64,000 nucleotides of DNA from Pseudovirgaria hyperparasitica (taxonomy: Eukaryota), in the NCBI GenBank assembly GCA_010093815.1, contig ML996569.1, one strand, 5' to 3'. The translations under genes were made by a program, and so were the position numbers. Below, one piece after another: positions 1 through 64,000 of the stretch. Positions within the stretch are counted from its first letter, which is position 1. Each line of letters opens with the position of its first letter. Below the pieces are notes generated by a model. The model worked only from the letters and a program-made list of their open reading frames with translations. It had not been told where the DNA came from and did not search any database.

Positions 1-1765
1 CTGTCCGAGCATAAAATAGGCCAGTGGGATCATACTTCTGCTTTACTTGAAGCAACTGCCCATAGTTTTCGCCGTAGAAGACGCTCTGCCACTCTGGCTC
101 GAAAGGATCTCCCTCGTTGCCGTAAGCATACTTACTGTCAGGCATAAGAAGATCTATCTCAGGTATAATATCATTCGTCATCAGTGCGAGGTTTTGAGTA
201 TTAAGGACTCTGTTTGTTCGGTCGTGGAAGCTTTTCTTGCTGTTAGTAATTGCAACGATTTGTTGTTCATCTCGAGTCGACTTACGTTCCAACGACCAGA
301 CTCACGTACGATTCTCTCCACGCTTGATTCACGGCATTTGGTGATTTTGAGGGCTTTGATACGTTGAACGACACGCCTGAGAAGACTATCCCGTATCTCT
401 GAAGTGATTGCATAGTTTCCGCGATGCCGCTCGGATTATCCCTCAAGACCCTGCGAGGTATCAGTCGACTTCCAATGTCGAAAGATGAGGTCTCGGTGAG
501 TGGATTCATGGCCTCATACATGTCCAAGAATGTAGGGAATTCTCGAGACAGGTATGCTGAAAATGATGAGCATCTGCTATACAAGACCATGGCACAGGCC
601 ACTTACTATAGTTGATTCCAACACCACTCAAGTCTTGCAGAAGCGTACTATGCAAAGCATCCATCCCGGCTTTGCCCATCCCATGCCCAACTGCAGGGGA
701 AACGATAAAGGTCGAATTCGTGCTTAGCCAGTTGCACGAAATGCCAGCATCGAGAAGTGTCGGAAGGTGCTCAAGATAGATTTCCACCCCCTTGTAGAAT
801 GTTGCCTCATCGACGCCTACCATGCTCCAGGTCAGATTTGAGGCCGATGTTATGTCGTCCGGATGCACCTGGAGCGTCAATGACCAGACCGCGCCGTACG
901 ATGCAGCCCCTCCCCCTGACAGTGCCCAATAAAGATCTGCATTCTCTGCCGGCGAAGCAACGATGAAGTCACCAGATGCAGTGACAACCTCCCATTCCAG
1001 AGCCTGGTCGGCGCCTAGCCCAAATTTGGACGCAAGTAGTCCATGGCCGGTCCCTTGGACATAACCTCCAGCAAGACCAACGCTAGGACATGTCCCTCCG
1101 ACAGTCACTAGCCCTTCGTCGTGCGTAACACGAAACGCGTCCATGAGCTGGACACCTGCGCCGACTTTAAGTGCTTTCCCCGTGTAGTAATCAGACTCGT
1201 AGTCGAGAATCTCGGTATACTTGAGATGGTGCGTCCAGAGACCCAATGCACCGGCACCCGTCGACTTTCCAAGCCAATCATGACCCGTGTTTCGAATCAC
1301 AAGCCGGACATTATGTCTGTTTGCAAACCGAATTGCCGCTTTATAGTCGAACATTTCACGAGCATCAATCGCATACTGGATGTACGTTCCAAGGATACAT
1401 GACTGTTCTCGCGGCGTAAATGGATCGCAGCTTTGATTGGCAAAGGTCGGTGCCATGATCGACGAACTTGAGTTGATGTGCGTCTCTGGGAGTGTCCAGG
1501 CTTCCTGGATGGCCTGGCAGGCATCTTCATCGTAGGGACCAAACTCGCTGTCGTGGCAGGGGCTGGCCAGGGGTACTGTGGATATGAGACGACCGTTTAC
1601 TGTGGTGTTGAGTTCGTGCCATTTATCTGATGTTGGCCAGCACGCATCACCGGGGAAACATCGACAGGTGTTCGTGGGTGCACTGTATGTGCCAGGCACT
1701 GAAGATGCTAAGTAAATGAATAACACAAAGTGTAGAGCCTCGGATATGAGCCCTAGAAAGTACAT
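1..1765 (-). CDS. Secreted FAD-linked oxidoreductase, BBE/isoamyl alcohol oxidase-like (3' end outside window)
   Basis: Signal-peptide-like N-terminus, CRCFPGDACWP, RNTGHDWLGKS (FAD-binding His), GGTCPSVG, LYWALSGGG. Introns at about 557-606 and about 231-285 restore the frame through a BBE C-terminal segment (AYGNEGDPFEPEWQSVFYGENYGQLLQVKQKYDPTGLFY) that runs off the window. Confidence 0.92.
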
Positions 1766-2733
1766 TATTCTTGCTGGATATACGATAATATCGAGATCGA
1801 GGATCGCATTAAATGCACGGGATAGCCAGCATATTCGACAAGCATCCCATCTTGGTCATATTAACTTCAGTACTATTTCATCAGCATTCTGTTATTCTGT
1901 AAATATTGAAAAGTTACCGGACACGAGCATTCCGACTATCCTCTTGGCAAGGGACTTACATGGTAAGGGGCGCATGGGATTAGCCGTACCCTGCTGTGAC
2001 AAGGATGTCGTTCTTGGCGAACTCACATTCCTTCGATCTGCCTGAGACATGAATATTTCGCTAATAGCATTGTCCTACATTATCATCCTCTGCAAGGCTA
2101 TGAACGAAGATTCAGAGATGAATAAGCGAAGCTCGGAACAGAGATCTTTCGAACACTGCCTCCCCTGCAATCAGCAGGTTTGCCGGAGATAAATGTAACC
2201 CTTTCATGCAGTGCTGTGCCAAACGGTGGTGCTGCACCGAGTTTCCAAGGTCTTCATGCAATATGCTTGCCTGTCACTGACTTGAACGGTCGGAATAATG
2301 CAGGCTAGCATTACCCGTGAAAGGTGGGCCTGTCCGTAGTCATGGGCAGCCGTACGTGTCATGGGCATTGAGCCATAGCCAATCGCATAGATGCTATCCA
2401 AGCGGAGCACAAAAGAAAGCGCTTGAGGGAACGGGCTGTTCCGGTCAGCCACAGATTAACAGAGCCGTTTCTGGGGCGTAAGATGGCCAGATTGCGTCTA
2501 TGCATGTATGTCGAAGATCCATATCCCCCCTGAGACTCAATTCGCCATTTACAGATGCCAAGTGCTTAGACGGCTAGCAAGGTAAATCAGCCGGGCAATA
2601 ATTGGGGCAAAGTATACAGTACAGTAATTAACACAGGGCAGGCAGCCAATGGAAAGAAGTCAGAAATATCAGTAACACTGTCGGAGGATCAGGTATGACT
2701 CTAGGGTATTATAGCTATAGAATACGCTATCGT

Positions 2734-4680
2734 TCATATCCTTCTTTCGAATGTACAGAGGACCTGGCCCGGTTGGGCGGTAACTTGATCCTTCATATCA
2801 CGCCACATGGTTTCCTCGTCGTATCCTGGAGAGAAAGAGACGTTGAAATTGCGGAGTACATTAGCAGTAACGAGGCGAAGTTCAGCGTATGCCAGAACCT
2901 TACCGACACACTGACGGCTGCCTATATGAACATTAAGAAGACTGATCAGCAACGCAATTCGTAGAGCAAGAAACGAAGACCTACCAAAAGAAAACGGCCC
3001 AAACGCGCGTTTATCTTTCACCAAATCTGGGCGTGAATACCACCGCTCAGGGATAAACTCGTCTGGATGGACGAACGCATTTTCCACTAGATTTGCTGTG
3101 AGCAAAGTGCAATTAGCAATGTCAAGATAACTTACTTCTCTTGATGACATATTTTGGCGCTGTGACTTTGGTTCCCGCAGGTATGAAGACATTATCTACT
3201 GTAAGCCCCTGCGGGCCTGTGATGCGCCCTCCGCCAGTCATCGCAGGAGGTACGAGACGTAAGATCTCCTGAATAACCCCGTTCAGATGTGGAAGTCCAG
3301 CTAGCACATTAGCATCTCCTATATCTACTGTTTCGATTTCCTGACGGATCTTTTCGGCATGCTCAGGATATTTCGCCAGATACCACCAAGTTGCAATCAG
3401 CGAGGCACGTGTTGTGTCACTATACCCATTGCAGTCAGCCCTGGACTAGGTCTTTAGACAGGATATCGAATGATCATACCTTCCAGCTACGATGGCCGAT
3501 ACTGCTGTGCCTCCCAAGAGTCTTTGCCGGCTTTGAAGGTCTCGCACCTCGCTCAAGTTGTGGTATTCATCGATGAACCAGGATGCCATGTCAGCTTTCT
3601 CGTCCGTTTGTAGCTGTTTCTCAATTATTACCATTCTCGGAGAATACGCAGCAACACTTGAACTCACTTCCATGCGTCTCGCCATGCGCTCCTCACAGTA
3701 TGAAACCATACGCATCCACGACTTGACTTTACCCAGAAAGGGTACAAATGAGAATGCCAATTGAGCGATCCAGACGGCGTCACTGATAGGACCAAGCAGT
3801 GCCAGGGCTCTCTTTTGGTGAATGATTGCGTCATGCGTAACCTTTTCCTGCATCATTCCAAAGCTTTTGCCAAAGACGACGTCGCCCATTGCATCAAAGG
3901 AGAACCAAGACATGACATCATTAATGTTTACTGGTGCACTGCTCAACTCCTGAATGCATTGGACCAAGTTGAGAGCCTGTTGGTAGATGCGAGGACGGAA
4001 CTCATCCATCGCTATTGGACGGTCAGCCAATGTTGCCTGCAAAACGAGATCATGACGAACCTTTCGTGGAGAGAGACTGCGTCCAGACCCGACGTCTGTC
4101 CCGATGATCTTGGGCATTTCTGGTAAATATCGCTGACGTTCTTGGCTGGAGAACATCATACCAAACATCTTTCGAATTGGTATTATGAGCTCCATCCAGA
4201 AGCTCTATCGCCGACGGGTGGAAAATGGTGATTTCGTTAGGGCCTGAACGTGTCAGCAGCGCCCTATGTGCCGAGATATGTAAGCTTACCCGTTCTGACA
4301 ACAGTTCCATACTTCTCGTACAGTCTCTGCATTACCAGATAATTTGTTGAATTCCTGGCGTGGTATATATGCCAAAATTTGGAAACAGCGGCAAGTCTAG
4401 GTCCTGGGAAATTGACAAGTTTGTGGAACATTGTGCGATAGACAGCAATGCTAGCAAACAGCGATATCAGATACCAGGCTGATAAAGTGATTGTGTAAGT
4501 ACATGCCGCCAGGATATCGTCGAGATATCGCTGTAATGTACCAAGGACAAGCGCAGCGATCGTAGCATGAGCGCCGATGATAGATCGAGAATGTAAGTGC
4601 CATTCTCCATGTATGAAGAAACCCAAGTGTGAGGTGACGCCAGCAACAATGCCACAAAGGGGGATAGCAAAGTTCATCAT
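2734..4680 (-). CDS. Cytochrome P450 monooxygenase (multi-exon)
   Basis: N-terminal TM segments and FPGPRLAAVSKFW. Splicing gives I-helix AGSDTT, ExxR (EILR), PERW and the heme motif FSFGSRQCVG across an intron. Canonical GT/AG introns join ORFs 4264-4770, 4050-4310, 3446-4195, 3122-3307 and 2734-3192. Confidence 0.95.
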
Positions 4681-5000
4681 GCTCAAGTAGACACTTGGCT
4701 CGATAGTGGCAAGCGGACCAGTTTGAATCAGGAGTCGAAGGTAAGCTGTGATCGTTGTTTGGAGATACACGACAAGAGAATCAATATGGAATGCTTGTGA
4801 AGGTGTACAAATGGTTGAGTGTATTGAAATACATGTAATAGAAGCTGTTTATTACAAATAATACCCATATAGACCATCATGGCCTGCCAGTCGAATCGCT
4901 TTTACTTAGCATATGCAAGTGACTTAGCCCCAGTGTCTTTCGAGCAGAACAAGCCAGATCCTGGTCGCCGGCGATGATCGTCTCCTTTAGTTTTGACGCC

Positions 5001-6701
5001 CTAGACCCTGCAAAGCCGACCGTCTGACTGCTCTGACCATCGCTCACTGCCGACCGCCGTTCTAGCCCAAAACAGGTCATCTTGGTCATAGCGCCTCTTG
5101 ATAGCCAAGAGTCGCTTGTAGTTCTCGCCGAAGAAAAGCGTCTGGAAATCTGGCTGCTGAAAGTCTGCTTCGTTTAGATATGCACCTCCATTCGGGGTGA
5201 TCTCAGCTATTCGCGGGAGCAAATCGTTAGTAATCAGATCCTGGCCAGCTATTGTCTTGGAATAGTCTGTGTAATTGATAGGTGTGCCGACCACCATTCC
5301 AAACAAAGACTTGCGCCAGTAAGGATTTGCAGAAACATTATAAGGGCCGCTTTGATTCACATTGAACGTAACGCCTGTACTGATTGTCTGTTCGCTGATG
5401 TAACGAATGACTTCAACAAGGGCTGGCGTGTCTTCTTCAACAAGAGAGCGTGGTATCAAGCGACCTGCAACGTTATAGTCCGACACATTCCAAGTTGACG
5501 TGAGAGAGTCATATCCAGGGAGGAACGAAGAGTATTCTGTGGAAGAATACGAGAACTCCTGCTTGAGGTCGCTCATCTTGTCAAGTGTTGGTTTAATCAA
5601 GAGATCGAGTTCTTCTTTATGGATTCCAGGGCCCATTGCCGGCGACATGAGCAGACCGAAAGGTGCTGCGACCCACGCAACAAAAGCTCCGGCATCTGCA
5701 AGTGCGGGCAGGTTCTGTAAGAAAGTCCCAAGAACTTCGTATATTGCATCTGCATTCGTGCCATTGTTCATGAGAGAAAATGTGGCCATAGTGATATGAG
5801 TATTCGTAAATGCCTTAACAGTCATAGACACGACTACTGCGTAAGTGCCTCCTCCGCCTCCACTCAGTGCCCAAAGCAGGTCGGCATTAGAAGTTGGTGT
5901 GGCCTTGACTAGGCGGCCATTAGCAGTGACCGCTTCAATTTCAAGAATCTGATCCGCTGCAAGACCGTGTCTGGAAGACAGAGGCCCATGACCTCCACCC
6001 TGGGAGTACCCCCCCGCGAGTGCAACTGTGGGACAGTTACCACCGACGACCATGAGGCCATTCTGCTCAGCGAATGCATACGCTTCTTGTGACTCAATAC
6101 CAGCACCGACGCGGATTGCAGGACCATCATAGCTAGTTCCATGATATTCAGATATCAATTCAAGAGACTTCAAGTGGCGTGTCCATATCGCGATCGCGTA
6201 CGCTCCAGTGGATCTCCCGAGGTAGTCGTGCCCGGTATTCCGGACTACTAAACGAATGTTGTTCTTTCGGGCAAACTTGATGGTCGCCTGAACATGTTCC
6301 ACTGAGGTCGCATTCACAGAGTATACGACATGACCACCAAGCGTACAAGCAGTATCCGAGCCTACAAAAGGATTGCAGCTGTTGTTACTGAAGGGATAAG
6401 CCATCGGCGATGAGGAAGATTCGAGATGGGTCTCTGGAAAGAACCATACGTTACGCAAGGCATCACACTGAGCTTGATCGAAGTCAGGCTGGTGACAAAC
6501 GGAGGCAATCGGAACCGTGGATATCAGGCGGCCGTTTACGGTCTTGTTGAAGTCGTCGAACGCTTTCGAGTCCGGCCATGAGGTATCTCCAGGGATCGTG
6601 CGGCATTGTGATGTACGGCTGGGCCAATTACCATGTTTCCTTGCGATGGCAGCAACAAGGACAATGAACGATAGAAAGAACAAGGTGCGTCGGCGAACCA
6701 T
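5001..6701 (-). CDS. FAD-linked oxidoreductase, BBE/isoamyl alcohol oxidase-like (intronless)
   Basis: 566-aa ORF with a hydrophobic N-terminus, RNTGHDYLGRS, GGNCPTV, LLWALSGGGGG and a BBE domain (AYLNEADF...YKRLLAIKRRYD...AVGSERW). Confidence 0.95.
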   Translation of the reverse strand: MVRRRTLFFLSFIVLVAAIARKHGNWPSRTSQCRTIPGDTSWPDSKAFDDFNKTVNGRLISTVPIASVCHQPDFDQAQCDALRNVWFFPETHLESSSSPMAYPFSNNSCNPFVGSDTACTLGGHVVYSVNATSVEHVQATIKFARKNNIRLVVRNTGHDYLGRSTGAYAIAIWTRHLKSLELISEYHGTSYDGPAIRVGAGIESQEAYAFAEQNGLMVVGGNCPTVALAGGYSQGGGHGPLSSRHGLAADQILEIEAVTANGRLVKATPTSNADLLWALSGGGGGTYAVVVSMTVKAFTNTHITMATFSLMNNGTNADAIYEVLGTFLQNLPALADAGAFVAWVAAPFGLLMSPAMGPGIHKEELDLLIKPTLDKMSDLKQEFSYSSTEYSSFLPGYDSLTSTWNVSDYNVAGRLIPRSLVEEDTPALVEVIRYISEQTISTGVTFNVNQSGPYNVSANPYWRKSLFGMVVGTPINYTDYSKTIAGQDLITNDLLPRIAEITPNGGAYLNEADFQQPDFQTLFFGENYKRLLAIKRRYDQDDLFWARTAVGSERWSEQSDGRLCRV

Positions 6702-7734
6702 CTCTACCCAGGTCTATGGCCGCGAAAGGCTAGCGGCGTAGGGTAGTATGTGCAAGATGCTGGGAATGCTCAGGTCTTGTGTTGATGATGCCAGAACAAT
6801 ATGAGAGACAAGACTTGACTGGACAGAGATCGGGTCGGCAAGGTTTCCAAGGGAAAGAAGGCATATATGCACTTGATTGGCGTGGCGAAGGCGTTCGGGA
6901 TTGGAGACGTTCCAGTCTCGATCAATGACACGTCCACACCATGATTAGGTTGCAATCTCACATCAGCTGGTAGGCATGACACGACCCTGGACATAGGTTT
7001 CACTCTACATGACAGGAGGTCGAACACGGGGAAGCTGAGATGAAGTCTTTGATGAGCGCTGTCAACAGTGAGTGTCAGTGTCGCACAGCATGCGCCTCCT
7101 GTGCCGCTTAGAGCGATTAACACGGATACCCGTTTCCGTAGACGCGGTAAATCTACAAAAGAGGTTAGCTGCTTACCAAGACCCCTGTCTGGTAGACTGC
7201 CAAGATAGGTAGTTAGCCCCGGATCGCGTAACCCAAGTATCACCCCACCCTCGCGTGGACGAGCCCCACAGGCCGGTCCCCGTGTTTAGCGTCCTGTCGC
7301 TTCGCTTCGGCCCTTCCCATTCAACCGCAAAGGCATTGCTCGCCTCCATTCCTTCGCATGTACACATCATCAATCAGCGCTCCTTTGATCGAGTTTCTTC
7401 CCATGTGGCCCCTTAGGATCGTGAGACTCTTCATCCCTGAACCTAGAAAATGCAAGTCCGTGCATAATCGGGTCGATCGCTCAGCTCGTTCATCTTCCAG
7501 ACCCCTTTTGTGTTGGTTGCGCACCACTGGCAAGCTAAAAAAAAAGTAAAGGATGGAATGACATGACATCGATGTACATATATCAGAGGAATCAAAAAGC
7601 GGATGCTATTGAATTACAGTTCACCAATCATTCTTCGGCCTGCCAAGTAGGACTTCACCTTTGTGCGGATCCTTCCACCTCCATAATCTGGTAGGATTCT
7701 GAAGACAAGATTAGATACGAACATTCTATACGCC

Positions 7735-8944
7735 ATGGTCAGCCCCCGTGGAGAGGCTTTGGCTGCTTGGTTGTCTGTTTTCACTGTACTCACCGTAGGT
7801 GTCCTGATCCTGCGCTTTTACGCAGTCAGGATACAACAACGAGCTCTTCGTTCCGATGACTATCTCGTCGCTGGCGCTACCATCGCAATGCTTGTTCTTG
7901 AAGGATGTACCTTTTGGGGTAAGCAGGCGCTTTTGGTACTCCGCTGAGTTGAGATTGACTGTTCTATGTTAGCGATTCACAATGGGCTCGGGGCTCGAGC
8001 AGCCACGCTGGATTGGCCACAGCAAGCTGTACAGATCAAAGTAGGTCAATAGCACAGTCACCCAGTGGACTCATACTAACTGTTGATGACAGTTGATGGT
8101 TTCCGCATTCTGGACATGGACAATTGCCACGACAGGATGCAAACTCGCTGTGCTTCGTCTTTACTTGGCCATATTCCACACCAAGACTTTCAGATACATT
8201 AACTTTGTGCTCATGGGACTGGTTGCATGCTACCCGTTTGTATTCATTCCCGTATTCATGACACAATGTACTCCTGTATCTGCCGCTTGGGACCCCGTAT
8301 TGTCCCTCACGCACTGCCGACCGAGGGAGCAGCACGAACTGGCGTCAGTCGCTGTCAACGTCGCATTCGACCTCTTGATTGTTCTTCTCCCTCTTCCCTG
8401 GATTTGGAGTTTGCAGATGGCGACAAGGAGGAAGGTTACCGTCACAGCTATGTTCAGTCTCGGGTTGTCGTAAGTCTCAGTGACTGAAGCAATATACCTT
8501 GCACTATTATCTGTAGCTAACATCTGTCATAGCATTGTTGGAGTAATGATCTGGCGACTTGTTACCACCGCGCTTCCAAACCCGAACCCGGATTTCACAT
8601 ATGACGTATACATTCTTGCTCTGCAGAGCCATTTGGAACTGTGGCTAGGTCTTCTTGCTGCTTCTCTACCTACTCTAGCCCCATTGCTATCTCGAATGGT
8701 CCCTGAGAACGTCAAAAGTTATTTCAAAGGATCCTCAGTACGGAGTCCGAAGCGCAACAATATGATCAGGTCGTTTGGCCAAGGTAGATTCCCGCGGACA
8801 AAGGCTAAGAGCGACCTTGACTCCATCGACGGACTCGATATCCCTCTACATAGCATAGAGCGAAGACAGTATATACAGGTTTCGTATGGTAAGAACGACT
8901 CCAAAGCGTCCGAACAGGGTAAGCCTGTCGGTGTCGAGCTTTGA
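7735..8944 (+). CDS. PTH11/SAT4-like (fungal rhodopsin-domain) multi-pass membrane protein, no CFEM domain
   Basis: LRFYAVR..DDYL, HNGLG, CKLAVLRLY, QCTPVSAAWD, DLLIVLLPLPWIWSLQMATRRKV, ELWLGLLAASLPTLAPL. Three short introns join ORFs 7735, 8093 and 8480. Confidence 0.9.
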
Positions 8945-9160
8945 GCTTCGCCATACTTGACACTAATTGTTTTTCTTGAGAGAAAATATGGTATCGAATC
9001 ATGATCTGGATTATGGATCCGTGTAAGTATGTATGTAAGAGACAACAAAATTCAAGTGATTGTAAGAGCTACTATCTGAACGACCCTGATGTGATGATGT
9101 CGATTGAAACTAACATATGATTTTCTGGGAACATCGCTCTCTAGTATATCTGAACTTGTC

Positions 9161-9574
9161 TCATCCGCGAACTGTCTTTTCATTCTCCACTCCAAACACT
9201 CTTAGCTCACTCCCTATCAAGAATTTTTCCTGCTCTGGTGCAAGCTTGTCCACATTGTCGCCCAGGCGGTTTCGAAAGAGAGTGAAATGTTCCTCATCAC
9301 GGAACACGAGCACTACGACACAGTCAAAGTCACACTCGGAAGGAGCGCCCATGAATGTCATTGGATTCCGGACGCTTGAAGTTTGATTGTCTTGTTGCTG
9401 ATTCTGGCCAGTTGGGACGTCTTGCTTCACATAGTAGCGTGTATGTGAGACTGGAAAAGTGTCGCCGACGATGCTTTTGAAGAAGGGCAGAAATTTCTCA
9501 TCCCAATGGGTTTGAAATTCTTCGAACGATATTGAGGGGTTTCGATTCTCAAGTGCGAGTACAGTGAATGTCAT
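9161..9574 (-). CDS. EthD-like dimeric alpha/beta barrel protein
   Basis: 137 aa with RNPSISFEEFQTHW, FPVSHTRYYV, DFDCVVVLVFRDEEHF and EQEKFL, the typical fungal EthD pattern. Confidence 0.82.
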   Translation of the reverse strand: MTFTVLALENRNPSISFEEFQTHWDEKFLPFFKSIVGDTFPVSHTRYYVKQDVPTGQNQQQDNQTSSVRNPMTFMGAPSECDFDCVVVLVFRDEEHFTLFRNRLGDNVDKLAPEQEKFLIGSELRVFGVENEKTVRG

Positions 9575-9749
9575 GATTGTCTCTTTAACCGCGTTGAACA
9601 GATTGTCGTGATTTGGGCAGGTATGATTCCCTGATAGTAGTAATTTTGATGAGCTCTATGAGAGTTCGAACGAAAGATCAACAGAGAATAGCAGAGACAG
9701 AGCGAAGTGAACAGTCTAGGGTTACACAGGACTTTCACCAGAGTTTACT

Positions 9750-10150
9750 GACACTGCTTGAAGAATAAATACACCTGGGAGAAGTCCGAAAATTGAGCGA
9801 GCCGCAACAGTGGTATGCCGATTTTAGTCCGTCGCATGTTAACCCTACAGAAATCGACACTCCTCAAAGAACAAATACACTTAGCGAAGTCCGAAAAATG
9901 AGCGAGGCGCAACAGTGGTATACCGATTTTAGTCCATTGCATGTTGACCCTACAGATATTGACATTCCTCAAAGAATAAATACACATTAGCGAAGTCCGA
10001 AAAATGAGCGAGGTGCAACAGTGGTATGCCGATTTTAGTCCGTTGCATATTAACCCTACAGAACTATCCACTAGATCAATCCGGATGCCGATTCTAGTCC
10101 GCTGCATGTTAACCCTGCAGAACTATCCCAGGTATAACACCTTGCTTGAA
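9750..10150. repeat. Imperfect ~105-bp tandem repeat (about 3 copies plus a partial copy)
   Basis: GAAGTCCGAAAA at 9781, 9886 and 9992 (periods 105 and 106). Each unit contains CAACAGTGGTATrCCGATTTTAGTCC..GCATrTTrACCCTACAGA. A further partial copy lies at about 10086-10130. Confidence 0.95.
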
Positions 10151-10532
10151 AAACTAGTGGTGAAGCAATTTTTGCGTCGTCTACTAGGGTACTGCGCTGA
10201 TTGTTACCAAACTGGCTTGGGACGTAACCCTTGCTTCTTGGCTCTGGGCAGGGTCAGGGGTATCACCTCCAGACAAAGACGGCACAGCCTCGTACGCTCC
10301 CCTACTTCATCTGTATGCAGGTAGGTAGCATATGGCCTTGATTCAAGCACCAAGGGGGTGTGAGAAGGTAACAGGTAACACAAGTATCATGCTGGCCTTG
10401 TGTGCTGCTATGGCATGTTAGTAGTAATCATAGCTACCCCAGCATAGATAAATCATGCCATATTCGTTGTGACTGACAGCCACTTCATCAAAGACACACA
10501 AAGTTCGAGCAGCAACATTTAAACATCTCACT

Positions 10533-11559
10533 ATGGATCCGCCATTTCCAAGCCCTGTAAAACAATGGCACAATGACATATATCCTGCAATCGAGCCTTC
10601 TAACCCCAAACTGAGCCACAAAGGCCACACAGTCGTAATCACAGGCGCCGTAAGTTATATTTACTCTCCGTTAACAGGATCATTCACTGATACAGATGAC
10701 AGGGTAGTGGTATCGGCCGAGCTAATGCCCTCGCTTTTGCTATTGCAGGTGCAGCCCGACTGGTACTCATTGGCCGAACTGAGGCCAAAATCAAGGAGAC
10801 TGAGGCTGCTATCGCATCAGAGGCAGGAAACTGCGATGTTATCACGTTTATTACTGATGCGAGCAATCTTGATGGAATGCAAGAAGTTGCCAGAGCTGTT
10901 GGTACTTGGCACGTTCTTCTTCTGAATGCAGGGTATATGAACAGTCCAGCTCCCGTCGCGACGGCCGACCTTGGAGACTACTGGAAAGCTTTCGAGGTAT
11001 GAATGTCCAGTAGCCTGACGATTACAGTTTGCCTCATCCACAGTTACTACCAGGTTAATGTCAAATCTACTATCGTTGGTGTGCAGTCATTTGCACCGAC
11101 TGCCGCCAAGGACCATGCTGCCATCGTAGCCCCAGTCGGAGGGTCTATGCAACTACCGACGAAGTTATTAGCAGGGCTATCGGGCTATCTTACTGCGAAG
11201 CTTGCAGTGGTGAGGATCATGGAGTTCCTCTCTGTAGAGAATCCATCTATCTTCTTTGCTACGTACCATCCAGGAATGGTGGATACCGAAGTCTTTCGGC
11301 GTTCCGGGGCAACACCTGATATGCTTCCAATGGACTCTCGTAAGAATGTTCCTGCTCTCCCATATACAGACTAACAGCTTTAGCTCAATTATCGGCCGGC
11401 TTTGTGCTGTGGTTGACACTCCCAGCAGCGCTTTTCTTGAATGGAAGATTTGTCTGGGCCAACTGGGACGTCGAAGAATTGATGGCAAGCTCGGACAAGA
11501 TAACTTCACAGGATTTGTTCAAGACGTCATTCACAGGATGGCCCTACGCCAGCACATAG
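10533..11559 (+). CDS. Short-chain dehydrogenase/reductase (3 introns)
   Basis: Spliced TGAGSGIG Rossmann motif, LNAG, YLTAK (YxxxK), HPGMVDT and FLNGRFVWANWDVEEL. Stop TAG at 11557-11559. Confidence 0.92.
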
Positions 11560-12297
11560 TGCCTATCATACCAGGACAGTCATATTCTTAGGGTCGGAGC
11601 AATCTTTCACTTTCAAAATGTATGGCGGGCTAAAAGTACAGCAAAAGGGGGCAAAAACAAGGCCAGGGCCGTTTACATTCTTTATTCAGCCATTAACTGA
11701 GTAATGCGCTCCTATGAAACTGAGTGGCTTTTTACGAGCCGTTTTAGCCTTTACGAGATCACTTCTCTAAACTCCACGCACTCCTCAGAGACACTCCAAC
11801 AGAGACACTCCTCATTTGGGGTATGCCATTGGTCATATCATCGCATTGAGACATTGGACCTGGTCATATAGGTCATAACCTAGTCAGCAAATCAATTAAT
11901 CCTTACCGCGACATACATAGCGACATACCAAGGATGAAGCCCGGCCAACCTGCAGATTGTGATAGTACTAGAGACTTCTAGACTCTACTCCAGTAGTTCA
12001 TGCAGACCGAGTGAGACTACTATATCAATCTCGGAGCAATGTCCATTCTAGTCTATTCGCACTAATGCTGACCTTAGGGGTGATGTCCGAAAGCGATGCG
12101 TAAACTTCGTTGAAACAAAACCAGATTGATTACTGGGTCGTATTAAAATACAACGTTAGATATGCCAGTTATGCATTCACTCATATATCAGACGCCGTCG
12201 ATTGTAACGGTACATATCTCGGCATTCATCTGCACGCTAAATGCGACGTTGTCTTATCAGTGACTATTGAGTCTTCCACAAGTACCTCCTATATTCT

Positions 12298-13236
12298 ATG
12301 AAGCATCCACAAAGTGAGATTATCTACTGGTCTGCCGCCACCTATAAGATGGTACACAAACTACGAGACCTTGTCCAGAACTTTTGGCTCTTTACGAAAG
12401 ACGATGCATGGACCTTCGTAGCCCCCAATACCATCTTCGGCCTCAGCAGTGCTCTCGCTGGCCGTGTATTTTGCAATCACAGTCAATCTTGGCAGGATAC
12501 CCTCTTGCGCGCCCCACTTGTCGTTCTCTTCAACTGGGCCACACTACTCATCTTCGATCTCGCAAATCAGCGTCTCCCCGAGTCTGTACGAGAGGATGCA
12601 CTCAACAAGCCGTGGCGACCGGTGCCTAGTGGTCGAATGTCAAGTGAGGCTGTCCGAATGACTATGCTGGCTTGCATACCCTTGGTTCTAATCCTGGGGA
12701 ACATGCTCGGAGCAGGCCCACAGTGTAATGGGATCATTATTCTGACATGGCTTTATAACGATTTGGGTGGCGGTGACCAGAACTGGGCTCTTCGAAATCT
12801 TATTATCGCTGTCGCATTTGGGTTGTTCAATGTGGGATCGTTGCGGGTGGCGGTAGGGGCAGGGAGTGAAGAGTTAGAATTAAGTTACCATGGGAAAATG
12901 TGGACTGTCATGATCAGTGCGGTGATCTTCACTACCATGCATGTACAGGACTTGAAAGATCAGCTAGGGGATAAAAGTCGAGGCCGACACACAGCGCCGC
13001 TGATATTGGGAGATCACTATGCAAGGTATACCATCGCAATTCCAGTGGCTGTTTGGTCCGTGATCATGTCAGTTTATTGGAACATGCGGCAGTGGAGTCT
13101 TGTACTCATTCTGTTAGGATCATATATCTCCTGGCGTTGTTTAATGTTGAGAAACAAGGAGGAAGATCGAAAGACCTGGCAATTCTGGGCTGCGTGGACC
13201 GCTGTCCTCTATATACTCCCAACTATTTTCAGTTAA
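12298..13236 (+). CDS. UbiA-family membrane protein, probable UbiA-type terpene cyclase (Fma-TC-like); alternative start 12349
   Basis: Multi-TM 312-aa intronless ORF with DLANQRLPESVREDALNKPWRPVPSGR, YNDLGG and HVQDLKDQLGDKSRGRHTAP. The NQ..ED first motif differs from the NDxxDxxxD of aromatic UbiA/Coq2 prenyltransferases. Confidence 0.85.
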   Translation: MKHPQSEIIYWSAATYKMVHKLRDLVQNFWLFTKDDAWTFVAPNTIFGLSSALAGRVFCNHSQSWQDTLLRAPLVVLFNWATLLIFDLANQRLPESVREDALNKPWRPVPSGRMSSEAVRMTMLACIPLVLILGNMLGAGPQCNGIIILTWLYNDLGGGDQNWALRNLIIAVAFGLFNVGSLRVAVGAGSEELELSYHGKMWTVMISAVIFTTMHVQDLKDQLGDKSRGRHTAPLILGDHYARYTIAIPVAVWSVIMSVYWNMRQWSLVLILLGSYISWRCLMLRNKEEDRKTWQFWAAWTAVLYILPTIFS

Positions 13237-13399
13237 CTATCAGACCTAATATGAGCCTGGGCTGTAGGAGGTTGTGGGTAGAGATCTATGACTATAGGTA
13301 TCAGTCGATAGTACAAAGGATACAAAGCCGATTAGCAGTGTGATCCAGGGAAATATCGTGATGCTGTGCTTGCATGTGCTCAATTCTAGTTGTCACGAT

Positions 13400-14520
13400 C
13401 ATCAAGATGTGATAGGTCGTACTCCAAGTTAAACTACAGTCGGCTAGAGATCGAGATCTTCTACAACGATTTAAATGATATGAAGATATTGAAATTAAGA
13501 TTTATTGCCATGTATATTACCAATGAGGACCTAAGGTATACAATAGTACGAGCAATGAAGGTCATATATATTTATCTATAACAATCGTAGATAGATGCAG
13601 GGAAGTTATTTCCTACATGGACGCCGGTTGCGTAACATTGAATACAGAAGAAGAAAGAATTCTAATTAATGAACAGAAGCTCTTGAAGCGTCAAAGCTAC
13701 TAACATACTACCCTTGAGGTAGAAGGTAGTTATCCAAGTAAGAGTGAGAGTACCATGGTCAAGACTTAGGTAGAACGTGCTATTTATTATCATGTGAACC
13801 CAGTGAAATGGCCCGGTATGTAATATGTATGAATCATAGCTAGGACTGATAGTAATATTATCTACGATATCGATATTGTCTAACTAAGTATTATAAGGCT
13901 AATACTATCGACAATTCTCCAATATAATACTAGACTTTGTTACTTGCATCTAAATAGAGAATAAGAGAAGAGATATCTCTTAAAGAGATCTACTATCTTC
14001 TCTACGATGGAGTTAGAGAAGATTTATATTAACTTTTCACTTTCTTTAAGATAGATATATTTCTATAGAGGACTTCTCTATAGGCGATTCCTTTAATCTC
14101 AATCTAATCTGTGGGAATCATATTATAGATACTCGAGAAAGGGGAATCTTCTAAGCTAATAGCTTCCTAGAGTATAAGATAAGATATCTATAAAGCTATA
14201 AAGCTATATTAACTACAGAAGTAGTAGTAGGTAGTTTCTCTAATACTATCATAAAGCCTATGCTAGAGACACGTTACATCTTTAACGGACTATAAGGTCT
14301 ATTGATAACTAATTAGGCTTCTACATATAAATAGATTATTATACTTATTAGGCTCTTTCTCGTAGTATACCTTATATAGGGATAGACTTATGATTATACT
14401 ATGACAGAAGGCATCTAGGTTGAGTATATACTACGCCTGTCTTATTTATTAAATGGACGCTGGTACCGAAAAGTGGATTCCATACACTGCTATGTTTATT
14501 TTCACGATTATAAGAGGTAC
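13400..14520. repeat. AT-rich, TpA-enriched tract; probable RIP-degraded repeat or transposon relic
   Basis: Visibly lower GC, abundant TA/TAG/CTA (e.g. TATAAAGCTATAAAGCTATA) and no ORF of 60 aa or more between about 13.6 and 14.7 kb. Element family not identifiable. Confidence 0.6.
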
Positions 14521-14930
14521 CTTGCTTGTGCACCGCATTATCAACAAAGAATGCTTGAAAATTTGTTCAAGCACCCTTGAAAGTAACTAGGTACCCAATA
14601 ATGCTCGTTGTTTTGTTGGGCATTATGTTATGCTTTCATATACAGCTAAGCGTGCTTCAGCTTTCATAGATCCCAGAATGCAGACTAAGACATCCTGATG
14701 CCCAATAGGCCTATCCAAGGGATGACTTCATGAATACCGAGCCAAATACGTACGAATACCGAATTGCTTTGCACCACTTGATTCTCTCTGAGAGTGATCT
14801 CACCTTGCTTATAGCGCTTAAAGAGCCTGAGACAAATAATTAAGAGCATAAAAATCCAGTATCTATGTAGACTCTCGATGTGGCGCCATTCATATGTCGA
14901 GCAAGGATTCTGTGTTTTGACCAAGTACCA

Positions 14931-15991
14931 TCAGTCTTCCTTGCTAATGATAATTGAACGGGTCTCGACACTTCGTCGCTTGCAAGCCGTAGGGCTTGCT
15001 CGTGGGTTGGGGAAAGGTACGTGAGGACAAACTGTTGGGGTTAGCGTTAGAGTCTATATGTGAGATAGATAGAAATACACCGTGCTTGATCACCAGGCGC
15101 GGAGTCATAGCTGACGAATAGTACGGGCTCCTCGGGCGTCATATGCTCAAGCCAATACCTACAGAGTGGTTGTCAGTCTATCGTCGGAGGCTAGTAGTGA
15201 TTTCTGGCTTGTACCATTGTTGGGCAGGGTTATATCGAAGATAATAATTTTCGCCGACACGAGTTGGTATCACCCTGTCACACGCAATGAGATCGTTCTT
15301 ATCAACGGTACGGTAGTCGCAGTAAGCTAGCGGCATGTCCTCCAAGATAGGGAGTAATGAACGCCACGTGCTAAGTAGAGTGTTATTAGCCAGGCATCGT
15401 TCCTTGAGAAATTTCCATACTTCATGATCCTAAACCGATATCCACGCTTTGCATATTTCGCCATGAGCTCCCGAGGCAGGTGATGTCCGATGATTCTTGG
15501 TCCAGCTGCGCGTGATACATCAACATGAGCACCCTTTGCCGGCCGATCCGGGACTGTATCATCCCTAAGGTTGATAACACGACCAAGGTCAGCTCCATTA
15601 TCTCGAAGCTGTAAACATCTCAGCAGAATGGAAGCAGTTCTGATTGCTCACATACCTTTACGTCAAATGTGTAGACACATTCCACGTCAAGGAGCTTTTT
15701 GAGATACGTTTGGGTCTCAGATCTGTACTCTGCAACCTCTTCGTTTGTCTTTATCTCGGAAACGGATGTCTGATGGTTCAAGATTGTGAAGCCTACTTCG
15801 TTCAAGTCAAAAGGCTCTTTTTGTTCTCTGACATCACGTATCAGTACGGAGTCACGTTTTTCGAATTTCAAATTGTTAGTAGTGACAGAACTGTCGTATT
15901 CTGCTGCAGACACAAGAACCTGGTATGGTTTCTCATTTTTGTAAAGGGGCAAATCTGCAATGAATTCGATCGACGTTACAATGTCTGGCAT
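14931..15991 (-). CDS. AsaB/CmcJ/GA4-desaturase-like (putative Fe/2-oxoglutarate hydroxylase/desaturase)
   Basis: Exon 1 has LYKNEKPY, IRDVR and LNEVGF. Downstream exons read by hand give KGAHVD (HxD), TWRSLLPILEDMPLAYCDYRTV, YNPAQQW/YWLEHMTPEEPVLFVSYDS, CPHVPF and RRSVETR, with stop at 14931-14933. Confidence 0.82.
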
Positions 15992-16392
15992 TGCTAACGT
16001 GCCTCAAATTTCGATGTGGTCAGCTAGATGATAGCAGGAGAACTACTTAGACCCAAAAGAAAATCAGGTCATAGCAGATGGGGCTCTGCATACCACTAAG
16101 CTTGTCTCACCGATCGGTCCATGCATAGGATAGTGCACAACGGCATGCTTCATATTCCATACTGTCCCAGGTGGCAAACTGTGTGCATACCAGTAACTGA
16201 TCTCTCAGCTTGTCCTTTCCGCTCACCGGCCGCATTAGAATACACCGTTTCTGGATGTACGTATTGCTTACAGAATCGGCGTACGACTCTGCGGGACGGC
16301 CTATCATGAATGCGTATATGATTGTCTGGCCCCCCTTGTAAACACAACCATTCATGCAAGACGCAGTTGACATGATAGGCCAGACTAAACTT

Positions 16393-17119
16393 CTAGACAT
16401 GGTCCACCACAACATGTGGCTCGGGACTTACGATGGCTTCTGCATGTGCTGGCAAAAGATAGTCACAGCTGAGTCTATTGGCCCTGGCTACACTTTCTAG
16501 ATCGGCACATAACAAATCATCAAGGAAAAGTGTGATCTCAGGAGCGGTGATCCTGGGCATTGATGTGTGCATAAAGCTCGACCAGCTCCAGCTCAACAGC
16601 ACTCGTTGTGCATCCTGTCGATTCAACCTACCAATCTTCAACATACCAGCGTCTCAATTTTGTAGCTCCATAGCAATATCACGTAGGTCTTTTGTGCGTG
16701 CTTTCTTTTCTTGACGCTTGCTGAACTCCCTAGTCTCCACCATGCAAGCTCAAATCGAATTTCTCAAGACAATCACGACTGGCCCTGAGCCGGACGAGGT
16801 CATCGATACTATGGCAGCCCCTGTAGAGCTTTACCCGAGCGAGAGCGAGAAGGAACAGCCGTGGAAGGCATGGATGAAGTTCCAGGAAGCAACTCCTTCT
16901 GGAGATGAGCTGGTATTCATGATCAACGACCTCGATTGTGGTGCAGGTGGACTGGGTGGATACTGATTCTGGTGCGGAAGAATCGTCATGAGTTGAGCAT
17001 ACTGTAGCTGCTGTTTGACAATTCGACCACCATGCCATGGATGTAAAGCCTCTGTCTGGCCTACTTCGTAGGGAAATCCACTGACGGTCTATATTATTTC
17101 TATAATAACATCTATCCAT
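16393..17119 (-). pseudogene. Possible degraded or orphan gene (frameshift plus premature stop)
   Basis: Protein-like ORFs 16730-17119 and 16393-16644 are linked by an upstream in-frame stretch (VETREFSKRQEKKARTKDLRDIAMELQN*DAG) with an internal TGA. No family recognised. Confidence 0.25.
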
Positions 17120-17139
17120 GTTTGAGTGCGTGATTCGAC

Positions 17140-18623
17140 CTATGCTACTTGCGAAACTTGGATCGCTTGAAGCACAAATTGACCAAGCGCAAATAATAGT
17201 CCAACTCCACCGAATATAGTAACGATCCAGAATGTGTACCTACAGAATCAGTCTCGACCATATTTGAGGAAGTCGATACAGAAACTCACCAGCGAAGCAA
17301 GTCTCTCCGATCCTGCCAAAGCATTTTAATTGTGCCAGGATCCTGTCGAGAGATATACTCTTGCAAAAGTAGCAGTCGGGGCCCAAGAATGGGAAAGTTA
17401 GTATGAATACTGTATGCTGTCGTTCGGCTCGAAGTATCTGCTGACTGTTTAACCAGATCGCGGAGGCATATATCAATGTTGCCGGAGACTATAGCCCGTT
17501 TCGCTACCACACGTCGGAAGTGCTCACGGGCTCTTCTGTCATCTCCAAAAACCAGGCTATACGACAGCCGAATTTCTTCCAGTAAGGCTTTAGTGGAAAA
17601 TCCATCGGGCTTTGAGTATGCATCGTAGTAGCTGGAGAGCAGGCTGTCATCTGGAATCAGTTCTGCACATCTTATATAGAGTCTAAAGCTAGACAACTCA
17701 CCTATCCAGCAGTGTCTTCTCGAACCTATTGATCACACAATATGACGGTAGTTGAAACATTAGCAATCGCCGTTTCTCGATATCAAATGAGAGATGAGAG
17801 CTTATGTTAGAAACCCACTGAATCTCAATCCTTCCAATGCGCCATAGAGTGGAGGCATTGAGCAAAGAGACTTGCAGTGTATCCGATGGTCTGTACGCGG
17901 GATCCCAATTTGTTTGATTAGTGGATTGGTTTTGAATTGGGAGAAGTTGTCCAAATTGGCGTAGCATTTCGCACAGTGGTTTCTTCCCTTGCTCAAGACC
18001 TATAGCAGCTAGATTGAGCCCAACGAATTGCTGCTCGTCAAGCGACAATGTCGTTGAGACAGGCATGGTAGGTGAGGGTGAGTACAACATGCTAATCCAT
18101 GACATCGATACGAAAACCAAAGTACATGCTCTGGCATACGTATCTGGACTTCTTGATACGTCCGCAAGTATCTGACGCTGCACCAGATAGCTGACAGCTG
18201 TATCAATGCTACAATACTTATTGGCCTTGGCATGCTCTGCAAGTCTAGCCAGCATACACATCATCTTATCCAGATCAGTCAAGCTTGCGTTAGACTCTGA
18301 GTTGACAAGCAATCCCTGGAGGGTGGCAGCTGGGAGAGCCTGGATATTGTGTTCGAGGTAGTCAAGGAAGACCTGCTGGCCCGGAGTTGCAACAGCCGAG
18401 TCTCCGAAATCGGTACCAGTGACTGCAGATAGCAGAAGCTTTGCTGTAGTCTCCAATGGTTTCTTAATCGATCTTGCTGCAGTTTCAGGTTACCATTCTG
18501 CACATGTCATTCCAATTGTCCCTTGCACTCACAATCTCGCTGCCCTTCTTGATTGGCCTTTTCTAGATCATGGATTGACTCTCTGTTATGATACCACCAC
18601 AAACACCATGGCGGGACTCTCAT
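17140..18623 (-). CDS. Conserved-looking fungal hypothetical protein with a C-terminal TM helix
   Basis: Exon 1 MRVPPW.. (ATG 18623) splices GTGAGT..CAG in frame to ORF 17698-18456 (LNASTLWRIGRIEIQWV..SHLSFD..LLMFQLPSYC), then 17286-17696 (EIRLSYSLVFG..FPILGPRLLLLQEYI..WQDRRDLLRW), then a last exon YTFWIVTIFGGVGLLFALGQFVLQAIQVSQVA*. Confidence 0.75.
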
Positions 18624-19700
18624 CTTTGTTGTGTAAATAAGATATGATATGTTTGTTACACAGGCGATTTCACAAGAACAAACTTTCATGTAAGCTCCGC
18701 TAACGTGTTTCTGAACTTGAGTATTGTGGTCCGTGGATCAACTCTAGTTCGATACTGGCAAGACATTACTATGAAATGATGCGCTCATTGCTGTGTACAC
18801 GGCTGTAGTTGACCACCGTGAGGCGGCCTAATGGGTCTGCCAGCCACCAATATCTGGTCCCTGAGCTGAACCCGCGGTATAGAGTCGTTGTAACTTGTGA
18901 TGGTGGCTGCACGAGACTATACCTTATTGCCCTCGATCTTCTTTCCTTTCGTAATGTGATGTATGGACCGGCCAATGATGAAGCTAGTCATGATGTTGGA
19001 ATGGCTTTATGTAGCAAAGATTGAATGATTTGCCAGTGCTGGATGGATGAGTTGTACGCCAATCAGTCCTTACCAGGAGCGGTTTAGGCGCTTGTGGACA
19101 CCCACTTGTACACAACTACAGCTGTCACCTTGTCTTCCGGGGTTCTCGATCCCTTTGTCGCCAATTATACTTGGGCTCAGTTGCATCAGAAATATTAGCG
19201 CCGTAACCATCTTGACGGCTGACGGCTGCCTACTTGCCAAGCATTAGCAGCCCTTGTCATAGCCTTACGGGTCTGCGACGCCAAACCTACTCACCGGTCG
19301 ATATTCCGGCGTCGAATAGCGATGGGGAGTCACCCTCCTAATTACCAGCAGCTGTTCCCACATCCAAGTTCCCTTGCCGTACCGCTGGGAAGCGAAAATG
19401 CTGTCGCTTTGGATGACCTGACCACGTTGACAAGGCAGAGTTCCTAGAGTCGTCTTAGCTTGTTCTGTCAACGTCAAACGCAGCTTCAAAGGACATGCCA
19501 CATCCTGTCTACTTCTTCCTATTGACCACTATAAGAAGCGTCTATGACCTGTGTTCATACATCCAATAGTCAAGAGATTACCACCGACGCCGTTATCTTA
19601 CTTCACCGCCAATATAGGGACAAGACTGTCGTTTGGCGGGCTCATCAAGATTGCATCTTGCTTCGCCGCCATTGTCGCATTCCTGAAGTGTAACTTCAGG

Positions 19701-21752
19701 ATGGCGCAACCCAGCTTTCGCCATGCGTGGAAATCAGGCAGTCCGCCACCGGGCTTTGAATTCCATCGTCGTTCCATAACCAAAATCGATCCGTTGACTG
19801 CATCAGCTCATGTACTCCAAGATATGCTTACAGCTGGTGAAGTCAAAAGCGCGGATCTTGCAGAGCACTATATCTCGCGGATCGAACAGTACAACGGCTA
19901 TCTCAACGCAGTATTTCAATATGCGCCAGGAGTGATGCAACGAGCCAAAGACATGGATGAGAAACGCAGTCAAGGCACTGTCCTTGGACCTCTGCATGGA
20001 ATACCAATTCTACTCAAAGTATATTGTGCCCCTGTTGAAGCATTCTACGTCTGACGAATACAGGACAACATGTGTACAACGCCAGACTTGGGCATGCATA
20101 CAACTGGAGGAGCAGTCGCACTGATAGGCGCAGAATGTTCGTCAAATGCGGAAGTTGTTCAAAAGGTAGAAATATACACTGAGAATGTGTCAAAAACCAC
20201 TAACATTCCTAGCTTCTTGATGCCGGCGCAGTGATTTTAGGAAAGACAACATTATCAGTAAGTTTAGATGCGAAGTGATGGATGAGGCTAATGACGATAC
20301 CATTAGGAGCTTAATTTCAACAGGTAAGCGCAACGCCAAAAAAAATAATGCTTATGATTTCTAACTATCAGCCAAGGGATTCCCATCTTCCGTGTTCTTG
20401 GTCAGCAGTCGCAGGAATGGGCCAGTCGCCGTATGTCAAAGGAGGTGTCGATCCAAATGACAATGCCGGAGGTCACAGCGTAAGTGTTTTTTTTTTGCGA
20501 CGTGCGTTTCATCATCTTACTATCATACAGAATCCAGGTGGGTCATCCTCTGGGTCTGCCATCGCTGTCGCAGCCGGACTTGCACCCATTGCCGTAGGCA
20601 GTGATACAGATGCATCGTTGACGGCACCTGGTGTAAGAGCGGCATTATATACTCTTAGACCCACGCTCAACTTGGTGCCCGTCCGTGGTGTTCTGCCTAT
20701 GGCTCATTCGTTTGATACGGCCGGTCCGATGGCCAAGAATCCGAGGGATTTGGCCAATCTTCTCGATGTTCTAGTTGATCCATCTACGACGAAGGTTCCC
20801 TCAGGTGGGTACGTCTCGGTCTTGGATCAGAGCTGGACCGGTATACGCATTGGAGCTCTTGACCCCGAGATTTGGCAGTATCCAGATTGGCTGTGCAAGC
20901 CTGAGGAAGCCGCGACTCAACAGATCGTGAGACGCTTCGACGACAAACTCTCAAATTAAGCTAATGCTACTAGATCCGCGACACAAGAAACGCGTATGCT
21001 CGGGTTCGGTCTCTTGCCGATTCTTTCCATGAAAATGTGGAGCTTCTAGAGGCTACCGAGTTTATGCTCAATGGGGATCACTCTATCTATACCATCGTTG
21101 GTACGGAAGTGTAAATCAATACCAAAGCAAGATCACGTCTAACAACAATGCAGCTGATGACTTCGAAGAAGACATGAACGGCTTTCTTTCAGAGCTCACG
21201 AAGAAGAAATTCGATGATCTGAGAGGAATGGTCAAATGGAATGCTGAAAACGTAGAAGAAGCACTAACAAAAGGTGCGTACATATTGGTGAAGCCGTAGA
21301 TAACATCGCACTCATCAATTTGACAGAATATCCTGGCCAGGACAAATTGACTGGTGCTCTAGAGACTAATCTGTCTGTGGATGCTCGAAACGAAACTGTT
21401 TCACACTACAAGCGAATCGGGGCAAGCTTTGATGAGATTCTCAAAAAGTATGATATCAACATCATCATTGCTCCTGGGGATTGCTTCTTTTGCCAGTATG
21501 GTCCCGCAAACGGTATGCACAGAAAGGAATGGCCCTATGCATAAACAGCTGATTGGAATTCTAGGTTACCCCGTTGCAGCTCTGCCATTGACCACATTGG
21601 ACTTCAACGGACGACCCATTGGTATTCAAGCTATCGCAGCCGCTCATCAAGAGCCATTGTTGCTGAAGTTTATGAGCGCGTGGGAGGCAACGTTCCCTCG
21701 GCCCGTACCACATGGTTACGGTGATGTTTCACCAAATGATCACAGTCTCTAA
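19701..21752 (+). CDS. Amidase signature family protein (many introns)
   Basis: GPLHGIPILLK(DN) with the catalytic Lys, GAVILGKT, PGGSSSGSA, GSDTDAS with the Ser nucleophile, FDTAGPMAK, GYP and GRPIG. Confidence 0.92.
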
Positions 21753-22277
21753 GAGTACTAGCCTTAGCAAGATTTCATGACAGGCCTGTAGCAATGTAGC
21801 AACGTGTATTGCCAGCAGAGGACAAATCCGTCGCTGCCCAAGCGAAGTCTAGATCAAGGTTTCTCGTAAATGAAGCTTTGGGACAGCCACGTGTAACGGC
21901 AGAGATGCCATTAATCCATGTGCTTCTTGTTTCGCAGTACAACCCAAATCAAAGTTGTAGCTAGGACACATAATGGTGAAGGGACTGAACGAGCCAGCGA
22001 ATGACAGTATCCAGCCCTTCTATCCACATTGTGTATAGATCGACCGGGTATCTGTAGGAATCTCTTTTATTTCCTTTGGGCTGAGATCTACGGCCCATTC
22101 GTACTCATGTAATCCGTCAGGAGTACATCACGCGACACTATAGGACGCCTCTGCGAGACTTTCAATGTCGTATAATCCCTACCAGACGAGTTATTGCAGC
22201 CACGGAAGCCGACTACAATGTTCATATTGAGCGAGCAGACGTCAGCCAATCACAGTACACCCTACAACGATCCCGGT

Positions 22278-22337
22278 CTCGTATATCAGATTCTCACCGA
22301 TCAGGCTCTCGCCAATCAGTCCCTCACCGATCAGACT
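22278..22337. repeat. Four imperfect 15-bp tandem repeats
   Basis: CTCGTATATCAGATT / CTCACCGATCAGGCT / CTCGCCAATCAGTCC / CTCACCGATCAGACT. Confidence 0.7.
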
Positions 22338-22373
22338 TCCCGCACGATACTTTCTTTATAGGAATGCAGAACG

Positions 22374-25300
22374 ATGGCCCCTGTCTACACGTATGTACGT
22401 ACTCAGATGCTTCGGACATTGCTCCGGTACCGCTGGTTGCAATATCACTGCGCCTTTGGTGCTAGCCTATGGATTGACACCATGTCTCAAGACTCGTTCA
22501 TGCTCACCCTGTGGTCATTGTTTGTTTTTGCTAGTTGTACATGGTGGTGTGGCTCAGAGTTTATGCATGTCGTTTCATGAGCGGTCGACACGAGATTGAC
22601 TTTAGTCATATTACGGCTATAATGCTGTAGTGTTCACTTATGTTACAATACACAGCGATCCAAGTGTTAGGAAGGTAGGAGGCACTCGGGAAGCATCACA
22701 TTCACATAGGATGCACGAGGCTGAATCACTTGGCATTCTTCAGGGTCACTCTTGTCCCCTGAACTCTTGGATTTTATGGTAAATTGTATGCGACAAGAAG
22801 ATTCCAGAGAGCGCCGCAGTGGCAGGAGCCTCCGACTCATCAAACAATGTAGAACCTATGTGATTAAGTCAGCAGAATCAGACCTTGCTAACAGTTCTTC
22901 AGGTCTAATTCCAATTACATCGCGCAGCGCTGGGAAGACGCCCGGCAGATATGTCGAGAAAGCTTTTCAGACGACGAGAACCGATATCTCGACGAGATTA
23001 AAGATTGCGATGAGTTCCAGATCAGCTTGACTGCCGTTTCGGCGCATCTGGACAGGGACGAGCAGTCAAAACTCTTGTATCAGCTGAAGAATACTTTGCG
23101 ATCCTTGGAGAACTTTGTTGCTCTTCTTGCAGTCACTATTGGCAGGACTCCACTCGATGCCTGCCTAATCTGGGGCTTGCTGAGCTTGTTGATACAGGTA
23201 TGTGCACTGCAATCACAACTAGGCCCGTTAGCAAATTGACCTGACATTCCCTCATCGCATAGGCTGCGGCAAGAATGCCAACTGTGCTGACGGAAACGAT
23301 CGATATGCTGAACAATCTCGGGCATGACCTCGAAGTGCTGCAGATTCTGGAACGGTCCTTTGCCGACAATCCCACAATGAGAGACGACCTCATCGCGATA
23401 TTTGTCGATATAATCACGTTCTGGGTGAAGATCATCCACTTTCTACGTCGGAATCAACAAGGTTGGATGTATTGACGATAGATTCAGGGCTAAGCTGACA
23501 AAAGCACTAGAAACGTCTATCAAGCTTTATTGGTCTGCAGTGCAGAAGGACTGGGAGGCCACGAGCAAGAAAATCCGGACCCGATCATCACAGATAAAGG
23601 AGAAAGCGGATGCTCTAGCAGCTACTTCGATGCAGCCTGCCGCTCTACTAGAGAAGATTGAGCGCCTCAACGAGTTACTGATCAGCCAAAGACCTGGTAC
23701 CGAAGACACACAGCAGAGCATCTTCCCCTGCCATAACATACCGTATCTGCAGAACTCTCACTTCAAACAGCGAGATGCAGAGATCCGTGAGATTAGTCTT
23801 CATCTTGCCCACGACGAGACGGCCCCTTCGTTCAAGAGTTTCGCCATTTGGGGGCCTGGAGGCGTCGGAAAGACCCAAGTGGCCCTTGAATACTGCTATC
23901 AGGAGCTCGGGCGACAAATCGACCTGATCATGTGGATTGACTGTGAGACCGGCCTCTCAACATCCAAAAGCTTCTCGTCTCTCGCTAAGATGTTGCAACT
24001 CAACGGGGCCGAAAACGACACCGATCCGGACAATGCACGCCATTTGATACTCGACTGGCTCCGCAAAACCAGTACGGCAGTTGGTTGAATCCACACTGTT
24101 CGGAACCGGCGCTGACTTTCATTTCTAGACATATCCTGGCTCATGGTTCTCGATAACATAGAAGATACGAAGCTAGCTTGGGATTGCTGGCCTCACGCGC
24201 CCCACGGTTCGATACTCGTAACCTCCAGGACCGTCATCAACGTAAACGACCCAACCGCCGCCGGCATGGAGATCAAAACCTTCAATACCGCAAAGGGCGG
24301 CTCGATTCTCCTACACCTCGTCAATCGATACCCGTACTCTGACGACGAGAAGCACGCCGCAGAAGAACTCTCGCACGAGCTTGGTGGTCTGGGGCTTGCG
24401 CTGACCGTCATGGCAGCGCAGATAATCAGCCGACAGAAGAGCATCCGCGCCTTTCTCAAGTTCTACCAACAACATGCTTTACAGCTCCATCGAGAGACGC
24501 GAGGGCTCGGGATGTCTTACAAGGCCTCGCTTCGGACTTGCTGGATCAGTACGTTCGAAAGCTTAGGCCCTGAATCGACGACTCTGCTGAGCATCATTGC
24601 TTTTATTGCCCCTATTGAGACCTCAGAAGAGCTCTTTCAGCCCTCGGATACATCGGATATGGAAGAGCGGCTATTACTGTGCGCAGATGAATTCACGTGA
24701 GTACCTATGTCCGATGTCGAACTTTGCAAAACACCAAGGTAAAAACGCTAACTCTGCGCCGCGAGTTATGATAATGCCATGCAAGAGCTGCTTTCCGCAT
24801 CCCTCGTCCATCGCGCAGCAGGTGCCAACTCCATCAGTATCCACCGCCTCATCCAGCGTGAATTCCGAAACTTCATGTCCATAGATCAACTCTACTCCTC
24901 GTTTCTGGACAGTGCAACACTGCTCCACAAAGCGTTCCCGAAGCAAATCAACGGGAACAGCCTCAGGAATGAGTCTGTTCAATGTAAGAAGTACATCGAA
25001 CACGCCCTCTTCCTGTGTCGTCAGTGGCAGACATACAAGTTCAAGCCACGTACACCAGGCGATTTTCTCACTTTCACACGACTCATGACAAACTGCGGCT
25101 GGTAAGTGGGCACGAACAAGAACCCGCCAACCCCAATGCCTTCTTTGTGCAATGCTAAGAGAGACCCAAGGCACCTCCTAGAAGAAGGCATGTGGAGCGA
25201 GGAAATCGAACTAATGCAAACCGCCCTGCACGTCTGCGAAGACAAATCCGGGCTCGAATACGCACACCTCTGCAACACGTACGGCCACCTCGAAGTCGAG

Positions 25301-26215
25301 CGCGCAAACGCCTCCAAAGGCCTCGAGTATCTCGAGACATCCCGCAAGATCCGTGAGACCTTGCTCGACCCCATGCACCCAGAGCTCGCGAACACGTACA
25401 ACAACATCGGCAACGCCGTGCTGCAGGAGTACGAGACGCCCGAGGCCGTGCCCAGGGCCATCGAGCTGTACTCGCGGTCTGTCAAGATCAACGATGCGCC
25501 GTCGTCGGCGTTCATATGGCATCTTAATCTGAGCAGGGCGACGAGGTTAGCGGGGGATTATGCTCGGGCGAGGTTCCATGCTGCGAAGTCGAGGGAGTGT
25601 GTGGATGAGATGTTTGAGCCGGATACACACTGGGATGCGACGTGAGTTTTCAGGCTTCTATGGATGTCAACCAAGGGTATCATAATACTAACACCGTAAC
25701 CACAGAACCAAAGTCCACCTAGCCAACATCCTCTTCGACGAAGGCCTCATCCCCGAAGCCGAAGCCCTCTGGACCTCCGCCTTCAAAGCCTTCCAAAAGA
25801 CAAGCGAGACCCGCGCCGCCACAGTCGCCGTCCAGCTCAAACTAGCCCACGTCACAATGCTAAAAGGCGACCACAAACAAGCCGTGTACGTACCCGTACC
25901 CGTACCTCCCCCTCCCTTCCCACTTTTTCTACAACTCCCCCCCCAATTAAACTCACACACGAAAACAGCATCATGCTCGAGCGCCTCCTCACAATCGCCC
26001 AACTTCGCCTCCCCCTACTCGGCAACAACGGCGAGATCGCCCGGGTGACGCGCCGGCTCGCACAGGCGGTCAGGCTGTGCGGCGACACGGTCAAGGCGGA
26101 GCAACTCCGTGAGCGGGCCGAGCGTATGAGGCTGGAGATTCAGAAGGGGAGGAAGTATCAGCTGCCGGATGAGGATCAGTCGTACAACATTCTTGTTTTT
26201 AGCGAGTTTTGGTGA
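22374..26215 (+). CDS. Fungal NLR-like STAND protein: helical N-terminal domain, NB-ARC and TPR repeats (start uncertain; clear coding from about 22903)
   Basis: N-terminal domain IWGLLSLLIQ..IFVDIITFW, P-loop GPGGVGKT, Walker B WLMVLDNIED, GSILVTSR, LGGLGLAL, IHRLIQ and TPR-like HPELANTYNNIGNA. Exons join at canonical splice sites and the stop is at 26213-26215. The first exon at 22374 is a phase-compatible guess that requires a ~510-nt intron. Confidence 0.85.
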
Positions 26216-26419
26216 GCTGGAAAGGTGGTGTTGTTGGGGGCTGTGTTTTGGGGGAGCAGCGGGGGAGAGGGGTTGCGAGAGGGTTTGTTTATATGTATAT
26301 GGTGTTTGGTGAATATTCGTGTTGATAGCGAAATCCTGCATGTGAGGATTGAAGATTGTGGGCAGGGGCGTTAGAGCTTGCTTTAGATCTGATATTCTTT
26401 CCCATCCAATCATAGGCTG

Positions 26420-26800
26420 TGTGTGCTATTGTTACTCATGTCAGTCCAGAAGTTAGACTTTCTACTAACAAAAGAGATCAGTATGAGACCTGTATCGAGC
26501 AAGATCTTACCTATGGAAAAGAACAAGACTGTGTAACACCCAATTCTTGGATTATAACTCCTTTGATATACATAGTCATTTACCTTTCTTATTTCTAGAC
26601 TTATCCTACCATCTACCATAAGCTTGGCAATAGAAGGATAGGTCTAGAATTATCGTAATACAAATCACATACCACTACTTTCTATATATATATATATATA
26701 CCTCAAAGATGAAACAACTAGAAGAGAGATTATAAGTAAGAAAGACAACAATTCATAGTAACACATTTCATTTTCATTTCACTCACCTAGTCTTCTATAT
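26420..26800. repeat. AT/TpA-rich tract with a (TA)n microsatellite (about 26683-26700)
   Basis: Low GC, many TAG/CTA/TATA words and a TATATA run, between convergent genes. Confidence 0.5.
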
Positions 26801-27137
26801 AACCCCCAATGTAGGTAGGTGTAACGCCCGAGGCAAAGCTAACTAACAACACAACCTTCCAATATCAAGACTGAGAGGCCCAGTCGAAATTCTCCCATCT
26901 AAACTGGCAACCAGATGCAGTTTTGAGTAGCAGTAGTAGGTACTTCAACGAGGCGAAGATTGCCACCGCCGTCGCCGCCGTCGCAGCAGCAGCAGCAGTC
27001 AGACATATATCCAGGTGTCTCCAGCCATATAGACTTGTCCCAAAAAAACTCCGTTGATATCAACAGATGCGTGCAAACATATCGCCGTGCCATGCCATGC
27101 CATTACCATAAACCACATGTACCAAGTTCAGGCCCCT

Positions 27138-29444
27138 TTACGAGTCAATCAAATCCTCAACCCAGCCATCCAAATCAACAACTCTAAACCTATCGCCCCA
27201 CTGAGCCCTCCATGCCGAATCCAGATACGCGCGATTAATTCCGTCGCGCCAACTCATCAGCTCAACGCTCCACCCTTTCTTCAGCGCGCGCTCCACCATC
27301 TTCAAGAAGCCTTGGGAATACTCTGCGACCGCCGCGTCGCCGGTGGCAAGCACCATGGTGCCTGGCTCGTCTGCATCGACAACTGATTCGAGCATCTTCA
27401 GGTGCAAGATCTCGTCGACGCCCTGCTCGACCCATTTCTGAGTCGGCGGTGTCTCGACGGAGGTGGCGGCGTGCCGAGCAGGTGTGCTAGGACCAGTAGC
27501 TGCAAAGGCCGTTTCAGACGCTTTCGTGCTGCTGCCCGGCACACTTGTGCATGCGTATCCGCCACCGTACAGGGTGCCTCCGTTTCCGAAGCCAGAGTCG
27601 CGTTGGGAATAGAACTGCGACTTCTGTTTCTTGGAGAGGTCTTTGTCCTTGTACACCTGTTCAAGAATGTTCGTTTCATAGCCGACCGCCTTGGCCATGT
27701 CAAAAGCTGGGAGGTTGGGATATGAACCGGCGAGCACACGTTTGGCGACTGGGCGGCGGCGCTCCATGAGTAAAACGAGGCTATCAAAGGAGATTTCAAG
27801 CCCTTTGACCTGTCTGCCGTACGGAAGACCGAAGGAGCGGCGGATGTATTCCTTGAAGCCAATAAAGATATTGGAGGCATCGACAAAGACATGAATGCCT
27901 TTGACGGTGCTGGTATGGGTAGAGAGTTGAGCTGGTGAGACTAACCACTTCTTATCCATGGGAAATTGCTTGATAAGTTCGAGAAAGAAGTGCATGTGGC
28001 GATCTTCGCCATGTCGCATGGTAATCGAGGGTCCTACCACTGCCCTTTCGGGGGAAGGCTGGATCTTTCGGGGTAGGGATACCGGAGGGGCAAGTTTCGT
28101 AACACGAGGTCCGTTTGGAGTTCGGTATTGTGGTTGAGGTGGTGGTGTCATCTGCGGATTTGTCTGAACAGAATACTGTAGCGCCTGACCAGGGCCATTT
28201 TGCTGATACACATTCGCGTATGAAGGGAACGCCGGGTTTGCTGTCTGAGATAACAAAGGAGAATCGTCATATTGGGCAATCGTAAAAGGAGGAAACTTCG
28301 GCTTAGGCGTCACATTCTTGGTGTTCAAAATTTGTGACCTAGACACCGGTTGTGACTGTGGTACTGCAACATCTCCTATAATCATATCCTGCTCTCTCTT
28401 CGCAGGCGTGTATCCGTTTGCAGCTGCTACGTCTTCAGGTGTCATAGAATCAGTAAGCTTCAACTGCGTGTCTTTCTTCTTCAGTTTTTGTGAATTCGTT
28501 GCTGCGACCTCTCCGGGAGTCATATGCTCCGTAAGGTTTAGCACCTTCAAAGCAGGGCCCTTACTCTCTGGATTGACAAACTTAGATCGCAAAGGATACC
28601 GATTCGTAGGCGTCGGAGTGACAGGCTCTTGCACAATCGGATGCACACTCGCCTTTCCCGCCGGCGTTTTCTTCTTCTTGCCTTTCGCAGTGTCAGGCTC
28701 CGCATCACTCACAGCTTTCGCATGAGCTTGCTTAGCTTGAGCTTCAGCCCGACTTTTCTTCTGAATTCTCTTGAGAGCCTTACGGGCTCGCTTAGCTGCT
28801 TTTCTCTGCTCTTTCGTCGCTTTCTTGCCTTTACTAGTCGGGGTGGTCGAGTCTTTGACGTCATCTGCGCTCTCGCCAGTGTCTTCGGGAGCCTCAGACT
28901 CGGTCGTATCTCCAGTGTGATAATCAAAGACATCATCCGTATCCGTCCAGGTGACGTGGTCCGCCTTGTGCCGGGGTTCGTGATACACCGCTCCGTCAGA
29001 CGTATAATCCTTGCTGCGTTCAATCGTAACGACCCGCTCGTCAGACGAACTATCCTGTACGAGCTTCGGTCTCTTAGGTACCTTAGCTGCGAAGTCTTTC
29101 TGTTCAACTTCAGTATCAGGTGCATCAATCCGCACTCCACGTCGCGGCTGAGGAGAAGGAGAGGGCGACAGCGACGGCGGCCGTACCCGAGGCGGAGGCG
29201 CTGCAGGATCTACGCCGAGATACTCCCAAAGCTTCGTGAAGTCACCCAAGCCCTGGGATTGTGCTCTGGTAGCTCTAGATCTGTTCGTGTCTGCATCCAC
29301 GATGCCATTGTGAGCTTCCTTCAGCGCTTCGTCGCTTGGTACAGGTACGTCATTATTCGGTGGCGGCGAGGAAAGGTTGTGGAGGAGGTCGTAGACAGGA
29401 CCAAAGTCCCACGCCCTGGCGTTTTCAGAGACTAGCGAGGGCAT
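27138..29444 (-). CDS. Protein with low-complexity N-terminus and C-terminal NYN/LabA (PIN-like) domain
   Basis: 768-aa ORF with HVFVDASNIFIG, EQGVDEILH, MVLATGD and WSVELMSW, the acidic PIN-like motif set. Confidence 0.82.
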   Translation of the reverse strand: MPSLVSENARAWDFGPVYDLLHNLSSPPPNNDVPVPSDEALKEAHNGIVDADTNRSRATRAQSQGLGDFTKLWEYLGVDPAAPPPRVRPPSLSPSPSPQPRRGVRIDAPDTEVEQKDFAAKVPKRPKLVQDSSSDERVVTIERSKDYTSDGAVYHEPRHKADHVTWTDTDDVFDYHTGDTTESEAPEDTGESADDVKDSTTPTSKGKKATKEQRKAAKRARKALKRIQKKSRAEAQAKQAHAKAVSDAEPDTAKGKKKKTPAGKASVHPIVQEPVTPTPTNRYPLRSKFVNPESKGPALKVLNLTEHMTPGEVAATNSQKLKKKDTQLKLTDSMTPEDVAAANGYTPAKREQDMIIGDVAVPQSQPVSRSQILNTKNVTPKPKFPPFTIAQYDDSPLLSQTANPAFPSYANVYQQNGPGQALQYSVQTNPQMTPPPQPQYRTPNGPRVTKLAPPVSLPRKIQPSPERAVVGPSITMRHGEDRHMHFFLELIKQFPMDKKWLVSPAQLSTHTSTVKGIHVFVDASNIFIGFKEYIRRSFGLPYGRQVKGLEISFDSLVLLMERRRPVAKRVLAGSYPNLPAFDMAKAVGYETNILEQVYKDKDLSKKQKSQFYSQRDSGFGNGGTLYGGGYACTSVPGSSTKASETAFAATGPSTPARHAATSVETPPTQKWVEQGVDEILHLKMLESVVDADEPGTMVLATGDAAVAEYSQGFLKMVERALKKGWSVELMSWRDGINRAYLDSAWRAQWGDRFRVVDLDGWVEDLIDS

Positions 29445-30083
29445 GTAATTGTTTCGCGGGGTGGTAAGTATATATGTGTATTTTTGAAAGGTTCAATTCA
29501 GTGATTTGAGCGGTTCGTCTGTAATACTTGAAACTGGGACGGATTAGCATTGTCATGATGAGAAGGAAGGCTGGTAACACTACGAGCGAACCTAAAGAGA
29601 GTCATAAGTGGGCTGCAGCTTTCAGTCGTATTTTCATCCTCAGTCTTGTGAAGTGAAAGAAGAGGCTGGTGGGAAGTCAAGGTAAGGCACAGAGACAGAG
29701 CGCACAGTCAACGGTAGGTAGTGGTGTCATACAACCAAGGGCCCAGCTTGAGGCGGTGGCAGTACCCAAGCTAGCTGTTTATAGTTTAGCTTAAACGGTC
29801 CACACGCCACATGAGTACCAACAGCATCTGATTGAAGCAGAAGCATAACCACACTGCATAATAGCCAGTAAACACACCGCTGCAAACATCAACCAGCCAG
29901 CCAAACCAACCCAGGCCATCTGACTCTCTCCCCTTGCACATCCCCTATTCACCCATACATTCACAATGCCTAAACCATAATCATCTGTCCCATTACCCCA
30001 CATCTACCCCACCATATGCCAGATTTTGCAGTCATCAGGGAGTGTATTTGAGCGGGTGGTCTATCACTACTATTCACAACATA

Positions 30084-31162
30084 ATGTCTGCAGATTTTTG
30101 GGCCGGCTACATAAGCGGGGCCATAGGCATTCTCATCGGCAACCCTCTCGACCTCATAAAGACCCGTTTGCAAGCAGGCCAGCCGACGCCTGTATCGCCG
30201 CCATCAGGTCCATCAGGACCTGTGTCAGGACAAGTCACATGGCGGACGCAATTCGACAGAGCAGGGACATTAGTACGAGGTACGAGCATGTATATTGCCG
30301 ACTCCCTTGATATTCCATCAACAAGCGTAGATTGTGTTCTTATATTTCTCGTTCTGTGTACACAGGAGCATCAGCACCAATCATTGGCTACGGCGCCCTC
30401 AACGCGCTTCTATTTGTGTCCTACAACCGCACACTATCCGTCCTGACATCGACACCATACCCACCAGTAGCAGCACCGTCCGCGGAACCAGCCCAGCTAC
30501 CAGCGCTATGGAAGATCTACACTGCCGGCTGCGTCGCCGGATTCGCAACCTTCGTCGTCTCTGCGCCAACCGAGCTGATCAAATGCCGTGCCCAGGTGCT
30601 CTCCTCGCCCAACACAGGGGGCAACAGCACCGGCATCTCAACAACGACTCCACCCAGCAGCTACGCCATAACCCGCGCCATCCTCCGCACACACGGAATC
30701 CGCGGCCTCTACCACGGCGGTCAAATCACCTCCCTCCGTGACGCTATCGGATACGGCTTCTACTTCCTGTCCTACGAGTACACCCGCTCTGCTCTATCCT
30801 CGCCTACTACTGACACCCCCCGGATGGAAGGCTTGAAAGTGCTGCTTTGCGGTGGGTTTGCTGGGATAGTGACGTGGGCGAGCATTTTCCCGTTGGATGT
30901 GATCAAGACGAGAGTGCAGACGCAGGTGATGATGGCGGGGGCGGCTACGGGTCCAGTGGATGGCGGCGAGAGAGGGCCGCTGCTTGCTAGGGCGAATCGA
31001 AGGAGGATGTCGACGCTGGCGGTGGCCCGGCATGCCTATGAGACGGAAGGCGTGAGGGTGTTTTTCCGCGGTCTGGGAGTCTGTAGTGTTAGGGCTTTTG
31101 TTGTCAATGCTGTGCAATGGGCCATGTATGAATGGGTCATGAAGTTGATGAAACAGGACTGA
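30084..31162 (+). CDS. Mitochondrial carrier family protein (carnitine/basic amino acid carrier-like)
   Basis: Three PxD/ExxKxR motifs (PLDLIKTR, PTELIKCR, PLDVIKTR). One intron at about 30279-30365. Confidence 0.93.
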
Positions 31163-31943
31163 GACTGGACGGACCAGGAACAAGAAATAGAGAAAACAAC
31201 GATAGAGCGGACACTCGCCAGTCCATCGCACATATACAGTGGAATAATAGCACCTCCTGTACACATCAGTTTCGCTGTCAAGTCATACTTGACAGCCAAA
31301 GGTGATCGCGCAACGTATAACGAGCGTAAAGGGATCAGACCAAAAAGAGTGGTATCTGCACACGCAACGTAATGCACACTGACTCACCTTGCAAATACCT
31401 CACATCACATAACGGCCCCTACGCTCCTGTAGAATAAATCACCCGACCCGTGCCATTTGGTCCACGCACCAGACGTCGTCCGTATATCCATCATTCCATT
31501 TTCTCAATCTGTCCCTAGCGTCCTATTACAAAGCAAAGAAATTTTGCAGTCCAACCAACGATCCCGCCTGCGACATGCAAGAGCATTTCGTTCGATCTCC
31601 CGTACTTTAGCCAGATGCTTACAATCCATTTCGTGTCTAGTTCCACCGTGCACTACGCGAAAGCGATAGCTTTTGGGTGATGATAGCGCCATTGAGACCA
31701 CCCATTCATGCCAGAGGCCCAAAGGAGATCCACTCTTTACGACTTTGCAGTCGGATACGCTAAGCGATTCTTGAGATGAAAACAGGTTTTAGGAAAGGAA
31801 ATAAAGAAAATCCAACAAAGCGCTTTTGAAATCAGACATTGTGGACGACAAGGTCCAGTCAATAATTGGCGGCCTGGGTGGCTCTGAAGCATTCGGAAAA
31901 TGCCCAGAATCTCGACCGAGCGAGCTAGCACAGAACGTGGGTC

Positions 31944-33864
31944 TCACATAATCTGATCCTGAGTAAGGCCAGCGGTTGACTCGGTGCCTTCCATGGCGTC
32001 ACCGTTACCAGCAACATTGCTGTAGCGAACGAACGAAAGACCAAGAGGGCGACCACCGTACTGGTATCCGGTGAATTTGGCTATTGTGACGAATTAGCCT
32101 CGCAACATCTCTTTCTGACAGGGGGATTTTCTTACAGATGGCGGTTTCAGCATTCTCCGTGGAATCGAACTCCACTACACCGGTGCCACGTGAGCGACCA
32201 CTGCCCTCGTACTGGATTTCAGCGCGCTCGACTTTGCCGATCGTAGTGAATAGTTCAACCAGGTCCTCGTTGCTGGTAGACCAAGGAAGCTGCAAGAAAT
32301 TAGTCTGTATCAAATAAAAGAGCCATGATGATGCCTCTTACATTTCGGACGAAGATAAGCGGGCCAGGCTCTCCGTTGGGGCCAGCGAAGTCAGTGAAAG
32401 GGTTCGGTGGGTTGGAAGGTCCTGCACCGTAGCTAGAACCACCAGGAGCACCCCCGTAGCCACCAGCACCACCTCCGTAGCCGCCACGGCCTCCACCAAA
32501 GCCCGACCCACCGTCGTAACCTCCACGGCCTCCTCCGAAGCCTCCACGGCCGCCAAAGCCACCGCGGCCCCCTCCGAAACCTCCGCCGAAACCTCCACGG
32601 GCACCAAAGCCTCCGCGGCCGCCAAAGCCACCGCCAGAGCCGGCAAATCGATCTTCTCGAACCTCGAGTTGTCTACCTTGCCAATCGTAGCCATTGAACT
32701 GAGCAATCGCTGCTTGGGCGTCCTCGACAGTCTCAAATGCGACGATACCAGTTCCCTTTGGACGGCCGTCGGGCGTCATATGGACGTCGGCTCGAATAAC
32801 GCCTCCGGTGTTTGCTAAAAGAAAACATGGTCAGACATGATCAGAGAGCCTGGATAGGCCACAATACACTCACCTGCCTGGCGAAACAGGTCTTTCAGGT
32901 CTTGCCACCCAGCATTGTAGGGAAGCTAGGCAATGTTAGTTCGTGTTCAAAGCTATGAGTTCAACTGTGATGGCAATGTGTCCTACGTTGGAGATGTAGA
33001 TCTGGCGAGCGCCACCAGGTGGGCCACCGCTAGGAGGGCCTCCATAGCCACCGCCTCCACCTCCGTAGCCGCCACGGCCCATTCCACCGTCCATACCACC
33101 GCGGCTAGGTGCAGAAAAGCGAGGCTCTGGCTCGCGGTCCTAATTCAACAATGTCAATACGTGATATGAACTACAAGTCGATTGAAATGTGGGCTGACCT
33201 CGCGAACGTAGACTAGACGCCCCATCAAGTTCTGGTTCGACAAAGTGTTGACCGCCTGTTGCGCTTGGTCACGAGTAGCATACTCGACAATACTGAGCAA
33301 TATTCATTAGCAAAGGCATTACGCAAGGACGATTGTCATAAACTTACCCACATCCCTATAACACCCACGGACAGAGTCCAATCCGTCAACCAATATTCTC
33401 AAATGTACGCAAACCAAGGAACCAATTGCATCAGCAGCCCACCTTAGACATTCCATTCGGAAGAAGTAGCACATCGGCGTAGATGACTTCGCCAGCTACA
33501 TACTACAATCAGCAGATATTACGGTCCACTTAACAATCGACTGACCTTGGCGCATGAAGTCTTTGAGATGATGCCATTTGACATCATAACTCAAGTTTCC
33601 GACATAGACACGACGGTCCTGTTGAGAGTTCTCTTTGACGTTGGCCATCATATTGTCCTTGCTGGCTGGTCCACTAGCACCACTAGACCCAGCCCGGTAT
33701 GAGTTCGAATTGTGGCCTCCACCTGCACCTCCAGGGGAACGACGGCGAGTCTCACGGGATCTGTCGCGAGGAGAGTAGGAGCGGCGTTCGCGACGTGGGG
33801 AACGAGATCGGCCTCGTGGAGATCGGTTACGCTGTGAGTAATTAACGTCGTGGTCTTCCTGCAT
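31944..33864 (-). CDS. Gbp2/Hrb1-like SR/RGG three-RRM RNA-binding protein
   Basis: RS-rich N-terminus. RRM1 has VYVGNLSYDVKWHHLKDFMR and spliced KGCGIVEY. RRM2 has LPYNAGWQDLKDLFRQA. An RGG tract precedes RRM3 (LPWSTSNEDLVELF..RGTGVVEF..YGGRPL). Stop at 31944-31946. Confidence 0.92.
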
Positions 33865-34511
33865 GGTTGAGTTGAAATGGCGTGCGATTGCGGATGTGGA
33901 GGTGATGGAAATGAGTAGTCGTGGTTGACTGCAAAAGCTGCAGAGATGCAAGGCTGAAGTTCTGCGTGCAAAGGTTCGCTAGACCAAGGATAGATTGATG
34001 CCTGAGGCAACAGGAACTCCGCTTGAGACAAACAGCTCGCGCCACCAGTATCGCAGGGCATAGCCGGGTGAAAGTGGGGCATGGAACAGGGAGGAGTAAT
34101 TGTACTTACTTCGCGTGGGCGATAAGAGTCTCCGGAGGAATCTATTGTGAAAAGCTCGGTGAGTATAATAAAGCAAGATGCGTTGGGAAGAGTAATGGAG
34201 GGGAAGTCGGATGGGAAAAATCAAAAGTTGTCAGGGCTGAAAGACAGCGGGTGGACAAGACGGAGATCAAATCGGCTTGGGCACAGCAGGTTGTAGAGGA
34301 ACTAGCCTAGCCGTAGCTGACTGGTGCGGTGGGGGGAGACAGGAAACAGACAGAAGGCAAAAAGGGCAGACAAAGGACGGGCGCGGCGGGTGCACGTCTG
34401 ATCTGATGCAGAGGGAGGTGGGATGATGAGGTGGAAGTGGAGATTTGAACAGGAGGCGCTTACCCATTGCAGTGGAAGACGAGTGGTCGATTTCGGGGGG
34501 TGGAGGTAAGG

Positions 34512-34603
34512 GGTGTGTCTGTGTGTGTGTCTGTGTGTGTGTGTGTATGTGTGTATGTGGGCGTGTGTGTATGCGTGTGCGTATGCGTGCGCGTGGGTGG
34601 GTT

Positions 34604-34634
<31 letters not shown>
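34512..34634. repeat. Compound (GT)n microsatellite
   Basis: Long interrupted GT/TG dinucleotide tract. Confidence 0.95.
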
Positions 34635-34636
<2 letters not shown>

Positions 34637-46480: not shown

Positions 46481-49265
46481 GATCAGTGCTTTGGTGAGGA
46501 ATCGCTTTGCTGGTTGTTTGATGGCTTCACAGAAGTTCTTTGTTCGCTTGGCAGGTCTGCTTGGACTGTTTACGGTGCTGAATACTTCATGCTTGGACCA
46601 GGAATCGGCTGAGTCTTTACTATTGCAAGACTTGGTAGTTGTAACTCAGTCGTACGTTACATCAAGTCTCTCTACATGCACTTGACATCGATCTATCATA
46701 AGTGTAGGGTGACGTGACTTGACAGATCACCAGCATTGGCCTTTGTATGATCATAGTCCCTTTGTGCACAGTTCTCACTGTGTCAAGCCATAACCTTCCC
46801 AAAATGTCTCATAACACTCACTTTAGTTCGCAGCAGCCACAAAAGTAACTACAGAGTTAGACTCTAGTCTTTGATAGACAAATCACCTCCACAGACCACA
46901 GAAGGTATCTCGCTCCATCTGCAGGCCATTCTCCACGCAAGTCCCACATAAACTACTTATTAGACCAGAACTGACGCTCTCACTCTCTAGAGTATGTTCC
47001 TCTGACAGCCTCCAAGACAATATAAACGCCCTTCTCTATCCAGGCCCAGTCATGATGCTCGACTCTACAGTCTTCATCGTAGCCCAAGGCATATTCTTCA
47101 AGCTCTGCCACAATTACATTATAATCCACAACAAGGTAGTGAGGAATGGTTACGGCAAAATTGGAACCTCAGTGGTCCGTCACAATCATCATTCAGCCTG
47201 TCTAAAGACGTAAGGAGTGCAGGGAAGAGTACCCAAGGAACAAAATTGAAGAAGGAAAGATTGTAAGGTTAGATGAGAAAAGCCGCTCAAACAAGGTTGA
47301 AGACCTATCAATACCGCGTGCAGGCTGGGACGTGGGTTTATATCTATGCTTCATTACATACAAGCCTACTTATAGATCTATGCGTGCTCCTCCTTCTGCC
47401 TCCTACCAAGATTGTGTTATAACAATGTATACTCAAGCTCTCGCAGACTACGTCTCACCTGATCTTCATGTAGATCCGTAGTTGGAAGCAATGTCTGACA
47501 TTCCACTAAGCCTGTTATCTTCGTCGTCTTTTTCTTAAGACGATTAACACGTCTCGTAGCTACTTCGTTGACCCTAGACTTGAAGTGAGCTATATACGAT
47601 TAGACATCTATCAAGAGTGTTACAGGGCATATCCGATTGTAGAGACGAAAGTGGATGAATATGATGCGTAAGAACACAGCTTTGTGCTCCTAATCTTCCG
47701 CTTCCCCGCCTCAGGCTACCAAAGTATACTGCTAGTGTTCATTGAGACACACAGTCAGGATCGTCACCGTCAGGGGAGAGTATAACAGCTCGCTCCCGTA
47801 CTGAAAAGGTGGCTTATCGGAGAATATAGCCCACGTGACTGAGCAGAGGAGGCTGGAACTATAGGAAGGAGAAGGCCTCGAGTACCACAGACAGTCTCGA
47901 GATCGCTTGGAGGGCAAAGTCTAATGCTCGTAAGAACGGTACCACGCTTTGTAAATGCGGAAGTTGTCTTGGCTATCAACATGGAAACGTTCTCGGTAGT
48001 TATTTTGTGCACAGGTACGAAGATCCATGGTATGTCTATATTATACGGCCCTCCTATTACGCAAAATTTTCCGTGGTAAGTGCCGGACGAGCTAGATACG
48101 GCAGTAAGGGGGCACGCGCAAGGGAGCTCGTAAAGATACGAGCGAACCGAACCGTGGCAGAGAACAAATGCTGGCTTTACATGTAACCAATCTTCGACTG
48201 ACAAGGTAATGTTTATCCTACACAGTGACGCGAAATGTCGAAATGTCTTATATAGCTCAATGTTTGTGCTCCATAGCCTCATTCACTTCATCCATGAAGC
48301 GCGTTTGTGCGCCATCCTCGAAGCGGATTAGTCAGGGTCCAAGTCTTAGGTTGAATACTATGTATTACAGGGGGTGTACGTAGTATGGAATAGGGTAGCT
48401 CTGGAGGTGGGTAATATGTCTCCTGGACAGCTATAGATATTTATATATTTCAGAGCAGATAACAACACATGAACCGATCTCAGATCGCAGCAGCAGCCGC
48501 CTCAAGGACCAGATCCTCGGCTACATCAGCGGAAGGGCACATGGAGGCGCGTGTTGAGGGTGAAGAAGAAGATGATGAGATGAGATGAAGAAGAAAGATG
48601 GATGACATGCATTAGGGGCGCGTGACGTGATGATGCAGGCGGTGTGTGCGTAGTGGAGCAGAGGTGGATAGTACCTTTAAGTATCTATCTAATATATACA
48701 CGGGCGCGCAATCAGCGCCCTGCTGCCGGGTCGTAGTGGTAACGATGTATGATACAGTCAGTCATAGATGAGCACGTGTATACTGTGTAGAGTGAAGAAG
48801 ATACAGTATTATAGCTATCGAGTATAGTAGAGGATGTGAATAGCCTCAAGTGATTGTGAAGAGTTTGGCAGGCTCAGCCCAAAAGTCGCGGGCTCCATGG
48901 CGGCTCAAGCACCGTTTTAGGGCTCCACTGCAAAACTCCCCGCCACTCTATTGCTTTCTCAACTTCTCGCTCTCTATTACCGACTGACTCTATCCCGTTT
49001 CCGCCTCACTGTCACTCCCTCTCTCCCTCTCTCTCTCTTTCTCTCTCTCGTCCAGTCTTATCCTCGTCTATACAGACAGAGTGAAGCCTCACATACCCAT
49101 ACGCATATGCCTTGCGCCTCACCGTTGCACTCCTCCGTCTCTCGTCTACCTAGCTATAAAGCCGCGTCTAACCCCACCCACTTCAACGAACGCGATAGAT
49201 AGCCCCACCAGCTGTACACTTCTACTACGATACCTCGAGACCACACACTCGCACTTCGCTCTACC

Positions 49266-51331
49266 ATGAGCAACACAAACACTTCAGGCTATCTGGGTCT
49301 TGCCCCAGGTACCCGTAACGCACATCGCCAGAACCGTGTACCGTCCGGCGATCTTCTCCAACCCGCTCACGGCAACGCTGCGCCTGTTCCTGTTCCGAAC
49401 GGTGCTCTGAGAGGTACCAACGGACATGGGAACCATGGTCATAGGAATGGCGCATTTGAAGGAGCAAGAAGTCCACCGAACAACAAGAGTACATCGCATG
49501 TCCCATGCAAGTTCTTCAGACAGGGTACATGTCAGGCCGGTCAAGCCTGTCCGTTCATGCACACGACAGAACCGGTGACTGATACGGCGCCGTGCAAGTA
49601 CTTCCAGAAGGTAAGATACTGGAGCTAGCTTAGATATGGTGTTTGCCTGTAAACCAAATGCTAACCGAGACTGACATCGTGCAGGGAAATTGCAAATTCG
49701 GCGCAAAATGCATGCTCGCACATATCCTCCCTGACGGCCGTCGTGTCAACAAATCTGCACAGATGGGCCTTGGTGGTGGATTTGGCCGCCAGAATCTCCC
49801 ACAGAACGGCCTCGTCCAAGGTCCTGAAGGTCTGCTTCAGCGTGAGCTCAACATGCAGATGCCTGGCCCTCAGCCACATGCATCCGCTGGATATGGCATG
49901 TCGGACGACTATTTTCCCAGAGGCAATGTAGGCCAACAAGCAAACTTTGACGCTATACCAACCATAGATACAACATTCACCTCACATCCCGGCTCGACCT
50001 ATGGATCCCCGCCAAACGACAGACTTGGTGTTTCGCCGAGCACCAGGGGGCGAAGTGTCATGGATGCACCACTACCAGCTTCATTCGATAGTCAGGGAAT
50101 CTCGCATATCGCACGATACGGTCCCATAGCGCAGTCGGTGCCTTCACGCCTTGATCCTTTCGATGCGATGCAAGCTCCTTCACTGCCGAAACCCGCTGGA
50201 GACACCGAGACACTCCGCAAACTTCATGATTCGGTCTATGGGCAGACCAATCCTACTGTGACAACCGGTTTTGGCTCGTCTCCTCCACAGCAGGATGAGA
50301 TTGGCGTACGTCGACCTATGCACTCCGAACGTTCCCTAAGACCTGTAGTAGGTATGTATTCTGCAAGCTATGGTGGCGCCGGTCTAGATGCATTCGCCTC
50401 AAGACGCCAAGTACCCTACGATTGGAATCAGGACGACAACTCCGGCTTCGACGACGAGACCGAATATGTACCTCAGTCTCTTGGAGAGCTTCTCACAGAC
50501 CAAGAGAAGAAACGCCGATTCTCTCGCAACGACGACGAGAACCCTTTCCGCCAGTCTCTGTCCGCCGTCGGAACACCCACAGACACGAACTCGAAAGTAG
50601 GCTCGCCAAAAGTCGGATCGCCGTCCCGCTTCAGCGCACTCTTTGAGCGACAACGAAAGAACGACGGTAGCGACGCCGCCTCCCCCTCCACATTTGGTCA
50701 TGTCGGTTCTCCACTGCGCAACTCAACACTCCACCCAGGTGCAAGCCCATCTCTCCGTGCTGTCCGCCAACCTACAGCTACCGACGTCAGCCCCTTCGTA
50801 TCCTCCCCTCCCCGCCAGTCCAGCATGAGCATGATAAGCCAGCAACTCCAACGGACGCGTCTCTCGTCACGTGCTTCCTCGAACCCAAATGTCAACGACC
50901 CAGACCATCCCTCTCTACAACCCTCCTCGTCTCTGCATCCCGGTATGGCGCGCGCAACTTCCGGCTCCAGCATCGGCAGCATCACTGGTCGCACTTCTCT
51001 CGACCGTGCACTTTCATCCGGTAGCATCGGTCGCTCAGATCGCATCGACGAGGAGCAAGGCCTGTTCAGCATGGAAGACGAAGAGGAGATGGAGAAACGG
51101 CGGATCGAGAAGGAAGGTGCGGGCCTAGGTGCAATCACACCGAGCGGGAGTGCGAACAAGCGGTTTTCGGGTGGTTGGGGCGCCTTCTCAGGACTCGGAG
51201 CGTCGGCGACGAAGAAGGATATCAATAGCGCAAGCTCCGCATCGAGTCCGGGAAACACGAGTAGGCCAGGCCCGATTGGAGGGCATAGGAGTACCGCGAG
51301 TAAGGATAGTGCATGGGGTGGTGCGAGTTGA
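49266..51331 (+). CDS. Tandem CCCH zinc-finger protein (Cps3/Scp3/Lee1-like)
   Basis: HVPCKFFRQGTCQAGQACPFMH and PCKYFQK-GNCKFGAKCMLAH across an intron at about 49611-49684. DAPLPASFDSQGIS motif and Ser-rich tail. Confidence 0.9.
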
Positions 51332-52753
51332 AGACCAAGACACGACGATCAATTACGATTTCACTGCACGCCATACTTGTGGAAAGAGCTTTCTGACGCA
51401 AAGCCCTGAACCGGCTCGCGCGATCGCTCGCTCGCCGCATCATCCATGATTTAACGCCTGCACGCATGACGATACCCGTTTCTACATCGCTATAGATACA
51501 TACATACAAACCCCCTTCAACACATCCCCTCAAACATCCACTCCCCCCATTTTCTCCAAATTCAACAAAACCAAACACACACAGCGCATGTCAAAGTCCT
51601 CAACAAGACCCGTCACGAACCCCACACTTTTGCCCCCTCTCTTCTGTCCTCTTCCCGCAGAAAGTTTTACTCGACAGAAACGGCGACATAAAAAGCTCTA
51701 GGCAATTTCCAAAAAGGAAAGAAGAAGAAAAGAAGGAAAATTGGAAAAGCAGCACTGAAAGGCGTCTTGGCCCCTCGAACAAAAGTGTGGAGAAGAAAAG
51801 CAAAGAAGGAAAGAGGAAAAGCATCGCATCACATGTTTTTACTGCACAGCACAGCACAGCATGGCACGGCACGGTGTACGAATGTAATTTTTTTTTTCTT
51901 CCCTTTTTCTTTGGAGAAACAAAAACACAATTCACACGATGACGAAAACAAATACTCTCTTTTCTCCCCTCACTTTTCAACTTTTTCTTTTTCCTCTCCC
52001 TCTTTTTGGCCTGCCTGGTAATACGCGTAATCTAGATTGAATCTAGTGTAATCTGGTCTAGTCTAGTCTCAGTATAGATGGCTGGACGGGTGGATGGGAA
52101 GAGACTTCTTCCTTTTTATTAATTTGTTTGAAAAAGGGCTGGGGGGGGGGGCCCTCTTCTAAGCGAAAACAACAAAACTTGTAGATTGGGCGTAGTAAAG
52201 TAGTATAAAAGAAAACATTTTGGGGTTTTGTTTTGTATTTATAGGTGTTGGGTTATAGGTTTTCCATGGGAAGTTTTGGGGGAGAGGTCATGGTTTCTGA
52301 AGCATTTTGCGGAGATATCGGATATTAGACTTACATGTCCACATTCTACTTTTGAAGTAACGGCTTGGGCGTGTTTAGGTAATACAATCATTGTCATAGG
52401 TAGACTCGGTATACCTATGACCTGACTTGACCTGTCAAACATCTCTTCCCTCCATATTGATCCCTATGGGTTCCTCGAAAAGTATCATCACATCCAATCA
52501 GGCTACACAGCACTACAGAAACGGTCGAGTTGACTTGTTTAATCAACATTATCAAGTCCATTCCGGTTGATGCAGTCCATGATCATGGCAAATACATATA
52601 CATCCTTAGCTTTCACATAAACACCCTATACCTGCTTCATCTTCGGCCTGAGATGAGTCGGCATCATTACGCACTTGATCTTTCATTATTATCGTCTCCT
52701 TTATGCATCACTCCACTGTGCGCGCACCATGCACCATGGTATGGTGATCGTCT

Positions 52754-55116
52754 CTACGACCGGATGCTGATCCTCTTCAAGCCCGCAGCACCAGAGTTGT
52801 CGGACCATCCCATGCTGAGAGTATCGAGCATACTACATGTGATTAGCCAAGCTCACTTTAGTCCGATATAAGCAACTTACAAGATGGACTTCTTAGGAGT
52901 CTGGACGACCGCCTCGAACTGAATACCACTTAAGTTGCGAAACTCTTCAGGGAACGTCACCTGCGTAAGCTGGCAACCTGACGTCTCGGTACAAGCAGGT
53001 ACCGTGACATATTGCTGTCCGCTGAGGACCTCATCCTTCATTTCACTGTCATAAGTGTATGCTGAAATGGTCATGAGACAATTTTTGGGGCCCTGGTTGT
53101 CACAGCCAACAGACACATTATACGCATTGAACCAATGTGCTGGGTCGCTCATCCTAGGTCCGGCTCCAATCTCGCCGGATTTGATTTTCCCAGTGGAAGA
53201 TGAGACAACACTGGCCAGGGCAGGAATGAAGATCGCAATGTCTGGCTCGGACGATGCCTCATACTTGGCCCATGCTTCCTTGGTATATCCGTATCCATTA
53301 GCATGGAATAGATGATGATATGGACTGAATACAGGTGGGAAGATTCCTCCAGAAGAATTATTGCTAGGCGTCCATACTGGTAAGTCGTCCCACTGTTCGG
53401 GTGTCAGTGGAGTTCGTTTTAAGATGAGCAGGAGATCTTACAGTAATAGAGAAGTCTCCAACTTCACCACAGCTTGACGGGGTCGCGGATGGTACCGCTT
53501 GAAGGGTGCTACTTGAGGAGGCCAAGTAAGACGTTCCAGTGCTCTGCTCAGCGTAAGACGTGCTAGTACTGTTTCCGGCTGAGATATACGATGTAGAAAT
53601 TGGTGCCAGAATAAAGGAAGGACTGGTGGATGGGCTGGATGTGTCTGCGCTACTACTGGTATCGTCGTAGGAAGAAACAGTCAACCAGGTTGGAACTGGG
53701 ATTGGTATCATGCTCGTGGTCGAGATAGGGAAACTGCTTGATGAATGGCTACTGATTTCAACTTGTGAGTTATGAGGAGCAGAACTACTTTCAGTGCCAT
53801 GGCGAGAAGAGAAAGTTACCCATGTCGGGGCTGGATATGGTGCGATGCTCATGACTGATGTTGGGAAGCTGCTAGATGATTGACCCGTACCGATCCACGA
53901 TTTAGTTGGGTAGGGCAAGATGCTCAAGCCCGACGTTGAGAATCGGCTTGCAGAAGAACCGCCAGTCCCAGATGCTTGCGAAGAAGAAAGATCTCCACTT
54001 GGACCGACGGGTAAAGTAACAACGCTAGTGCTGCTGGACACGACGAAGGTCAAAGTTGCGTAGACACTGCTGCCAGAGACATCGCTCCATGACGATAGGT
54101 GACTTACAGTACCTACACTAGATCCAGGACCGTAGCCAGAGTCCTCGGAGGAAGTGGTGGTGCTAATGTTCCAGCCAGTCGTCGGAACGCCTTCATGAGT
54201 GCTCGTCAATGTTTCCAAGATGGTTGTTACTTGAGTCATATGAATGGTAGTGTCTATGGTCGAGCTAAAGATGCCCGAGGGGACGTTTGAGCTCGAAGCA
54301 CCATAGCTTGGCGGGGTGTACTGGGCCGAAGTTGGAAAGACAGTAACGATCGAGGTGTGAGTCCTGTAGGAGGTGTACGTGGCTGTGGGAGAAGGAACGG
54401 GAGTGATTACGATAACAGAAGTCTGCTTGATGAAATTCGTGATCGAAGCCGGGGGTGCAGCACCAAGCCAGACGGTACTGCCTTCATGCTCTGTGAACAT
54501 ATAGGGACCATTAGCTTTGGTCTGGGTGTTATCTGCGGGACCAAGAGCAGTGACGCCATTGTTGTGAGAGGCTCTGTTGTGTTCGACTTCGATGAAATGG
54601 GTGACCGTAGGACCAGGAACTGTGACATAGTTTGTCAATTGACCGCACTGGGCGCTAGCGTCGAGAGGACTAAGTTTCGTATCAGTGTAAGCGCACGTTT
54701 GAATGTTGTAAAAGCTGGATAAGTCCATCAACGATAAGGAGAAGAAAGATGCAAAAAATGATGACTTCGCAATAGTGCAAAGGGAAGTAGGCAAATTTCG
54801 CTTCGAAGAAGGCCGGAATGCCCGTTCTTGCGAAAATTTCGTATAGACTCGCTGAAGCTGTCTGGAGCAGCCGACGGAACCTTGCCATAGCAGATGGGAT
54901 CCCCACGATGAATAAAGCCAGAAGCCAGCCCAGAAAGCGAAGAGGCCAATAGCGTAGTATCGTCCAAAGAAGACATGGTAACGAACACACCCAGGTGCGT
55001 ACGTGAAACCACTGGGTATAGAAGAAGCCACGCTGAGACGTAGGGACTGCGCGCCCTTTTGTCTCTCTTTTCCGAGTGCGCAACTTGTCGTCATGATCTG
55101 CTCCTCGCTTCGGCAT
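52754..55116 (-). CDS. Ser/Thr-rich protein with conserved C-terminal domain (DUF7371-like); 5' end uncertain
   Basis: Long S/T-rich tract, then CGEVGDFSIT-WDDLP..PPVFSPYHHL..GEIGAGPR..WFNAYNVSVGCDN..FRNLSGIQF..WSDNSGAAGLKR. Stop at 52754-52756. The first exon could not be resolved. Confidence 0.72.
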
Positions 55117-55944
55117 ATCTGCTATCGCTATGTTTTCAAGCGACGGAAAAGAAAGTGAGGCAAACTTCACTCTGCCGGGTAATGACGCAACGAATGAATA
55201 ATGAGTAGAAAGCGAGTGTATAACAGATAGCGATTGTGATAAACAAACAAAACAATGAATACTAGGGACCGACCAGGATACTCTAAGGGATGAATGGTTC
55301 GGTAACAGGAAGAAAAGGTCCACTTACGCAGCATTGACACCCCCGGCAACAGACAAAGCCAAAGCCACCAGCTGAGCGGCAGTAGTGAGCAACATGACGA
55401 GTAAGCTACGACTGTGTAGCCTGAAGGCGGAGAGCAGCTTGGAAGGGAATAAACAAACGACAAAGGATGGCTGAGCGAGCGACTACGGGGTCAGACCGTA
55501 AGGAACGAGCGTGGGTTGCAGAAGGGAGAAGAAGAGAGAGGTCGAGGTGAGCAAGAAATATAGACGCGGCTATACCGTCGGAACTTGAAGTCGCGACTGC
55601 CTGTTCCTATATTAGGTACTGTTGTCACTGTGGGCGCACCAATACGCGTCACAGTGTTAAGCTGGCAAGTGAAATATGGGGGCACGTGAACCATCGCTGC
55701 AGCAGACAGCCAACGAATAAAAACTCGATGCATGTAGACTTGAAAGGAATAGTATAAGAGAGGCTTGTATCTTTCTAATGCGACAAAGCGAGAGAGAAGA
55801 GAGAGAGAACGCCGTCTGCACCAGGGCATGCATAACAAGACGACTTACAATCATCCGCAAACCTGATATGCAGGGAGGTCCACGATATTCACCATAAATC
55901 CCCCACGGTCCTCAACATAGGTTATATACTCTTCAAGCCAATAT

Positions 55945-58279
55945 CTACAGCTTACTCTTGCTGTCACAACATTCTCCTCCTTTGCCAACAACCAGTGCCT
56001 CCGTGCCAGTCGGCTGCATATGCCGGCTTGCGTCCTCCCTACTGGCGCTCAGCAGTGTCGACTGATTATATGCCTGTTCACTCGGTGGCACATCAAGTGC
56101 TGGATTACGCTCGAAGAAATTCACTGGTTTCAAGCACACCTTCATGATCTCGGCCGGCATAACTGGAAAGTCTTCAATGCGAGTGATGTGGTTCATGCCA
56201 AATTGTACATAGACAACAATATCCGTGTCAACAATGTCATCCTTGCGGTTTGCCCAACTGCGCACACCTGTACCACCGCGCGATTGATTAGTATACTGCC
56301 CACCTGCGTACAGCTCGCCATCCCGGTAAGAAGTCACATAGATGTTATGGTCCGCAAACTCTGCGCGACGGTGGTTGAAACTGTCGCGATCTGCAAGCAT
56401 TTTCTGGAATCCAGGGGCTTGTATTTTGTACGCAACAGGCTTTCCGTTGATAGGGTTGCGCACAGCGGCATTCTGAATCTTGAATGTGCGATTCCGGTCA
56501 ATATCAAGATCATAGCCGCCAGACTCACTGAGGACCGTTTCCTCGACATAATATCCCGTGCCATGCGGATTGAGATCTGACCGAGGCATAGCATGTGCCT
56601 CATCATATACGAGTCGATTGTGGTAGCCGTCTATGGCAGGATCGATCCGAAGGGAGAAAATGTGTTGATGGTGGACGGCCAAGACCCCGGGATGCACTAC
56701 GGTACCAAAGGGGACGGTGACACCCTCATCGATGGGTTGGGTCGAGAGGATGCCGGTAGCGCGGACTTCGTAGTCCATTTGCCCGGCTTGGTTGAAGATA
56801 AATGCTAGGATGTATTCGTAATTCGAGACGGTAATGATGGATTGTAGAACAAGCTCGCGAGAGCGGGCAACGGCAGCCCGATTTGTGCGATAATTGGTAT
56901 GCTTCCAGGAGATGCCAGCATCTTGTTCGTGAACTGTAGGCTATACTTAGCTCTGGCAGTACATGAAGGATGTTGTTTACTTACTGCACACGCAATTGTC
57001 CATGCTGTCCACGCCTCCTTGTGCGTTGCTAATGACGGCACTTAGATAGTAGATAGAACCCAAACAGTCGCAGCCGAGTTTTAGGTTATTGGCCATACTA
57101 CCGGCACCAGCGTCACCCAGATCAAATGCGCTCTTCTTGTGGTAGGGGTGGCGCGGATCAGCGTATGGGATATTCATGTCTGACAGGGATACCCGATAAA
57201 AGAGACTCCGGCCATCGTACCGTACCTGAATACATCAGCACTCTCATCAGACGAGCATCCACACGATACCTACATCGTAGAGAACCATTCCCTCACGCTG
57301 GTTGAAGCCAACCCGGAACGACCATTTCTGCCATTCCAGGACAGCCGATGTTCCTTGCTCAGTTACGGTAAAACTCGCACCTTCAGGCTGGACGATGTTC
57401 AACGGTTTCAGATCAGTCCTGAGCTGTTGGTACTCTGGGAGATACTCGTTGGGTGGCTTGATCTTGTAAGGGGTGGTGTCTGTGATGGTTGAATCCGGAC
57501 CCAGGGGTAGCTTGTCAATGCGAATGACTTTCATGTGTTCGGTGCTTATTACGGGTGAGATTGCAAGGGGCAGTGCGTAATGGTTCGAATCTGCTTCCGC
57601 AGGGTTGTGTGGATCCCTCATGTACAAGAAACACTGATACATGCGCTCGTCATCGTCGACACCATCAGCACCTATTGCACTCAAAAGTCAGCAATTCCGC
57701 AGCTACGTATACAAGGTACGGACGGCCAACCATAAATCCAAGGGTCGCTGATGACCACAGCACCCTCAGGGAGCTGCAATTTTGCGATTTCTGCCTTGAC
57801 AGCCTCATCTTCCAGTGCAATCCTCTCCAGTGCAATTATCTCCTCACCATCGCCGTTGGCGTGGATGTTTGGGCCTAGGCGGACGTTCCTCTCGACCAGG
57901 TTTTTTGTGAGGTTGACGATTGCTTCGTGAAACTTGTTCTAAGCCCGGAGACGTTAGCATGAATTACAGTAGCAGCCGGTGTGTTGCACAGCATACGGAC
58001 CGTGTTTCGTAGGTAGTAGTTGACAAAAGCCTTCCGATCGAGCTGTGGGGTTCTCTCGCCTAAATGTTCTGCTTCGAGGTATGGAAGGACGCGGAGCTTT
58101 GCAGGCTCGTCGAGGGTAATGACCTTGAAGCAGAAGTCTGTATTGGGCGGCCAGGTAGCTTTGATGAGGTGTGCGGCTGCAGCGATCTCCTCGGCGGCCA
58201 ACGGAGCAAGCGGATGTGCGGAGGAGTGTTTGGCGTGGAGCAGCGCAGGTGCGGACGTGGTGAAGTCGGTGGACATCAT
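55945..58279 (-). CDS. Peroxisomal copper amine oxidase
   Basis: HPLAPL, WQKWSFRVGFNQREG, LGCDCLG, the TPQ precursor motif TVSNYEY, Cu ligands HQH and GMNH, EDFPVMP and C-terminal SKL (PTS1). Confidence 0.96.
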
Positions 58280-59389
58280 GCAGCAATTGGTATTGTGGGA
58301 TATAGTGTAGAGCTGGTGGATGCAGGTTTGAAGTAGTATATGAGCCGGGCGGCAGGGCGGCAGAGCAGTATTAACAGTGGTGAAGGGTGGAGACGTGGGT
58401 CGGAGGTGTTTATATGATGACGAAAGACAGCAGGGGACCTGAAGCACATGAGTGATCGGAGGACGATCTGATTCATCCTGCATTGAATTGCGTTCGCCGC
58501 CTCACTGTGTGAATGCGGCGGGGCCAGAAGCGGCGGAGTCACGGCTCACACAGCACTGGCAGCCTTATCCATCCACATCCACATGTTTTCTAATTAACTT
58601 CCTGGGTCGCACGCGTGGAGATGCCAGTCTCGGCAATGGAAAGGGACAAGAAGTGGGCTGGACTCGGCCGGGGCACCAGGGTATATGGTATGTAGAGAGA
58701 GGTACAGCAGGTAGCCCCTGCGCGTGGGCATTACCACGGCAGTAGGTATTAGCTGAGGCATCGCCAAGGACGATCGATGCGGTAACTTAGGTGAGTATGG
58801 ATGTTAACCTTAGTTGTGATATAGTAGTGCTTGGCGACGTGATTGATAGGAATAGACCAGCAACAGTAGTAACAGTCGAAACGTTTAACAGTAGCCATTC
58901 CAGGGCTTACGAACGACTAGGCATTTGGATAGCCACGTAGCGTGGGGGAACAACACTGGGTAGGTGCTATGTCAGTATGTAGGTATATGCTATATAGGTA
59001 TGTAGTATGTAGGTAAGTCCTATCTAGGTATGTCCCATGTCGATATATTCGGTGAAGGTATTATTGTTGTTATGTGGATAGACTGTTGTAGTCGTGGACC
59101 AGGTGGTGGCGTCTGCTGCTGGTGGAGCTCACAGGCTACGGGTCTATCCAAGTATATTAGAGGGGGGAGAAAAGGAGCCAGAAGCCTTAGCCGCCCAAAA
59201 GAACAGTCTGTTGGTAGCTACTCCATGTAAGTAATATGCAAGTAATTATCAGGTGGATCTGGCTGCCCTTGGACCCCAAGACCCTGCTTGATGACCTACT
59301 TGAAGACCTGCTGGAGGTGCTGAGTGCCGAGTTTGAAGGCAAAAGGCCCTAGAGGTAATAATAGAGGGTGTTGTGATAGATTAATTACG

Positions 59390-59421
59390 GCCTGACAGCC
59401 TGACAGCCTGACAGCCTGACA
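59390..59421. repeat. Perfect (GCCTGACA)x4 tandem repeat
   Basis: Read directly from the sequence. Confidence 0.92.
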
Positions 59422-59426
59422 GTCAA

Positions 59427-59590
59427 CCCCGCCCCCGCCAATCGCAGCCCCGCCAATTCATCTCACCTGACATGCACGTGCTTCGTGGGTGATAATCAAT
59501 TACCTTCAAAGTCAATTAGGGAAGGTGCGGTCTGGTAGTTCACGTTCTACGCCGGCGGAGAGTGCCCCGCCAAGCCCCTTCCAGCCCCGC
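59427..59590. promoter_or_regulatory. Cluster of CreA/Mig1-type SYGGRG sites upstream of the amine oxidase
   Basis: CCCCGC at 59427, 59433, 59448, 59565 and 59585, and GCGGAG at 59555. Confidence 0.4.
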
Positions 59591-60084
59591 AGCTCTACCG
59601 CTAGTCCCCAAACGGGAATCTCTATGCGAGTGATGGATGTACCGGGCCTTCATCTTCCGACTGTCGACAAAACAACTAATTAATTACCCCGAAGAAACAA
59701 TCTAATAATGTTTATTTCCATCATAGCCATCACTCTCTCTCCACCATATCGCCTGCATAGGGATATAACAGCCTGGCCTGTGGTCCAAAGGCTAGATCTC
59801 TACATTAGCTTAGGTAATTAGGTACAGTACTAGGACATTAGTATTGGGACATATCAGGCACATTTCAGGCAGCGACGTGTCCTCAGATTACTGTCCGCTC
59901 ACTGATATGCTTTCAGGTACATGGTACATGTGATATAAATATTGATAGTCGCCACTACTCTCGTCCACATCATACAGTTCCATTAGCTCGCTCGGCAGCA
60001 TGCCCCACGAGATGCCTGCACCTATGGTGGTGGCACTACATAAGACCTATCCACAACCATAGCCGCTCTCGCTTTCGCACTCAC

Positions 60085-60846
60085 TCAGTTGTCCTCCTTG
60101 GGCGCCATGTGTAGCTGGCATGTCACAGGTGGCAAGCCTCCGTGTCCCCTCTTCTCTGTCCATCCAATCTTGCTCAATGTGTTGCCCGCCTTCTTGTCGC
60201 CCGCGATAAAGGTGCTTCCCTTGCAGAATGTCCCACCACCCTTTTCAGTGTACTCCGTCAGTGCCCACCCTTTGGGATCCACCGGTCCGCGCTTGAGCGT
60301 CGAGTTGCGACTTCTCATCAGGCTCTGGAGTAGAGTATCCACAGTCCAGGACGCGTCGACATCAAACGTGTGAAACACTGTCGATCGAGACGTCGACGCC
60401 GTCTCGCCCCATGCTGCATCGAGGTCCCAGTATACGTGAATGGTGGTCGATTGGGGTGGAGGCAGGAGATTGATGCCTGGCCGCCAGTTGTTGTAAGTTT
60501 GTCCAGGTCCATAGCATCCACATTGTTCGCAAGGGCACTGATGCATCGCACAGACCATCGCCGGAATGCTCTGCATGGGAGGTCCAAAGATCGGCGTCGC
60601 TTGTACTGGCACGAATGAAGGTCCGGACGCAAACACAGGAGCGCCTGCAAAGGGAAGACTAAATTGCATGGGAGCGATAGGTCCCGGTGGCCCATCCCCC
60701 ATGTCAAAGAAAACATTCGGGTTGGGCGCAGGCCCGTACATGCCTGGAAATGCTGTAACTACTGGCTCTCCTGCAAGCCAAATGTTTGCAGGTGGTAAGA
60801 ACCCAGTGTCTGCTCGCCAAGTCCAAGGGGGTGGTGGTCCAGCCAT
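60085..60846 (-). CDS. Hypothetical Pro-rich protein with a globular C-terminal domain
   Basis: Intronless 253-aa ORF. Pro/Gly-rich N-half, a short CxxHxCxCxxC stretch, then TTIHVY..WTVDTLLQSL..GWALTE..GSTF..TLSKIGW. Confidence 0.7.
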   Translation of the reverse strand: MAGPPPPWTWRADTGFLPPANIWLAGEPVVTAFPGMYGPAPNPNVFFDMGDGPPGPIAPMQFSLPFAGAPVFASGPSFVPVQATPIFGPPMQSIPAMVCAMHQCPCEQCGCYGPGQTYNNWRPGINLLPPPQSTTIHVYWDLDAAWGETASTSRSTVFHTFDVDASWTVDTLLQSLMRSRNSTLKRGPVDPKGWALTEYTEKGGGTFCKGSTFIAGDKKAGNTLSKIGWTEKRGHGGLPPVTCQLHMAPKEDN

Positions 60847-61435
60847 GATGACAGTTTTCGGGGTTAGATTTGAGGCTGAGAAGATGATCTTGCTGTTGTG
60901 CTTGATGCTGAAGTCTTGAAACAGTCGTTGTACAAATAAGTCGAACCTTGAACGAATGGTAGACTAAATACCAGCACAAGCTGGTAATTGATACGTCGGC
61001 AGCATGACTGACTGGTTTGTCACTGAGCATCTCACATTGACATGATGGCTCAGTGGTCAACCACGTATCGAGGATACATGGAATGTATCTATCCTTCCTT
61101 CACGCATCGACTATACGACTTTTCCAACGACGCCTTGCGAGCAAGAACTATCGCAGGAGCCAACCAATGACCGTAAATGATGAGTTTTGTGCTTCTGTCA
61201 CCATAAGTGCTGCCACATCATTTACCGGCCACAGCTTTCGCATTTGTTGCTAGTGCCAAGTCATAGGACTGTGAAAGTTGTTCGTTCAGCACGTACTATT
61301 CTGTCGCCAGCGCCTGCCTGTGACAAGTTGCAGTTGAAATCAGAGACGTGTAAATATCCCAATAGGTACCAACGCAGTAGAGACGCTGCCAGCTCAATCA
61401 CATTTGAATGATCATCCTACGAAAGCGCTGGCACA

Positions 61436-64000
61436 TTATCCTCCGGCAACGACCGCAAGACCTTCGTATATCTTCTTTTTGACCTCGAAGAACGTAGGTT
61501 TGATGCTCCGGGGATCAAACGATGCCATGCTTTGCCCTGCTCCTTCAACTTCAATCCTACCAGTGCCGGTCTTCCTTACTGCCACAGTTCCATTAACAAG
61601 CAGAGTACCCTCACCACGAAATTCGGCAGTGAGACCCGAGGTTTGCATGATTTTGCGCAGATCTGCAAGTCTCATATCCCCGACGTGTAATGGCTGCGCA
61701 ACTGTCCGAGTTCCAGAAGCCATGCTAGCAGGAACGACATCTAGCACGGGAGGGGGGCCTTCGTTGTCTTGAGCTGGAGCTGTTCCTTCAACATCATCGT
61801 CCTCTCCACTACTGGTCTTTAGCTTCTTCTTCATCTTGACTTCTTCTTCATCACTTGTGATCGTCGCTGCCTCTAGTCGACCAGTGATTGCCACTACGCC
61901 AAGTCCTCTGACTTGTTGCCACTGGAGGTTGCGTACGAGGGACTGGCTCAGCTTGACCACCCAAGCGTTTGTATCGACACTCGCGTCGATGGTTCGACCA
62001 ACAATAGCTGTGAACACATCCGCATTCTTCGAGCCTGAACCCTCGACAGTGAGTCGCTTTCGGAAATCCTCAGCCAAAGCCTCTGTTTCCTCCTTCTCGC
62101 CGGCCACAAGAATTAGCTTGCGCGGTGCAATGAGAGGCACAAGCATCTGGAGATTGCGTTTGTCGTGAAGACCAGAGAAATCGATGAACGATACGTGACA
62201 TGCAATTTTGATCTTTTCCTCTTCAAAAACCGCTTTGCAGGGTCCGTCAACACCCTCGCGGTCGTCATCCTCGTCTGACTCTGAAACGTCTTCTGGAGCG
62301 TCCTCAACCAATGTGTCCCCATCCACATCTATTGAACCATCTCGCCGCGCGACTTTATTGCCATCGTTACTCTTGCGCCTTTTTTGTGTATTAGAAGCAG
62401 GGCCACGCCAACCAGCAGGGGCTGATAACAGATTCGAATCTCCCCATCGTCTCTTTTGGCCAACGATGTTCTCTTTAGTGGCACCGGATCGCATGTCCTC
62501 GCCGTCAATCTCGTCGCGTTCCTCCGCCCGAAGATATTCTTCAGGACGAATCATCTCACCAAAGTCATCGCCTCGTCTTTTCTTTGATGTGAAAGGGAAC
62601 ATCTTTTCTCGTCCTCTTTTTCCGCGAACATCATAGTCATGAACTCCTGTGCCCCTAGTCAAGATGGTGATTCCAAGCTCTGCATCGCTCAAACCCAGTT
62701 TGTTGTGGCGTGCATTAGTCATGGTGGCGGAAACATTGAGAGCCTTGCCTTGATGCTCAACGTCCGAATCCTCTGAGCTTGACGAGGAAGAGTCGGATTG
62801 GTCTTCTATCACGTCTGCTGATGTCTCTAAAGCCGAGGCTCCAGGTCCTTCTCCATGGACCACATTCTGTCGCTGCCGTTGTCTTGCAAGGTACTGCTGA
62901 TATATAGGTGTCTCATTTGCTGTCAACGGCAGCACTTTTACCGACCGTGTGGCGAGGTCCGTCCCAGAAGGCTCCACGACTGTTGCTTCATCTGAATTAC
63001 TCATACTTCCAGCTCCTTCATTCCAATATTGCCAAAGAGCACTGCCTAGTGACATACTGCCCGCGATTTGGCCTGGGCGTTCGGTCAAAATGATGATGTT
63101 TCGGGAATCTGATGCAATGTGGCGTAGAGTGTCCCTTGAAAACCCCCAGTTCAATGAGCTATCGCTCGCAATGATAACGACCGGCTGTTCCGTCGAGAGA
63201 TTGCGAATTATTGACGACTTTTTTTCGAGAAGCTTCAGATACCTAAAATCGAAAGGGGCTTTGACATTCTTGTTCTCTGTATTCTGAGCCTGCTGAGTTC
63301 GACTGCGACCGTTGCCATGTGGCGTTGGGTTCGCACTTGCAGTCTCAAAGTCTCTCACGAGGCCTTCTTCCATCCATTCGAGCATGCTTCGAGCATATCT
63401 CATAGTTGAGCCACACGTTCTGCTGGCTAGAAGTAGTTTCGCAGCGCGCAAGGGATTATCGTCATCATTGCCAACAGTCCACGCCTCCTCGAGAATATAT
63501 GCCAGTTCAAGAACGCGGGCGCTCGAATCGGAGGGAATAAGCACCGAGCCGCCCTTCGATACAGCATCTCTTATGAGACCCAACAAGCTCTCGTCTCGAC
63601 CTCTTCCAGAACCATTTGTATGACTAGCTGCTGGCCCTCTGCTACTACAAACGAGAGCAGTCGGCTTCCGAAGTTGCTCGATGACCTCAGAAGAGCCGGA
63701 CGCGCCACCCAACCATGCAGCTCCTGATAGTACGTGCTCTCTGGCTTGATTCCAGTCCACCGCATAGACGATAGATTCCAGACCATGCTGAATATTCCAA
63801 ATTGTCCCTCCTAGCGTGTGTCCAGCGCTGTATGCGGTAATAGTCAAGCCGTTCAACGGTGGAGAGAAAGGTGAGGGCATCGGCTGGTGAGGTTGTGAGT
63901 ATTTGAGAGGATTGATCAGAGCAAAATAGCCAGCGATCTCATCAGCACTCGGAGGCTGTAGCAGAATGTTGGGGTTTTTGTCATCTTGAGTAGTCGCGTA
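61436..64000 (-). CDS. CFT2: Cleavage and polyadenylation specificity factor subunit 2 (CPSF100); 5' end outside window
   Basis: AGHTLGGTIW, IVYAVDWNQAREH, GGSVLIPSDSSARVLEL, DDFGEMIRPEEY, IDFSGLHD, PRKLILVAG, LHVGDMRLADLR and EFRGEGTL. The frame stays open to the window edge. Confidence 0.95.
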   Translation of the reverse strand, partial: YATTQDDKNPNILLQPPSADEIAGYFALINPLKYSQPHQPMPSPFSPPLNGLTITAYSAGHTLGGTIWNIQHGLESIVYAVDWNQAREHVLSGAAWLGGASGSSEVIEQLRKPTALVCSSRGPAASHTNGSGRGRDESLLGLIRDAVSKGGSVLIPSDSSARVLELAYILEEAWTVGNDDDNPLRAAKLLLASRTCGSTMRYARSMLEWMEEGLVRDFETASANPTPHGNGRSRTQQAQNTENKNVKAPFDFRYLKLLEKKSSIIRNLSTEQPVVIIASDSSLNWGFSRDTLRHIASDSRNIIILTERPGQIAGSMSLGSALWQYWNEGAGSMSNSDEATVVEPSGTDLATRSVKVLPLTANETPIYQQYLARQRQRQNVVHGEGPGASALETSADVIEDQSDSSSSSSEDSDVEHQGKALNVSATMTNARHNKLGLSDAELGITILTRGTGVHDYDVRGKRGREKMFPFTSKKRRGDDFGEMIRPEEYLRAEERDEIDGEDMRSGATKENIVGQKRRWGDSNLLSAPAGWRGPASNTQKRRKSNDGNKVARRDGSIDVDGDTLVEDAPEDVSESDEDDDREGVDGPCKAVFEEEKIKIACHVSFIDFSGLHDKRNLQMLVPLIAPRKLILVAGEKEETEALAEDFRKRLTVEGSGSKNADVFTAIVGRTIDASVDTNAWVVKLSQSLVRNLQWQQVRGLGVVAITGRLEAATITSDEEEVKMKKKLKTSSGEDDDVEGTAPAQDNEGPPPVLDVVPASMASGTRTVAQPLHVGDMRLADLRKIMQTSGLTAEFRGEGTLLVNGTVAVRKTGTGRIEVEGAGQSMASFDPRSIKPTFFEVKKKIYEGLAVVAGG

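Follow-up and report, generated by a model that had tools for sequence, protein, structure and literature searches.

Membrane-bound terpene cyclases of the UbiA type are a class of fungal enzymes that has been described and mined. The HEx survey counted 326 clusters of this class, and two of its UbiA-type clusters, TC1 and TC3, gave oxidised sesquiterpenoids in yeast (PMC5895447). The consensus of motif II in these cyclases is QDxxDxxxD, and mutagenesis of the Antrodia cinnamomea enzymes showed the motif aspartates and a conserved Tyr to be required (PMC9835599). In Penicillium brasilianum, the Pb_bis cluster encodes a UbiA-type bisabolene synthase (BisA), a P450 (BisB), a GPCR-like protein (BisC) and a decarboxylase (BisD); Pb_BisA produces beta-bisabolene in yeast, and both papers cite Luo et al. 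2022 (Org Chem Front) for a subgroup with a 'distinct motif I' (PMC11393291, PMC11745945).

The locus studied here comes from Pseudovirgaria hyperparasitica, a fungus parasitic on rusts and living on rust sori. A Pfam profile search of the open reading frames in the window, by which we mean the whole stretch of 64,000 nt that was analysed, found seven adjoining genes at 1-13236 (Table 1). From left to right, their families are FAD_binding_4; p450; FAD_binding_4 with BBE; Fung_rhodopsin; EthD; adh_short; and UbiA, the same order and families that a first-pass annotation had read from the sequence. The exon models of the seven genes translate with zero internal stops. All seven are covered by spliced contigs from one sample (runs X2 and X3 are a single sample), which lack 14/14 coding introns and one 5'UTR intron, the 15 joints listed out of 19; this intron skipping is the sole ground for taking X2 and X3 as transcript-derived, none of the runs listed being recorded as RNA. 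The seven-gene cluster is intact and transcribed in one sample, an observation that, coming from one sample, shows no co-regulation.

Table 1. Features of the cluster and its right flank (positions in the window; a dot marks a feature without strand).
Feature	Position	Strand	Details
BBE-like FAD oxidase 1 (BBE1)	1..1765	-	exons 1765-607, 556-286, 230-<1; PF01565
Cytochrome P450	2734..4680	-	541 aa, 7 exons 4680-4290, 4243-4061, 4011-3668, 3613-3480, 3419-3136, 3086-2985, 2921-2734
BBE-like FAD oxidase 2 (BBE2)	5001..6701	-	566 aa, single exon; PF01565+PF08031; P0133
PTH11-like (non-CFEM) 7TM protein	7735..8944	+	346 aa, 4 exons 7735-7918, 7973-8040, 8093-8469, 8533-8944; PF20684
EthD-domain protein	9161..9574	-	137 aa; PF07110; Atlas EthD clusters, score 0.93
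Tandem repeat, 105-bp x3	9750..10063	.	TRF, 88% matches; divergent EthD/SDR intergenic region
Short-chain dehydrogenase (SDR)	10533..11559	+	290 aa, 4 exons 10533-10649, 10703-10996, 11054-11339, 11384-11559; adh_short
UbiA-type membrane terpene cyclase	12298..13236	+	single exon; PF01040; motifs; 48% identity to WBQ21654.1
AT-rich stretch with RIP-like signature	13300..14500	.	base composition

The P450 model equals P0121 (KAF2759925.1, a record named Pseudovirgaria hyperparasitica) at 541/541 residues, with intact heme, ExxR and AGxDT motifs and 6/6 introns skipped in the contigs; the SDR retains TGxxxGxG and YxxxK, and 3/3 of its introns are skipped. Both BBE proteins, which share 40% identity, carry the RxTGH and GxCxxV motifs, whose His and Cys we take to be the covalent FAD attachment residues, and BBE2 has both domains (FAD_binding_4 and BBE). 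BBE1 reads through 553 codons without a stop, its introns are skipped in contigs, and it has a 5'UTR intron at 1865-1959; its last codons lie past the left edge of the window, where one contig extends 688 nt beyond base 1, so the left border of the cluster is outside the window. On the right, the AT-rich stretch is the probable border: against the cluster interior, its GC is 0.34 vs 0.48, TA/AT 1.16 vs 0.72 and (CA+TG)/(AC+GT) 0.84 vs 1.27, and the fall of contig depth to 6.5 or less past 14.3 kb is at most a weak hint in the same direction.

The UbiA protein has two possible starts, ATG 12298 (312 aa) and ATG 12349 (295 aa, as annotated, P0001). It matches PF01040 with 77.6 bits against a cut-off of 34.2, and its AF2 model is helical (pLDDT 95), with 6m31 as best Foldseek match (E 6e-7). 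The motif II residues Q217, D218, D221 and D225 of QDxxDxxxD are invariant in 62/62 alignment rows, as are N90, Q91 and D100 of motif I, N90-x9-D100. This motif I is of the longer NQRxPxSxxED type and matches both N95QRHPGSVAED105 of Pb_BisA and motif I of P0101, while the short form Nxxx(G/A)xxxD of the Fma-TC/Tps1A/EriG subgroup does not fit the window enzyme and fits only 3/160 family sequences. Y153, also invariant in 62/62 rows, would be the putative equivalent of Tps1A Y155. P0101 is WBQ21654.1, whose record name, a database label, is (-)-alpha-trans-bergamotene synthase; its 48% identity to the window protein extends over 93% of the UbiA query. In a midpoint-rooted FastTree phylogeny, which holds no aromatic prenyltransferase or Fma-TC outgroup sequences, the two proteins fall in a common 50-leaf clade (support 0.907), and each of the three leaves nearest to P0101 lies on a contig that also carries a BBE2 relative. 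Homologs in Botrytis reach 48% identity.

Motifs, nearest named relative and tree position thus uphold the first-pass assignment of the UbiA protein as a terpene cyclase. Its likening to Fma-TC stands for the cyclase class and fails for Fma-TC proper, since the protein belongs instead to the cyclase subgroup with a distinct motif I (Pb_BisA and the Stachybotrys enzymes, including the alpha-trans-bergamotene synthase); WBQ21654.1 is probably a member of the subgroup of Luo et al. The branch of the window protein is long (0.62) and its distance from P0101 amounts to 1.69 substitutions per site. At five conserved sites (T82, G134, Q142, F177 and M257) the protein differs from the subgroup, an ordinary number, as 27/62 rows have as many. 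Together, branch, distance and departures allow no skeleton to be called.

The gene set recurs in other fungi, and it is this renewed finding of the same genes together that makes the grouping exceed chance. UbiA and P450 relatives were linked in 5/5 pairs, 1-4 accessions apart (gaps 1, 2, 1, 4, 2). At the 27 distinct loci that span 10 kb or more, the partners of UbiA were P450 (20), PTH11-like (18), BBE (8), SDR (5) and EthD (0), and all four recurrent partners were present at 4/27 (L008, L010, L023 and L053). L001 and L002 keep the order and strands of the window (BBE, PTH11, SDR, UbiA), L002 without the P450; elsewhere BBE, SDR and PTH11-like genes again stand beside UbiA in shuffled order. 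In Lineolata, the UbiA record KAF2458349 is accompanied by a BBE (-352) and a P450 (-353), and in H. trugodes the BBE adjoins UbiA. The P450 orthologs share 57-67% identity; SDR orthologs (44-51%) adjoin UbiA in 5 distinct loci, and close relatives of BBE2 occur on the same contigs as UbiA and P450 relatives. The distances of BBE (rho 0.37, p 0.14, n 9), SDR (-0.02, n 6) and P450 (-0.06, n 21) carried no signal of correlation with those of UbiA. A Nodulisporium BBE record, AVY05502.1, matched no described cluster, and the text and supplements of PMC5943271 are silent on it.

The linkage expected from the first reading therefore holds for P450, BBE, SDR and PTH11-like genes and not for EthD, which was absent at 40/40 distinct UbiA loci; a search of 80 loci with E values up to 1 likewise returned no EthD match. 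EthD is a local addition and not a conserved part of the cluster, and so is the second BBE. A CmcJ/NvfI-like neighbour gave the same negative result in that search and is not counted as conserved. Within the intergenic repeat between EthD and SDR, a 44-nt core occurs in 4 copies. Run X1 contributes a small share, with coverage confined to the EthD region.

The PTH11-like protein scores 96 bits against PF20684 Fung_rhodopsin, with 3/3 introns skipped in contigs, and a single Cys in its first 60 residues means that it has no CFEM domain. As judged from its recurrence, the gene is a conserved part of the cluster and not a bystander. Its product would be a non-enzyme partner retained with the cluster, for which a role as receptor or regulator is the simplest inference. 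The UbiA-linked PTH11-like proteins form no single clade: the window protein and those of six loci fall in a 79-82-leaf clade and the others outside. Their distances correlate with those of UbiA (rho 0.31, Mantel p 0.003, n 18), for which shared ancestry of the hosts may be the cause. PTH11-like proteins are the largest fungal receptor-like family and, to our knowledge, few of their ligands are known. Two thirds of related loci retain such a gene next to a terpene cyclase, which suggests that there is a ligand and brings this question within reach of a test. A bolder proposal, which we regard as unlikely, is that cyclase, P450, BBE, SDR and PTH11-like protein form an uncharacterised cassette that is widespread among ascomycetes. 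Its 7TM protein would be a working part, either as receptor of the sesquiterpenoid that the cluster makes or as membrane partner of cyclase and P450, and the cassette would probably also encode the pathway to the 6/4/5/5 bergamotane lactones, whose gene cluster was not found in the literature searched. If true, it would provide a gene-encoded ligand-receptor pair and de-orphan a PTH11-like receptor.

Taken together, these data point to a stand-alone sesquiterpenoid cluster, a reading that we consider likely, whose product would probably be a bergamotane or bisabolane; cyclase motifs, tree and conserved linkage support the earlier proposal of a sesquiterpenoid pathway of cyclisation and oxidation. 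Substrate, skeleton and order of steps are those we infer as follows. The membrane cyclase would bind FPP and Mg2+ via motif II and D100, ionise FPP and close it to the bisabolyl cation. Within this sesquiterpenoid reading, our first guess, with roughly an even chance, is that the cation closes again to alpha-trans-bergamotene; its quenching to bisabolene or bisabolol would be a plausible though lesser prospect. The P450 would then hydroxylate the cyclase product, probably more than once, and the SDR and the two BBE-type flavin oxidases would convert alcohols or lactols to an aldehyde, acid or lactone, or close an ether ring, EthD acting as a local helper. The end product would be polyoxygenated and similar in type to a xylariterpenoid, massarinolin or brasilamide. 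Xylariales and Pleosporales, two orders to which many of the UbiA homologs belong, are reported sources of polyoxygenated bergamotanes.

The seven genes might instead be the right-hand part of a larger, fumagillin-like hybrid cluster, in which the terpene made by the cyclase is decorated by a PKS, an NRPS-like enzyme or an acyltransferase encoded to the left. BBE1 does cross the left edge, on a contig of 1.87 Mb, EthD proteins are often found in polyketide clusters, and relatives of the locus have extra genes (an MBOAT at L008, an A-T-R NRPS-like gene at L017 and L072, GMC oxidases and methyltransferases). The window ORFs that were scanned, 15 at 1-20 kb and 19 out of 41 with a length of 150 aa or more at 20-64 kb, yielded no PKS, NRPS or soluble terpene synthase, in agreement with what the first-pass annotation had claimed; the longest ORF at 20-64 kb (854 aa) is CPSF100-like. 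Against a hybrid cluster, the 240 ORFs flanking related loci contain no PKS ketosynthase or condensation domain, and at L002, the closest syntenic locus, AT-rich DNA (GC 0.37) with no ORF of at least 110 aa lies to the left of the BBE. In the fumagillin cluster, an HR-PKS and an acyltransferase accompany the cyclase; neither was seen in the scanned window ORFs or among those 240. We therefore hold the hybrid arrangement to be improbable.

The fold itself cannot tell a cyclase from a prenyltransferase (4od4 is also matched, TM 0.60), and several homologs are labelled '4-hydroxybenzoate polyprenyltransferase' by JGI. The UbiA protein could thus be a PKS-independent aromatic or heteroatom prenyltransferase (acting for instance on 4-hydroxybenzoate as in aty/bis-type pathways, or on a diketopiperazine), with oxidases leading to an epoxyquinoid-like product; PKS-free UbiA pathways such as aty/bis exist, and diketopiperazine farnesylation has been described. 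We give this very little credence: the aromatic-prenyltransferase motif NDxxDxxxD is missing from the window protein and from 160/160 family sequences, and the only functionally named homolog among the matches listed is a terpene cyclase. All 16 NCBIfam matches are far under their cut-offs, and none is named 4-hydroxybenzoate prenyltransferase; a Shiga-B model match in this search (E 0.096) was taken as chance. Equally far-fetched, in our estimate, is a cyclase of GGPP or GPP resembling EriG, or a pathway of UbiA and P450 only, the other genes being co-located but independent. Partner content differs among loci, and motif II is common to the UbiA-type diterpene cyclase EriG (PMC9835599); however, no GGPP synthase was found in the window or in the scanned flanks of related loci, both characterised enzymes with the window-type motif I are sesquiterpene synthases, and BBE, SDR and PTH11-like genes are repeatedly found beside UbiA despite the shuffled order.

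A stand-alone sesquiterpenoid cluster that is compact, intact and transcribed lends itself to stepwise reconstruction in yeast or Aspergillus, and may reveal the genes behind the many orphan bergamotane and bisabolane lactones of fungi. An antifungal effect is described for some compounds derived from bergamotene, which is relevant given that this fungus inhabits rust sori. As matches, we rejected the syd and lpg clusters, which use other cyclase types, and NsBERS, a soluble class I enzyme; PMC8403587, PMC4205913 and PMC8705726 yielded nothing on this cluster.

Among described proteins, WBQ21654.1 of Stachybotrys sp. resembles the window UbiA in identity, both motifs and clade, but it is not its sister and differs at 31/143 conserved columns. 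Compared by description, Pb_bis shares the motif I type and the combination of cyclase, P450 and GPCR-like gene, whereas BBE, SDR and EthD are not reported for it and its P450 resembles Fma-P450. The HEx clusters TC1 (Trichoderma virens) and TC3 (Botrytis cinerea) also pair an ascomycete UbiA-type cyclase with a P450 (PMC5895447), and may overlap with the cluster family of the window. The tps1/tps2 loci of Antrodia cinnamomea likewise combine a UbiA-type sesquiterpene synthase with a tailoring P450 (PMC9835599), but are basidiomycete, with canonical motif I and methyltransferase tailoring. The fumagillin cluster of Aspergillus fumigatus also encodes a P450 and a membrane cyclase of UbiA fold that carries QDxxDxxxD (PMC9835599, PMC5895447), although Fma-TC carries the short motif I and makes beta-trans-bergamotene. 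Since this class of membrane-cyclase clusters is already known and mined (Fma-TC; HEx), the locus is a new member of it and not a new kind.

The seven families that the first-pass annotation had read from the sequence, in order a first BBE oxidase (BBE1), a P450, a second BBE oxidase (BBE2), a PTH11-like membrane protein, an EthD protein, an SDR and a UbiA-type cyclase, were all recovered by Pfam where it had placed them. The window DNA is fungal and contains introns, and exon models without internal stops were obtained for the P450 (541 aa), BBE2 (566 aa), the PTH11-like protein (346 aa), EthD (137 aa), the SDR (290 aa) and UbiA (312 aa, or 295 aa if the annotated start is used); BBE1 has 553 open codons and exits the window at base 1. 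Catalytic motifs are unbroken in the P450, BBE1, BBE2 and the SDR. The P450 model equals letter for letter the protein record P0121 (KAF2759925.1), named Pseudovirgaria hyperparasitica, a species described as a mycoparasite on rust sori (PMC3317363), and the UbiA and BBE2 records lie on the same 1,869,782-nt contig. Contigs from sequencing runs X2 and X3, which represent a single sample, cover all seven genes and skip 14/14 coding introns, each with GT..AG ends, which demonstrates their transcription and splicing there; being a single sample, it gives no evidence on co-regulation.

The AF2 model of the UbiA protein is all-helical (pLDDT 95) and matches UbiA-superfamily structures, with archaeal DGGGP synthase (6m31) as top match and no fungal UbiA-type cyclase among the matches listed. 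The claim that the UbiA protein is a terpene cyclase gained support from its motifs and its relatives. QDxxDxxxD is found at residues 217-225 and is invariant in the aligned rows (62/62), while NDxxDxxxD occurs in none of 160 UbiA family sequences. Motif I has the longer form N90-x9-D100, in agreement with Pb_BisA (PMC11745945), an enzyme that yields beta-bisabolene in yeast (PMC11393291). Among the 120 matches listed of 434, one homolog carries a functional name, the Stachybotrys protein WBQ21654.1, named (-)-alpha-trans-bergamotene synthase and 48% identical to the window protein. A FastTree phylogeny of 160 leaves places both in a common 50-leaf clade (0.907), of which the window protein is the first, long branch, at a distance of 1.69 from WBQ21654.1, which is not close. 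The predicted function of sesquiterpene cyclase is thereby well supported; the skeleton it would make is not.

In named genomes, at least 5 of 10 P450 relatives have a listed UbiA relative on their contig, and at least 7 of 10 have a UbiA or BBE2 relative there, with UbiA-P450 accession gaps of 1 (Biscogniauxia, Astrocystis), 2 (Corynespora, Nemania) and 4 (Lineolata). For at least 12 of 117 UbiA relatives, one of the 119 BBE2 relatives listed is on the same contig; accession numbers in H. trugodes and Lineolata, and locus tags in Plenodomus, show the two genes to be adjacent. In the public Hypoxylon texense model P0254 (Hte_011769), which adjoins the BBE ortholog, a PTH11-like C-terminus (60% identical) and the P450 ortholog are given as one gene, most likely because annotation merged two neighbours rather than through a true fusion. 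When close PTH11-like relatives were picked without reference to the cluster, at least 4 of 10 shared a contig with a listed relative of a cluster enzyme, UbiA in Periconia and Delitschia and BBE2 in Massariosphaeria and H. crocopeplum; the six misses are not evidence of absence, since comparison was made only with the 120 matches listed.

From a metagenome scan the best 80 of 307 loci were used, of which 70 with an unbroken UbiA segment formed 40 groups and 10 were left out. Partners were counted in flanks of up to 10 kb in the 27 of 40 groups, phylogenetically non-independent, that offered at least 10 kb, at cut-offs in summed tblastn bits of 80 (P450), 45 (PTH11-like), 200 (BBE), 200 (SDR) and 30 (EthD). 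P450 relatives were found in 20/27 groups, PTH11-like in 18/27, BBE in 8/27 and SDR in 5/27; no group had an EthD relative at that threshold. The first four partners occur together, in shuffled order, in four groups (L008, L010, L023, L053). At loci L001 and L002 the BBE, PTH11, SDR and UbiA genes keep the order and strands of the window, and neither a P450 nor an EthD was found; the L002 four-gene locus (2137-10876), which has AT-rich DNA and a NACHT-ankyrin gene at its flanks, is a natural minimal variant without P450. Given these linkage counts, the conserved core is cyclase, P450 and PTH11-like gene, to which a subfamily adds BBE and SDR; EthD and the second BBE are local to the window cluster. 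The co-localisation implied by a seven-gene cluster thus stood for P450, PTH11-like, BBE and SDR near UbiA and did not extend to EthD or the second BBE. At loci L035 and L065 a sterol-methyltransferase-like gene accompanies the UbiA-type cyclase and a BBE oxidase, with no P450 relative detected, which suggests pathways to C-methylated terpenes.

With 37-95 PTH11-like genes per genome, as given for Peltigera (bioRxiv 10.64898/2026.06.16.732702), and an assumed 40 Mb, about 2-5% of loci would have one within 20 kb, against the 18/27 observed; this expectation is genome-wide, and the rate beside other biosynthetic genes would be the proper control. PTH11-like genes also appear in diterpene clusters, according to a figure legend (PMC4617483), and as BisC of Pb_bis (PMC11393291). 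UbiA distances correlate weakly with PTH11 distances (rho 0.31, p 0.003, n=18) and not with P450, BBE or SDR distances, and the UbiA-linked 7TM proteins belong to more than one clade. Taken at face value the enrichment is real, with several possible meanings; that the protein is a functioning receptor or partner of the pathway seems unlikely.

We consider it probable that the window genes form a stand-alone sesquiterpenoid cluster. That they are instead a piece of a larger hybrid cluster is improbable: at related loci Pfam found no ketosynthase or condensation domain in 150 of 238 flanking ORFs from nine loci, nor in the 90 further ORFs with a length of 200 aa or more at the remaining 18 loci (16 of which had such ORFs, all of them scanned). 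The same scans identified MFS transporters, GMC oxidases, methyltransferases, one MBOAT and two A-T-R NRPS-like enzymes. To the right of the cluster, beyond an AT-rich stretch that is probably a decayed transposon, lie a CmcJ/NvfI-like oxidoreductase, an amidase, an NB-ARC/TPR gene and housekeeping genes; the oxidoreductase is probably outside the cluster, since no relative was found near any of the 80 UbiA loci. A prenyltransferase is a very remote reading of the UbiA protein, whose motifs and named homolog point to a cyclase; all other readings together are just as remote. The tandem repeat between EthD and SDR may be either the relic of a repeat or an amplification with a regulatory role.

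Features of the window within and to the right of the cluster
Feature	Position	Strand	Remark
105-bp x3 tandem repeat, 44-nt core in four copies	9750-10128		divergent EthD/SDR promoter region
AT-rich DNA, RIP-like dinucleotide signature	13300-14500		between cluster and right-hand genes
CmcJ/NvfI-like oxidoreductase, with introns	15030-15990	-	NF041278, single exons score below cut-off
Two ORFs, 263 and 148 aa	17286-18489	-	no Pfam family; no match in UbiA loci; probably exons of a single gene
NB-ARC + TPR gene, fungal NLR-like	23429-26215	+	
784-aa ORF without Pfam match	27138-29492	-	C-terminal part presumably resembles an NYN/LabA-type nuclease domain
MFS transporter, fungal-specific transcription factor and copper amine oxidase genes	37390-42832; 55945-58501	+; -	distant from cluster

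In the proposed sesquiterpenoid pathway, FPP would be ionised and closed 1,6 to the bisabolyl cation, with an optional 2,7-closure, steps modelled on the chemistry of Fma-TC and bisabolene synthases. Going by the chemistry of their families, the SDR and BBE enzymes may oxidise alcohols and lactols or close rings. The P450 would oxidise the cyclase product, as demonstrated for tps1 (PMC9835599) and the HEx clusters (PMC5895447).

Clusters with a UbiA-type cyclase are a recognised class: the HEx study reports 326 in 581 genomes, 13 of them expressed and products solved for two ascomycete clusters (PMC5895447). The literature seen in part, covering few subscription journals, held no description of a cyclase-P450-BBE-SDR-PTH11 cluster or of this locus; Luo et al. 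2022, Yang et al. 2024 or the HEx supplement may contain an ortholog. The cluster is real, intact, transcribed and conserved, and its class is a known one. The gene set would suit polyoxygenated bergamotanes such as xylariterpenoids, massarinolins and brasilamides, compounds from Xylariaceae, Graphostroma, Eutypella, Massarina and Paraconiothyrium, for which the available part of a 2022 review gives pathways as proposals only and urges a search for the genes (PMC9787638).
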